This document shows, piece after piece, positions 1-64,000 of a stretch of DNA of 64,000 nucleotides. Both the position numbers and the translations under genes were made by a program. Source of the DNA: Rhodospirillaceae bacterium (GTDB lineage Bacteria; Pseudomonadota; Alphaproteobacteria; UBA7985); NCBI GenBank assembly GCA_038141425.1, contig JAYQIC010000003.1:151175-215174 (forward strand), given 5' to 3'. The notes beneath the pieces were generated by a model. It searched no databases. It was not told the DNA's origin and saw only the letters and a program-made list of their open reading frames with translations. Each line of letters begins with the position of its first letter. Positions within the stretch are counted from its first letter, which is position 1.

Positions 1-11
1 TGGAGCGGGCC

Positions 12-2261
12 CTAAGGCACCCCGAACATCTGTGGTTTTTTCAGGTAGGCGAGCACCGGGTCAAGCGCTTCAACGTCGCCGAACAGGCGCTTCATCCCGC
101 CCAGTGTCAGGCTGGGGTTCACCAGATCGGCGAGGAAGATCAGCAGCGCGACCGCAGCGGCAGCGAGCAGCAGGTTCCACCACCATCGCAGCGGGCTGTA
201 GCTGAACAGCAGCGCCAGGCAGAACAGCGCGGTGGCGATCAGGTGCCCGAAGACCGCGATCCCGGCGACATAGCCCACCAGCCAGCCGAAGGCGAGCAGC
301 AGCGGTCGGCGCCGCTCGTTCTCGCCCAGCGCGCGGGCGTCGGCCTCCTCGTCTTCGAGCAGCTCCTGTTCACCGCGGTGGAACAGCACCCGGCCCAGCG
401 CCAGCAGCGCCAGCGGCAGGAACACCAGCCCGAGGAAGTGGGGCATCTGCGCATCATTGATGTTGGAGCCGAAGAAATACAGCCGCTTGCCCCAGGTGAC
501 CGGTCCCAGTGCCATGTAAGTGAAGACCAGCACCACGCCGACGGTGAAGACGATCACCGGCAGGCGCTCGCGCCAGCTGCGTGAGATGCGCAGGCCGCTT
601 TCTGCGTGCAGACGGGTTTCGTGGCGGTTGACCACCACACCGTAAATGATGACCAGCACGATCAGCGCGCCGATGATGGCCATCAGGATCCAGTCGATCA
701 GCTCCATACTGCCCCGGGCGATCCGCTGCGCGGCCCAGTTGAACTTGGTCTCCATGGGCGCGGCGAGCACGAAGCCGATCAGGAACGCCGGGCGCGACCA
801 CTTGAACCGCCGCAGCAGGATGCCGACCCCGCCCAGTGCCAGCAGCGTCAGGAACGAGTAGAACGAGGCGGATTTGCTGACTTTGAATACGGCGAAAAAG
901 ATGATCACCAGCAGGAAGGGTGCCAGCGTGGGGAAGGGGATCTTGGTCAGCCGAGAAATCGGCGCGCTCAGCCCGAAGCACAGCGCGGTGCCGATGACGT
1001 TCCCGATCATCAGCGTCCAGGCGATGAAGAAGGTGACCACCATGCCGGTGACGACCACGGTCGAGCCGGGAAAGTTGAATTCATCCAGCGGCTTGATCAT
1101 GTCGAACATCGGCGGGCCTGCCTCGATCGAGAAGATCGACAGGATGCCGAGGAAAACCGCCATGGAACCCGAGCCGGGCAGGCCGAGCAGCAGGGTGGGG
1201 ACCAGCCCGCCGCCTTCCTTGGCGTTGTTGGCGCTCTCCGGCCCGATCACGCCGCGGATATCGCCGCGCCCGAAGCCGGTGACGTCTTCGCCGCGGGCGG
1301 CGACGATGGCCTTGGTCTGGCCGTAGGCGATCCAGTCAACGACCGAGCCGCCCAGACCCGGGACGATACCGACCAGCACACCGATAAAGGCGTTCCACAG
1401 GCTCAGCAGCTTGTTGTTCCACCAGTCCATGAAGCCCTGCCGCCAGCCAAGGCCGAGCTTGGCATCACCGGCGATCGAGCGGTTCTGGCGGAGCAGGTCG
1501 ACGATCTCCGGGACGGCGAACAGCGACAGGCCGATCATGGCCACGCCCAGCCCGCTGCGCAGGTAGCGCTGCCATTCCTCGATGAAGCCGTTGGGATTCT
1601 TGGCGCTGAGCGAGTGCGGGAAGATTTGCGCGCTCCAGTCGGAAACGGCGGTGATCCAGTCGTATTCCTTGCCCGTGAAGCGCACGAAGCCGTCGAGCGA
1701 GCCACTGCCGATCATACCGACGAACAGCCCCAGCCCGGCGGCAAGGAAGCCCTTGAGCAGCGACCGGCCGGATAGAATCCCGACCAGCGCGATGCCGAAG
1801 ACGGCGAGCATGAACTGCGCAGGCGTGCGGATATAGGTGATGACCGAGGCGGCGAAGGCGAGGATCACCGTCAGCACAATCACCCCGAGGATGCCGCCGA
1901 ACAGCGAACTGACGAAGGCAGAGGACAGCGCCTGTGCTGCCTTGCCCTGCTTGGCCAGCGGGAAGCCGTCGAGCACGGTCGCCTGACTGGCGCTGGAGCC
2001 GGGAATACCGAGCAGGACGCTGGCGAAGGTATCGGAAGTCGGGATGACGGCAATCATGCCGATGGCGATGGCGATACCGGCGAGCGGTTCAGCCTGAAAC
2101 TGCGTCAGGACAACGATCAGGATGGACATGCCCGCGATCCCGCCCAGCCCGGGCAGGATACCCAGCGCAATCCCCATGACCACGCCGAGGCAGATGTAGA
2201 GCAGCACGCCGGGCTGAAAGATCAGCTCGAAGGCCGCAAAGAGGCTCATTACCACGTCCAT
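12..2261 (-). CDS. tctA: TctA-family tripartite tricarboxylate transporter large permease with an extra ~230-aa C-terminal multi-TM region (TctB-like by position and hydrophobicity)
   Basis: Intact 749-aa ORF. The N-terminal ~500 aa have the TctA-like pattern (GILPGLGG, GIPGSSAS, VPGLGGS, GLPGSGS). The C-terminal part has 4-5 hydrophobic helices. It lies next to tctC and is divergent from tctDE. Confidence 0.85.
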   Translation of the reverse strand: MDVVMSLFAAFELIFQPGVLLYICLGVVMGIALGILPGLGGIAGMSILIVVLTQFQAEPLAGIAIAIGMIAVIPTSDTFASVLLGIPGSSASQATVLDGFPLAKQGKAAQALSSAFVSSLFGGILGVIVLTVILAFAASVITYIRTPAQFMLAVFGIALVGILSGRSLLKGFLAAGLGLFVGMIGSGSLDGFVRFTGKEYDWITAVSDWSAQIFPHSLSAKNPNGFIEEWQRYLRSGLGVAMIGLSLFAVPEIVDLLRQNRSIAGDAKLGLGWRQGFMDWWNNKLLSLWNAFIGVLVGIVPGLGGSVVDWIAYGQTKAIVAARGEDVTGFGRGDIRGVIGPESANNAKEGGGLVPTLLLGLPGSGSMAVFLGILSIFSIEAGPPMFDMIKPLDEFNFPGSTVVVTGMVVTFFIAWTLMIGNVIGTALCFGLSAPISRLTKIPFPTLAPFLLVIIFFAVFKVSKSASFYSFLTLLALGGVGILLRRFKWSRPAFLIGFVLAAPMETKFNWAAQRIARGSMELIDWILMAIIGALIVLVIIYGVVVNRHETRLHAESGLRISRSWRERLPVIVFTVGVVLVFTYMALGPVTWGKRLYFFGSNINDAQMPHFLGLVFLPLALLALGRVLFHRGEQELLEDEEADARALGENERRRPLLLAFGWLVGYVAGIAVFGHLIATALFCLALLFSYSPLRWWWNLLLAAAAVALLIFLADLVNPSLTLGGMKRLFGDVEALDPVLAYLKKPQMFGVP

Positions 2262-2418
2262 CGTGTCAGCCTATCCCGATCCGTCGCCGGACCCAAGCCG
2301 GCGACCTCTGTGCCAAGAAAAGAGGGGTCAATACCGCGATACTGACCCCTCGGGAGAGAGACGGGGGCCGGACATCGCTTGCCCGGCACCCGCCATCATG
2401 TTGGGCAGCGTGGAGCGC

Positions 2419-3468
2419 TTAGAGCTCTACGCCGTAGGCTTCTTTGAGCCAGCCCTTGACGAACTCGAGAGAGGTGTCGTCAACGTCCAGTGCCTTTTCG
2501 AGCAGGACCGCAGCGCCGTCACCGATACCCTGTGGGTACACGCCCAGACGCTTCATGGAGGCTTCGCCGAAGCCTTCGACCTTGGTGGCCGCCTCGAACG
2601 CAGCGGTCAGGGTCGCAACGTCGTCTGCGGATGCATCACCGGGCAGGAACACCATCTTCTGCGCGGCGAAACCGGCGGTGAAGAAGGCTTTCCACGCGGA
2701 GTAACCAGCGGAGTCCATCGCCGCAGGGTTCACCTCAGCCAGAACCTCCGAGAAGTGTGGCAGGTCGGGAAGGTTGGGTCGCGAACAATGTCGCCGTTGG
2801 CGTCGACCGCACCCCAGGACATCAGGGCAACCGCTTCACCGGCTTCGACAACCGGTGCGATGTTGGAGAGGTAAGCCGAAGAGGTCTGGTAGTCGATGGT
2901 GGTCTCGCCTGCGAGGAAGGCGGCAGCGGCCGGCCGAACGGCCCTTGAGGCCAAAGATCGGCTCAACGTTGTAGCCCAGCAGGTTGAAGGCCAGCAGTGG
3001 CACGAGGTCCAGCGAGGTTGCACCCTGCGAGCCGTAGCTCAGGGAGGCGTTCTCCAGACCGCCTTCAGCGATCTCTGGCGTGGTGTAGACGACACCGCCG
3101 GTCGGGGTTGCGATCACAACCTGCCAGTCGCGGTATTCGTATTCCACCCGGTCATCGCCGAGCAGGTAAGGGAACTGCGTCGAGCCGGACGAACCGAAGA
3201 TGGTGCAGCCGTCGCCCTCAACTTCATTCTGGAAGAAGTTGGCGCCCATGGTCGAGCCCGCGCCGGGCATGTACTCAACAATCACGTTCTGACCGAGTTG
3301 ATCAGAGATTTGTGGCGCCCAGAACCGCGCCCATTTGCCGGAGCCACCACCTTCGGAGAAAGGAATGATCCAGGTTACGTCGTCGCCGCCGCAAAGCTCG
3401 GCGGAAGCGGTGCCGGAAACAGCACCGAAAGTTACGACTGCCGCAGCAGCCATCAGAATCTTTTTCAT
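2419..3468 (-). CDS. tctC: TctC/Bug-family periplasmic tricarboxylate-binding protein, reading frame broken twice (near 2768 and near 2930)
   Basis: Three ORF fragments (2836-3468, 2730-3023, 2419-2733) join into one ~350-aa protein with a signal peptide (MKKILMAAAAVVTFGAVSGTASA). It sits immediately upstream of tctA on the same strand. Confidence 0.75.
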
Positions 3469-3597
3469 GAGGTCCTCCCAGAATACCGAGTGTGTCGATC
3501 GCCAGAGCCCCTCCCACAGGGGCCTTGCATGCGTCGATGGTTCTGCCCTAACTGTTCAACCTTTCACAAACCTTGCAAGCGGAAGGAAAGGAAGCCG

Positions 3598-4290
3598 GTG
3601 CGTATTCTGCTCGTCGAAGATGCGGTCGAAGTCAGCGCCGCCATGGTCGATCTGCTTGCGACCCGGGATCACAGCGCAGACGTCGTGACCAACGTTGCGG
3701 ATGCAGTATCGCTGATCCGTTCCGACGAGTTCGACCTGATCGTGCTGGATCTGAACCTGCCCGGTGGCTCGGGTAAGGAGCTGCTAAGCTACTGTAAATC
3801 CAACCGTATCGACGTGCCGATTTTTGTGGTCAGCGCCCGCGCCGACCTCGAAGACCGCGTCGGCCTGCTCGAAAGCGGGGCCGATGACTACCTCGTCAAA
3901 CCCTTCGACCCGCCGGAGTTTCTCGCCCGGGTCCGCGCCCTGCTGCGCCGACCGAAAGAAAAAGCGCCGGCACGGACACTGCTGGGCGCGCTCACCTTCG
4001 ATCATGACGAACGCCGCGCCTTCCAGCACCGGACCGGCCTCGACATCCACCTGACCCCCAGCGAGCGATCTGTGCTTGGCGCGCTGATGCTGAAGCCCGG
4101 AGTCGGCATTCGGAAAGAGACCCTGACCAACCTGCTCTACTCCCTCGAAAGCGACGTCCAGCCCAGCGCGGTAGAGGTCTACGTCAGTCGCCTGCGCTCG
4201 AAACTCGACCGTTCGGAAGCCGGGGTGGTCATCCGCGCCATTCGCGGCTTTGGCTACCGGATCGAGGCAAACGAGGGGCGGGCGTCCTGA
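3598..4290 (+). CDS. tctD: OmpR-family response regulator (TctD-like)
   Basis: GTG start at 3598 preceded by GGAAGG. Receiver domain (VRILLVEDAVE, DLIVLDLNLPGGSG, KPF) plus a winged-helix C-terminus (VEVYVSRLRSKL, IRGFGYRI). The upstream part of ORF 2896-4290 is antisense to tctC. Confidence 0.85.
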   Translation: MRILLVEDAVEVSAAMVDLLATRDHSADVVTNVADAVSLIRSDEFDLIVLDLNLPGGSGKELLSYCKSNRIDVPIFVVSARADLEDRVGLLESGADDYLVKPFDPPEFLARVRALLRRPKEKAPARTLLGALTFDHDERRAFQHRTGLDIHLTPSERSVLGALMLKPGVGIRKETLTNLLYSLESDVQPSAVEVYVSRLRSKLDRSEAGVVIRAIRGFGYRIEANEGRAS

Positions 4291-5620
4291 TGCTGGCCAG
4301 TCTCCGTTTTCGCATCCTGTTCGCTGTGGCCATCGCGCTGCTCAGTGCCAGTCTGGTCGGTGCCGTTCTGGCACGAAACAGCGCTGAGCGCCTTGCCCAG
4401 AACCTGCAGGATCAGAACCTGCGTGCCATGGCTTTCGGCTTCTTCTCCAGCGTGACGGCCTCGCAGGGGTCGTGGGTCACGCCCGAGGAACTGGCCGGGT
4501 TTATTCCTGCTGACGTAGACCAGTATTTCTACCGGCTGCTGGGGCCGAAGGGATCCTATATCTCCGGCTATAACTTCGTTCAGGTGCCGGTTGAGGCCGA
4601 CGCCAAGCCCGGGGTGCCGTATTTCGCCACGTGGGTCGACGGCAGCGGTGAAACCTACCGCGGTATTTCCCTGCGCGCCTTCCTCGAACAGCCCGAGGAG
4701 CCGGGCTGGGTGACGCTGCAGGTGGCCCAGTCGACCCGCGGCATGGAGCGGCTGGTCGGGGAGCAGATGCAGTCGTATTTCCTGACCGCCGGGTTGATCA
4801 GCATCGGTTCGCTGCTCAGCGCGGTGTTGATCCTGTCGACTATTTTCCGCCCTCTCAGTCGTCTGACGCGGTCGGTTGAGCGGCGCAGCGCTGAAGACCT
4901 CTCACCGATCCAGCAGCCGGTGCCCGTGGAAGTGCGTCCGCTGAAAAACCGGCTCAATGCCCTGCTTGGGCAGGTCCAGACCGAGCAGGAGGCGAAGTCG
5001 CGGCTGGTCTCAAACGTGGCGCATCAACTCCGCACACCGCTGACGACGATCCGCCTGCGCTCAGACCTTGCGCTCAATGCCGATGATCCCAGCACCCATC
5101 TGACCGCGCTCGACCGTGAAGCACGGCGGGCAGGGACACTCGCCTCGCAACTGGTGCATCTTGAATCGGGATTGGAAGCCGAGGATCTTGAACCTGTTGA
5201 GTTGGTCAGCCTGCTGCGTGGGCTGGTCGAGGACTGGCATGCCCCTGTCGTCAGGCGGGCGTCGCCCTGAACTTTGCGCCCTCGGTCGAGACGGCCCGCT
5301 GTTTTGGGCAATACCGCACTGATCGAAGAAGTGCTCTCCAACCTGCTCGACAATGCGCTGGCGCACGCCGATGCAACGACAGTGACGGTAACGGTCGAGG
5401 CTTCAGGCTTCACCGTTGCCGACAATGGTCGGGGGTGGGTGAGGCCGAGCTGAGCCAGATTTTCGAGCGCTTCTACAGCGGTGACCGGGCGCAGGGTGGG
5501 GGGCACGGTCTGGGCCTGAGTATCGTTCGCGAATTCGCTAACCGCATGCAAGCGGAAGCCAGTGCATGGGTCGCGGAGGGCTTACATTTGAGCTTGCGGT
5601 TTAAACCCGCAACCCTCTGA
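4290..5620 (+). CDS. tctE: Sensor histidine kinase (TctE-like), reading frame broken about three times (near 5250, 5297, 5433)
   Basis: The ATG overlaps the tctD stop (TGATG). H-box SNVAHQLRTPLT. N-box EEVLSNLLDNALAHA and G-box DNGRG..GHGLGLSIV are recovered in alternating frames. Confidence 0.75.
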
Positions 5621-5685
5621 GAATCCAACATATTCTTAACTTCGAATGGACCGTTGCATCCATATTCTTTGAGGTGCGACATATA

Positions 5686-5720
5686 CGAAATCGATTTCGG
5701 TTGACCCGAAAACGATTTCG
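5686..5720. promoter_or_regulatory. Two LacI-type operator palindromes upstream of the LacI-family gene and sugar ABC operon
   Basis: CGAAATCGATTTCG (5686-5699) is a perfect 14-bp palindrome. CGAAAACGATTTCG (5707-5720) is a near-palindrome 7 bp downstream. Both have the central CG typical of LacI/GalR operators and lie 33-67 bp upstream of the lacI-family ATG. Confidence 0.5.
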
Positions 5721-5752
5721 CTCACGGTAAAGCTGCAATTGAGGAGACAGGA

Positions 5753-6814
5753 ATGCGTTCGCGCTCCACTGAGACACACAAAGTGCCAGTGAAACGAGCG
5801 ACCCTCGCTGAGGTGGCGGAAGCCCTCGGCGTCGGGAAGCCGACCGTGTCGCGTGCGTTGAACAATTACCCCGATATTTCCGAAGAAACCAAGCGCCGGG
5901 TGCGCGAGATGGCGAACAAGCTCGGCTACGTCGGGTCCAGCCGTGCGCGCCAGCTGCAGAAGGGCGCTGCGGACACCATCGGCCTGCTTGTGACCGCCGC
6001 TTCAGAAGGACTTCAGTCTGCCTATCAGAGCGAGTTCACCGGCGCGCTGGCGGCGGCGCTGGATGGCCACGGGCTGGATCTGCTCCTGCACGCGGTGCAG
6101 GCCCCGGCGGCGGAGATCGAGACCTATAACCGGCTCTGGCAGCAGGGGAAGGTCGACGGCTTCGTGCTCATGCGGACCCGGATCCACGACGAGCGGATTG
6201 GCTTTCTCATGGAACGGGCGTCCCCTTTGTGGACCCAGGGGCGGTCGGACCTGTCTGCCCATCACGCCTGGATCGACATCGACAGCGAGGAAGCCTTCGC
6301 CGAGGCCATCGAGTTTCTGGCCGGGCAGGGACATCGGCGCATTGCGATGATCTCCGGTGACCCCGACATCTATTCGACCACGCTTCGTGAGGAAGGGTAC
6401 CGGGCTGGTCTTGAATCCGCCGGTCTGCCCTTCGACCCCAGCTTGATCCTGCCCGGTGACTTTTCAGCGGCCTGCGGTCGGCTCGGCCTCAAGCAGTTGG
6501 TCGATTCCGCCTCTGATGTGACCGCCATTGTCTGCGCCAACGATGCGACAGCCATGGGCGCAATCAGTCAGGCGCATGAGCTTGGCCTTTCGGTGCCCCA
6601 GCAACTCAGCGTCATGGGTTACGACGGCGTCCGTATGGCCGAAATGTTCAGTCCGCCTCTGACCACGCTGTCGCACTCGGCAGCGGAAAGCGGGGAGCGG
6701 ATTGCATCCATGATTGTTGGCCTCGTGGGCGGGGATGCCCCGGCCAACCACCAGATTTTGCTGCCGGCTCAAATCATTGAGCGCCGTTCGACCGGGCCGA
6801 CAGCAAAAGAGTAA
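5753..6814 (+). CDS. LacI-family transcriptional regulator
   Basis: Intact 353-aa ORF. N-terminal HTH (ATLAEVAEALGVGKPTVSRALN) and a periplasmic-binding-protein-like effector domain. Confidence 0.9.
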   Translation: MRSRSTETHKVPVKRATLAEVAEALGVGKPTVSRALNNYPDISEETKRRVREMANKLGYVGSSRARQLQKGAADTIGLLVTAASEGLQSAYQSEFTGALAAALDGHGLDLLLHAVQAPAAEIETYNRLWQQGKVDGFVLMRTRIHDERIGFLMERASPLWTQGRSDLSAHHAWIDIDSEEAFAEAIEFLAGQGHRRIAMISGDPDIYSTTLREEGYRAGLESAGLPFDPSLILPGDFSAACGRLGLKQLVDSASDVTAIVCANDATAMGAISQAHELGLSVPQQLSVMGYDGVRMAEMFSPPLTTLSHSAAESGERIASMIVGLVGGDAPANHQILLPAQIIERRSTGPTAKE

Positions 6815-6840
6815 CAAGGCAACCTAACGGAGGAGATCAA

Positions 6841-8197
6841 ATGACCTTGTTGAAGAAACTGTCGCTGCGCGCGACATTGGCAGCAGCTGCTGCCACTGCG
6901 ACCCTGGGCATGGCTCAGGCGCAGACCATCCAGTTCTGGACCACCGAAGAACAGCCTGACCGTCTGGCCAAGCAGGAAGCCATGGCGGCTGACTTCACGG
7001 CAGCAAGCGGCATCGCGGTTGACGTGATTCCGATTTCTGAATCTGAAATGGGTAACCGTGCAACGGCTGCTTTCGCGTCCGGCGAACTGCCAGACGTGAT
7101 CTACTACCCCCTGCAGTACGCTCTGCCATGGGCTGAAGCCGGCGTGATCGATATCGATGCAACCACCGAGGCTGTCGAAGGCCTGGGCGTTGATACCTTC
7201 CAGGCTGGTGCCCTGAACATGGCCGCGTTCGACGGCAGCTACGCCGGCGTGCCGGTTGATGGCTGGACCCAGCTGGTCGTGTACCGGTCTGATCTGTTCG
7301 AAGCAAACGGTCTGGCTGCCCCTGACAGCTACGCTGATATCGTTGCCGCGATGGAAGTGCTGCACAACCCGCCAGAGATGTTCGGCTTCGTAGCCCCGAC
7401 CAAGGTCGACGAAGGCTTCATGTCTCAGGTTCTCGAGCACGTGATGCTCTCTAACGGTGTATCCCCGGTGAACAACGACGGTCTGGCTGAGCTCGACGTT
7501 CAGGCAACCACTGAAGTTCTCGAGTTCTACAAGCAGATCGTAGACGCGTCTCCTGAGGGTGAGCTGTACTGGAAGCAGTCGCGTGAGCTGTACTTCGCCG
7601 GTCAGGCTGCGATGATCATCTGGTCGCCGTTCATTCTGGACGAGCTGGCTGGTCTTCGTGACAGCGCTCCACCAACCATCAACGACGACCCACAGTCCCG
7701 TGAGCTGGCGTCCAAGACCGCCGTTATCACCACGCTGGCTGGTCCGTCCAACCCGGATGGTGCGGCCTGGGCCGACGTTCGCTACTTCGGTGTGTCTTCG
7801 GACGCTGACGCCGATGCAGCGATTGCGTTCATCGAGTACTCCATGTCCGAAGGCTACGAGTCAGACCCTGTCGATCGCTCCTGAAGGCAAGTTCCCGGTT
7901 CGCCAGTCCGATGGTTCCAACCCGACCGCTTACCTCGACCTGTGGGCAACGCTGCCGGTTGGTGTCGGTCGCAAGGCTCCGCTGGGCGACATCTACCCGG
8001 CTGACGTGATCACATCGATCGCTTCCGGGCCTGTCCACGGCAAACCGCTGGGGCGTGAAGGAAGGTCAGCTGTCGCTGGCGTCCAAGATCAACAACTCCC
8101 GCGTTCTGAACACGCTGGTCCGCGAATACGTGGACGGTGTGCGTGGTGCCGCTGAAACGGTCGCCATGATGAACGATGAGCTGGGCAAGATCGAGTA
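6841..8197 (+). CDS. ABC transporter extracellular solute-binding protein (family 1, CUT1 sugar type), frame broken near 7862 and near 8030
   Basis: Signal peptide (MTLLKKLSLRATLAAAAATATLGMAQA). ORFs 6841-7884 and 7658-8155 plus a third frame join and end in ...MMNDELGKIE, with TAA at 8195-8197. Followed by two permease genes and an ATPase gene. Confidence 0.8.
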
Positions 8198-8254
8198 AGG
8201 ACTAGCCCTCCTGCGGACTGCGTTTCATAACAACGTGGTCCCGTCCTGTGCTGG

Positions 8255-8284
8255 CGGGAAAGGCTCGGAAACGCGCCTTTCCCG
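8255..8284 (+). terminator. Intercistronic GC-rich hairpin after the binding-protein gene (possible attenuator or mRNA stabiliser)
   Basis: CGGGAAAGGC (8255-8264) pairs perfectly with GCCTTTCCCG (8275-8284) around a 10-nt loop. There is no strong U-tract. Confidence 0.4.
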
Positions 8285-8335
8285 TTCAGTGCAGCCTCCA
8301 TTCAAAACCCAAGACGACGTGAGGACTGCCAGTCG

Positions 8336-9642
8336 ATGACGCATGCGTCACCATCGATGAGCGATACTGCCGTGGTGCACCGCCCCGGGCGGTTGAGCCG
8401 ACGGGAAAGCCGGCTGGCCTTTGGCATGACGCTGCCCTCGATCTTCATCGTCATGGCGATCGTGCTGTTCCCGCTGCTGACCACGTTCTGGATCTCAGCC
8501 AAGCCGATCGAGCTGGCCGACCTGCGTGCGCCAGAAGTCCGCGCCCGGGAGCAAGTGAAGGGCGAGGCCGTTTCTGCCGACGACGTTTTTCTGCTGCGCT
8601 ACAAGCTGCGCAACTCCAGCCGTGACAAACCCGTGCTCGACGTGCACCTCGAAGACAGCCTGCCTGCCGGGCTGGTGCCGCTGGAGCTGGATCCGCGCTG
8701 TGAGCTGGGCGCAGACCGCAGCCTGCGCTGTGCTCTGGGTGATTTTGAGCCCGGGCAGAGTGAGACCCTCAACTTCGATGTCCGTGCCGAGCAGGCCTTC
8801 ATCGACAATCCGCAGAGCGCCAAAGACAGCGAGGTCGTCATGACCGGCCGCAGTCTCAACCCGCTGCTCACCCTCGACTTTACGCGAGAACTTCATCAAG
8901 GCCTTCGGCGTGCGCGAGTTCGGCACTGTGCTCTGGGTGACCTTTGTCTACACCATCGGCGGAACTGCCGGGGCGCTGGTGCTGGGCCTGTTTGCTGCGC
9001 TGCTGCTCAACCAGACCTTCCGGGGCCGCGCCGTGTTCCGCGGTTTCCTGCTGTTCCCCTTCGTTGCGCCGGTGATCGCGGCTGCCTTCACCTGGGTGGT
9101 CATGCTCGACCCGTTCTCAGGCTCGCTGAATACGCTGCTGGTGCAGATGGGGGCGGTGGAAGCCCCGATTAATTTCTTCGGCGTGCGCACGGTCCAGATC
9201 CAGATTTTTGGTCTGTCGATCCCGTTCCCGCTGGCGCTGAGTATGGTGATCGCCTTTGAGGCCTGGCGATATTTCCCGCTCTCGTTCCTGTTCATCCTCG
9301 CGCGGATGCAGTCGATCCCGCAGGATATGTACGGAAGCCGCCGATATGGACGGCGCCTCGCCGTTCCAGAAGTTCTGGGCGCTGAGCCTGCCACAGCTGG
9401 CCGGGATCATGGCGGTGCTGTTCCTGCTGCGCTTCATCTGGACCTTCAACAAGTTCGACGACATCTTCCTGCTTACCGGAGGCAATGCCGGGACCCGCAC
9501 GCTGACGGTGCAGGTGTACGAGCAGGCCTTCGCCCTCAACAATCTGGGCGCGGGCGCCGCCGTCGCGGTGCTGGTGTTCGTGCTGCTGGCGCTGTTCGCG
9601 CTGGTCTACTTCCGCGCCATGCCGGAAGAGGAGGGGCTGTAG
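8336..9642 (+). CDS. ABC sugar transporter permease (MalF/UgpA type) with a ~130-aa insertion in the first periplasmic loop; frame broken near 8885 and near 9335
   Basis: ORFs 8336-9172, 8910-9680 and 9256-9642 join. EAA-like loop (ILARMQSIPQDMY..AADMDGASPFQKFW). The insertion resembles a beta-sandwich repeat (LRYKLRNSSRDKPVLDVHLEDSLPAGLVP...GQSETLNFDVRAEQ). Confidence 0.8.
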
Positions 9643-10915
9643 ATGACCGCGACCCGCGCCCCCCGACCCTCGATGTTTGACCGCCCCGGCGGCACGCTGG
9701 CCCTGGCCGGGATCAACGGCCTGCTGTGGGGGGTGGTTGTCTCCATCCTGATCGGTGCCGGGCTGGCGCTGGTCACGGGCCTCGCGCTGCGCCCGCAGCT
9801 GGGCACATTTGCGCTCGCTGGCCTCGCGGGTGCGGCGGTGCACGCGGGCCTGAGGGCCGACGCGCTGGGCTGGCGCAGCCCGCAGAGCCTCGCGCCGCTG
9901 GCCGCGATCCTGCTGGTCAGTCTCGGGCTCTCGGGACTTCAGCCCTTCAACCTCGGCATCGGCGAGGCGCCGCTGGCGTGGCTGGCCTCGCTGCTGCTGA
10001 CCGCGCTGGGGCTGCACTGGGTCATCCTGGCCAGTCAGCACCCGATCCGCTTTGGCCGCATGAACAGGTTCCGGCGTGAGCAGGCGCTGATGCTGTCGCT
10101 GCGCGCCTTTGGCTTTGTGTTCTTCGGCGTGATCGTGGTGCTGCCGCTCTACGTGCTGGTGATGACCAGCCTGAAGACCCAGCAGGCCCTGCTGGCGAAC
10201 CCGCTCGATCTGTGGCCCGACTTTGATCAGGGGTTGATGACCCCGCTGCGCTCCTACATCGAGCTGTTCCGCGATTTCGATTTCGGGCGTTACATGTGGA
10301 ATTCGGCGCTGATCTCTGTTGCCACCGTTGTGATCACGCTGCTGTTTGCCGTGCCCGGATCCTACGCTGTCAGCCGGCTGAGTTTTCCCGGGCGGCTGAC
10401 CATGTCGCGCTCGATCCTGATGATCTATCTGGTGCCGGCGATCGTGCTGGTGATCCCGCTCTATGCCATTTTCGCCAAGCTCGGCCTGCGCGATAACCTG
10501 TGGGGGCTGCTGGTGGTCTATCCGGCGACGACGCTGCCGGTCGCGCTCTATATGCTGCAGGGGTACTTCCGCGGCGTCCCGCGCGAGCTGGAAGAAGCCG
10601 GTTTGATGGACGGCTGTTCGCGCCTGCGGGTGATCTGGTCGATCACGCTGCCGCTGTCAGTCCCGGCTCTGGCCTCCGTTTCTCTCTACGTTTTCATGAT
10701 CGCCTGGAACGAGTTCCTGTTTGCCTTCATGTTCCTCGACGATCCCAAGATGTTCACGCTCTCGCGCGGGGTCGTTTCTCTGGACAGTTCTGAGGTCCCG
10801 CGCCAGCACTTGATGGCTGGTGCCGGGGTCTCGACGGTTCCCATTGTTATTATTTTCCTCTGGGCTGAGCGTTTTATGGTCCAGGGGCTGACGAGCGGCG
10901 GGGTGAAGGGGCTGA
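9643..10915 (+). CDS. ABC sugar transporter permease (MalG/UgpE type) with a ~135-aa N-terminal multi-TM extension
   Basis: Core permease motifs (LEEAGLMDGCSRLRVIWSITLP). The ORF track runs on to 11244 only because the expected stop (TGA 10913-10915, TGATG overlap with the next ATG) is out of frame after a G-run. Confidence 0.8.
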
Positions 10916-12211
10916 TGTCACGCTATCAGGAAGCACTGCAGATCCTAAAGGATAACGACCGGGGGGAGTTCAGCGTTCCCACCCACGGGCTCTATCCTGT
11001 GCAGTTCAACTGGGATTCGCCTTCGCGGCGCTGGGCTACCGCCTGTTTGCACCGCAGCGGGCGCTGCGCGAGATCGAATTGCTGCTCGAAGGGCAGTGGG
11101 CTGACGGTATGGTCCCGCGTATGTGTCTTCCGCGGCGAGCACGACGGCTACTTCCCGGCCCTGACGTCTGGAGCACAGGGCAGCCGATCCCGACCAGCGG
11201 CATCACCCAGCCCCCCGTCGCAGGCTCCGTGCTGCGCCGGCTGATCGAAACCGGGGTCGAGGTCGACCAGCCGCGGCTGACAACCATGGTGCAGCGATTG
11301 GTTGACTGGCACGCCTGGTTCTCGGTCGCGCGCCAGTGCCCGGACACCGGCGCGATTATGATCATCCATCCTTAGGAGTCCGGCCGCGATAACCTCAGCG
11401 ACTGGGACAAGGCCATGGCGGCCGTGATCCCCGATACCGGGCTGGGCGAATATAAGCGCCGCGACCTCGAACACGTCGACGCCTCACAGCGGCCGACCAA
11501 GGAAGAATACGACCGCTACCTGACCCTTGTGCGCTTCGGCCGTGACTGTAACTGGGACCAGTCCCACCTCGGCCGCAGCAGTCCCTTCCGCATGCTCGAC
11601 CCCGGGATGACGGCCATGCTGCTCCGCGCTGAGCGCGACCTGATCTGGCTGCAAACCCGGGTCGGGCAGGATATCAACGCCACTCAGGCCCGGATCAAAC
11701 GCCTCGAAGACGGATGCGCGCGCTCTGGAACCCCGGCGTCAAGGGCTTCACCAGCCTCAACCAGATCACCGGCGAGCCCGGGCTGGCGGTCTCGTCTGCG
11801 TCCTTCCTCGGCCCTTACGCCGGGATGCTCGACCATCTGAGCGAGACCCCTCGACCACTTCGACCGGATCGCGGGACGGGTGAAATACATGGTGCCGAGC
11901 TTCGACCCCGATGCACCGGGTTTCGATGCGCGGCGCTACTGGCGCGGCCCGGTCTGGTACGTCGTCAACAACCGCATTGGTCTGGGCCTGCGGGAGATCG
12001 GCGAGTTGGACCGGTCCGAGCGCATCCGGCGCGATACGGCGGCGCTGAGTGAAGCCACGGGCTTCAGCGAATACTACGACCCCTCACCGGAGACGGGCTG
12101 GGCGGTACGCGCTTTACCTGGTCGGCGTCGGTCTATCTGGACTGGGCCAGCGAACAGGCAGGCGCCGGCGCCGGTGGTGCCACCGCCACTGCAACCGCCG
12201 GGCAGGGCTGA
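10915..12211 (+). pseudogene. GH63-like (alpha/alpha)6-barrel glycoside hydrolase (mannosylglycerate/glucosylglycerate-hydrolase-like) with at least 6 frame breaks and one in-frame TAG
   Basis: Fragments in three frames give MSRYQEALQIL..., [51 protein letters not shown] and [10 protein letters not shown]. The TAG at 11373-11375 sits where I expect Trp in an HPWESGxDN-type motif (from memory of the family). Confidence 0.6.
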
Positions 12212-12225
12212 GAGGATCGAGACCC

Positions 12226-13306
<1,081 letters not shown>

Positions 13307-13308
13307 AG

Positions 13309-14450
13309 TCAGGTCGGACGCGGTGACGCTGCTGGCCTCGTTCCCAGCCCGATCCAGTGGGGCCGGAACCACGCCCGCCGGTGGCCATTGAACAGCCACT
13401 CCAGCGGCGTGAAGCACACGAAGAGATAATACAGCGGCAGCGAGGATCCGAAGCTGATCGCGATGGTCGGCAGCATCAGCGCCCCGGCGGTCATGCCCGC
13501 ACTCAGCCCGATGACCCCGATCCAGATGGAGGGTTGCAGGTGGAAGACGTAGACAGGGTAGGAGACCCTGACGAACCAGTTCACCACGCGATTGCGCCGG
13601 TTGAGCAGGCGGGTGGCTAGGCCGACCATGAACAGCGTCCAGCTGAAGGTTGCCAGCGTGCTGCTGGGCAGCCACAGCAGCAGGGGTACGGTGTTCACGG
13701 TGTAGGCGTCGTGCGCGAATTCCCAGTACGCCAGCATTGAGCCCACGGCCACCAAGCCGGTCAGCGCCAGCAGCCACGACTTGGCGAGGGTCGCGATGGT
13801 GTCGCGATGGTGAAACAGCGCGGCACCGATGATGAACCAGAGCGTGTTGTACGCCAGCGCCAGCGGCTCGATCTCGTTCAGATAGTGGGGGATGACCGTC
13901 CGCACCGGTGGGCGCGCGTAGATGGTCAGCAGGAGCAGCAGCGGCAGATAAAGCAGCAGGCCGGCCACGTGCCGGGCGGGCCAGGCCACGGCCCGCGCCA
14001 CCGGCACCAGCACCCCGGAAACGCCCGGGTCAGGGCAAAAGCAGCGCTCGCCAGTCCGCAGATCATCAGCAGGTGGTAGAGAAACCACAGATGCCCGAGC
14101 TCGAAATCGATGGGCGGGTTGATGGCATCGATGATTAGGCCAAACAACGCCAGCGTCAGCCCCAGACGCACGATGCGGTCACCGAGAAGGCCAGCGCCCC
14201 GCGCCGCCGCAGGATCATCAGGCCGAAGAACCCGGCAAGCAGGAAGAACGCCGGCATGCGCCACTGGTGGATCCAGCCCAGCAGCATCAGCACCCAATCC
14301 TCGGTCTTCGGCACCTCGTACCAGGGCACATCCGACGGCTTCCCAGATTTCTGGCGTGATAAAGGCCAGCGGCGCGTGCAGCACCACGCCCAGGGCCATG
14401 GCGACACCGCGCAGGAGGTCTAGTCCGTGGTAGCGGACGGGTTGTGACAT
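13309..14450 (-). CDS. Acyltransferase family 3 integral membrane protein, frame broken about three times (near 14020, 14195, 14335)
   Basis: N-terminus MSQPVRYHGLDLLRGVAMALGVVLH, RMPAFFLLAGFF motif and multiple TM helices, recovered from ORFs 13926-14486, 14156-14407 and 13309-14088. Confidence 0.7.
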
Positions 14451-14528
14451 GGGATGGGGTCTCACGCTGGCTGCAATCGGCGGCACCTTACAGGCTCCGC
14501 AAGGCCCCCGCCACGCTGTTTCGTCTTC

Positions 14529-14580
14529 GGCGCTCGTCTTTGGCGCTCGTCTCAGGCGCTCGGCTCAGGCTCTGGTGTCA
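14529..14580. repeat. Degenerate 13-bp tandem repeat, 4 units
   Basis: The units are GGCGCTCGTCTTT, GGCGCTCGTCTCA, GGCGCTCGGCTCA and GGCTCTGGTGTCA. They lie between the aldolase stop (14578-14580) and the acyltransferase start (14450). Confidence 0.6.
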
Positions 14581-15411
14581 GGTACCGGTCCAGCTCCGCC
14601 GAAGCAGTTCCGTGGCCAAGGCCTGCAGGGCTGGCTCAGCCCGCGTGATGATTTCGCTGCGGTCAAACAGCGTCGGATCGGCCTCAAGTTCCGCCCGGAT
14701 CTGCCCACCAAAGCGCTGGCGCAGTTCGGTGCCGAGGTTGAGTTTGCGCACGCGGTGGTCCCGCGCCAGCCTGCGGCGGTCTTCGGCGCGAATGCCTGAA
14801 CCGCCGTGGAGCACCAACGGGCAGGTCGTGACGCCACCAATCTTGGCCAGCCGATCCCAGTCGATTACAGCGTGGTCTTCGGTTTGCAGGTGCAGGTTGC
14901 CCACGGAAATGGCGAGGGCGTCGACGTCGGTTTCGGCGGCAAAGATCCGCGCTTCGTCCAGCGTCGTTCCTTCGCTGGGCGCGCCGCCCTGATAGCCAAC
15001 CGTGCCGACCTCCGCCTCGACGCTGACCCCGCGAGCCTGTGCGGCGGCAGTCACCGCCCGCGTCAGGGCGATGTTCTCTTCCAGCGGCAGGGCGCTGCCG
15101 TCGATCATGACGCTGGAAAACCCCGCCTCCAGCGCGGCCTCGCACTCGTCCAGCCGTCGACCGTGGTCAAGGTGCGCCACCACCGGCACGGCGGCGCCGG
15201 CCGCTAGCTCCCGGAACATTTCCCCCCACAGGCGGACGGGCATATTCGCGCGCGCACCCGGCCCGGCAGAGAGGATCACCGGCGCGCCGACCGCTTCGCC
15301 CGCCGCTGTATAAGCCCGGGCGTCTTCCCAGCCCTGACAGACGAAGCCCAGGCAGGCTGCGTTGCGGGCGTCGGCGCGCTCAAGGACGGTCTTGAGGGTG
15401 GCGAGCGGCAT
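14578..15411 (-). CDS. iolJ: Class II ketose-bisphosphate aldolase family protein (IolJ-like, 6-phospho-5-dehydro-2-deoxy-D-gluconate aldolase candidate)
   Basis: Intact 277-aa ORF with class II aldolase motifs (VVAHLDHG, LVLHGGSG). It is translationally coupled to iolB. The symbol is assigned by context only. Confidence 0.6.
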   Translation of the reverse strand: MPLATLKTVLERADARNAACLGFVCQGWEDARAYTAAGEAVGAPVILSAGPGARANMPVRLWGEMFRELAAGAAVPVVAHLDHGRRLDECEAALEAGFSSVMIDGSALPLEENIALTRAVTAAAQARGVSVEAEVGTVGYQGGAPSEGTTLDEARIFAAETDVDALAISVGNLHLQTEDHAVIDWDRLAKIGGVTTCPLVLHGGSGIRAEDRRRLARDHRVRKLNLGTELRQRFGGQIRAELEADPTLFDRSEIITRAEPALQALATELLRRSWTGT

Positions 15412-16250
15412 TACTTGAACTTGGCGATCATGTCTTTGATGCCCGGAATGGTCTCCACCTGATAGGCGTGGGTGGGCTGGAAGAACTGCACCAGCGAGCG
15501 CTGTGAGGCGCCGGCGAGGATGGTGAAATAGTACATCTCGTAACCCGGCGCGGCGACGCAGGGGTGGTAGCCCTTGTCGATCTGCAGGGTGCTGCCGTCG
15601 ACGATGTGGTAGGCCTCGCCCACCTCTCCGTCTTCGCGCTGCAGCAGCTGCATGCCGAAGCCGTGGCCGGGGCGGAAGCGGAAGTTGTAGACTTCATCGT
15701 GGTGGGATTCCTCGGGCAGTCGGTCAGTGTCGTGCTTGTGCGGCGGGAAGCCTGACCAGCCCCCGGCACCGACAGTGTAGAGCTCGGAGACCAGCAGCCG
15801 CCCGACCTTGCCCGGCGGGTTCTGGCCCAACAGGTGTTTGATTTTGCGGTGGGTCTTGGTGTCGTCGCTGCCGTACTGTACAGGGTCGATATCCCCGGCG
15901 CGGACAACGAAGGGCTCGTAGACCTCGTCGAAGGCAGCGCCGGCGATGAATACTTCGCAGTCGGTGAGGGCGGTCATTTCCGCCGCCGCGCCCACAGGCA
16001 CGTAAACCGCGTTCGGCTCCCCGTCCCAGACGTCTTCGCCCCGACCCCCGACGCCATCGGCCGACCAGTCGCCGATCTGCACGTCGATGGTGCCTGTCGC
16101 CGGAACGAGGCAGGTCTCGTAGCCCTCGACGGTGCTGACGAAGCGCTCGCCTGCCGACAGCTTGACGATGTTGAAGTACACCAGCGGTGTCACCGGATCG
16201 GCGCGGTCGACAATGGCGCGGTTCTGGTTGTCGTAGGGGGCTTTATGCAT
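15411..16250 (-). CDS. iolB: 5-deoxy-glucuronate isomerase
   Basis: From MHKAPYDNQ at 16250. Cupin-type IolB motifs (WSGFPPHKHD, EVYNFRF, GYHPCVAAPGYEMYYF). The longer ORF up to 16427 overlaps the upstream kinase gene. Confidence 0.9.
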   Translation of the reverse strand: MHKAPYDNQNRAIVDRADPVTPLVYFNIVKLSAGERFVSTVEGYETCLVPATGTIDVQIGDWSADGVGGRGEDVWDGEPNAVYVPVGAAAEMTALTDCEVFIAGAAFDEVYEPFVVRAGDIDPVQYGSDDTKTHRKIKHLLGQNPPGKVGRLLVSELYTVGAGGWSGFPPHKHDTDRLPEESHHDEVYNFRFRPGHGFGMQLLQREDGEVGEAYHIVDGSTLQIDKGYHPCVAAPGYEMYYFTILAGASQRSLVQFFQPTHAYQVETIPGIKDMIAKFK

Positions 16251-16254
16251 GGGA

Positions 16255-17220
16255 TCAGCGTCCTTTGTGGGCGGCGATGAAGGCCTGAACGGCATCGGTC
16301 GTGGGCATAGCTTGCGCGCAGCCTTGGCGGCTGACAACCATAGCAGCGGCGGCAGATGCGAAATCGACGGCATCTTCCAGCGCGTCTCCGGCGAGCACCC
16401 GCGCCAGCAGCCCGCCCATGAAGGCATCGCCAGCGCCGAAGGGCTTGAGCACGTCGACGGCGTAGATGGGGGTGGTGAAGCGCCGACCCTGGGCGAAGGT
16501 CACCGAGCCGCGCTCGCCCATCTTATAGACCACAAAGCCTGCCGGGCGCTGTTCCGCCAGTCGCTTGGCGACATCTTCACCGGTCTCCCCGGGGCTGGCC
16601 AGCAGCCCGAATTCATCGTCATTGCCGACCACAGCCTGACAGGCGTCGATGGCCTCGAAGTAGACCCGGCGCGCCTCGTCTTCGCCCGCCCACGTGTAGA
16701 CCCGGTAGTCGAGGTCGAGGATGCCGAAGCCGGTGCGCTGCAGCGCGGCGATGGTCGTGCTACGGCTCGGGTCCAGTGCGAGCGCGGTTCCGGTCGCGAC
16801 CAGCGTGGGCGCGCGATCGACCTGCGAGGGTTCGAAGGTTGCCGGGGTCAGCTCGAAGTCTGCAGCCTGATTGCGGTAGATCACCACCTCGCAGTTTTCC
16901 GAGCGGCTCTCGGCCAGCGCCAGCGAGGTGCGCGCTGCACCGGTCACCGGCTGCGGGGTCAGGTGCTCGACGCCATAGTGCTCAAGCTTTTTGGTGACAA
17001 ACCGGCCGATGGGGTCATCGCTGACGGGTGCGGCCAGTCCTGTGTTCAGACCATGGCGGGCGAGGGCGACCGCGATGTTCCCCGCCGAGCCACCCAGATC
17101 GGCGTTGAACGTGTCCGCATCCATGGTTTTGGTGCCGTGCGGGGCGGGGTAGAGGTCCATGCCGGCGCGCCCGAGCACGATTGCCTGCAAGTCCTGCAGG
17201 CCGCGCGGGTGCGGGATCAC
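16255..17220 (-). CDS. PfkB-family carbohydrate kinase (second kinase in the iol operon)
   Basis: Intact 321-aa ORF. PfkB signatures GGSAGN and GAGDAFMGGLL. Confidence 0.8.
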   Translation of the reverse strand: MIPHPRGLQDLQAIVLGRAGMDLYPAPHGTKTMDADTFNADLGGSAGNIAVALARHGLNTGLAAPVSDDPIGRFVTKKLEHYGVEHLTPQPVTGAARTSLALAESRSENCEVVIYRNQAADFELTPATFEPSQVDRAPTLVATGTALALDPSRSTTIAALQRTGFGILDLDYRVYTWAGEDEARRVYFEAIDACQAVVGNDDEFGLLASPGETGEDVAKRLAEQRPAGFVVYKMGERGSVTFAQGRRFTTPIYAVDVLKPFGAGDAFMGGLLARVLAGDALEDAVDFASAAAAMVVSRQGCAQAMPTTDAVQAFIAAHKGR

Positions 17221-19111
17221 GAGGCGCTCCAGGCGGTAATCAGATCATCCAGCGCTGCGGCCATCAGCGCCTTGGCGCCGCTGTCGTCGAGGGATCCGGC
17301 AAACCAGCCTTCAGCCGCCTCCCCGAAGATGGTGCGGCCCACGGCAAAGCCCTTGCACAGCGGCTGTTCGCTGGCCCGGGCGATGCTCTGGCGCACCTGC
17401 TCGCGTGGGGCGGCAAGGCCGAGCAGCAAAACGCCCCGGCAATGGGGATCGTAAGCCTCGATCACTTCGGTCCACGCGTCCCATTCCGCCTGCCAGTTGT
17501 CGGCATCGGGCGCAGGCAGCTTCCACCAATCCGGGAAAATGCCAGCCTCGTAGGCCTGCGTCATCGAGCGGGCGAGGGTGGTCGTGTCCTTGGGCATGTC
17601 GGCGGGTGGGATAAACTCCAGCAGCAGCTCCAGCCCGAGCTCTCTGGTGGCCGTAAACAGCTCCAGCAGCGCAGCCCGCTGTTCCTGCCACATGGCATCG
17701 TCGTCGTCGGGATGGGTGTAGCACAGGCACTTGACCACCTGTCCTTTGGGCCACGCGCGCAGGGTCCCCGCCAGCGAGGGACCGCCCTCGAACCGCAGCG
17801 GCCGGGAGCCGGGAAGTTCGATCGGTGCGGCGAGCCAAAGACCGCCTTCGGCCATGTCGAACAGCGCCTCCTGACCCAGCCGGTGGTCGCAGAGCGCGCC
17901 CAGCTGTCGGTCCGGGTGGTGGGCCACGGCCTCGGCTGTCACTTCGGCGCAGAGGCGTTTGAAGCCGCCGATCTTTGCCGGGTCATCGCAGAGGGCTTCG
18001 AGCTGGCTGCGGTGGTCGAAGGCGAAGGCCAGCACTTCGGGCAGCTCACCTTGCCGGGTGGTCGACCAGTGCAGCTGGTTCAGGGCCCGGTCTTCGCGCA
18101 GCCTGAAATGATCCGAACCATGGGCGATGAAGGTCTGCATTTCTTCTTCCGACGGGTAGGAGGGCGCACAGGCGTGGCGGGATACGGCGAAAGCCCCACA
18201 AGCATTAGCGTAGCGGCAGGCCGTGCGCCACTCTTCCCCGTGCAGGTAGCCGCGCAGCAAGCCGCCCATGAAGGCGTCGCCAGCGCCCAGCACGTTGAAG
18301 ACCTCGATCGGGAAGCCCTCGACCATCAGCCCCTGGTCGAGGCGTTCGGGCACGGCGCCCTCGATGACCACGCAGCCCTGTGCGCCGAGCTTGACCACGA
18401 AGGTTGCCTGCGACACGGCGCGGATGGCGCGCAGGGCTTCGAGGGTGTCGGTCGAGCCGCCGGCAATGTGGATTTCTTCTTCGGTGCCGACGACCACGTC
18501 CATATGGCTCAGCACTTCCTGCAGGTGGCTGGTCACGGACTGGCTGGAGACGAACCGGGTCTCGCCATCGCCCTTATCGGCAAGCCCCCAGAGCACGGGC
18601 CGATAGTCCAGATCGATGATCCGTGCCGCGTTGTGCTTGGCGGCGAGTTCAAGCGCGCGCAGGCTGGCAGCCTTGGTGCCGGGGGTGGAAAAATGAGTCC
18701 CCGAAGTGACCACAGCGCGGGCTGAGGCGATCAGTGCCTCGTCGATGTCGTCGACGCTGATGGCCATGTCGGCGCAATTCTCGCGGTAGAAGATCAGCGG
18801 AAAGCTGACCTGATCCCGGATGCCGAGCAGCACAAGCGCGGTCAGGCGGTCGGGGTCGGTGCGCACGGCCGCGGTGTTGACGCCCTCGCGTTGCAGCTCT
18901 TCACGGATGAAGCGGCCCATGGCATCGTTGCCATCCGGGTGATCAGGGCCGTGTTCAGGCCGAGCCGAGAGGCGCCGATGGAGGTGTTGGTGGGGCTGCC
19001 GCCGATGTATTTGGCGAAGCTTCCCATGTCCTCCAAGCGGCCGCCGATCTGCTCGCCGTAGAGGTCTACGCCCGCGCGCCCGATCATGACGGCGTCAACA
19101 GTTTTCACCAT
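17217..19111 (-). CDS. iolC: 5-dehydro-2-deoxygluconokinase fused to a DUF2090 domain, one frame break near 18925
   Basis: ORFs 18842-19111 and 17217-18920 join (ITRMG-NDAMGRFIREEL requires one extra G). PfkB kinase N-half (GAGDAFMGGLLRG) plus a ~300-aa C-terminal DUF2090-like half, as in alphaproteobacterial IolC. Confidence 0.85.
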
Positions 19112-19143
19112 GGGTTGTACCCTTCGCCCACCGGGAGCCTACG

Positions 19144-19184
19144 CAATTGAAACAATTGTTCTATTTGCAGAATAAACAGAATAT
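19144..19184. promoter_or_regulatory. Candidate iol operator/promoter elements in the iolC-iolG divergent region
   Basis: CAATTGAAACAATTG (19144-19158) followed by TTCTATTTGCAGAATAAACAGAATAT (19159-19184). The GCAGAA-N3/4-CAGAATA core recurs at 25127-25154 in the other iol divergent region. Confidence 0.4.
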
Positions 19185-19235
19185 ATATTTCGTATGGTGA
19201 TGCAAGGCACCTCCCACGTCCAGACAGGAATTAGC

Positions 19236-20215
19236 ATGCGCGTTGTTCAGTTCGGCGCCGGTCGTATCGGCAAAATCCACGCGGGCAATATCGCCGGCCA
19301 TCCCCGCAGTGAACTGGTGGGCATCCATGACCCGGTGGCCGATGCAGCCTCTGCACTGGCGGCAGAACACGGCGCGCAGGCGCTGGGTCTGGAAGAGGCG
19401 CTGGCGCGGGATGATGTCGATGCCGTCGTTATTGCGTCGGCGACCAATGTCCACGCCGATCAGATCGAGGCGGCGGCCAGCGCTGGTAAGGCCGTGTTTT
19501 GTGAAAAGCCCATCGACTTGTCGGTTGAGCGCGTGGAGGCCGTGGTCGATCACCTCGCGCAGCATCCGGTGCCGTTCATGCTCGCCTTCAACCGGCGCTT
19601 CGACCCGAACTTCCGTCGGCTGTGGGAGCAGGTGCAGGCCGGGGCAATCGGAGAGGTCGAGATGGTAACAATCCTGAGCCGCGACCCGGCGCGCCGCCGG
19701 TCGACTATATCCGGGTCTCCGGCGGGCTCTATCGCGACATGATGATTCACGATTTTGATATCGCCCGCTGGCTGGTGGGTGAGGACTTCACCGCCGTGCA
19801 GGCTATGGGGTCAGTGATGGTTGATCCGGCGATCGGCGAGGCGGGGGATGTGGATACCGCCGTCGTGACGCTGTCCACCGACGGCGGCAAGCTGGTCAAC
19901 ATTTCCAACTCGCGGCGGGCCAGCTACGGCTACGACCAGCGCATCGAAGTCCACGGCTCCAAGGGCATGCTGCAGGCGGACAACGTGCTGGAAAGCTCGG
20001 TGGTGCTGTCGTCGGCTGCAGGTGTCATCACCGACAAGCCGATGCATTTCTTTCTGGAACGCTACGCCGCCGCTTACCGCACCGAGTGGGATGCCTTTGT
20101 GCGGCTGGTGCTCGATGGCGAAACCGCGGGTGTTCCGAACCAGCACGACGGGCTGGCGTCACTCCGGCTGGCGGATGCCGCGTCGCAACAGGTGCGCCCT
20201 GCGGGTTCGCGCTAG
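19236..20215 (+). CDS. iolG: myo-inositol 2-dehydrogenase (Gfo/Idh/MocA family), one frame break near 19690
   Basis: MRVVQFGAGRIGKIHA Rossmann start. Motifs CEKPIDL, AFNRRFDP, GEVEMVTILSRDPA then PPPVDYIRVSGG..MIHDFD..NSRRASYGYDQRIEVHGSKG closely parallel rhizobial IdhA as I remember it. Confidence 0.85.
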
Positions 20216-21068
20216 CGGAGGCCTCGGCGGCGATCGCTTCGCCGTAGGACACGGCAATAATCTGGGCCAGCACAATGGCGCTGGCCAGCGAACGGAAGCC
20301 AGCGGCTTCGTCCTGATCCGCCTCGAACACGATCTGCGCCTGCCGGGCAATCGGCGCGACGCGTGAATTGGTGATGGCGAATACGGGTACATTCATTGCC
20401 GTGGTCTGCTCGACGATGCGCGCCGTTTCCTCGCTGTAACGCGGGAAAGAGACAGCAACCATGACGTCGCCGGGGCGCACGATGCTGGCGTCAGCCTCGG
20501 CCATGGGGCCGGTGGGGCTGAACAGGTGCGTGGCCGCGCCGAAACCCGCCATCATGTAGGCAAAATAGGACGCGACCGGCCACGAGCGCCGGTGGCCGAC
20601 GACGTGGATCGGGCGCGCACGGCGCAGCAGTTTAACCCCGGCGTCAATGTTCGCCGGAGGGGTGCTGTCGACCAGCGTGTTAAGGCTGTCGATCGCAGAC
20701 TGCGTGAAGCGTTCCAGCGGCGCGAGGCCGGCGCTCTGGCTGGAGCGGGTGACGCGCTCGGCGTAGCTCACCTGCCGGTTGCTCAGGTTGTCGCGCAGGA
20801 TGGTCTGGATTTCGGAGAAGCCGTTGAAACCCACCGCCTTGCTGAACCGGATGAAGGCGCTGGGCTGGACGCCCGTGGCCTCTGACAGCGCCGCGATGGT
20901 CATCAGCGCGGCGTCGTTGGGCTTGTCGATCAGGTACTGTGCGACGATCTTCAGCTGCGCGGGCAATCCGTCGTAGCGCGCGAGCAGGGCCGAGCGCAGC
21001 TCCGGATAGGTCTGCGGCGTCGGGGCTTCGGCCTGCTGCCCCAGAACATCGTCGCGCAGGACGGTCAC
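20028..21068 (-). CDS. iolR: RpiR/MurR-family transcriptional regulator (IolR-type). The C-terminal ~60 codons overlap iolG and may be read-through caused by an indel
   Basis: N-terminal HTH_6 ([43 protein letters not shown]) and a SIS domain (IHVVGHRRSWPVASYFAY..VMVAVSFPRYS). Embedded in the iol locus. The symbol is assigned by context. Confidence 0.75.
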   Translation of the reverse strand: MTVLRDDVLGQQAEAPTPQTYPELRSALLARYDGLPAQLKIVAQYLIDKPNDAALMTIAALSEATGVQPSAFIRFSKAVGFNGFSEIQTILRDNLSNRQVSYAERVTRSSQSAGLAPLERFTQSAIDSLNTLVDSTPPANIDAGVKLLRRARPIHVVGHRRSWPVASYFAYMMAGFGAATHLFSPTGPMAEADASIVRPGDVMVAVSFPRYSEETARIVEQTTAMNVPVFAITNSRVAPIARQAQIVFEADQDEAAGFRSLASAIVLAQIIAVSYGEAIAAEASASANPQGAPVATRHPPAGVTPARRAGSEHPRFRHRAPAAQRHPTRCGKRRRSVPERNASACR

Positions 21069-22248
21069 AGCGTCACCCAGGACCGGGCCTCGCTGGCGTC
21101 CTGGATCGCCTGCAGCGCTTTCTCGAACACCAGCCCGTCGTCGAAGTTCGGGTAGGCTTCGTTTCCTTCGAGGATCGCCCGGCAGAATTCGCCCGCTTCG
21201 ATAATCTTCATCTCGTTGAAGCCGACGTGGTGACCGGGAGCCGGGCAGAAGTTGCCGAAGGGCGGGTGGTACGGGCCGATCAGCACGGTCTTGAAGCCGT
21301 TGCTGGCCATGTCGGTGTTATCCTTCTGCTCGAATAGCTGGAACTCGCCCATGCGTTCCTGATCGAAGCGGATGGCGCCCTTGGTTCCGGCGACCTCGAA
21401 GCCCAGTTGCATCTTGTGCCCCTGACCCAGCCAGCTGGTGTGCAGGGTGAACAGCGCGCCGCTGTCGAAGGTGCCGATCGCGGAGAACTGGTCGTCGGTC
21501 TCGACCTGCTTCATCTCGCCGGTGTTCATGTCCGGGCGCTGGTGGTGCACGGTCTGCAGGCGCGAGGCGACCTCGCGGATCGGGCCGCAGAGCCAGATCG
21601 CCATGGAAACCTGATGGCTGCCCATGTCACCCAAGGCGCCCTTGCCGCCCCCGGCCTTGGTCAGCCGCCACGAGTGGGGCATGTCCATGTCGCACATGAA
21701 GTCTTCGGTGTAGACGCCGTTGAAGTGCACAATATCGCCGATGACGCCGTCTTCGATCAGCTTTTTGATCGCCAGCAGGGTCGGGGATTTCATGTAGTTG
21801 TAGCCCAGAATGGTCTTGAGGCCTTGGGCCTTGCCCGCTTCGGCCAGGGCGACCATGGCCTCGGCATCCGCAATCGATGTCGCCATGGGCTTTTCGCACC
21901 AGACGTGCTTGCCGGTGGACAGCGCCAGTTCGGCGGCTTCGAGGTGGGCAAAGTTGGGGTGCAGATCGACACCACGTCGATGTCGTCGGCTTCGCAGACT
22001 TCGCGCCAGTCCTGCGTGGTGCGTTCGAACTCGTAGCGCGCGCCGTTGAGGGCGAGGCCGCTCTCCGACATGTCGAACAGCGCCTTCATCTCGATATCGA
22101 TGGGCAGGTTGAAGGTCGCCTTGACCCGCTGCCAGGCCTGGGTATGGGTCCCGCCCATAAAACCCATCCCGAGCACGCCCACGCGCAGGCGCTCGATGCC
22201 GGTCTTGTTTTCAGGTTGTCCGTCGACGCGGAGATCACGAATGGCCAT
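21065..22248 (-). CDS. Gfo/Idh/MocA-family oxidoreductase, one frame break near 21957 (G/C run)
   Basis: ORFs 21790-22248 and 21065-21886 join ([29 protein letters not shown]). Rossmann N-terminus LRVGVLGMGFMGG. Confidence 0.8.
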
Positions 22249-22266
22249 GGTCAGTTACTCGCTGGG

Positions 22267-23166
22267 TTAGGCGGTGGAGAGGCCGCTGGCATCCAGCACC
22301 TCGATAATGTGGTTATAGCCCATCTGACTGTATTCCATCGGTGGAGCCTTGGCCGGGTCCTGTTCGGCCTCGACCACGATCCAACCGCTGTAGTCCATGG
22401 CCTTGAGGGCCTTGCCGACGGCGTTGAAGTCGATGCAGCCATCGCCCGGGACCGTGAAGGCTCCGGCAATTACGGCATCGAGGAAGGAGCGGTTGTTGGC
22501 GCGCACGTCGGCGACCACGTCCGGGCGGATATCCTTGAAGTGCACGTGGTGCACCCGGTCGCCCCAGCGGTCCAGCGTCGCCAGCACGTCTCCGCCGCCG
22601 AACAGCAGGTGCCCGGTGTCGAAGGTCAGCTTCAGCGCCTCGGGGTCGGAGTACTCCATCAGCCAGTTCACGTCTTCCTCGGCTTCGATGATCGACCCCA
22701 TATGGTGGTGATAGGCAACGGGCATGCCCTGATCGACCGACCACTTTGCGATCTCGCTGACCCGCCGGGCATAGTCGCGGATTTCGTCGCGGGACAGGGT
22801 CGGGCGATTGTTAACCGGCGTGTTGATCTCGCCCTGCACCGTGTTCGAGCACTCGGCGTAGACGATGCAGGGGGCGTCGAGCGCCTTGAACTGCTCGACC
22901 TGTCCTTTGATGGCGGCGGTCTCATCGGCGAAGTCGAGCACGAGGCTGTGGCCCGAGCACCAGCCACCGCACAGCACGATGTCGTACTTGTCGAGGTAGG
23001 CCTTGAGCCCGTCGGTATCCTTGGGCATGCGCTGGCCGCGTTCCACGCCGGTGTAGCCGATTTCCCGGCTTTCCTGCAGCGCCTGCTCCATAGTGTACAA
23101 GGCGGTCAGCTCGGGCAGGTCGTCGTTCTGCCAGGCGATAGGGCTGATGCCGATCTTGATCGTCAT
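22267..23166 (-). CDS. iolE: Inosose dehydratase (2-keto-myo-inositol dehydratase), xylose-isomerase-like TIM barrel
   Basis: Intact 299-aa ORF. MTIKIGISPIAWQNDDLPEL and HHHMGSIIE are typical IolE features. Located between iolD and the oxidoreductase gene. Confidence 0.9.
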   Translation of the reverse strand: MTIKIGISPIAWQNDDLPELTALYTMEQALQESREIGYTGVERGQRMPKDTDGLKAYLDKYDIVLCGGWCSGHSLVLDFADETAAIKGQVEQFKALDAPCIVYAECSNTVQGEINTPVNNRPTLSRDEIRDYARRVSEIAKWSVDQGMPVAYHHHMGSIIEAEEDVNWLMEYSDPEALKLTFDTGHLLFGGGDVLATLDRWGDRVHHVHFKDIRPDVVADVRANNRSFLDAVIAGAFTVPGDGCIDFNAVGKALKAMDYSGWIVVEAEQDPAKAPPMEYSQMGYNHIIEVLDASGLSTA

Positions 23167-23194
23167 TGTCGTGATTTACCTTTTCTCAGTCGGG

Positions 23195-25061
23195 TCAGAC
23201 GCCGACGCGCTGATTGGCGCGGCCCTGTTCGTGTTCTTCTTTGGCGGCGCGGACTTGCTCGCGCGGGGAGACCTCGGCACGCCGACGTCCCACCAGCTGT
23301 CACCGCCGGTCCAGTCGTGCGACTGCACGCGGGTGGAGATCACCACCGTGCGGTCGGCACTGCGGGCCTTGGTGAAGGCCTCGCTGAGTTCGGCGATGGT
23401 ATCGACGTCGTAGACGAGCGCCCCCATCGACGCGGCGTGGGCGGCGAAGTCCGGCATGAACGGCTCGACGCCTTCGCCCAGACGGCAATCCTTGATCAGG
23501 TTGTTGAAGCTCTCGCCGCCCTTGAAATTCTGCAGGCGGTTGATGACCGCGTAGCCACCGTTATCGCAGACCACGACGATCATCTTGTGACCCGAAAGCA
23601 CCGAGCTGTAGAGGTCCGAGTTCATCATCATGTACGAGCCATCGCCGACGAAGACGATCAGCTCGCCATCACCGGTTCTGGTTTCGGCGTGGGCCATGGC
23701 CGCGCCCCAGCCGCCGCTGATCTCGTAGCCCATGCATGAAAAGCCGTATTCGCAATCATAGGAGCGATGGGACTTGGCCAGCCAGCCCTTGTTCATCTCC
23801 CCGGGCAGGCCTCCGGCGGCGGTCAGCACGGAATCGTCTGACGTGCTCAGTTCGTTTACCGCGCCAACGACCTGCGCGTAGGTCGGGGTCTGGTTGTTCG
23901 GGGTTCGGCGCTCGTTCAGGTAAGCCCGCCATTCGGCCATCGCCGCCCGTGCCTGCGCCATGCGGGCGGCGGGCGCCGACCAGTCACCCATGGCGGCGTC
24001 GAGCTCACTGAGGCAGGCCAGCGCATCGCCGACCACGGGCAGCGACCGGTGCTTGTGCGCATCGAAGGCCGCCGTATTGATGTTGATGAAGCGCACGTTC
24101 TCGTCCTGGAAGCAGGTCCACGAGCCGGTGGTGAAATCCTGCAGCCGGGTTCCGAGCAGCAGCACGACATCAGCGTCCTGCGCCAGCGCGTTACCCGCGC
24201 TTGAACCGGTGGGGCCGGTCAGGCCGATGCCGTGTTCGTGGCTGTCGAGGACCGAGGTCTTGCCAGCGGTGGTCTCGGCCACCGGAATACCGCGCCGGGC
24301 GGCAAAGTCATTGAGCAGGGCTTCAGCGCCGCTGTACAGCGTGCCGCCCCGGCGATGATCAGCGGGCGCTGGGCCGTTTTCAGGGCTGCGGCTGCGGCTC
24401 CGATCTGGGCTTCGTCGGCGCGCTGTCGCGGTACCTGCCAGACCCGGGTCTCGAAGAACGCGGCCGGGAAATCGTGCGCCTGCGCTTGAATATCCTGCGG
24501 CAGACCGACGAAAGCCGGGCCGCGGGTCGCCGGATCGAGCATGGTCTGCAGCGCCTGGGGCAGGGAGGCCATCAGCTGTTCGGGGTGGGTGATCCGGTCC
24601 CAGTACCGCACCACTGGCTTGAAGCAGTCGTTGACGGTCATCGACGGCTCGCCGAAGTGCTCGACCTGCTGCAACACAGGGTCGGGGCGGCGGTTCTGGA
24701 AGGTATCGCCGGAGAGGATCAGCAGCGGCAGACGGTTGGCCATGGCCACACCGGCAGCCGTAACCATATTCGTTGCGCCCGGACCGACCGAGGAGGTGGC
24801 GACCATGATCCGTCGTCCCCGTTTGGCCTTGGCGTAGGCAACGCCGGCGAGCGCCATGCCCTGCTCATTCTGTCCCCGCCAGGTCGGCAGCTGGTCCTGC
24901 ACCCGTTCCAGCGCTTCGGCGAGGCAGGTGACATTGCCGTGCCCGAAAATGCCAAACACGCCCGCGAACACGGGTTCAGTGGTGCCGTCGTCGTGGGCGA
25001 CGTGCTGGGCGCACATCCATTTAACGAGGGCCTGGGCGGTGGTCAGACGTTCGGTGGTCAT
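23195..25061 (-). CDS. iolD: 3D-(3,5/4)-trihydroxycyclohexane-1,2-dione acylhydrolase (ThDP-dependent), frame broken near 23275 and near 24345
   Basis: ORFs 24219-25061 and 23176-24282 plus a short 3' segment join into ~620 aa. ThDP motif GDGSYMMMNSDL..VVCDNGGYAVI. Confidence 0.85.
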
Positions 25062-25126
25062 GGGGCTCTTCTCCGCATACCCGGCAAGCCTGAGCGCATC
25101 AGCCAGGGGTCAAAACGAAATAAATA

Positions 25127-25154
25127 TTCTGCTTTGCAGAACGGCAGAATAAAT
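25127..25154. promoter_or_regulatory. Candidate iol operator in the iolD / ABC-importer divergent region
   Basis: TTCTGCTTTGCAGAACGGCAGAATAAAT contains the inverted repeat TTCTGC-N3-GCAGAA and the direct repeat CAGAA-N3-CAGAA. It shares its core with 19159-19184. Confidence 0.4.
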
Positions 25155-25298
25155 CTTTACATCGAATGAAAATGGTGATCAAACTCTATCTCGGGTGTTG
25201 TAGACGAGTGTGACCTGCACCCAGCTTCGGGATTTGGTCTGCCCGACATTCCTGACGAAGTATACCGAAATTCACACTGAAACTTGGGAGGGTTTCCG

Positions 25299-26225
25299 AT
25301 GAAAAAGCTTTTGATCGCCGCAATGGCGAGCCTCGCTTTTGGTGGCGTTGCATCCGCTGACGACCACGTTGCAAACATTATCGTTGTCACGCACGGTTCT
25401 GATGCTGACGGTTTCTGGGGCGTTGTTCGTAACGCTGTTGAAGCTGCTGCTGAAGACACTGGCGCCAACGTAACGTACCGTAATCCATCCACGGGTGACC
25501 TGAACGAAATGGCGTCTCTGATCGAGGCTTCTGCCGCTCAGTCCCCTGATGGTCTGGTCGTTTCCATTCCTGACGCAAGCATTCTTGGCGGTCCGATCAG
25601 CGCTGCTGCAGCGGCTGGTATTCCAGTGATCTCCATCAACTCCGGCTCTGACGTTTCCGCTGAGCTGGGTGCGATGATGCACGTTGGTCAGCCTGAGTAC
25701 GATGCCGGTCTCGGCGGTGGTCAGAAGACCGCTTCCATGGGCGGCTCCGGTGGTGTGTGTTTCAACCACGAGCCATTCAACACCGCTCTGCTCGACCGTT
25801 GTCAGGGTTTTGCTGACGGCCTCGGCGAAGACCTGAACATGGTTGAAGTCTCCAAGGACTACAACGACATCAAGAACACCGTTCTGGCGTACATGACCTC
25901 CAACCCTGGCACCGGCGCTGTAATGGCTGTTGGTCCTACGGGCTGTGACCCAACGATCGAAGCGATCGAAGAACTGGGTATGGCTGGTGACGTCGTCGTT
26001 GGTTGTTTCGACCTCTCGCCTGCGATTGTTCAGGGCGTAATCGACGGTACCGTTGCCTACGCTATCGACCAGCAGCAGTTCCTGCAGGGCTACATGCCAA
26101 TTATCGTGCTCAACCTGATGCACCGTAACGGCACCCTGCCTGGTAACTCGATCAACTCCGGCCCGGGCTTCGTTACCCTGGCTAACGTTGCTCAGGTTCA
26201 GGCACTGGCTGGCGTAGAGCGCTAA
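25299..26225 (+). CDS. Periplasmic sugar/polyol-binding protein (RbsB/PBP1 type), likely the inositol-binding component
   Basis: ATG at 25299 with signal peptide MKKLLIAAMASLAFGGVASA. PBP1 fold pattern. Codon usage is enriched in GCT/GGT/GTT/CGT/TCC. First gene of an ABC operon within the iol locus. Confidence 0.85.
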   Translation: MKKLLIAAMASLAFGGVASADDHVANIIVVTHGSDADGFWGVVRNAVEAAAEDTGANVTYRNPSTGDLNEMASLIEASAAQSPDGLVVSIPDASILGGPISAAAAAGIPVISINSGSDVSAELGAMMHVGQPEYDAGLGGGQKTASMGGSGGVCFNHEPFNTALLDRCQGFADGLGEDLNMVEVSKDYNDIKNTVLAYMTSNPGTGAVMAVGPTGCDPTIEAIEELGMAGDVVVGCFDLSPAIVQGVIDGTVAYAIDQQQFLQGYMPIIVLNLMHRNGTLPGNSINSGPGFVTLANVAQVQALAGVER

Positions 26226-26302
26226 GTCGACCTCTGGGGCCAGGATCGCGGCTCGGCAGCTTGCCTGCTGGTTGCGGTCCGGTCCCAAAGACTCAGGCAT
26301 AC

Positions 26303-26339
26303 GGGGCGCGCGCGTTTACGTGCGCGCCCTTACTTTTTT
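26303..26339 (+). terminator. Rho-independent-like hairpin plus U-tract after the binding-protein gene (probable intra-operon attenuator)
   Basis: GGGCGCGCGCG-TTTA-CGTGCGCGCCC stem (one mismatch) at 26303-26329, followed by TTACTTTTTT. Confidence 0.55.
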
Positions 26340-26406
26340 CACCATTGTTGGTTTGGTCAGAAACCAACGTTTCCTTCAATGAATTCAAGCGCGGGGAGAG
26401 TCCGGA

Positions 26407-27560
26407 ATGACGTCCGTTGATGAGCGCATCCGCAAAACCACTCTACTAGAATCAGCGTTGCGCCGCCCGGAACTGGGCTCGGTCTTCGGCCTGTTTGCCG
26501 TTGTTATCGCCTTCATGCTGATGACCGGTCCGATCAATGCCGGTCTGGGTGAAAAGAACACATTTGCCGACATGTGGGTCCGCTCGGTCGGGGTCCAGTC
26601 GTGGGTAGAACTCGCGGCCTATGTCGGCATCCTCGCCATCGCCGCAGCCATGCTGATGATCTCGGGTGAATTTGACCTCAGCATCGGCGCAAACGTTGCG
26701 CTGGGCGGGCATACCTTTGCGATGCTGATGATGTCGCCCGACCCCATGCCGATCTGGCTGTGCATCTTTGCCACCTTCGGATTCATGATGTTTGTGGGGT
26801 TTGTCACAGGCATGCTGGTGGTCTCAACCGGGCTGCCGAGCTTCATCGTGACGCTGGGGTTCTGGTTCGCCAACCGCGGCTTTGCCAACTACCTCGCGTT
26901 CCGCAACCATGACACCTCGCGGCTGGACATCAAGCCGATGCTGGAGGAGAGGAACGTCCTTGTCGACGGGGCGGTGGTGAAAATGCCCGACCCCACCAAG
27001 ATCGACGATATCTTTGCCTTCAAGAACGGTTTTTTCGGCTGGACCGGACAGATCGACCTGCCGGGCCTGCAGCCGTTTCAGTTGTATTTCAATGCCGAGT
27101 TCTACTACTTCATCATCTTCGCCATCGTCGCGGTCTACATCCTCAATTTCACCCGTATCGGAAACTGGATTTTCGCCGCTGGTGGTGACCCTGTTGCCGC
27201 CCGCGCGGTCGGTGTTCCCGTGGCGCGGGTCAAGGTCGGCCTGTTCATGACCTCGGCCTTTGCTGCCGGGTTCCTCGGGGTGATCTTCACGCTGCAGTCG
27301 GGTGTGTCCGAGCCGCTGGCCGGCGACTTCCGCGAGCTGCACGCTATCGCCGCCGCCGTGATCGGGGCTGTGCGCTGACCGGGGGCTATGGCTCGGTGGT
27401 CGGGGCCGTGTTCGGCGCCTTCATCTTTGCCATCGTCAGTCGGGGCATCAACTTCGTGCCGTTCATCGACAACAACCTGTTCCGCGTGATCCTCGGCCTG
27501 ATGCTGCTGGGTGCGGCCATGCTCAACCAACTGCTGCGCAACCGCGTGGTCAAGGGCTAG
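26407..27560 (+). CDS. ABC sugar transporter permease (RbsC/BPD_transp_2 type), one frame break near 27364 (G run)
   Basis: ORF 26407-27378 plus the next frame (LTGGYGSVVGAVFGAFIFAIVSRG...VVKG, TAG at 27558-27560). Confidence 0.8.
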
Positions 27561-27572
27561 GGGGGCGACGTC

Positions 27573-28363
27573 ATGACTGCTGACAAGCAAACGGCGAAGA
27601 CGCCGACCATCGAAATCCGGGGGCTGGGCAAGTTCTTCGGTAACATCATCGCGCTCCAGGACGTGTCCTTTGAGGTCTACAAGGGCGAGGTGACGGCGCT
27701 GCTGGGGGACAACGGCGCGGGTAAATCCACGCTGATCAAGACCCTCAGCGGGGTCTACCGCGCCGATGAGGGCGAGATTGCCATCGACGGCAAGCCGGTG
27801 AGCTTTTCCTCACCGCGCGGGGCTGCTGCAGCCGGGATCGGGACCGTGTATCAGGATCTGGCGCTGCAGCCACTGATGAGCGTGTCGCGCAACTTCTTCC
27901 TCGGCCGCGAGCTGAGCAATGCGATGGGCTTCCTCGATTTCAAGCAGATGGACGCCATCACGCGCGAGGAAATGGCCAAAATCGGCATCGATGTCGCCGA
28001 CCCCAGCCAGCCGATCGGGACCATGTCCGGTGGCCAGCGGCAAACGCTTGCCATTGCCCGCGCCATCTACTTCGGCGCCAAGATCCTGATCCTCGACGAG
28101 CCGACTTCGGCGCTGGGGCAGAAGCAGCAGCTGGAGGTGCTTCGCACCATCAAGCGGGTGCGTGACCGCGGCGACCTCGCCATCGTCTTCATCACCCACA
28201 ACGACCTGCATGCCAAGCTGATCGGTGACCGCTTTGCCTTCCTCAACCGGGGAAAGGTCATCGCCAGCGGTGGTCGGGATGACATCGACATGGATAACAT
28301 CCGTGCGCTCATGGCGGTGGGGCAGAGCTCGCTGACCTTTCACGCGAGTTTGCGCAGGGCTAA
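27573..28363 (+). CDS. ABC transporter ATP-binding protein (single NBD), one frame break near 28315; inferred stop TAA at 28361-28363
   Basis: Walker A GDNGAGKST, signature MSGGQRQTLAIAR, Walker B ILILDEPTSALG. The ORF-track read-through to 28451 fuses it artificially to the next gene. Confidence 0.8.
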
Positions 28364-28391
28364 GCCAAACAACCGGGTAGAGAGCAGATCC

Positions 28392-29247
28392 ATGTCAAAC
28401 GCACCGCTTCTGGTTCGCCCCGTGGACCGCACGGGCAGGTTCACGGACTGACGCCCGCGAACCTGAAAGATCGTTGCCCGAACTGGGGCTACGTCGGGTT
28501 TGAGCTGCACCGGCTTGCGGCGGGTGAAACCGTGCAGGTGCGAACCGACGCCGAAGAGCATCTGCTGGTGGTGATCGAAGGCGGCATGACGCTGAAGATC
28601 GACGACAGCGACTTTGGTGTCGTTGGCAAGCGCAGGGATATCTTCAGCCGCGAGAAGGGCTACGCCGCCTATATCCCCGGCGGTGGGCACGACTGGCAGC
28701 TGCGGGCGGAAACCGCGCTCGAAGTGGCCGTGTGCAAGGCGCCGTGGAAGGGCGGCAAGCCACCCCGTGCGGTTGATCGAACCGGACGCCGAGCCGCTGG
28801 AAGCGCGCGGTAAAGGGCGCCAACACCCGCTATGTCAACGCGATCATGATGGAGGACCGGGACTGGGCTGACAGCCTGCTGGTCACCGAGGTCTGGACGC
28901 CGAGCGGTAACTGGTCGAGCTATCCCAGTCATAAGCACGACACCGATGCCTTTCCCGATGAGACTTATCTCGAAGAAACCTACTACCACCGGCTCAACCC
29001 CGGTGATCTCGCCTGGGGCTACCAGCGCGTCTACAACGACGATCTGAGCCTGAACGAGAACATGGCGCTCCACGACCGCGATCTGGTGCTGGTGCCCGAA
29101 GGCTATCATCCCTGCGGCGCGCCCTACGGCTTTGACATGTACTACCTCAATGTCATGGCCGGGCCGATGCGCAAGTGGCGCTTCACCAACGACCCGCGCT
29201 CCGAGCACATCTTCTACCGCGACGGCGGTCGCAAGCCCGGCGAGTAG
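28392..29247 (+). CDS. iolB: Second 5-deoxy-glucuronate isomerase (IolB) paralog, frame broken about three times (near 28445, 28780, 28815)
   Basis: Fragments give NWGYVGFELHRL, LLVVIEGG, WSSYPSHKHD, ETYYHRL and GYHPCGAPYGFDMYYLNVMAGP, parallel to the intact IolB at 15411-16250. Confidence 0.75.
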
Positions 29248-29305
29248 GCGCTGAGGCCCGGCACGCGACGCCGGCTGTCCAGTCAGACAAGGGACACGCA
29301 AGACA

Positions 29306-30391
29306 ATGATGAACACCGACCGACTTTCCCCGCTGATCTCGATCTGGCAGCCTTCAAGGCGCTGATCGACACGGAGCAACCCAAGCCCGCGCTCGCGGAC
29401 CGGGTCGAGCGGGGAATTCCGGTCTACGAGGCAGCCGCGCTGGAGGACCGTCTCGAAGACGGGCCGGGTCGCGCGGAAATGTTGGACGAGTGGGCCGACT
29501 GCCTGATGAACGGCGCTGGTGCCTTCGCCATCGCCGGAGCAACGCCGGACGGCAGCGTCATCGACGAGGCTTCGACCGTGCTCTTTGACCTGATCGCTGC
29601 CGAGAAAGCCGGAACCGGCGGGGGTGGGGACCACTTTGCCGCCGCCGGGCTCAATGACCGTCTCTGGAACAGCCTCGAAAAGCACGCGCTCGCCGCGCCG
29701 GAGAGCTTCGCCCGCTACTACGCCAATCCATGGATTGCCGCGGCCTCGGAAGCCTGGCTCGGCCCACGCTATCAGATGACAGCGCAGGTTAATCTGGTGC
29801 ACCCCGGCGGACAGCCGCAGACGGCTCACCGCGACTATCACCTCGGCTTCATGCAGCAGGGGCAGGCGGCCAAGTTCCCGTTGCACGCCCACCTGCTGAC
29901 CGCAGCACTGACGCTGCAGCGCGCCATCGCCCACGTCGATATTCCGATCGAAGCCGGGCCGACCAAACTGCTGCCGCACAGCCAGAAGTACGAGCTGGGC
30001 TATCTTGCCTACCACGAACAGTCGTTCCGGGACGTGTTCGAAGAGCGCTTTGTGCAGGTCGCACTGAACAAGGGCGACCTGCTCTGGTTCAATCCCGCAA
30101 CCTTCCACGCTGCCGGTGAAAACCGGACCCCTGACGTGGAGCGGCTGGTTAACCTGTTCCAGGTTTCTTCGGCCTTCGGTCGGCCGATGGAGACAGTCGA
30201 CCGCAGCGCCATGCTGGCGGCTGTCGAACCTGTGCTGAGCAAGGTCGGCCTGAGCGCGGTGGAGCAGCGGGCGCTGGTGGCGTCCACGGCCGAGGGCTAC
30301 GCGTTTCCCGCTCAACCTCGATACCAACCCACCGGTTGGCGGGCTGGCGCCCCAGACCGATCAGGAGCGGCTGCGGGCCGAGCTTGGATAG
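29306..30391 (+). CDS. Phytanoyl-CoA dioxygenase (PhyH)-family Fe(II)/2-oxoglutarate-type oxygenase, frame broken near 29335 and near 30307
   Basis: ORF 29479-30435 core with QTAHRDYH and ATFHAAGENRT motifs. The N-terminus MMNTDRL and the C-terminus ...QERLRAELG (TAG 30389-30391) are in other frames. Confidence 0.65.
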
Positions 30392-30480
30392 CCAGTCCCA
30401 TCTGGCTGCGATGGTCAGTTTTGATGATTGAGTGACGGCGTGATAATGATTAGTTCCTAATGTATGAAGGAGCTAAGTCC

Positions 30481-31185
30481 ATGAGGTTCATCATCATTCT
30501 TGCCGTCATTCTGGTTGTCGGCGCGACTGCCGGGTTGGTCGGCTATTTTGGTCCCAACAACGCCGTTCAGAGCGCCGAGGCGCTGGTCGACGATTCACTG
30601 AGCCGCCTTCCGCTCGATGGTCAGAGCGGCAGCAAGCATACCATCGAAGAACACTGCGGGCTCGATGCCAATGGCACAGCCTGGGCTGACGCGACGGGTC
30701 ATGTAACCATTGTGCAGACCGGCGCGACCAGCCAGGTCGATATCCGGCTCGAAAACGCGCGCCCGGACACCTACTTCACCGCGTGGCTTCGGCTCAAGGG
30801 CAGTGGTTTCGGCGGTAGCCCGCTGACCGGCGGCGGCGCGACGCCGCTCTCGCCCCAGACCGATCTGGATACGCTGATCAGTTACAGCCCGTTTGGCGAG
30901 AACAGTGCGGGCAGCGACCAGCTTTCCAACGGCTTCCGCACCGATGCTAAGGGGGCGGGCAGCCTGAGCGCATCGCTCGACTTTCCGATCATCGGCGGCA
31001 GCTACAATTTCGCCGTGGCGACACTGGAAACGCCGCAAGGTCCTGGCGTACCGGTGGCGATTGCCAACCCGATGCTGCCTGGACATGGCGGTCCGTTCCT
31101 GATCCGCGTGGTCTCGCACTGCAGCGATGATGTCGGCCATGGCCTGTCGCCCGGTAACCGTGAAGCCTGGTTCCAGTTCCCCTGA
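30481..31185 (+). CDS. Hypothetical membrane-anchored or secreted protein (no family recognised)
   Basis: ATG at 30481, 7 nt after a perfect AAGGAG. N-terminal hydrophobic helix MRFIIILAVILVVGATAGLVGYF, then a ~210-aa soluble, Gly/Ser/Thr-rich region that looks beta-rich. Confidence 0.6.
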   Translation: MRFIIILAVILVVGATAGLVGYFGPNNAVQSAEALVDDSLSRLPLDGQSGSKHTIEEHCGLDANGTAWADATGHVTIVQTGATSQVDIRLENARPDTYFTAWLRLKGSGFGGSPLTGGGATPLSPQTDLDTLISYSPFGENSAGSDQLSNGFRTDAKGAGSLSASLDFPIIGGSYNFAVATLETPQGPGVPVAIANPMLPGHGGPFLIRVVSHCSDDVGHGLSPGNREAWFQFP

Positions 31186-31289
31186 TCTGAACCGGTTTGA
31201 CCCCTTAACCTTTCCGCAACCTGCCATCGGCTCGCTCAGACTAAGGATCTAAAGCTTTTGACCACAGAAAGTTTGAGCGAGCAGACCTT

Positions 31290-34200
31290 GTGCGGGCGGC
31301 CCTGGAAAGTTTGTTCTCCGGCGATCAGCGCGCCTCTGCTCATTCGCTGGCGGCTCAGGCCCGGTTTGAGACGGTGGGCGAGGGGCAGGTTCTCATGACC
31401 GAGGGCGCGGCGGCAGATGACCTGTTCGTGCTCTGCGCCGGGCGTTTGCATGTCTATGCCCGTGATGGCAGCGGCGCGCTGGGGCTGGTGGCGTCGATTG
31501 AGCAGCCCGGACAGGTGGTGGGTGAGCAAGCCTTCATCGACGATCGCAAGTTTCGCAACGCCACCCTGATTGCGCTCCAGAGTGGCCGGGTTGCGCGCAT
31601 TCCCGGTGATGCGTTCCGGGAGCATCTGGCCCGGGATCAGGCAGCGCTGGCGCGGCTCTCGGCCGTCGGCGGACGGCAGTTGGAGCATCGCCTGAGTGCA
31701 CTGGCGCTCGAACTCGATGACAGTTTGGGTGCTGCACTCACCCAGTCCGCCCCAGAGCCCGGCAGTTTGAGGCCGGAGAGAGCCTGTTCATCGCCGGGGA
31801 ACCAGCGCGCCAAGCCTATCTGATCGTGAGCGGACAGATCGGCCTGACCAATCCTCACAATGGCAAGACCGAAGCCCGGCTCGGGCGCGGGCTGACGCTG
31901 GGGGTCGATGCAGTGATATCCGGGGGCGAGCATCCGCTCAACGCCGTGGCGCTGGAACCAACGGAAGTTGTGGCGCTGTCCGATGCTGCGATTGAAGCGC
32001 TGTCGGACCAGACGACTGCGGACGCAACCCCGGGAGGCGGTCTCGCGCTGGGGCAGGGTATTCAGACATCGTCGACCCATGTCGCCCTCTCTTCGACCAG
32101 CCGAGATCTGGGCGGGGCCTGCATCACGACCGATTTCCTGGCGCCCGCAGGGGGCGTTGTCCGGGTCAAGCACTACCCTGAGCGGGGGCAAACTTACGCA
32201 CTGATCAAAGGGGCCGACGTTGCCGGCGCGCGGGTGGTTGCGGCGCCGGCGGGCGACCGGCTGCTTACGCTCGACCCCGACACGGATGAGGTCCGGGGGC
32301 TGTCTGCGCCCTCGGATTGGACCGATCTGCCCCGGGCCATTGATCTGCTGTTGCAGGGCCAGCAGCTCAGCGCCATCCAGCAGGAGGCCTTCTCGCAGCA
32401 TGGTCGACTGCTGGTGGGCGATCATGCCGACGGTGAGGGCAGCTTGAGCGGCATGGTCTGTTCGTGCCGTGCGGTGACTGCGATCCAGCTGCATGACATG
32501 GCAGCGGAGGGCGCTTCGGTCGAAGACATGGTCGCGCGCACCGGCGCAGGAACGGTCTGCGGGGGTGCAGGGACATGCTGCCGCTGTTTACCCAGACTGC
32601 GCAAGAAACGCTGTGCTGGATCGAGCCGGAAACCCTGCCGGGTGGGGTGGTGCGTGTCCGGCTCAACATGGGAAATGGAGCCAGCGGTGCCGCGCGGTCA
32701 GTATTTGAAACGGCGAAAGTCGGCGATTTTGTCCGGGTCAGCGCCATGGTCAAAGGACAGTGGCTACAGCGCCCCTTCACACTGACGGATTGGGATGAGC
32801 GCAGTCTTGAGATTACGGTAAAGCTCGAAGAACCCGGCCAGTATTCTGACTGGCTGCGCGCCGCGGCGCCCGGTGATCTGTTCAAAGTCGGGACGCCCGA
32901 AGGGCACGCCTATGGCGTCGAAGGCGACGCCCGGCCGCTGGTGTTCATTGTTGCCGGGATTGGGGTCACCCCTGCGCTGGCGGCCGTGCGCAAGCTCGCC
33001 GGTACGCGCGCCCTCGATGTCCGCTACGTGTACCGGGATCCGGCCGAAGCCACGGGCTTGCCGCAGCTGGAGTCTCTGGCGCGGGCCGGTGATATCAGTC
33101 TGGCCACCTTTGCTACCGGGACCAGCGGCGAAGCGCGTGGACAGCGCCCTTCTGTCGAGGCCTTGATCGACGGCATCCGCACCATGGGACCAGCGCAAGT
33201 GGTGGTATGCGGGCCTGAGGGCTTCAATCACCCGCTGAGGGAGGCGCTGGTGTCCGTCGCCGACGCCGAAGTCTTCGTCGAGGACTTTCAGGAAACCATC
33301 GGCCGGGGTGTGAACACGGGTGCTGCCGCGGCACACGCGATCCGGTCGCCCGGCTTTATCCCGGATCGGGCGCGGGAGAGCCTGTTTACCCGCAAGGCAC
33401 CGGGCACCATGGCTGAAGAGGCTGAGGACTTCCTGCGTGAATTCTACCGCAGCGAACGCCCTGACGATGATCCCACAGAGCGCCTCGGCACGGTGATGGA
33501 GGCCATCGGTAGCCAGGGAAGCTGGCGCAAGACGGCTGACGAATTGGCCTTTGCTGCGCAGCTGGCGTGGCGCAATGCACCGCGCTGCATCGGACGGCTT
33601 TACTGGAAGGGCCTGCACCTGCGCGACGGCCGCGATCTGCAGACTGCCGACGATGTCGCCCGGGCGCTGTTCGAGCACATGCGCTTTGCCTTTAACGGTG
33701 GGGCCATCCGCCCCGCGATCACGGTTTTCAACCATGGCGGGCCCGAGGGCAGGCGCCGCGGATCTGGAACTCGCAGCTGCAGCTCTACGCGGGGTACCGT
33801 CTGCGCACCGGCCAGCAAGTCGGTGATCCGGCACAGAATGCCCTGACCGAAGCCATCATGGCACTGGGCTGGGAGCCATCGGGAAGCCAATTCGAGATCC
33901 TGCCACTGGTAATTCAGGGCAGCGACGGGCATCCGCAGCTGTTCGAATTGCCAGAAGATGTCCGCTACGAAGTGCCATTGATTCACCCGGGTTATCCTGC
34001 ATTCAGCGCCATGAAGCTACGCTGGCACGCGGTTCCCTTTGTCGCTGACCTGCGACTGGATGCAGGCGGCATCACCTATCCGTTTGCGCCCTTCAATGGC
34101 TGGTTCATGAATACGGAAATTGCAGCAAGAAATCTGATCGATCATAACCGCTACAATCTGCTTGAAGCGGTGGCCGAAGCCATGGGGTTGGATCAGCGCA

Positions 34201-34508
34201 ACGAGCGCGACCTGTGGCGGGACAAGGCCCTGATCATGCTCAATGAGGCCGTAATCGCTTCCTATGATGACGCCGGTGTGCGGCTGGCCGATCATCACAA
34301 CGCGACCCTCGATTTCGTTGAGTTCTGCCGCGCGGAGCAGCGCGCCGGGCGCGAGGTTTTTGGCGAATGGATGTGGTTGGTGCCGCCGGTTTCAGCGTCT
34401 CTGTCGCCCCTCTACCAGCAGCCCTTTGCCAATATCTCGGTCAAACCCGCCTATGCGCGTCAGCCCGCTATCTGGACTTCAAAGCCCCCTGCCGCGGATC
34501 ATCCGTGA
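31290..34508 (+). CDS. nos: Multidomain nitric oxide synthase: CAP_ED - CAP_ED(degenerate) - unassigned ~150-170 aa - BFD-like [2Fe-2S] - FNR-type FAD/NAD(P) reductase - NOS oxygenase domain. Frame broken three times at homopolymers (31750-31753, 32561-32565, 33747-33749)
   Basis: NOS hallmarks: AWRNAPRCIGRLYWKGL (Cys codon 33586-33588), PRIWNSQLQLYAGY, FNGWFMNTEIAARNL, ADHHNATLDFVEF, VPPVSAS. FNR motifs: RPFTLT, GIGVTPALA, VVVCGPEGF. BFD motif: CSCR..(30 aa)..CGGC. First cNMP cassette: GEQAFIDDRKFRNATLIA. Confidence 0.8.
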
Positions 34509-35089
34509 CCGCGATCGAGGCTGCGCGAATGACCCCGCGTGTGGGGGCTCTCGCCCGAAAAACTGCGCCTCAGTTGTCCTGAAGGACGCCCATGGAGCAG
34601 TTCGAGGAACCAGGCCTCGTGCTCGATCTCTTCCTTGAGGATGTCCTTCGCAAGATCGTAGGTCACAGGGTCCTTGCCCAGCGTCATGGTGCAGAGCCGG
34701 TTCCAGTTCACGACGGCGCCCTGCTCAGCCTTCAGGCACATCTTCAGGATATCCTCCACCTCGATGGGGCCATTCGGAAGCTGGAGGAATTCACAGCCTG
34801 ACATGCCGATGAAGTCCTGCGCATCCCGGGGCAGCGTACCGCCGAGTTCGAAGATGCGCTGGATACAGGACTCATAGTGGCTGAGGTCCTCCATCCGTGC
34901 GTCTTCTATGATGCCCTTCAAGTGCTCGCCTTCCGGTCCTGTGCAGTGGGCACGGATGTTGGTGAGGTAGTAGTAGGCGGTGAACTCGACTGATGCGTTC
35001 TTGATCAGCGTATTCAGGATTTCGTCAACATCGGCACCGTTCTTCCGAAGCACGTTAATGCCGACCACTTGGTAATCATTGTTGCTCAT
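34499..35089 (-). CDS. Ferritin-like / Dps-like (DPSL-type) di-iron protein
   Basis: From MSNNDYQVVG at 35089. Four-helix-bundle ferritin-like pattern with E..H and EEIEHE motifs (FTAYYYL, EDLSHYE, LKAEQGAV, KEEIEHEAWF). Convergent with the nos gene and overlaps its 3' end by 10 nt. Confidence 0.65.
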   Translation of the reverse strand: MSNNDYQVVGINVLRKNGADVDEILNTLIKNASVEFTAYYYLTNIRAHCTGPEGEHLKGIIEDARMEDLSHYESCIQRIFELGGTLPRDAQDFIGMSGCEFLQLPNGPIEVEDILKMCLKAEQGAVVNWNRLCTMTLGKDPVTYDLAKDILKEEIEHEAWFLELLHGRPSGQLRRSFSGESPHTRGHSRSLDRGHG

Positions 35090-35170
35090 GGACTTTCCTG
35101 CGTTGCGGATGTTTGCGGCGTGCCGAACGGCGCGGAGCGTAAGCACGCGTGTGGTTGATTGAAGGCTGGG

Positions 35171-36045
35171 TCAGGGTGAGCTCTGCCGAGCCAGTGGTAG
35201 GGTCAGGCAGGTCGCGCCGCCTTCCCCGGGAAGCTGATCTCTGCGCCGACGTAGGTCTGAACCCGGCAGCCGGCCTGCTCCAACAGAGCCTTGGTTTTTG
35301 CCAGGCCGTCCAGCATGACCACGTGCCGGGGACCGATCGCCAGCACGTTGCAGGCCATAAGTTCATATTCGTCTTCGGGCACCTGCAACATCCGGATTCC
35401 GCGTGCTTCAAGCAGGTCAGCGAAATCGTCGGGGATGGACGGCGCGTGCACGAGTGCGAGGTCGCGGTCCAAGGGCGAGATGATCATCATCAGGTGGAAG
35501 ACATCGTCCGGGTGCCGGGGCTCTGGCAGGGTCACCGCGTGGACGTTAATCGATGCACCCAGCATGCGCCTGAGCTGGTCAATGCCGGCGTCGTTGGTCC
35601 GAACCCCGCGACCGACGGCCATGGTCGTTGCGTCGAGCCAGATGACGTCGCCCCCTCGACCAGCCCTGGTGGTTCGATCTGTCCAAGAACACCGAGGCCG
35701 GTTTGCTCCTCGATCAATCTTGCGTTGATCGACGGCTCGGCCTGGCGGCTGGCGCGCCCCATTTGGCACAGAACCAGCCCCTTGGGCGTTACCACGGTAG
35801 CGTCGCGGGTATAGACGGCATCGAGGGTCAGGGAAGCGGGGCCGGAGAGGTCGACCACTTCCGCACCGTTATCCACGAGAATGGTCGCGCAAACGGGCGT
35901 GTTCTGCGCAGGCGCGGTCAAAGTCCGGCGCGCCCCGGTAGCGAAGGGACTGCCATTGCTGACCAACTTTGTCACCGGACTGGTAGGCGTGCTCGGGGGA
36001 CCGGACTGCGACTTGCGTCAGCAAACTAAACTCGTCTTCAATCAT
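35171..36045 (-). CDS. Guanidino-group-modifying enzyme superfamily protein (DDAH / amidinotransferase / arginine-deiminase-like, DDAH-sized), frame broken about three times (near 35215, 35650, 35890)
   Basis: Fragments give LDAVYTRD, GGDVIWLD..MAVGRGVRTNDAGIDQL, DDVFHLMMIISPLD and ACNVLAIGPRHVVM. A C-terminal GEGGATCLTLPL with the expected catalytic Cys appears once the last frame break is repaired. Confidence 0.65.
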
Positions 36046-36312
36046 CTCCGTACCTCTGGGACGCTGACGCTTGGTCAAGGCAATAACATTAGTTTAAATG
36101 AATGAACCATAGAAGCGCAACGTGTCTTGGGGCGTTCGCCTTTGCGCATGGCAATAGGGGCTTGCAACGTTCCTTTCTGGGATCGGCCGTTCTGCTGGGC
36201 CGCGAGGTGCGGGCTGGCGAACCGGCAATAATGTTTTTTCCCCGTCGCTAGACCTTGCATCTTCAGCGATTCCTGATCAGAGTTGAGCCTTGGGAAAACA
36301 GGAGAGTTTCTT

Positions 36313-37857
36313 ATGCTACGTTTCATTCTCTTAACCGCTACAGCCCTGAGCCTGACCGTCACGGCAGCCTCGGCTGAGACCATCCGCTGGGCGCGCGCCG
36401 GTGACTCGCTGACGCTTGATCCGCACTCTCAGAACGAGGGCCCAACCCACGCTCTGGCACACCAGATTTATGATCCGCTGCTGCAGCGCGACATGTCTGG
36501 CGCAATCATCCCTGCGCTGGCGACCGAGTGGGCGACCCTGCCGGGTAACCCGAATGTATGGCGCTTCAAGCTGCGTGAAGGCGTGACCTTCCACGACGGC
36601 GCTGCCTTTGATTCCGAGGACGTGGTGTTCTCGCTGAACCGCGCTAAGGCCGATACCTCCGAGATGCAGGAACTGCTTGCTTCGGTGATCGATATTCGCG
36701 CCGTTGACGCCTACACCGTTGATCTTGAGACCGAGGGTGCAAACCCGCTGATGATCAACAACCTGACCAACACCTTCATGATGGACAAGGGCTGGGCCGA
36801 GGCCAATGACGTCGTCAAGCCGCTTGACCACAATGCGGGTGAGACGACCTATGCGACCTCGAACACCAACGGTACCGGTGCGTTCATGCTCGTCAGCCGT
36901 GCAGTCGACGAAAAGACTGTCCTGAAGGCGAACCCGAACTACTGGGGCGCAGACATTTACCCGAACCAGGTGAGCGAAATCATCTACACCCCGATTCAGT
37001 CCTCCGCGACCCGCGTTGCGGCCCTGCTGTCGGGTGAAGTTGATATCATCCAGGACGTTCCGGTTCAGGATCTGGGCCGGGTGGCTGACACCGCTGGCCT
37101 GAAGGTCGTGACCGCGGCGCAAAACCGCGTGATCTTCTTTGGCGTTGATAACGCTGAAGGCCCGACCTCTGACGTCCGCGTTCGTCAGGCGATGAACATG
37201 GCCATCAACCGCGATGCCATCAAAGCCATCGTGATGCGTGACCAGTCCGACCCAACGGGTGTCATCATGCCTCCGTTCGTAAACGGCTGGACCGACGCCC
37301 TGAACGAGTTCCCTTCGTACGACATCGATGCTGCTAAGGCGCTGATGGCTGACGCAGGGTACGCGGACGGCTTCGACATCACGCTGAACTGCCCGAACGA
37401 TCGCTACATCAACGACGAAGCCATCTGTCAGGCTGCTGTCGGCATGATGGGTCAGATTGGCATCAACGTGACCCTTGATGCGCGTCCGAAAGCGCAGCAC
37501 TTCCCATTCATCAAGGAAGGCAACTCTGACTTCTGGATGCTGGGTTGGGGCGTACCGACCTTCGATTCCCACTACATCTTCAACTACCTGCTTCACACGA
37601 ACATCGGCAGCCGCGGTTCCTGGAACCCGACCGGTTTCAGCAACGCAGAAGTTGACGAGATGATTGTCAGCCTGGAATCCGAGACCGATCTCGCGGCCCG
37701 GGATGCGACCATCGCCAAGATCTGGGAGATCGTCCAGGCCGAGCAGGTTCACCTGCCGATCCACAACCAGGTTCTGAACTGGGGCATGAGCGATGGCATC
37801 AATTTTGATGTTCAGCCTGAAGACCAGCCACACTTCCAGTTCCTGACCTTCAACTAA
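36313..37857 (+). CDS. ABC transporter substrate-binding protein, family 5 (peptide/opine/nickel type)
   Basis: Intact ORF. ATG at 36313 after GGAGAG. Signal peptide MLRFILLTATALSLTVTAASA. SBP_bac_5 pattern. Followed by DppBCDF-like genes. Confidence 0.9.
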   Translation: MLRFILLTATALSLTVTAASAETIRWARAGDSLTLDPHSQNEGPTHALAHQIYDPLLQRDMSGAIIPALATEWATLPGNPNVWRFKLREGVTFHDGAAFDSEDVVFSLNRAKADTSEMQELLASVIDIRAVDAYTVDLETEGANPLMINNLTNTFMMDKGWAEANDVVKPLDHNAGETTYATSNTNGTGAFMLVSRAVDEKTVLKANPNYWGADIYPNQVSEIIYTPIQSSATRVAALLSGEVDIIQDVPVQDLGRVADTAGLKVVTAAQNRVIFFGVDNAEGPTSDVRVRQAMNMAINRDAIKAIVMRDQSDPTGVIMPPFVNGWTDALNEFPSYDIDAAKALMADAGYADGFDITLNCPNDRYINDEAICQAAVGMMGQIGINVTLDARPKAQHFPFIKEGNSDFWMLGWGVPTFDSHYIFNYLLHTNIGSRGSWNPTGFSNAEVDEMIVSLESETDLAARDATIAKIWEIVQAEQVHLPIHNQVLNWGMSDGINFDVQPEDQPHFQFLTFN

Positions 37858-37926
37858 GACCCTGATGCACGCGCTGACTGATCCCCTGACGGGGGTCGGT
37901 CAGACGGCTTCAGGCTTATAGGAGAG

Positions 37927-37968
37927 ATTGAGCCCTGGCGGTCTGTCGCCCGGGCTCAATCAACTTTT
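37927..37968 (+). terminator. Long intercistronic hairpin plus short U-tract after the binding-protein gene
   Basis: ATTGAGCCCTGGCG-GTCTGT-CGCCCGGGCTCAAT (13 of 14 bp pair) at 37927-37960, followed by CAACTTTT. It ends 7 nt before the dppB-like ATG. Confidence 0.5.
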
Positions 37969-37974
37969 GGCGCT

Positions 37975-38962
37975 ATGCTTCTGATCATTCTCCGGCGCCT
38001 GGGCCAGTCGATCTTCGTACTGTTCTTGGTCGCCTTCATTTCGTTCATGATCTTCCGCTACGTTGGCAACCCGGTCGATAACCTGCTGGGTCAGGAGGCC
38101 ACGACTGAGCGACGGGAAGCGCTGATAGAATCACTAGGGCTGAACGACCCTCTGCACGAGCAGTACTTCGGGTTCGTGATCCGCGCGCTGCAGTTTGATT
38201 TCGGCGTGTCGTACCGCACCGGGGAACCGGTGGCAGAAATGATCCTCAATCGCCTGCCGGCAACCATCGAACTGGCGCTGGTTTCGGCGGTGTTCGCCAT
38301 TCTTGCTGGGCGTTGTGGCGGGTGTTTACACGGCCATCAATCGTCGAGGGTTTATCGCCAATACGATTTTGTCGACGTCGCTGATCGGGGTTTCGCTGCC
38401 CACATTCCTGATCGGGGTGCTGCTGATCTGGGTGTTCGCGGTCGAGCTCAAGTGGCTGCCGTCATTCGGCCGGGGCACGTCGGTCGACATCGGGTTCTGG
38501 TCGACGGGGTTCCTGACCGTCTCGGGCCTGAAATCACTGATTTTGCCGGGCATCATGCTGGGTCTGTATCAGATGACGCTGATCATGCGTCTGACCCGGG
38601 CTGAGATGCTGGAGGTCCTGCGCCAGGACTACATTAAATTTGCCAAGGCACGCGGGCTGTCTGACCGAACGGTCTATTTCGGCCACGCGCTGAAGAATAC
38701 GCTGGTGCCGGTGATCACCATCGCGGGCCTGCAGCTGGGCTCGATCGTCGCCTTTGCCATCATCACCGAGACCGTATTCCAATGGCCCGGTGTGGGGCTG
38801 ATGTTCATCAATGCCGTCTACTTCGTCGATATCCCGGTGATGAGCGCCTACCTGCTGCTGGTTGGTACGCTGTTCGTGCTCATCAACCTGATCGTTGACC
38901 TGCTCTACCTGCTGATCGACCCGCGCCTGCGCGATGGTCAGCTGCGTGGGGCAGGGGGCTAG
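37975..38962 (+). CDS. ABC transporter permease (DppB/OppB type), one frame break near 38300
   Basis: ORFs 37975-38604 and 38303-38962 join. BPD_transp_1 EAA loop (RLTRAEMLEVLRQDYIKFAKARGLS). Confidence 0.85.
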
Positions 38963-38980
38963 GCCGGGGAGACCAGAGAC

Positions 38981-39889
38981 ATGATGCGACGCTTCTTCCA
39001 ATCCGACTTCTTCTACGCTTTCACGCGCTCCCCGCTGGCCATGGTGTCGCTGCTCGTGGTGGCGCTGATGGTCCTGAGTGCGGTCTTCGCCAACTTCATC
39101 GCACCGACCAACCCCTTTGACCCGGCGAGCCTGAACCTGATGAACGGCTTTACCCCACCCATGGAAGCCAACATGTTCACCGGTGAAAAGTTCCTGCTGG
39201 GAACCGATGACCAGGGCCGGGACTTGTTCTCTGCTATCCTCTACGGGCTGCGGGTATCGCTGTTCGTTGGCATGATGGCGGTCGGACTGGCCATGGTACT
39301 CGGCGTATTGCTGGGGTTGATCGCCGGTTACGTGGGCGGTTGGCTGGATACGCTGATCATGCGTCTGGCCGACATTCAGATGACCTTCCCCTCGATCCTG
39401 ATCGCCATGCTGATCTTCGGCGTTGCCCGCGGCTTGCTGCCCCCGGAGCTGCGCGAGGAGATGGCGATTACCGTACTGATCCTGTCCATCGGCCTCTCCG
39501 AATGGGTCAATTTTGCCCGGACGGTGCGGGGGGCGACCATGGTCGAGAAGGAAAAGGAATACGTTGCCGCCGCGCGGTTGATCGGGCTCAACCGCTGGCA
39601 GATCATGCTGCGCCACATCCTGCCCAACGTGCTCGGGCCGGTGCTGGTCATCGCCACGATCACGCTGGCGCTGGCGATTATCGCGGAGGCGACGCTGTCC
39701 TTCCTCGGGGTCGGCGCACCGCGGACCGAGCCGAGCCTGGGCACGCTGATTCGGATCGGACAGGACTTCCTGTTCTCCGGTGAGTGGTGGATCCTGCTGT
39801 TCCCTGCGCTGACGTTGCTGGCGCTGGCGCTGTCGGTCAACCTGTTCGGTGACTGGCTGCGCGACACCCTCAATCCGAGGCTGCGCTGA
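38981..39889 (+). CDS. ABC transporter permease (DppC/OppC type)
   Basis: Intact 302-aa ORF. EAA loop (ARTVRGATMVEKEKEYVAAARLIGLN). Confidence 0.9.
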   Translation: MMRRFFQSDFFYAFTRSPLAMVSLLVVALMVLSAVFANFIAPTNPFDPASLNLMNGFTPPMEANMFTGEKFLLGTDDQGRDLFSAILYGLRVSLFVGMMAVGLAMVLGVLLGLIAGYVGGWLDTLIMRLADIQMTFPSILIAMLIFGVARGLLPPELREEMAITVLILSIGLSEWVNFARTVRGATMVEKEKEYVAAARLIGLNRWQIMLRHILPNVLGPVLVIATITLALAIIAEATLSFLGVGAPRTEPSLGTLIRIGQDFLFSGEWWILLFPALTLLALALSVNLFGDWLRDTLNPRLR

Positions 39890-40854
39890 TGACTATGAAA
39901 ACTCTGCTTGAGCTCAAGAATATCGAGGTCGCGTTCAAGACCCGCCACGGCGTGCTGAAGGCGGTGGATGACCTGTCCCTGACGGTGAAAGAAGGCGAAA
40001 TCCTCGGGATTGTGGGCGAGTCCGGCGCGGGCAAGTCCATGACCGGTGCTGCCATCATCGGCCTGATCGACCCCCCGGGGCGGTTATCAGCGGGTGAAAT
40101 CTGGTTTGGTGGTGAGCGCGTGGATGAGCACCCTGAGCGTCTCCGCGGCCGTGAAATCTCGATGATCTTTCAGGACCCGCTGACCAGCCTTAACCCGCTG
40201 CGCACCGTGGGTGACCAGTTGGTCGAAACCATCCTTGCGCACATGCCCGTTTCCAAAGAAGAGGCCGAGAAGCGCGCCCTCGACGGCCTCGCTACGAAGT
40301 CGGCATCGACCCCGAGCGCATCAACGCCTACCCGCACGCCTTCTCCGGGGGATGCGACAGCGGGTGGTGATCGCGCTGGCGCTGGCAACCGAGCCCAAGC
40401 TGGTGATCGCCGACGAGCCGACCACGGCGCTTGACGTGTCGGTGCAGGCGCAGGTGCTGGACCTGCTCAAGCGGCTGTGCCGGGAACGGGGCACGTCGGT
40501 CATTCTCATCACCCACGACATGGGCGTGATCGCCCAGACAAGCGACCGGATCGCGGTCATGTACGCCGGACGCCTCGCCGAGATCGGCGGCACCCGGGAG
40601 GTTCTGACCAACCCCAGCACCCCTATACGCAGGGGCTTATGGCCTCGACCCCGAGCGTCGATGCCAAGTCCTTCGGCGCGGCCCTGTTCCAGATCCCCGG
40701 CTCAATGCCCAAGCTCGATGCGCTGCCTTCGGGCTGCGCCTTCAACCCGCGCTGCCAGTACGCCCACGACCGCTGCCGGCAGGAGCGACCATCGGTGCAG
40801 GCGGGCCGGGCTGCGTGCTGGCTGCTGGAGACCGAGCAGGAGGGCGCCGCATGA
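39889..40854 (+). CDS. ABC transporter ATP-binding protein (DppD/OppD type), frame broken near 40295 and near 40612
   Basis: Walker A GESGAGKS, signature FSGGMRQRVVIA, Walker B IADEPTTALD and a C-terminal oligopeptide-type extension (HPYTQGL...CAFNPRC), recovered from three frames. Confidence 0.8.
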
Positions 40855-41666
40855 GTTTCGTTGTTGCCAGCGACCTGACCCGTACCTTTGACCTGTCCGA
40901 CCCGTGGATCGTGCGGGCGCTGACCCTGCGCCCCAAGCGGATCCTCAAGGCCGTCGACGCCGTGAACTTCCAGATCGAGCGCGGTTCCACCTACGCGCTG
41001 GTCGGCGAGTCCGGTTCTGGCAAGTCTACGATCGCCAACATGGTTGTCGGCCTGCTGCAGCCCTCGTCAGGGTCGATCACCATCGATGGCCGCAACCTCG
41101 CTGACGCCTCGCTCAATCGCCGGGAGCAGCAGGCCCAGCGACGCCGCATCCAGATGGTGTTCCAGAGCCCCTACGCCAGCCTCAACCCGCGCTGGAAAGT
41201 CGGCGATATCCTTGGCGAGCCGATCCGGGCCTTCGGTCTGATCGACGGCGCTAAGGCACAGCAGACGCGCATCGCCGAACTGCTGGAGCAGGTCGGGCTG
41301 AGCGCCAGCGACGCCAGCAAGTATCCGCACGAGTTCTCCGGGGGCCAGCGCCAGCGGATTTCCATCGCCCGCGCCCTTTCCAGCCAGCCGGAGGTGATCA
41401 TCTGCGATGAGCCGACTTCGGCGCTGGACGTGTCGGTGCAGGCGCAGGTGCTGAACCTGCTCAAGGCACTGCAGAAGGATTTCGGTCTGACCTATCTATT
41501 CATCACTCACGATCTGGCGGTGGTTTCGACCATGGCCAACCGGATCGGGGTTCTGAATCAGGGGGTGCTGGTCGAGGAGCAGGATACGGCCGACCTGTTT
41601 TCCAAGCCGCAGCAGGACTACACCAAGATGCTGCTTTCCGCCGCGCCGAAAATCGAGTTTTCTTAA
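40851..41666 (+). CDS. ABC transporter ATP-binding protein (DppF/OppF type)
   Basis: The ATG at 40851 overlaps the previous stop (ATGA). Walker A GESGSGKST, signature FSGGQRQRISIARA, Walker B ICDEPTSALD. Confidence 0.9.
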   Translation: MSFVVASDLTRTFDLSDPWIVRALTLRPKRILKAVDAVNFQIERGSTYALVGESGSGKSTIANMVVGLLQPSSGSITIDGRNLADASLNRREQQAQRRRIQMVFQSPYASLNPRWKVGDILGEPIRAFGLIDGAKAQQTRIAELLEQVGLSASDASKYPHEFSGGQRQRISIARALSSQPEVIICDEPTSALDVSVQAQVLNLLKALQKDFGLTYLFITHDLAVVSTMANRIGVLNQGVLVEEQDTADLFSKPQQDYTKMLLSAAPKIEFS

Positions 41667-41699
41667 GCCGTAAGCCGCTTCGCAGGAGACCAGAGCGCC

Positions 41700-43372
41700 A
41701 TGCAGTCGGGTGGTGAAATCCTTGTACGCAGCCTGATCAATCTCGGCGCCCGGACCTCGTTCGGGGTTCCGGGGGAATCCTACCTGCCGGTGCTCGATGC
41801 CCTGCACGACACGGCGGGACAGCTGGACTTCGTGTTGTGCCGGAACGAGGGCGGGGCCGCTTATATGGCGGCGGCCTACGGCAAGCTCACCGCGACGCCC
41901 GGCCTGTGCTGGGTCACGCGCGGGCCGGGGGCGACCAACGCCTCGATCGGCCTGCACACCGCGATGCAGGACAGCGCACCGTTGATCCTGTTCGTCGGGC
42001 AGGTCGGCACCGATATGCGAGGGCGCGAAGCGTTTCAGGAGCTCGACTACCGAGCGGTCTATGGCTCCATGGTCAAATGGGCGACTGAAATCGACAGCGC
42101 CGATCGTATCCCCGAAATCGTCTCTCGCGCGTGGAAGACAGCAACGACAGGCCGTCCAGGACCGGTGGTGGTGGCGCTGCCCGAAGACGTGCTTTCCGGG
42201 AAAAGCGCAGCAACCCCGCTGTCCGGGCCGATTGCGGTGGAAGAGGCAGCGCCGGGCGCCAGCGCGCTCGACACTCTGCGCGGGCATCTGGAGCAGGCCG
42301 AGCGGCCGCTGATCATGCTTGGCGGTGTCAACTGGCAGGAACCCAGCCAGCGCGCCATGGAGGCCTTTGCCGAAGCGAACGGCATTCCGGTGGTCACGGC
42401 CTTCCGCTATCAGGATTGCTTCGACAATTTTTCGCCGGTGTTCTGTGGCGAGGCGGGGGTCGGCATGCCCGCCCACGTCCAGCGCCTGATCCGCGAGGCG
42501 GATACCATCCTCGCCGTCAATCTGCGTTTGGGGAGATGACCACCCACGCCTACACCCTGCTGGATGTGCCTGAGCCGAGCCAGCGGCTGATCCACGTCCA
42601 TCCGGAGCCCGGGGAGCTGGGGAAGATCTACGCGCCCGAGCTGGCGATACAGGCTGGCCCCAACGCCTTTGCTCAGGCGCTGTCTGCATTGGGACCGCTG
42701 GAACGGAGCGCGGCATCGTCCAGCGCCGCGGCTCATTGGCTGGCCAGGGGACAGGCGGATTTTGCCGCCTTCTTCGCGCCCCCGGCCCAGCCTTCGCCGG
42801 TCGACATGGCGGCGGTGATGGCTTTCTTACGCGAACGCCTGCCCGAGGACGTGGTCCTGACCAATGGTGCAGGGAATTTCACCGTGTGGCCGAACAAATT
42901 CTTCCGCTACGGGCCCAGAGCGCGCTTGCTTGCGCCGCAGTCGGGCGCCATGGGCTACGGCCTGCCCGCGGCCATTGCCGCCAAGGTCGCTGACCAGAAC
43001 CGTTGCGTGGTCTGCTTTGCCGGAGACGGGGATTTCCAGATGAACTGTCAGGAGCTGGCAACAGCGCGGCAGGCGGGGGCGCAGCCGATCGTTCTGGTGC
43101 TCAACAACGGTATTTACGGCACCATCCGCGCGCATCAGGAAACCCACTTCCCCGGCCGGGTCTCCTACACCGACATGGTCAGCCCCGACTTTGCGGCGCT
43201 GGCCCGGGCCTACGGCTTCCACGGTGAACGGGTTGAAAGCACAGCCGACTTCGAGGCTGCCTTTGAGCGTGCCATGGCGTCCGAGACCGGCGCGGTCCTC
43301 GATCTGGTGATCGCCGCCGAGGCCATCGCCCCGGGCAAGACCCTCAGCCAGATCCGCGCGGAAAACAGTTGA
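41700..43372 (+). CDS. Thiamine-diphosphate-dependent enzyme (acetolactate-synthase-like superfamily, specific function unknown), one frame break near 42529 (G run)
   Basis: N-terminal Pyr domain (GVPGESYLPVLDAL, NEGGAAYMA, GPGATNA) and C-terminal PP domain (GDGDFQMNCQELATA...LVLNNGIYG). Confidence 0.8.
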
Positions 43373-43397
43373 TGATGCCAAAGGGGGCATCCTGAGC

Positions 43398-44505
43398 ATG
43401 AAGCTGCCATCGACTATGAAGGCGGTGGTTACCACCGGCAACGGCGGTTTTGACAAGCTGTCCTACCAGGACGTGCCGGTGCCCCGACCCGGCCCGGGCG
43501 AAGCACTGCTGCGGGTGCTCGCCGCCGGGGTCAACAACACCGAAATCAACACCCGGCTGGGCTGGTATTCAGCCGAGGTGTCCACGGCGACCTCCAGCGT
43601 GTCGGACAGCGCTGCCAAAGCTGATACCGGGGACGAGCCGGGCAGAGACAAGGAAGATGGGGGCTGGGCGGGCAAGACACCCTTCCCACTGATTCAGGGC
43701 ACGGACTGTTGCGGCGAGGTTGTTGAGCTGGGGCAGGGTGCTGACCCGGGTTTGCTGGGCCGGCGGGCGCTGATCCGTGCCAACATGCGACGGGAGGGTT
43801 TTGATAGCCTTGAGTGCGACTGGATGGCCTCCGACTTCGACGGCGCCTTCGCACAGTTTGTCAAAGTGCCGGCCTCGGAAGTGTTTCCGGTCGACTGTGA
43901 CTGGTCTGACGCGGAACTGGCAACCATCCCCTGTGCCTACGCCACGGCTGAAACCATGCTCCACCGGGGCGGGGTCGAGGCGGGCGAGCACGTGCTGGTC
44001 ATCGGCGCATCCGGCGGGGTTGGGTCGGCGGCGGTACAGCTGGCGCTGGCGCGCGGGGCTGCAGTCACGGCGGTCACCAGCGCCGACAAGCGGGATCGCG
44101 TCGCCGACCTTGGCGATATCCGGGTGATCGACCGTCGCCGCGATCTGGTTGCTGAGCTGGGAGAGTTCAGCGTCGATGCCGGTGGTCGATAACGTCGCAG
44201 GCGAGGGCTTTCCGGCCATGCTCAAGCTGCTGCGGCGCGGTGGGCGCCTGATGAGCTCCGGCGCCATTGCCGGACCGATCGTCGATCTTGATATGCGCGA
44301 CCTGTACCTCAAAGACCTGCAGCTGATCGGCACCACAGCCTGGGATGAGCCGGTGTTCCCACGCCTGATATCATTGATTGAAACCGGTCAGATCCGGCCG
44401 CTGCTCGACCGGACTTTCGCGCTCGAAGACATTGTTGAGGCGCAACGGGCGTTTCTGGAGAAAACCCACGTCGGCAACTTTGTCCTGATCCCGCCGCCGC
44501 TCTGA
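43398..44505 (+). CDS. Zinc-type alcohol dehydrogenase / quinone oxidoreductase (MDR superfamily), one frame break near 44178
   Basis: MKAVV start, GVNNTEIN, nucleotide-binding VLVIGASGGVGSAAVQLA. The C-terminus is recovered from ORF 44149-44505. Confidence 0.8.
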
Positions 44506-44645
44506 GCGCCGAAAGCCCGCTGCGCCGGGCCTTTGGACGTCGCTCGGCTGTCGGAAACGCCAAAGTGGGCCGTGGCTGCCGACGCTAATTCCGGATCTCA
44601 TAGAGGGCGTCGTCCGAACCGACGCTGCAAGCAGGAGCCCGCACC

Positions 44646-47093
44646 ATGCCAGAGGTCATCAAGGAAGCCACCAGCACCGGAAAGAAGCTGCCCACCCACG
44701 CCAAGGTCGTAATTATCGGCGGCGGTGTCGTGGGGTGTTCGATCCTGTTCCACCTAGCCAAATTCGGCTGGAAGGACGCCGTCCTGCTCGAGCGTGACGA
44801 GCTGACCTCCGGGTCGTCGTGGCACGCGGCGGGTCAGATCCACACCATCAGCTCGGACCCCAACATCTCGCGCCTGCAGAGCTATACCATCGGTCTTTAC
44901 AAGGAGATCGAGGAGCTTTCCGGACAGTCGGTCGGTCTGCATATGACCGGCGGGTTCTATCTGGCGTCCAACAAGACCTGGTACGACTACCTCAAGCGCG
45001 AGCGGTCCAAGGCGCGCTACATGGGGCTGCAGCAGGAGTTTATCTCCTTGCAGGAAGTCGCCGAGCGCCACCCGCTGATCGATCCCAAGCACTATCTGGC
45101 CGCCCTGTGGGATGATCAGGACGGAGATCTTGACCCCTCCGGGACCACGTACGCCTTCGCCAAGGCGGCCCGGCACTATGGCGCACAATACTTTACCCAC
45201 ACCCCGGCGACCGAAACCACTCAGCGCGCCGATGGCACCTGGGACGTCACCACGCCCCACGGCACCATCAATGCCGAATACATCGTAAACTGTGGCGGGC
45301 TGTGGGCGCGCGAGGTCGGCCATATGTCGGGGTTGAACTTCCCCGTCCAGCCTATGGAGCATCACTACCTGCTGACCGAGGGCATCGACGAGATCGTCAA
45401 CCATCCGACCCGCTTGCCCTGCGGCATCGACTACGAGGCCAATCTCTACTTCCGTCAGGAGCGCGACGGCATGCTGCTGGGCACCTACGAGCCGGTCGGT
45501 GTGCCGTGGAAGGTCGAGGGAACGCCCTGGGACTTCGGTCACGAACTGCTCAACCCCAACCTCGAACACATCGCCGACCGGCTGGAACTTGGCTTCGAGC
45601 GCATTCCGGCGCTGGCCAACGCCGGCATCCGGCAGGCGGTCAATGGTCCCTTCACCTTCGGCCCTGACGGCAACCCCATGATCGGGCCGGTCCCCGGCAT
45701 GCACAACTACTGGTGCGCCGTGGGGGTTATGGCCGGCTTCTGCCAAGGCGGGGGCGTTGGCCTGACCATGGCCGAGTGGATGATTGACGGCGAGCCTTCG
45801 ATCGATGTCTGGGCCATGGATGTGGCGCGCTTTGGCAGCTGGGCTTCGCCTGACTGGGGCACGGTCAAGTCCACCGAGAACTACGAGCGCCGCTTTGTCA
45901 TGACCTTCCCCAACGAAACCCTGCCCAAAGGGACGGCGGCAGCAGACCACGGCGCTCTATGACCGGCTGGTCGCGCGCGGTGCACGCATGGGGCAGTCGT
46001 TTGGCCTCGAGCACGCGCTGTGGTTCGCGGACAGTCCTGAAGACGCGTGGGAAGACCCGACCTTCGAGCGTAACCGCAGCCACGATTACGTCGCCCGCGA
46101 GTGTGAGACGGTGCGCAACGGTGTTGGCGGTATCGAGCTTGCCAACTTCGCCAAGCACAGCATCACCGGCCCCGGCGCGCGGGACTGGCTCAACCGCACC
46201 ATGGCGGGGCACGTCCCCAAGCCCGGCCGGCTGACGCTGACGCCCATGCTGACCGAGAAGGGCCGTCTTTACGGTGACTTGACCGTGGCCTGCCTTGGCG
46301 ATGAGGACTTCATGCTGTTCGGCTCCGGCGCCATGCAGGACGCCCACAGCCGGTTTTTCGCGCGCACGCTGCCCGACACCGTCCGGCACCAGAATGAGAC
46401 CGGCGGTTGGCACGGGATTGGCCTTGCCGGGCCGCAGTCGCGCGGGCTGCTGCAGCGGATCACCCGGCTTGATGTCTCTGCCGACGCGCTCAAGTTCCGC
46501 GATACCCGCCGGACGTTCGTCGGCGGCGTGCCAGTGATCCTGAACCGGCTGAGCTTCTCCGGTGAGCTGGGCTTTGAGATCTACTGCCGCCCGCAATTCC
46601 TGCTGCTGCTCTCCGAGGCTATCGAGGAAGCCGGGGCCGACCTCGATTATCGCTGGTACGGTGCCCGCACGCTCATGTCGCTGCGGCTGGAAAAGGGCTG
46701 GGGGGCCTGGGGCCTCGAATTCCGCCCGGATTTCAACGCGGTGGAATCCGGCATGGACGTGTTCATCAACTGGAACAAGGACTTCGTGGGCAAGGAAGCC
46801 ACAGCCCGTTTCCGGGACGAGGGCGTGGACCGCAAGCTCGTCACCCTGACCGTCGACACCCCGATGGACGTAACGCTGGACGAAGCCGTGCTGGTCAACG
46901 ATGCAGCGGTCGGCTACATCACATCGGGGGCTATGCGCACCACGTGGGCAAGTCCATGGCCATGGCCTATGTCGCTGGCGAACACGCGGCGGCGGGAACG
47001 GTGGTCAACGTCGAGATCATGGGTGAGAGGTACCCTGCTGAAGTGCAGGGTGCGCCGCTCTACGACCCCAACGGGGGCCGGATGCGCAGCTGA
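44646..47093 (+). CDS. Dimethylglycine/sarcosine-dehydrogenase-like enzyme (FAD-dependent DAO domain fused to a GcvT-type folate-binding aminomethyltransferase domain), frame broken near 45935 and near 46928
   Basis: N-terminal VVIIGGGVVGCSILFHLA dinucleotide fold. C-terminal GcvT-like motifs (LSFSGELGFEIY, RLEKGW). ~815 aa once joined; TGA at 47091-47093. Confidence 0.8.
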
Positions 47094-47150
47094 CGGCCGG
47101 GACAGGCAAGGCCTTCCCGCGCGCTGTTTTGATGAGGGAGGGCTTGGCCC

Positions 47151-49286
47151 ATGGACGTCCGCCTTGGCGTCGATATCGGTGGCACTTTCACCGACGTGGT
47201 GCTGGAAACACCTGCTGGCCTGACCTCGACCAAGGTGCTGACCACCTACGCCGCGCCTGAAGACGCGATTATCGAGGGCATGAACCGGGTCTGCGCGCAG
47301 GCCGGTGTCCAAACCGAGGCGATTGAGCAGATCATCCACGGCACCACGCTCGCCACCAACGCCCTGATCGAGCGGCGCGGCGCCCGCACGGCGCTGATCA
47401 CCACCGAAGGCTTTCGCGACGTGATCGAAATGCGGACCGAGAGCCGCTTCGAACAATACGACCTCAACCTGCGCCTTCCCGACCCGTTGCTGCCCCGCAA
47501 CCAGCGCCTGACCCTGCGCGAGCGGGTCGATGCCGGCGGGGAGGTGCTGATGCCGCTAGACCCTGCCGATATCAAGGCGATTGCGGACCAGATTGAAGAA
47601 GCCGGATACGAGAGCGTCGCCATCGGCCTGCTGCACAGCTACCTCAACGACAGCCACGAGCGACAGATCGCCGAGGTGCTGGCCCGGCGCCTGCCACAGG
47701 TGACGCTGTCGCTGTCCAGCGAGGTCTCGCCCCAGATGCGGGAATATGAGCGCTTCAACACCACAATTGCCAACGCCTACATCAAGCCGCTGATGAAGTC
47801 CTATCTGGGGCGCCTTGAAGGGCGCCTGGCCGAACAAGGTGTGGCCTGCCCGATCTTCCTGATGCACTCGGGCGGGGGTATCATCAGCCTTGAGAGCGCG
47901 GCTGAATTCCCGGTTCGGCTGGTCGAGAGCGGGCCCGCAGGTGGGGCGGTGTTTGCGGCGCACATCGGCGGACGCCACGGCCTCGACCGGGTGCTGTCCT
48001 TCGACATGGGCGGGACAACGGCGAAAATCTGCCTGATCAAGAACCAGACGCCCAAAACCGCCCGGGTGTTCGAAGTCGCCCGCACCTATCGCTTCAAGAA
48101 GGGCTCGGGCATGCCGATTTCGATCCCGGTGATCGATATGGTCGAGATCGGCGCCGGTGGTGGCTCGCTGGCCCACGTCGACGCGCTGCAGCAGATCCGG
48201 GTTGGGCCTGAGTCGGCGGGATCAGAGCCGGGACCAGCCTGCTACGGCCGGGGCGGTACCCGCCCAGCGGTCACGGATGCCGATCTGGTGCAGGGCAAAC
48301 TGGACCCCAACAATTTTGCAGCTGGTTCGATCCGGCTGGATGAAGCCGCCTCCAAGGCGGCGCTGGAGAGCGAACTGGGCGCACCGCTCGGGCTGGATGC
48401 GCTGGAGGCGGCCTTTGGCCTGACCGAGGTTGTTGACGAGAACATGTCCAATGCCGCCCGCGTCCACGCGGTGGAGAATGGCGAGGACCTCAGCGACTAC
48501 ACCATGATTGCCTTCGGCGGGGCCGCACCGCTGCACGCCGCCCGCCTGTCGGAAAAGCTGGGTATCCGCCGCTGTCTGATCCCGCCCGGTGCAGGGGTCG
48601 GCTCGGCCATCGGCTTTCTGCGGGCGCCTTTCAGCTTCGAGGCAACCCGCAGCGTCTACGTCGAGTTTTCCGCCTTCGACGCCGCGCTTGTGGCGGAGAC
48701 GCTGGCCGAACTGCGTACCGAGGCGACCGACTTTGTCCGTTCTTGCGACGCCAACGCGCCGATTGAGGCCGAGTACAAGGTCTACATGCGCTATCGGGGG
48801 CAGGGCTGGGAGATCCCCGTGATCCTGACGGCACAGCAGGCCGCCAAGCCTGATATGGAAACCTTAAAGGCGCTGTTCGAAGCCGACTACACCACCCTTT
48901 TTGGCCGAACGGTTGCGGGACTGGAGATCGAAGCCACCGTGTGGGCGGTCAATGCCAGCACGCCGACCCCGCCGGTGGAACCCCTGCCACCCTTGACTGA
49001 GACTGCCGGATCGACGACGGGCCCCGCCGGAGCGGGTGCAACGCGCGATATTTTCGACGCGGCGCTGGGACAGACCGTGCGTGCTGCCGTGGTGCCACGG
49101 GAAGCGCTGGCCATCGGGGAGCATCTCGCCGGGCCTGCCGCCATCTACGAGGACGAGACAACCGTGATTGTCCCCACCAGCCGCAGCGCAAGGATCCAGC
49201 CCGACGGCTGCATCGACCTGACGGCAGAAGAGGGGGCTGAGCCATGGCATCGACTGTTTCTAAGCAGGTTATGTGGAACCGTCTGA
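47151..49286 (+). CDS. Hydantoinase/oxoprolinase family, A (HyuA-like) subunit. The true stop may be about 49237-49239 if one G is missing from the run at ~49230
   Basis: MDVRLGVDIGGTFTDVVL N-terminus and Hydantoinase_A motifs (LSFDMGGTTAKI). The 43-nt overlap with the next gene would disappear with a 1-nt correction. Confidence 0.85.
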   Translation: MDVRLGVDIGGTFTDVVLETPAGLTSTKVLTTYAAPEDAIIEGMNRVCAQAGVQTEAIEQIIHGTTLATNALIERRGARTALITTEGFRDVIEMRTESRFEQYDLNLRLPDPLLPRNQRLTLRERVDAGGEVLMPLDPADIKAIADQIEEAGYESVAIGLLHSYLNDSHERQIAEVLARRLPQVTLSLSSEVSPQMREYERFNTTIANAYIKPLMKSYLGRLEGRLAEQGVACPIFLMHSGGGIISLESAAEFPVRLVESGPAGGAVFAAHIGGRHGLDRVLSFDMGGTTAKICLIKNQTPKTARVFEVARTYRFKKGSGMPISIPVIDMVEIGAGGGSLAHVDALQQIRVGPESAGSEPGPACYGRGGTRPAVTDADLVQGKLDPNNFAAGSIRLDEAASKAALESELGAPLGLDALEAAFGLTEVVDENMSNAARVHAVENGEDLSDYTMIAFGGAAPLHAARLSEKLGIRRCLIPPGAGVGSAIGFLRAPFSFEATRSVYVEFSAFDAALVAETLAELRTEATDFVRSCDANAPIEAEYKVYMRYRGQGWEIPVILTAQQAAKPDMETLKALFEADYTTLFGRTVAGLEIEATVWAVNASTPTPPVEPLPPLTETAGSTTGPAGAGATRDIFDAALGQTVRAAVVPREALAIGEHLAGPAAIYEDETTVIVPTSRSARIQPDGCIDLTAEEGAEPWHRLFLSRLCGTV

Positions 49287-50947
49287 TCTCTGTTGTCGAG
49301 GAGCAGGCGCAGGCGCTGGTGCGGACCGCTTTCTCAACGTCGGTCCGAGAGGCCGGGGATCTCTCCGCCGGGGTCTATGACGCGCAGGGGCGGATGCTGG
49401 CCCAGGCAGTGACCGGCACGCCCGGGCACGTCAACGCCATGGCCGATGCCGTTCCCCACTTCATGCGCCGGATCGGCGTTGAGACCATGGCCGAGGGTGA
49501 TGTCTACATCACCAATGATCCGTGGGAGGGGACCGGGCACCTGCACGACATCACGGTCGTTACGCCGTCGTTCAAGGCCGGGGTGCTGGTGGGCTTTTTC
49601 GCCTGCACCGCCCACATTGTAGATATAGGCGGGCGTGGCTTCGGGGCTGATGCCAACTCGGTCTATGAGGAAGGCCTCTATATCCCGATCATGCGGCTGA
49701 TGGATCGCGGCTCGGTGGATCAGACGCTGCTGCGCATCATCCGGGGAAACGTTCGCGAGCCCGATCAGCTGGTCGGGGATGTCTACGCGCTGGCGACCTG
49801 CAACGAGATTGGTCACCGCCGCCTGACTGAGATGATGGACGAGTTCGACCTCGCCGACCTCGAAGAAATAGCGGCCTTCATCCTCGATAACTCGCGTCGC
49901 GCGACGCAGGAAAAGATCAACGCACTCCAGCCGGGGCAGGCAGCCGGAGAGATGTGGATCGACGGCTACAGCAACCCGGTCCGGTTGGCCGTTTCTGTCA
50001 ACATTGAGAACGACCGCATCTGCGCTGATTTTGCCGGGACGTCAGGCCTTGACCCCAAGGGCATCAACGTGCCGATGGTCTATACCAAGGCCTACGCCTG
50101 CTACGCGCTCAAGTGTGCCATTGCGCCGGAGATCCCCAACAACGCGGCCTCGCTCGCGCCGTTCGAGATCACCGCGCCGCAGGATAGCATCGTTAACGCC
50201 GTACACCCGGCACCGGTGGCGCTACGGCATGTCATCGGACACATGATCCCCGATACGGTTTACGAGGCGCTGGACCAGCTCCTGCCGCGCACGGTGCCAG
50301 CGCAGGGTGCCGGGACGCTCTGCAACTTTCAGGTCTCGCTGCGGCCTAGGACGGATGCTCCGGCGCCTGCCCACGCCCGCCGGTCAGAGGTGCTGACCTT
50401 CAACTCCGGCGGGGCCGGCGCCCGCCCGGGTGTCGACGGCCTCAACGCGACGGCCTTCCCCAGTGGGGTGATGACCATGCCGGTCGAGGCGACTGAGCAC
50501 GCCGGACCGGTCATTATCTGGCGTAAGGAGCTGAGGCCAGACAGCGGCGGTGCCGGTGCCTTTCGTGGCGGTGTCGGGCAGTACATGGAAGTCGGCGCTC
50601 GCGAAGGGCACGAGTTCGACTTCTCGGCCATGTTCGACCGCGTCGACCATCCGGCGCTGGGCCGGGCAGGGGGCGGCAGCGGGGCACCGACCACGCTGAC
50701 CCGCAGTGACGGCACCACCATGCGCGGCAAGGGTAAGCAGTTTGTGCCCCACGGTCAGCGCGTGGCAATGGCCTTCCCCGGCGGTGGCGGTTACGGGCTG
50801 GCCAGCGAGCGCGATCGGGCGCTGGTCAGGGAAGACCTCGCCCAGGGCTACATCAGTGAAGCCTCGGCCCGGGACGTCTTCGGATTGAGCGAAGACGACA
50901 TCGCCGACGCGATCGAGGCCGGACGTCTGGGGCGCTCGGTTAAATGA
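49244..50947 (+). CDS. Hydantoinase/oxoprolinase family, B (HyuB-like) subunit
   Basis: Intact 567-aa ORF with Hydantoinase_B features (ITNDPWEGTGHLHD, GGAGAFRGGVG). Confidence 0.9.
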   Translation: MASTVSKQVMWNRLISVVEEQAQALVRTAFSTSVREAGDLSAGVYDAQGRMLAQAVTGTPGHVNAMADAVPHFMRRIGVETMAEGDVYITNDPWEGTGHLHDITVVTPSFKAGVLVGFFACTAHIVDIGGRGFGADANSVYEEGLYIPIMRLMDRGSVDQTLLRIIRGNVREPDQLVGDVYALATCNEIGHRRLTEMMDEFDLADLEEIAAFILDNSRRATQEKINALQPGQAAGEMWIDGYSNPVRLAVSVNIENDRICADFAGTSGLDPKGINVPMVYTKAYACYALKCAIAPEIPNNAASLAPFEITAPQDSIVNAVHPAPVALRHVIGHMIPDTVYEALDQLLPRTVPAQGAGTLCNFQVSLRPRTDAPAPAHARRSEVLTFNSGGAGARPGVDGLNATAFPSGVMTMPVEATEHAGPVIIWRKELRPDSGGAGAFRGGVGQYMEVGAREGHEFDFSAMFDRVDHPALGRAGGGSGAPTTLTRSDGTTMRGKGKQFVPHGQRVAMAFPGGGGYGLASERDRALVREDLAQGYISEASARDVFGLSEDDIADAIEAGRLGRSVK

Positions 50948-51135
50948 CCCGAAAGCGGCGCTGATAAAGGGGCTGAACCCCTGCGCACTGCATAGCCTTG
51001 GCCTATGTTGGCATTCAAAAATTCGATTTTACTGAAGGAGCACTCACCGGCAATCTGTCGGGATCGTGAAAGCGGTTGGAGATGCCCGTCTTCTGAGGGG
51101 GCATTTGCAAGCCCTTACATTAGGAATTCGTGACC

Positions 51136-51161
51136 TATTTTGTTGACACCTCAACAAAATA
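51136..51161. promoter_or_regulatory. Perfect 11-bp inverted repeat with 4-bp spacer overlapping a TTGACA -35-like hexamer, upstream of the TRAP operon
   Basis: TATTTTGTTGA-CACC-TCAACAAAATA. TTGACA lies at 51143-51148, in an AT-rich intergenic region. Confidence 0.5.
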
Positions 51162-51235
51162 TGGACAAGTTTTGGCAGTGTCAGATCGGGTGTTTTGCCC
51201 CGGTTTGTCGAGCTCTGAGTCTATGGGAGGCTGAT

Positions 51236-53369
51236 TTGGCGCCTACGTCCCGGCAAATGACGGATCGATTGAGTGATGCACTGGCCGCTCTATTCGTGGT
51301 GTTTGTATTGTTGTTCGCCGGACAGGGACCGCTCCAGGAGTTTGTACGGTGGATCATTCCGCTGCTGTCAGGGGAGTGGGAAGAACTCAGCCGCCGAGAC
51401 CAGCGCGCCGCGCTTAAGAGCGGGCTGATCGGCGGTGCCTTTCAGTGGATGAAGATCAATTTCTACTCCAAGACGGCTGTTTTCCTCGGGATGCCGCTGC
51501 TGTTCTCGCTGATCATCGTCGCGCTGCGATTCAGCCGCAAGTCGGGGGAGAGCCAGCCGTTTCTGCGCTGGAGCCTTGCCGGGATGAGCCTGCTGCTGCT
51601 GGGCTACTGGTTCGTCACCGTTTACGCCCGTGACCCGCAGTTGATCTGGGAACCGGAGCGGATCGATTTCCTGATCTTTCCGTTTGTGACGCTGCTGATC
51701 CTGTACTTCACGCTGCGTGAGTATGGCTCGTTCATCGTCGGCTTCTCGGTGTTCTGGCTGCTGTATCTGTTCTTCCGGGGCTTTGTGCCCGAGTGGGTGC
51801 CGGTCTTCGGCAGTGGTTCCGACGACACCATTGGGCAGAACTACTCCTTCATTGTCCAGGCCGGGTGGATCGACACCGGTGGGATCTTTGGGGCGCCGCT
51901 GCAGATTGTTGCGGGAAAGGTCCTGATCTTCATCGTTTTCGGCTCGGTGCTCATGGCCAGTGGCGCAGGCGACCTGCTGCTCAAGATCGCCAACCGACTG
52001 ACCGGCGGTATGATCGGCGGCGCGGCCCACGCAGCCGTCGCGAGTTCCGCCATGTTCGGCACACTGTCCGGTGCGGCGGTCTCCAACGTTGTCTCCACCG
52101 GTGTTCTGACCATTCCGGTGATCAAGAAATCTGGTTTCAAGCCTTCGTTTGCTGGCGCGGTTGAGGCCGCCGCCTCGACCGGTGGGCAGATCATGCCGCC
52201 AGTGATGGGGGTGGTTGCCTTCTTCGTCGCAGCCGAAGTGGGGCTCGACTACCGCTTTATCATGATCGCGGCCATCACGCCGGCGGCCTTCTACTACATC
52301 GGCGTGTTTCTGACCGTGTACTTCGAGGCGCGGAAGAGCGGTATCGGGCCGCTGCCCGCCGCCGAGCGGCCGCACCTGAACCGCCGCGAGTACATCCAGA
52401 CCCTCGTCTTTATCGTGCCGCTGGCCGTGCTCAGCTACTACCTGCTGACCCAGCCATCGATCCCCAAAGCAGGCTTCTACGGCTTCATCGCTGCCATCGT
52501 GATGTCGGTGCTGCTGTTCCCCCGCTTCCGGACTTGGAAGGGCTTTACACGGCCTTCGTCGAGGCCGGTGTCATGTCGGCAAAGATCATCATCATCGTTG
52601 CCATGATCGGCCTGATCATCGGTCTGATGAGTTACTCGGGCTTCACCACGCGGCTGGCGCAGGAGCTGACGGCCATGGCCGACGGCCCGCTGTTCCTCGT
52701 GATGCTGGTGATCGCGCTCGGTGCCATTGTCCTCGGCATGGGACTGCCGCCCGGTGCAACCTACTTCATCATCGTGATCGCGCTGTCTTCGGGCATCGAT
52801 GCGGTATCGGTGCCGCCGCTGTCGCTGCACCTGTTCGTCGTGTTTTTCGCCGTGATGAGCACGGTGACGCCGCCGGTGGCACTGGCGGCCTTTGCCGCCG
52901 CGCCCATCGCCAAGGCCGATCCGATCCGGACAGGGTGGCAGGCTTCGCGGCTGTCGATCGCCGGTTTCCTGATCCCCTTCATCTTCATCTACCATCCGGC
53001 TGTTCTCTACAAGCTGCAGGCGGTCTTCGTCTGGCTGGGGGACAAGCCGATCCGCCACAAGGCGATGGTGGATCTCAGTACCGTGTCCTGGCTTGATTAC
53101 GGCTGGATCGTTCTGGCCTTTATCATTTCAATCTGGCTGATTTCTTCAGCCCTTATCGGGTTCGAACGCAATCGGCTCTATGCGCTGGAGCGCGTTGCCC
53201 GCCTTGTCATCGGGTTTGCGCTGCTGGTCCCCAACTACTGGATCAGTCTGCCAGCACTCGGGATCGCGATTGTCCTCATCGTCGGACATCGCTTCTTGGG
53301 GGCACGCCCCCAGCTTCGATCGTGTCGAAGCAAAGCAGTCAGTTTAACGCAATCATTCTGGGAGGATAA
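51236..53369 (+). CDS. TRAP transporter fused permease (TAXI-associated 4TM/12TM type). Frame broken near 52540 and probably near 53300. Start (51161, 51236 or 51258) and stop (53347 or 53369) are uncertain
   Basis: ORFs 51140-52606 and 52534-onward join (TWKG-LYTAFVEAG). Many TM helices. Read-through into the TAXI gene in the ORF track follows a G5/C5 homopolymer pair at ~53295-53310. A TTG at 51236 lies 5 nt after GGGAGG. Confidence 0.7.
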
Positions 53370-53370
53370 A

Positions 53371-54345
53371 ATGCGTAAATTGCTAATCGCTACGGCGGCT
53401 GTCCTGGCATCGTCCACGGCTGTCCATGCTGAAACCCTGAAAATGGCCACGCTGCCGGCAAACCTTATGCCTGCCATCGTGATGGCCACCTTTGCCAACA
53501 TCGTCTCCAGCAACCTCGATGATATCGACATCGAAGTGGCGGCTGGTGGTGCTGCGACCGCTCATATGATGGAAGTCGGCCGAGGCAACATCGAAATGTC
53601 CATGAGTGCGCCAACGGTTTGGTTCCTCATGAAGAACGGCAAAGCCATGTACGCCAACCAGGAAGAAGCACCTGCGCTGGCTGACAACGTGCAGCTGCTC
53701 ATGTGGTACCCCTACGGTCAGTACAGCTTCACCGTTCGTGCTGACAGCGACATCCAGACCCTCGACGACCTCGAAGGCGCCAGCGTCTTCCTCGGCCCGA
53801 CGGGTGGTGGCGCATGGAACGCAGCCTACGCTTACGTCAAGGGCACCACTGGCCTTGACGCGAAGGAAGGCGACTTTGAAGCCATCGACGCAAACTGGGT
53901 AACCGGCTACCAGGCTTTCCTCGATGGTGCCGTCGACATGTACGTTGGTGGTTGTATCCACCCTTGTGGTGCTTTCCTGCAGATTACCGAAACCGAAGAA
54001 ATTCGCTTCGTTGGTCCTGCGGATGACACCGGTGAGGCCGTTGACAAGGCACTGGGTAAGTACCGCTACCGTGACACCATCCCGACCGGTCTGTACTCCG
54101 GTCAGATGAACGATACCCCGGTTCAGACCTTCAACACGGCCGTTGGTATCGTTGTGAACGCAGACGTTCCTGAAGATACGGTCTACCGCATCACCAAGGC
54201 GTTCTGGGAGAATGTTGATAGCGTAACCTCGACCGCACCTTGGGCCGCATCGCTCGACCCAGAGTTCGGCGGCACGCTGCAGGGTTCCGGCATCTCGCTG
54301 CACCCTGGCGCTATGAAGTACTACAAGGAGATCGGCGTCCAGTAA
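53371..54345 (+). CDS. TRAP transporter solute receptor, TAXI family
   Basis: ATG at 53371 after GGAGGA. Signal peptide MRKLLIATAAVLASSTAVHA. TAXI-like pattern and size (~324 aa). T-ending codon bias. Confidence 0.85.
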   Translation: MRKLLIATAAVLASSTAVHAETLKMATLPANLMPAIVMATFANIVSSNLDDIDIEVAAGGAATAHMMEVGRGNIEMSMSAPTVWFLMKNGKAMYANQEEAPALADNVQLLMWYPYGQYSFTVRADSDIQTLDDLEGASVFLGPTGGGAWNAAYAYVKGTTGLDAKEGDFEAIDANWVTGYQAFLDGAVDMYVGGCIHPCGAFLQITETEEIRFVGPADDTGEAVDKALGKYRYRDTIPTGLYSGQMNDTPVQTFNTAVGIVVNADVPEDTVYRITKAFWENVDSVTSTAPWAASLDPEFGGTLQGSGISLHPGAMKYYKEIGVQ

Positions 54346-54376
54346 GGGATGGCCTTTCTCTTTTACGAAGCAAAAA

Positions 54377-54405
54377 GGGTCGTTGCGCAGTGACGGCCCT
54401 TTTTT
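54377..54405 (+). terminator. Rho-independent terminator after the TAXI receptor gene
   Basis: GGGTCGT-loop-ACGGCCC 7-bp stem (one G-U pair), flanked by an A-tract upstream and TTTTTT (54400-54405) downstream. Confidence 0.65.
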
Positions 54406-54475
54406 CTCTCCGTAACCCATTCATTCAAATTCAACCTTTCTTTCACCCGAACCAATTGCCGTCAGAGGCCTGAAC

Positions 54476-55650
54476 ATGCTTTCGCTCTTTGTCATCGTGC
54501 TATGGCTTGTCGTTGCCCTTGAGTTGATCAAAGGGCTGAGCGCCAACGGCACCCCGCCGGTGCTGCAGAAGTTCTCCTGGCAGATGGATCTGGCCTACGC
54601 CATGTGGTCGTCGATCGGTATCATCCGGATCGTCGTCGCGATCGCACTGGTGGTCAGCTTCTTCTTTGTCCCCGGGGAGGCGCGGCTCGCCGCTGTGGTT
54701 TGGGCTGTGCCCGCGCTGGCGCTGTGGTGTGGCATCTACTGGCTGTTCAACCATTTTGGGTCGGGCGGGTGAAGTTCCCCCCCATCGGACAGAAGGTCTT
54801 CGCCGGGCAGGAAGACAACGCCCTCGACCTCGGGCTGCAGGTCATCGGGGTCGAACGCAACGGCGTCGCCAAGGCCTTTCCGGCCAACATGCTCTATTTT
54901 CATCACCAGATTCCTGACGACATCGACGGTCACCCGATCTGGGTGACCTACTGCGGTCTGTGCCGCAGCGGCCGGGTCTACGACCTCCGCGTTGACGGCA
55001 AGACGCTGACATTCTCACTCATCGGTGCGATCTCCTACAACGCCACCTTCCGCGACAACATCACCGGCAGCTGGTGGCGGCAGGAAACCGGGGAAGCCGC
55101 CAAAGGCCCCCTACGCGGTCGCGTTCTCGAAGACGTAGCCTTCGAGCAGATGACGCTGGGCAACTGGTTCGCCAAGTACCCGGACAGCAGGGTGCTCCAG
55201 TACGACCCTGCCTTTGTCGGGCCCTACACCTTCACCGCCAAGCTGCTGAGTTACGAGGCGAGTAAGCCCGCCTGGCACATGGTCGGCGATCCGCCATTGG
55301 TCCTCGGCGTGGTCATCGACGGAGCAGCCCACGCCTACGACTGGTCGCAGCTGAAGTCGCGCGGTCTGGTGAACGACAGCGTGGCAGGCACCGACCTGCT
55401 GGTGCTCACCGACCCTGAGCAGGTCTCCGGCGCGGTCTACGACCGGCATCTGGATGGCCGCAGCCTGAGCTTCGAGCGCGCCGAGGATGGCACGATCACC
55501 GACACTGAAACCGGCTCCGGTTGGGATCACTTCGGGCGCTGCACCAAGGGCAAGCTCAAGGGGGAGGCCCTGCAGCTGATCCAGAGCTATCAGCAGTACG
55601 TGCGCGGATGGATCACCTTCCACGCCCAGACCACCTTCTACGAATTCTGA
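54476..55650 (+). CDS. DUF3179-domain protein with an N-terminal 3-TM membrane anchor, one frame break near 54752 (T run)
   Basis: ORFs 54476-54772 and 54604-55650 join (LFNHF-WVGRVKF). The DUF3179-like core contains VTYCGLCRSGRVYD. Confidence 0.65.
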
Positions 55651-55674
55651 TTGGAATGCCGCACGAGGCCCGCC

Positions 55675-56210
55675 ATGGATGACTACCTCACCCCCGCCGA
55701 ACTCAAGGGCCGCGTGATCGAGCAGCGCGCCGCCCTGCGCCGCAATCTCGTCAACCGCCTGTTCCCGCCTCGGCAATGGCGTCCAGGCGCAATCCCAGCA
55801 GCTGCTCTCGCTGATCTCCGACCTCAGCCTCGTGCACTTCCGCATTCTGCTGCGGCTGAGCGAGGCCGGCACACAGAACGTGCAGGGCCTGTCCGAGCTG
55901 CTCGGCGCCAACCGCTCGCTGGTCAGCCGCGCCCTGCCGGACCTGCGCGAGAAGGGCCTGATCGATCTGGTCAAGAGCGAGACCGACAAGCGCCAGATTT
56001 TCGTCCGCCTGACCGAGGCAGGCAGCGCCATTGTCGAAGAACACCGCGCGCCGATCCGCGCCCGCGATCAGGCGATGCGCAGCGCCTTCCAAGCCTGAAG
56101 AATACGAACAACTGGTCGAGTACTTCGACCGCCTCGACGCCATCACCAGCGTCCCGGCCGCCGAATTCTTCCACGTACCCGACAGCTCAGACCACGGAGA
56201 TGACACATGA
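55675..56210 (+). CDS. MarR-family transcriptional regulator, frame broken near 55775 and near 56090
   Basis: The winged HTH core (ORF 55832-56098: FRILLRLSEAGTQNVQGLSELLGANRSLVSRALPDLREKGLI) joins the N-terminus MDDYLTPAELKG. The C-terminal tail ends at TGA 56208-56210. Confidence 0.7.
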
Positions 56211-56955
56211 GTCCTGCGACCACAGCTTCCCCCAAAACCGCGCTGGTCATCAGCGCCCACGCGGCCTGACTTCGTCTGGCGCTGCGGCGGGCCATCGCCC
56301 TGCACGCCGAGCTTGGCTACGCGGTCACCGTCGTGTGCCTGTCCTTCGGCGAGCGCGGAGAGAGCGCCAAGCTGTGGAAGCAGGAGGGCATGGACCTGCA
56401 GACCGTCAAGGACGCCCGCCGCAAGGAGGCCGAGGACGCCGCCAAGGCGCTGGGCGTGCACGATCTGGTGTGCATGGATCTGGGCGACTACCCGCTCGAG
56501 CTCAGCCGCGAGCACAAGAACGATCTGGTCGACGTCATCCGCCGGGTGCAGCCCGCGTTCATGATGAGCCACTCCAAGTACGACCCCTACAACACCGACC
56601 ACATGTACACCACGCAGGTCGCGCTCGAAGCCCGCATGATCGCGCAGGCCTGGGGCCACAACCCCGGTGAGAAGGTGCTCGGCGCGCCGCAGCTGTATCT
56701 GTTCGAACCCCACCAGACCGAGCAGATGGGCTGGAAGCCCGATACCTTCCTCGACATCACCCCGGTCTGGGACAAGAAGCGCGCGGCCATGGAGTGCATG
56801 GACGGGCAGGTCCACCTCTGGGACTTCTACGCCCGCGTCGCCCAGCAGCGCGCCAACCACTTCAAGCGCAACTCAGGCGGCATGTCCGGGGGCCGTGATT
56901 GCAAGTACGCCGAGGGCTTCGAGAGCATCTTCCCCGCACCGTCGACGAACTCTAG
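56207..56955 (+). CDS. galB: 4-oxalomesaconate hydratase, PIG-L/LmbE-fold type (GalB-like). Compensating frame breaks near 56266 and 56290, and one near 56935
   Basis: [53 protein letters not shown] (PIG-L fold). Adjacent to galC, galD and ligI. The ATG overlaps the MarR stop. Confidence 0.7.
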
Positions 56956-56975
56956 ACCGCAGGGAGCACCCAGCC

Positions 56976-57648
56976 ATGGCCAGCAACTCCATCGTCGTCC
57001 AGTCCATCGAGCGCACCGACCTCGCCACCGTCGACCAGCTCGCCGCGCTCGGCGTCTCGACCGTGCACGAGGCGCAAGGGCGCATCGGCTACCTCTCCAA
57101 CCAGCTGCGCCCGATCTACGCTGGCGCGCGCATCGCCGGCAACGCCGTCACGGTCAGCATCCCGCCCTGCGATAACTGGATGATCCACGTCGCGGTGGAG
57201 CAGTGCCAGCCCGGCGACATCCTCGTGGTCGCGCCGACCTCGCCCTCGGACGCGGGCTACTTCGGCGACCTGCTCGCCACATCGCTGATGAGCCGCGGCG
57301 TGCGCGGGCTGGTGATCGAAGCCGGGGTCCGCGATATCCGCGACCTGACCGAGATGGGCTTCCCGGTTTGGTCGCGCTACGTCTCCGCCACCGGCACGGT
57401 CAAGGAGACGCTGGGCAGCGTCAACGTCCCCGTCGTCTGCGGCGGGCAGGCGGTCAATCCCGGCGACGTTATCATCGCCGACGACGACGGCGTCTGCGTG
57501 GTCCGGCGCGAGGAAGCGGCGGCCGTCGCGGAGAAGGGGCAGGCGCGGGAAGCCAATGAAGAGGCCAAGCGCGCCCGTTTTGCCGCCGGTGAGCTGGGGC
57601 TGGATGTCTACGGCATGCGCGAGCGGCTGGCCGACAAGGGCCTGAAGT

Positions 57649-57656
<8 letters not shown>
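56976..57656 (+). CDS. galC: 4-carboxy-4-hydroxy-2-oxoadipate aldolase / oxaloacetate decarboxylase (RraA-like fold)
   Basis: ATG at 56976 after AGGGAG, 226 aa. RraA-like core ([31 protein letters not shown]) with the LigK/GalC-type C-terminal helix. Confidence 0.85.
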
Positions 57657-59711
<2,055 letters not shown>

Positions 59712-59780
59712 TGGGAAAAACACACTAAGCTAAGATCAGCCATTGGCGCTTCGATAGCCGCCGCACAATACCTGATGCCA

Positions 59781-60125
59781 CTAATCAACCTCGAAGGTAT
59801 GGTGGCGGAGGGTGACGGTCTCGAAAAACCGCTCGCAGAAGGCCGGGAGCATGGCGCGGGAGCGGTGGCGTGCGTCTGAGGCCATGGCGCGGTCTAGGTC
59901 GGTGTGGCTCTGGTAGTCGACTTGTAGGATCAGCGGCACGGACGGCCCGTCTTCACCCCTGGCACCGTTTCCATCTTCCGGTTCAGCGGCGTAGAGCACC
60001 CGCACCCGGTGCGCGCCGTCGAAGGCCCGCCACAGCGGCACCAGCTCGACTTCGACGAAGGCGCGCATGGCTGCGGTCTGGCCCGGTTTCACCGTCCCTT
60101 CGAAAATTGCCAGTTTGGTGATCAT
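59781..60125 (-). CDS. Small (~114-aa) protein, possibly an EthD/Dabb-like alpha+beta barrel
   Basis: MITKLAIFEGTVKPG start at 60125, 28 nt downstream of the ThDP-enzyme gene stop on the same strand. The family assignment is a weak impression only. Confidence 0.4.
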   Translation of the reverse strand: MITKLAIFEGTVKPGQTAAMRAFVEVELVPLWRAFDGAHRVRVLYAAEPEDGNGARGEDGPSVPLILQVDYQSHTDLDRAMASDARHRSRAMLPAFCERFFETVTLRHHTFEVD

Positions 60126-60155
60126 GGGTTTCCGGCCTCGCAAATAACCACGCCT

Positions 60156-61870
60156 TTAACAGTCTCCCCGGTGCTTGAAGCTGTCGCGGCGGAAGGAATA
60201 GAGCGCCTTGGGGTCGACCGCGACCTCGACCACCGCCGGGCGGTCTTCGGCCAGCGCCGCTTCGACTGCGCCGGCGACGTCTGACAGGCGGTCGGCCCGG
60301 TACCCCGCCGCGCCATACAGCTCGGCCAGCGCCGCGAAGTCGGGGGAGGTGATATCGGCGCCGATGTAGCGCTCCCCGAAGAAGTCGCGCTGGTAGGCCT
60401 TCTCCGCCCCCCACGAGCCGTTGTTCATCACCACGGTGACGGTGTTCAGGCCGTATTCGACCGCTGTCGAGAGTTCGGAGACGGTCATGCCGAAGCCGCC
60501 ATCGCCCATGAAGCTGACCACCGGGCGCTCGGGCCGGGCGGCCTTGATCCCCAGACCGGCGGCGAAGGAGAAGCCGACCAGCCCGAAGTCCAGCGGGGTG
60601 AACAGGCTGTGGGGCGCATGATAGTTGAGCGCGTCCGTCGCCTGCAGGCACAAAGTCCCGGCGTCCATGGTGATGGCCGCATCCTGCGGCAGCACCCTGC
60701 GCAGCGCCTTGAACAGGCCCGAGGGCTGGGTCGGGTGGCCCATGTCGGCGGCTGCGTCGCGCTGCTCGAGGTAGGCGCGGCGCTCGGCCTGAAAATCGCT
60801 GACCCAGCTGTCGGCGGCGGCGCGGTCGCCCAGCGTCTTCACGGCGTCGGTCAGCTGCGCGGCGGTGGGCGCATCGGCCCAGATACCCAGCTTGACCGGG
60901 AAGAAGCGGCCGATGGCCGTTGGTTCCAGCTCGACCTGGATGATCGCCGCCTCGCGGTTGATGTTGTCGTAGGAGTAGAAGGTGGAGTTGAAGCCCAGCC
61001 GCGTGCCCAGCGCCAGAATCACGTCGGCCTCGCGCACGAGGCGGGAGGCAACCGGGTTACCGCGCGGCCCCATCTGCCCGGCGACCAGCGGATGACCAAA
61101 GGGCAGGCCGTCGCCGTGCCCGGGCGCGCTAACCAGCGGGCAGCCCAGCGCCTCGGCCAGCGACAGCGCAGGCTCGTGTGCGCCGGGGTTCTTGATCCCG
61201 CCACCAGTGACGATTACCGGCTGGCGCGCGCCGGCCAGCATGCCAGCGGCGGTGCGGATGGCGTCGTCTGCGCCCGCCGGCAGGTGCAGGGGGCGGTACT
61301 GCTCGGGGTCTGGAAGGGCTCGAAGTCTGCCGACCCAGCGAGCACGTCGCGGGGCAGGTTGAGCTGCACCGGCCCGCGCCGGGGACTGAGCGCGGTGCGG
61401 AAGGCCTCGCGGAACAGCTCGGGCACGCGGTCGCTCGAGGGCGCGGTCCATGTCTTCTTGGTGACCGGGGTGAACAGCGCCTGCTGGTCCACCTCCTGAA
61501 ACGCGTCGCGGTAGACGTGCTGGGTCGAGAGCATCCCGGCGATGCTGACCACGGGAGAGTAGGCGGCCTTGGCCTGCGCCAGCCCGGTGGTCAGGTTGGT
61601 TGCGCCCGGGCCGTTCTGCCCGGCGAGGATGACCCCGGCCTCGCCCGAAACCCGGGCGTAGCCGTCGGCCATGTGGGTGCCGGTGCGCTCGTCCCGGACG
61701 CCGATGAATCGGATATCGCTGCTGGCCTCGTAGAGGCCGTCAAACAGCTCCATGGTCGCCGAGCCGATCAGCCCGAAGACGTGGCGCGTGCCCTCGGCCT
61801 GCAGCGCGGCGACGGCGGCCTGTCCGCCGGTGAGGGTGGTGGTGGTGGTTTTGGGGGTGCTGGAGCTCAC
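60156..61870 (-). CDS. Thiamine-diphosphate-dependent enzyme (acetolactate synthase / benzoylformate decarboxylase-like superfamily), one frame break near 61320
   Basis: ORFs 61214-61870 and 60156-61451 join. N-terminal Pyr domain (GLIGSATMELFD, GPGATNL). PP domain motif GDGGFGMTVSELSTAV..VVMNNGSWG. Confidence 0.8.
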
Positions 61871-62708
61871 AGCAGGGTCCTCTTCAGGAAATCAAGCGTG
61901 GGGGCGGCAAAGGCCTCGGGGTCTTCCATCAGGCCGAGGTGCTGCAGGGCAGGGACGATTTCGGTGCGGGCGCCGGGGATCTCGGCGGCGATGGCGTGGG
62001 CCATGGCCGGGGTCGAGCCGCTGTCGCGTTCGGCCGTCATCACCAGCGTCGGCGCGGTGATCGGGGTGGCGGGACGGACCAGCTCGGGCACGCCGCCCGC
62101 GAGCACCCACGCGGTCTGGGCGTAGCCCTCCAGATCGACCCGCTGCCGCCACTGCCGGACGAGATCGACGCGGCCGGGCTGGCTGGCGCGAAAGCCGGGG
62201 GTGAACCAGCGCTCGATGGCGGCGGGCAGGGTGCTCATCGTCCCCTGCGCGCGGACCTGCGCGGCGCGGTCTTCGACCAGCTTCTGGGCCTGCTCACCGC
62301 GGTCGTGGGGGCTGTTCCAGATCGCCAGCGCGCTAAGCCGGTCGGGGTGGTCGAGGGCAAAGCGGCGGTTGATCATGCCGCCGATGGAAAAACCGACCAG
62401 CGCCGCGCGCGCGATCCCCAGATGGTCGAGCAGCCCGGCGATCTGCTGGCTGTAGAGCGACAGCGTCGCCGTCTGCGGCGGCGGGCCGCTGTCGCCGTGA
62501 CCATAGAGGTCGTAGCTGATCAGGTCGAAGTGGGCGCTGAAGCCCGCGATCATGGGGTCGAACAGGCGCTGGCACAGCCCCAGCCCGTGGATCAGCACCA
62601 CCGCCGGGCGGTCTCCTTCGCGGGCCTCAGCGCTGGCGAACCGGCGCCGGTGTGGCGGATGAAGGCGGTGCCGTCGGGCGCGGCGGCTATGGCCGGGCTG
62701 TCGCTCAA
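61867..62708 (-). CDS. Alpha/beta-fold hydrolase (3-oxoadipate enol-lactonase-like), one frame break near 62610. TTG start inferred at 62708
   Basis: HGLG oxyanion motif (VLIHGLGLC), nucleophile elbow GFSIGG and a C-terminal His region (ALQHLGLMEDPEAF). Confidence 0.7.
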
Positions 62709-62718
62709 ACGCCCGCGC

Positions 62719-63315
62719 TCACACGCCCGCCGGGTTGTCGACGCTGCGGCCCATTTCTTCGAGGTCGCTGTAGCGGTTGCCGATGCGGTGGTTCGGGTGT
62801 CCGCCGATCGAAGCGCCGAGCGCGACCACGATCTCGTCATCCGCTGGAGCGTCGGGGATGGTCAGGTGGATGGTCTGGTAGTGGCTGCGCAGGCCGCCGT
62901 CGTCCTTGTGCATCAGCGGGATCATCATCGCCGTGCCCATGGCGCCGCGGGTGTTGGTGAAGGCGAGGTAGGACTTGGCGTTGATCGCCTCGCGGAACTG
63001 GTTGCCGAACCACAGGGTGTGGGTCAGGGCCTGGGCGTGCTCGACCTCACCGCCCGCGCCGACGTTGGAGGCCTTGCCGCAGCCTTCGAGCCGGTCGCCG
63101 GTGATCTCCAGCAGCATGCGCGTCAGCAGCTCACCCAGCACCGGGCCGTGCTCGCGGATCTCGGGCTGCAGGTCGGCGACGTAGCCCCGGCCGAACCAGG
63201 GATTGCGGATGACGGCGAGGGCTGCGACCAGCCGGGTCGGGGCCTCGAGCGTGAAGCCGCCCTCGATGAAGGTGTCCTGGACGTGGGTCAGGGTGCGGCG
63301 GATTTCGACGGCCAT
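62719..63315 (-). CDS. 'Amino acid synthesis' family protein (DUF1185 / AA_synth)
   Basis: Intact 198-aa ORF. Family-typical motifs as I remember them: AALAVIRNPWFGR, GKASNVGAGGEVEHAQAL, LRSHYQT, IPDAPADDEIVVAL. Confidence 0.75.
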   Translation of the reverse strand: MAVEIRRTLTHVQDTFIEGGFTLEAPTRLVAALAVIRNPWFGRGYVADLQPEIREHGPVLGELLTRMLLEITGDRLEGCGKASNVGAGGEVEHAQALTHTLWFGNQFREAINAKSYLAFTNTRGAMGTAMMIPLMHKDDGGLRSHYQTIHLTIPDAPADDEIVVALGASIGGHPNHRIGNRYSDLEEMGRSVDNPAGV

Positions 63316-63353
63316 GGGCGGGCGTCCTCTCGGTCAGTGGCGGAAGGGGCGGG

Positions 63354-64000
63354 TCAGGCGAACTGCGGCATGACCCGATCGATGAATGTGGCCAGCGAGC
63401 GCTTCTGCTGCGCCATGTCCAGCCCCATGGAGGCGTAGTAGATGAAGGCGTCGACGCCAAGATCCTGATAGGCGCCGAGCTTGTCGACGATCTGATCCGG
63501 GGTGCCGAACATCAGATTTTCTTCGAGTGTGTCGGGGTCGTAACGCATGTTGCCGTCCAGCTCCTCGACCGGGACCGGCTCGGGGAAGCCGTTGACCACG
63601 TCGCCCTTCTTCTGCATCAGGTTGCCGAACTGGCCCAGCACGTGGCGCAGGGCGCCGAGCGCGGACTGCCGGTCGGCTTCGGTCTCGTAGACCGAGGTAT
63701 GGCGCATCATTGCAAAGGTGCCGCTGTAGCCGCCCCCGGCCTTGTCGATGGCTGCGTCGAGCTGCTGGCGGTATTTCTTGGCTTCGGCCATGGGTAGGGT
63801 CAGCGGCCAGCTCATGATATGGGCGTCATTGGCGACGGCGTAGTCGAAGGTGATGGGCGAGCGCGCGGCGACCCACAGCGGCACCTCGTCCTGCAGCGGC
63901 TTGGGGCAGGAGGTCGCCTTGGGGAACTGCCAGAAGCGGCCGTTGTGCTCGACATCACCCTGCCAAAGCTGCCGGATCAGGGGCAGGGCTTCCTGCATGT
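63354..64000 (-). CDS. Luciferase-like (LLM class) flavin-dependent oxidoreductase; partial, N-terminus lies beyond the window edge
   Basis: The C-terminal 214 aa are visible (FWQFPKATSCPKPLQ..PLWVAA). The ORF is open at the window end. Confidence 0.7.
   Translation of the reverse strand, partial: MQEALPLIRQLWQGDVEHNGRFWQFPKATSCPKPLQDEVPLWVAARSPITFDYAVANDAHIMSWPLTLPMAEAKKYRQQLDAAIDKAGGGYSGTFAMMRHTSVYETEADRQSALGALRHVLGQFGNLMQKKGDVVNGFPEPVPVEELDGNMRYDPDTLEENLMFGTPDQIVDKLGAYQDLGVDAFIYYASMGLDMAQQKRSLATFIDRVMPQFA

Follow-up and report, generated by a model that had tools for sequence, protein, structure and literature searches.

A 2022 review names only two types of bacterial nitric oxide synthase (NOS). 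The stand-alone bacterial enzymes carry neither a fused reductase nor a sensor, and rely on separate cellular reductases (PMC4436077). The NOS of Sorangium cellulosum, scNOS, is catalytically self-sufficient (PMC4436077; Agapie et al. 2009 cited there), with a BFD-like [2Fe-2S] domain followed by an FNR-like FAD/NAD(P)H module and a C-terminal oxygenase domain; the statements on scNOS made here are drawn from PMC4436077 and PMC3701330. A second enzyme with the scNOS architecture, SiliNOS of the marine alphaproteobacterium Silicibacter/Ruegeria sp. TrichCH4B, combines an N-terminal 2Fe-2S/FAD/NAD(P)H reductase with a C-terminal oxygenase domain that forms NO in single-turnover assays (PMC4436077); what the initial annotation of the present locus had stated on the Sorangium and TrichCH4B enzymes agrees with that source. 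The inputs that switch bacterial NOS on are essentially unknown, as PMC4436077 says for scNOS. A cyclic-nucleotide domain is mentioned zero times in PMC4436077, and literature searches brought up no paper in which a cyclic-nucleotide-binding domain is linked to bacterial NOS.

The locus described here lies in a 64,000-nt stretch of a Rhodospirillaceae contig, the whole of which is called the window, and codes for a protein with the same reductase and oxygenase modules as scNOS, preceded by two cyclic nucleotide (cNMP)-binding domains. The explanation that best accounts for the observations, with a probability of roughly 0.6, is that of a single intact gene for a self-sufficient NOS that would be gated by a cyclic nucleotide, with the frame breaks in the deposited sequence being homopolymer under-calls. 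The gene and its domains, in the order that the initial annotation had given, are as follows:

31258..34508, + strand: complete NOS fusion gene, from a TTG start codon to a TGA stop codon, by base-by-base alignment to the reference contig L001
31374..31634, + strand: cNMP-binding domain A (CNB-A), Pfam PF00027, 1.1e-14
31760..32008, + strand: cNMP-binding domain B (CNB-B), Pfam PF00027, 3.8e-13
32063..32410, + strand: middle domain, approximately residues 270-385, no Pfam match
32453..32592, + strand: BFD-like [2Fe-2S] domain, Pfam PF04324; Cys402, Cys404, Cys435, Cys438
32608..33288, + strand: FNR-like FAD/NAD(P)H module with RPFTLT, GIGVTPALA and CGPEGF (R-x-[YF]-T, G-x-G-x-x-P and C-G-P motifs)
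33406..34481, + strand: NOS oxygenase domain, Pfam PF02898; Cys778 heme-thiolate, Glu955 substrate

One gene and its frame breaks

As deposited, the gene is spread over four + strand open reading frames (31290-31823, 31826-32785, 32575-33846 and 33858-34508, in frames 0, 2, 1 and 0). L001, which is 97% identical to the window and carries the NOS gene intact, places four single-base breaks in the gene:

31286..31287, + strand: frame break 1, CC against CCC in L001; 5' of the start taken in the initial annotation and missed there
31750..31753, + strand: frame break 2, C4 against C5 in L001; repair gives ...QSAPRARQFEAG...
32561..32565, + strand: frame break 3, G5 against G6 in L001; within the [2Fe-2S] motif, Cys 3/Cys 4 (TVCGG|CRD)
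33747..33749, + strand: frame break 4, G3 against G4 in L001; within the NOS oxygenase domain (GPEG|QAPRIWN)

The three 1-nt homopolymer breaks originally placed inside 31290-34508 are exactly the three that this alignment finds there. The proposal of one frame of about 1070 codons after three repairs thus stands as to the single gene, but not in its extent: with four bases put back, the gene has 3255 nt and codes for 1084 aa with 0 internal stops, from a TTG at 31258 (MTTESLSEQTLVRAALE...) that is also the start in L001 and has an AAGGA about 10 nt 5' of it. The repaired protein is 97.5% identical to P0001, with 27 residues differing, and ends about 8 residues past the oxygenase domain. Comparison with L001 and with orthologues, which are intact single reading frames of 1059-1092 aa at 54-97% identity, bears out the single frame. 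A set of separate adjacent genes is ruled out because each of the four junctions is a 1-nt deletion in a homopolymer and because the orthologues have one uninterrupted reading frame.

Were the gene a true pseudogene in the source organism, with real frameshifts and a working enzyme only in relatives, this would account for four frameshifts within 3.25 kb of the sequence as given and for two changes at otherwise strongly conserved positions: Phe in place of the FAD-motif Tyr508, which is Tyr in 109/109 relatives, and Tyr at position 530, found in 0/109. These changes (Y508F and F530Y) may be either base-call errors or real. However, each break consists of one base missing from a C or G run relative to L001, and the damage extends well beyond this gene: the 10-kb alignment to L001 contains 20 single-base indels, 14 of them in coding sequence, where they hit six genes (the partial first gene, ABC_tran, KduI, PhyH, NOS and DDAH), and at least three genes elsewhere in the window are broken likewise (ABC_tran 39889-40891, an iolD-like TPP enzyme 23176-25061 and DctM 51140-54345). 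Real frameshifts would therefore require pseudogenes across the whole region. Pseudogenisation specific to the NOS gene is ruled out, since near and distant genes carry indels alike, and the stop-free repaired frame, with a dN/dS of 0.22 against L001, speaks against decay in general; a pseudogene is thus very improbable. With single bases missing from C or G runs at all four sites, neighbouring genes affected in the same way and a low dN/dS, this comparative evidence makes the breaks most likely under-calls of the assembly, and 31258-34508 most likely one gene that is intact in the living organism. Its identity as a NOS fusion and its intactness, taken jointly, can be held with high confidence.

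The oxygenase and reductase modules

The oxygenase domain had been called complete, with heme-thiolate motif and substrate Glu, and the profile searches bear this out. On the two frame pieces the NO_synthase family is matched over profile positions 4-114 (3.5e-33) and 120-361 (3e-94), with 115.5 and 316.4 bits against a PF02898 cut-off of 22.7, and the match is unbroken in the intact orthologue P0004. Both motifs quoted originally, WRNAPRCIGR and GWFMNTEIAARN, are found in the translation, Cys778 lying in the former and the substrate Glu955 in NTEIAARN. W772, R773, C778 and E955 do not vary among 109 family members, and C778 is kept in at least 90% of a wider 34-sequence set. Sequence matches in the PDB include Bacillus subtilis NOS and endothelial NOS (E ~1e-97), and the oxygenase domain of an AlphaFold2 model of P0001 (mean pLDDT 85.8) superposes on B. 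subtilis NOS with a TM-score of 0.94-0.95 and an rmsd of 1.6 A. The stand-alone B. subtilis enzyme (PDB 1m7v) thus has the same fold at about 42% identity over 356 columns. Because the match starts at residue 9 of the B. subtilis chain and the linker before the domain has no Cys pair, the sequence reads as lacking the animal-type N-terminal zinc/hook segment.

The BFD-like C-x-C...C-x-x-C motif is present after repair, its fourth Cys (VCSC...VCGGC) coming into frame only once break 3 is mended, and none of C402, C404, C435 and C438 varies among 109 family sequences. In the raw window piece Fer2_BFD stays just under its cut-off (2.5e-5, 25.0 bits against 26), but it is matched at 1.4e-7 in P0004 and detected in 33 of 34 representatives. 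Similarly, the FNR-type assignment is carried by its three motifs and by clear Pfam matches in relatives, with FAD_binding_6 at E <= 0.001 in 27/34 representatives and NAD_binding_1 in 16/34, whereas the window piece itself falls just short for FAD_binding_6 (7.5e-4, 20.2 bits against 21.1). Searches of this module with NCBIfam gave sub-threshold matches to flavohemoprotein and to ferredoxin-reductase components.

That this part of the protein belongs with the self-sufficient Sorangium type is upheld by homology: in BLASTP, residues 311-1076 of P0001 align to residues 372-1152 of P0182, one of the two Sorangium-type orthologues examined (P0182 and P0325), at 2e-129 and 35% identity. The resemblance to animal NOS, which is gated by Ca2+/calmodulin, is of another kind. 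The oxygenase domains are homologous, but the animal reductase sits C-terminal to the oxygenase instead of N-terminal to it and uses FMN and FAD in place of 2Fe-2S and FNR; flavodoxin and FAD_binding_1 have no Pfam match in the window pieces or the 34 representatives. The animal sensor is a separate calmodulin, whereas that of the window protein would be built in, so that beyond the oxygenase the likeness is a functional analogy only, in which a second-messenger element controls electron delivery from a fused reductase to heme.

Between the cNMP-binding domains and the [2Fe-2S] domain lies the stretch that had been described as free of recognisable motifs, and it remains so: over residues ~250-395 a Pfam search finds no family. 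Its model (~130 aa, mean pLDDT 85.7) predicts seven beta strands followed by two helices, and a fold search against solved structures gave nothing significant (best E 0.26, TM-score 0.38). The best fold match, a hint only, is the C-terminal domain of ferredoxin reductase/AIF-type flavoproteins. Sorangium NOS shares the C-terminal half of this middle domain, the alignment to P0182 beginning at residue 311.

The N-terminal cyclic-nucleotide-binding domains

Two CAP/PKA-type cNMP-binding domains had been proposed, the first with an intact phosphate-binding cassette (GEQAF..RNAT). CNB-A and CNB-B both match PF00027 above its gathering score (54.6 and 49.7 bits against 27.5), and only the first site is intact in the window protein. 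In CAP and PKA, the Gly-Glu and Arg-x-Ala-Thr/Ser residues of this cassette contact the ribose-phosphate moiety that 3',5'-cyclic nucleotides share. The CNB-A cassette is canonical (G89-E90...R100-N-A-T103), and its G, E and R are retained by 87-97% of the 109 family sequences, which come from several phyla (G 106/109, E 100/109, R 95/109, with T or S in 83/109). The CNB-B cassette is degenerate in the clade of the window protein, with Gly-Val for Gly-Glu and His-Pro-Leu-Asn for Arg-x-Ala-Thr (G216-V217...H226-P-L-N229), and canonical in about half of the family.

In the sister clade to which Sorangium belongs, a different module occupies this place. The first ~370 residues of Sorangium NOS carry EF-hands (Pfam EF-hand_7, 5.4e-10) where the window protein has its two CNB domains, and show no Pfam cNMP_binding match and no similarity to P0001 before residue 311. 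The reductase-NOS chassis hence occurs with at least two different N-terminal modules, both putative sensors. Conversely, the N-terminal and reductase modules occur together without the oxygenase: P0011 and P0012 share with P0001 two CNB domains, the middle domain, the BFD-like domain and the FNR module at 26% identity, stop after the latter (precomputed Pfam), and have a canonical CNB-B cassette (IGE...PRAATA), unlike the window clade. P0233 (660 aa), which aligns to residues 10-662 of P0001 only, looks by alignment extent like a third NOS-less example. From the retained CNB-A cassette, the EF-hand swap in the sister clade and these NOS-less cNMP-BFD-FNR proteins, we infer that the N-terminus would act as a second-messenger sensor.

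How far this extends to the ligand and to control of catalysis is a more tentative matter. The enzyme might be a self-sufficient NOS in which the CNB domains are no cAMP/cGMP gate, and either bind another ligand, which could be a different cyclic nucleotide or, as with some CRP/FNR relatives, no nucleotide at all, or serve in dimerisation or as a scaffold alone. The degenerate CNB-B site of the window clade would fit such a role, as would the nearest solved relatives of CNB-A, which, all at weak E-values, include CRP, a CNB-containing EAL enzyme and PycTIR proteins, the latter being effectors of cyclic-pyrimidine signalling. Likewise, a long helix predicted after CNB-A (residues 128-150 in the AlphaFold2 model of P0001) appears to resemble the dimerising C-helix of CRP-type proteins, and no cyclase, NO-sensor or H-NOX gene is present among the 30 largest window ORFs scanned. 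Yet the CNB-A residues for ribose-phosphate contact persist in ~90% of the family across several phyla, and the presence of EF-hands in place of the whole module in the sister clade favours a second-messenger sensor over a passive scaffold. A role other than a cAMP/cGMP gate is on balance unlikely. It is plausible that a cyclic nucleotide gates NO synthesis, and that NOS activity is indeed so gated would be nearly an even bet; the ligand could be a cyclic nucleotide other than cAMP or cGMP.

Distribution of the family

The fusion had been presented as something out of the ordinary, which proves overstated: it is a large, database-listed family and not a one-off. The same architecture is found in >100 protein clusters (90% identity) of 1040-1110 aa, with carriers among Planctomycetota, Cyanobium, Sericytochromatia and marine Alphaproteobacteria, the last being the group to which the SiliNOS host also belongs. 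In fact, cNMP domains are the commonest N-terminal module in reductase-fused bacterial NOS (20/34 representatives at 50% identity), and annotation pipelines already label some members, the JGI product name including 'CRP-like cAMP-binding'. The initial annotation had also considered that the architecture might be both common and already characterised; common it is, but a characterised member is absent from the literature searched. Among close relatives, a scan of genome contigs with one protein query gave four MAGs, a word-index search with the N-terminal 445 aa alone gave 3 matches, all close, and the MAG labels read Alphaproteobacteria, Rhodospirillaceae or Hyphomonadaceae.

Genomic neighbourhood

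The genes next to the NOS gene are the following:

30460..31185, + strand: upstream gene; its 241-aa product has a hydrophobic segment at the N-terminus and falls into no known family
34499..35146, - strand: convergent Dps-like ferritin-fold gene (Pfam Ferritin, 1.5e-20), its end overlapping the NOS stop by ~10 nt
35170..36045, - strand, approximate (transferred from L001): DDAH/arginine-deiminase-superfamily gene with three indels in the window

The 241-aa protein has no Pfam, NCBIfam or PDB sequence match. It is 69% identical to the product of a gene 23 nt 5' of a 54%-identical NOS in L006, and is not similar to the product of the gene 5' of the Planctomycetota-type NOS in L009. A terminator-like hairpin (30402-30418) precedes the upstream gene and none was found between it and the NOS start; the two genes are probably co-transcribed. 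A sigma-70-like promoter was not found 5' of this operon. The L001 orthologue of the Dps-like gene matches the NCBIfam 'DNA protection protein DPS' with 258.7 bits against a cut-off of 158; the Dps-like gene adjoins NOS in L008 too, and the NOS-Dps-DDAH trio recurs beside a 62%-identical NOS. Searches for tRNA and Rfam families found none in the window. In the window, which has 60-65% GC, real ORFs could not be told from shadow ORFs by GC3-based gene calling.

These neighbours allow for a physiological role apart from NO signalling, be it arginine nitrogen mobilisation, nitration or a part in oxidative-stress chemistry; the cNMP input would then report on the nutrient status. The adjoining gene of the DDAH/arginine-deiminase family acts on guanidino compounds, the Dps-like neighbour suggests management of iron or oxidative damage, the genes around NOS in the window are catabolic and transport genes, and nitrogen mobilisation has been proposed for the NOS of Synechococcus PCC 7335 (PMC6104048). 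That enzyme, however, has a fused globin/NO-dioxygenase domain, which by Pfam is found neither in the window pieces nor in the 34 representatives. Moreover, the neighbourhood is conserved only within the close clade. NOS neighbourhoods differ between phyla, so gene context does not point to a cNMP pathway. A non-signalling role is distinctly improbable; as it concerns physiology and not mechanism, it can hold alongside the main explanation, that of a cNMP-gated, self-sufficient NOS.

A possible mechanism and its implications

Under that explanation, electrons would pass from NAD(P)H to FAD, on to the [2Fe-2S] cluster and thence to heme, supporting an oxidation of arginine that yields citrulline and NO, which has been reported for scNOS. 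Dimerisation would take place via the oxygenase domain, and possibly also via the long helix after CNB-A. Binding of a 3',5'-cyclic nucleotide at the canonical CNB-A site would reposition the N-terminal module, which in turn would gate electron delivery from reductase to heme, a part comparable to calmodulin's in animal NOS and, presumably, to the one that Ca2+ and the EF-hands play in the sister clade. CNB-B would be a non-binding relay or a structural domain in the window clade, and NO output would be set by the cellular state of cAMP/cGMP.

The broadest version of this proposal is the most tentative: bacteria may run the NO-cyclic-nucleotide axis in the direction opposite to animals, with the CNB-A ligand switching electron flow, the sensor being an exchangeable cassette that responds to Ca2+ in the Sorangium clade, and the family constituting a widespread aquatic source of NO. 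On present grounds, we would place it somewhat below an even chance, and a shade under gating as such. Nevertheless, a canonical cNMP site, a complete reductase and an oxygenase on one polypeptide amount to a directly testable regulatory input, and the EF-hand sister clade offers a natural comparison of cNMP with Ca2+ on one chassis. If the proposal is true, self-sufficient NOS with exchangeable sensor cassettes would occur widely among Planctomycetota, picocyanobacteria and Alphaproteobacteria of the sea and of fresh water, and could give aquatic microbial communities a regulated biological source of NO. Uncultivated aquatic bacteria commonly carry the cNMP-NOS family, which may therefore have a bearing on NO production by microbes in oceans and lakes.

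Probable integrity of the NOS fusion gene

In the raw sequence, the NOS (nitric oxide synthase) locus at 31290-34508 (+) is read as four ORF pieces in frames 0, 2, 1 and 0, on which Pfam recovers two cNMP_binding domains (PF00027; 1.1e-14 and 3.8e-13), Fer2_BFD (PF04324; 2.5e-5), a weak FAD_binding_6 match slightly below the cut-off (7.5e-4) and an NO_synthase profile (PF02898) divided cleanly over two pieces (positions 4-114 and 120-361). All motifs quoted in the initial annotation, which had read one gene interrupted by three frame breaks, were found in the window translation. Alignment of window 27280-37287 with L001, the contig encoding the intact relative P0001, gives 97.1% identity and 20 single-base indels, a density of about 2 per kb. 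Four of the 20 lie in the NOS gene, each being one homopolymer base absent from the window, and the first is upstream of the start originally assigned.

Frame breaks in the NOS gene, window vs relative L001
31286-31287 (+): frame break 1, CC vs CCC
31750-31753 (+): frame break 2, C4 vs C5
32561-32565 (+): frame break 3, G5 vs G6
33747-33749 (+): frame break 4, G3 vs G4

The fusion starts at TTG 31258 (MTTESLSEQTL...), as it does in L001, and with the four bases restored the gene spans 3255 nt and encodes 1084 aa with zero stops, the product differing from P0001 at 27 residues. Of the remaining indels in this 10-kb alignment, ten fall within ABC_tran, KduI/iolB, PhyH and DDAH genes and the partial first gene, and frame-split genes recur elsewhere in the window, namely an ABC ATPase (39889-40891, +), an iolD-like TPP enzyme (23176-25061, -) and a DctM permease (51140-54345, +). 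Because both neighbouring and distant genes carry indels, and because dN/dS of the repaired gene against L001 is 0.22, the NOS frame breaks are, on this comparative evidence, best explained as assembly errors: we think that region-wide homopolymer indels combined with purifying selection would fit an error-prone long-read consensus rather than decay of a single gene. The identity and intactness of the fusion gene are put at a probability of about 0.9.

Apparent pseudogenes anywhere in the window are possible artefacts, as homopolymer indels break many of its genes (iolD-like TPP, ABC ATPase, DctM, KduI/iolB, PhyH and DDAH). Adjacent ORFs at 44646-45962 (+), with DAO and FAO_M, and 45988-47223 (+), with GCV_T, carry domains that usually form one polypeptide in dimethylglycine/sarcosine dehydrogenases, and the pair at 44646-47223 may be another gene split by sequence error. 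Within the NOS protein, codon 508 (32779-32781) gives Phe in the FAD motif (RPFTLT), against Tyr (RPYTLT) in 109 of 109 relatives, and codon 530 (32845-32847) gives Tyr, a residue seen there in none of the 109, of which 91 have Phe; either difference could be an error in base calling or a change specific to the strain.

Domain architecture

Domains of the repaired protein (residue numbering as in P0001)
~40-127: CNB-A, first cNMP-binding domain, canonical cassette G89-E90...R100-N-A-T103
128-150: long helix in the AlphaFold2 model
~168-250: CNB-B, second cNMP-binding domain, cassette degenerate in this protein's clade
~270-385: middle domain, seven strands and two helices, pLDDT 85.7 in a model of the window's own fragment
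C402, C404, C435, C438: BFD-like [2Fe-2S] domain, all four cysteines invariant in the family
452-678: FNR-like module with R-P-F-T, GIGVTP and CGP motifs
~40 residues: linker from FNR-like module to oxygenase, low model confidence
718-1076: NOS oxygenase domain, including Cys778 and Glu955

Of 109 full-length family members, 106 retain the G of the CNB-A cassette, 100 the E, 95 the R and 83 a T or S. In the CNB-B of the window protein's clade, Gly-Val stands for Gly-Glu and His-Pro-Leu-Asn for Arg-x-Ala-Thr; about half of the family keeps the canonical cassette, as do P0011 and P0012, relatives with no NOS domain. The middle domain has no Pfam family match, and a fold search against solved structures returned nothing significant, the best hit (E 0.26) being the C-terminal domain of ferredoxin-reductase/AIF-type flavoproteins. 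Sequence matches of the oxygenase domain to the NOS of B. subtilis and to endothelial NOS reach E about 1e-97, and its model superposes on B. subtilis NOS with a TM-score of 0.94-0.95 and an rmsd of 1.6 A. By its sequence features, the protein combines the full set of parts of a self-sufficient enzyme of the Sorangium cellulosum type (scNOS) with a predicted sensor module bearing one canonical cyclic-nucleotide site.

Gene neighbourhood

Features flanking the NOS gene
30402-30418: terminator-like hairpin preceding the upstream gene
30460-31185 (+): gene directly upstream of NOS, 241 aa, N-terminal hydrophobic segment
34499-35146 (-): Dps-like ferritin-fold gene, convergent, downstream of NOS, above the NCBIfam 'DNA protection protein DPS' cut-off
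~35170-36045 (-): DDAH/arginine-deiminase-superfamily gene, convergent, downstream of NOS

The 241-aa protein has no match in Pfam, NCBIfam or PDB sequences, and no terminator-like hairpin was found between its gene and the NOS start. It is 69% identical to the product of a gene 23 nt upstream of a 54%-identical NOS on contig L006, so that its conservation exceeds that of the NOS; it may be a NOS partner, and its gene is absent upstream of more distant NOS family members. Downstream, the trio of NOS, Dps-like and DDAH-like genes is kept in L001 and, with a 62%-identical NOS, on contig L008, and is not kept beside the Planctomycetota-type, Cyanobium-type or more distant NOS loci examined. The DDAH-like protein falls under every NCBIfam equivalog cut-off. 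By analogy, a DDAH-like gene adjoining a bacterial NOS recalls the NOS/ADMA/DDAH relationship of animals.

The remaining window genes encode myo-inositol catabolism, ABC/TRAP/TctA transporters, a two-component system, hydantoinase A/B and a dimethylglycine/sarcosine-oxidase-like enzyme. The myo-inositol cluster occupies 15411-25061 and 28417-29244 and includes an iolB-like gene, a PfkB+DUF2090 kinase, an RpiR regulator, a GFO/IDH/MocA dehydrogenase, a xylose-isomerase-like TIM barrel and a TPP enzyme; the window has two genes of the KduI/IolB family. A scan of its 30 largest ORFs revealed neither a cyclase nor an H-NOX gene, and no tRNA or Rfam match was found in the window.

Distribution and sister clades

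A search with the stitched protein recovers intact single-ORF relatives at a range of distances: P0001 (1084 aa, 97% identical, 100% coverage), P0002 to P0005 (85-89%), P0008 (62%) and P0009 (54%). With the BFD-FNR-NOS part as query, 159 clusters were obtained at E below 1e-20, and among the 120 of these listed more than 100 combine PF00027, PF04324 and PF02898 in 1040-1110 aa. Clusters of this CNB type are assigned by their sources to Planctomycetota, Cyanobium, Cyanobacteriota, Candidatus Sericytochromatia and Alphaproteobacteria MAGs, and among the product names given by JGI is 'nitric oxide synthase oxygenase domain/subunit/ferredoxin-NADP reductase/CRP-like cAMP-binding p...'. At E below 1e-30, an exhaustive search of representatives yielded 484 proteins, with end-to-end alignment in at least 15 clusters at 50% identity.

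A second group, of 1116-1184 aa, aligns to the window-type protein only from residue ~320 and includes the NOS of Sorangium cellulosum and Sorangium sp. (P0325, P0182); EF-hands were detected by Pfam in most of the eight members scanned singly. In P0177, P0182, P0186, P0191 and P0197 of this sister clade, the motifs lie at ~residues 180-290, where CNB domains would be. Sorangium P0182 shares the region of residues 311-1076 with P0001 at 35% identity and has no similarity before 311, bearing EF-hands where the window protein has CNB domains; no mention of a Ca2+-binding module in scNOS was found in the accessible literature. Among 34 representatives of reductase-fused NOS, Pfam detects cNMP_binding in 20 and EF-hands in ~6, so that most are of the CNB type.

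The sensor-reductase part also occurs on its own. P0011 and P0012 are cNMP-BFD-FNR proteins of ~700 aa that lack NOS, and P0233 (660 aa) is another apparent case from alignment extent alone; on their apparent order of domains (cNMP-cNMP-middle-BFD-FNR, ~660-707 aa, NOS absent), all three look like predicted cyclic-nucleotide-sensing reductases.

Possible gating by cyclic nucleotides

From established family properties, electrons would pass from NAD(P)H to FAD and, one at a time, to the [2Fe-2S] cluster, and thence to the heme for two-step arginine oxidation, in an enzyme dimerized via its oxygenase domain. In CAP and PKA, nucleotide binding moves the helix after the binding domain. A nucleotide at CNB-A may likewise shift the helix that follows, which would change where the N-terminal module lies with respect to the reductase or oxygenase, altering electron delivery in turn. 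Gating of NOS activity by a cyclic nucleotide has its strongest indirect support in three facts, given by the retention of the CNB-A cassette across phyla, by the presence of EF-hands, a different second-messenger sensor, in the same position of the sister clade, and by the occurrence of the sensor-reductase cassette without NOS. It is proposed tentatively, at slightly less than even odds; the nucleotide, which could be cAMP, cGMP or another, may either activate or inhibit. The reversal of the animal NO/cyclase logic, put forward in the initial annotation, is a reasonable and testable hypothesis, not a finding.

Among bacterial NOS, fusion to an N-terminal 2Fe-2S/FNR reductase has been described for Sorangium and Silicibacter sp. 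TrichCH4B (PMC4436077, PMC3701330), and a 2022 review recognises oxygenase-only and globin-type bacterial NOS alone (PMC9500659). No description of a CNB-type N-terminus on NOS was found in the searchable literature. CNB-type NOS is plentiful in public databases, where automatic annotation already labels it, and the window holds one more, error-laden copy.
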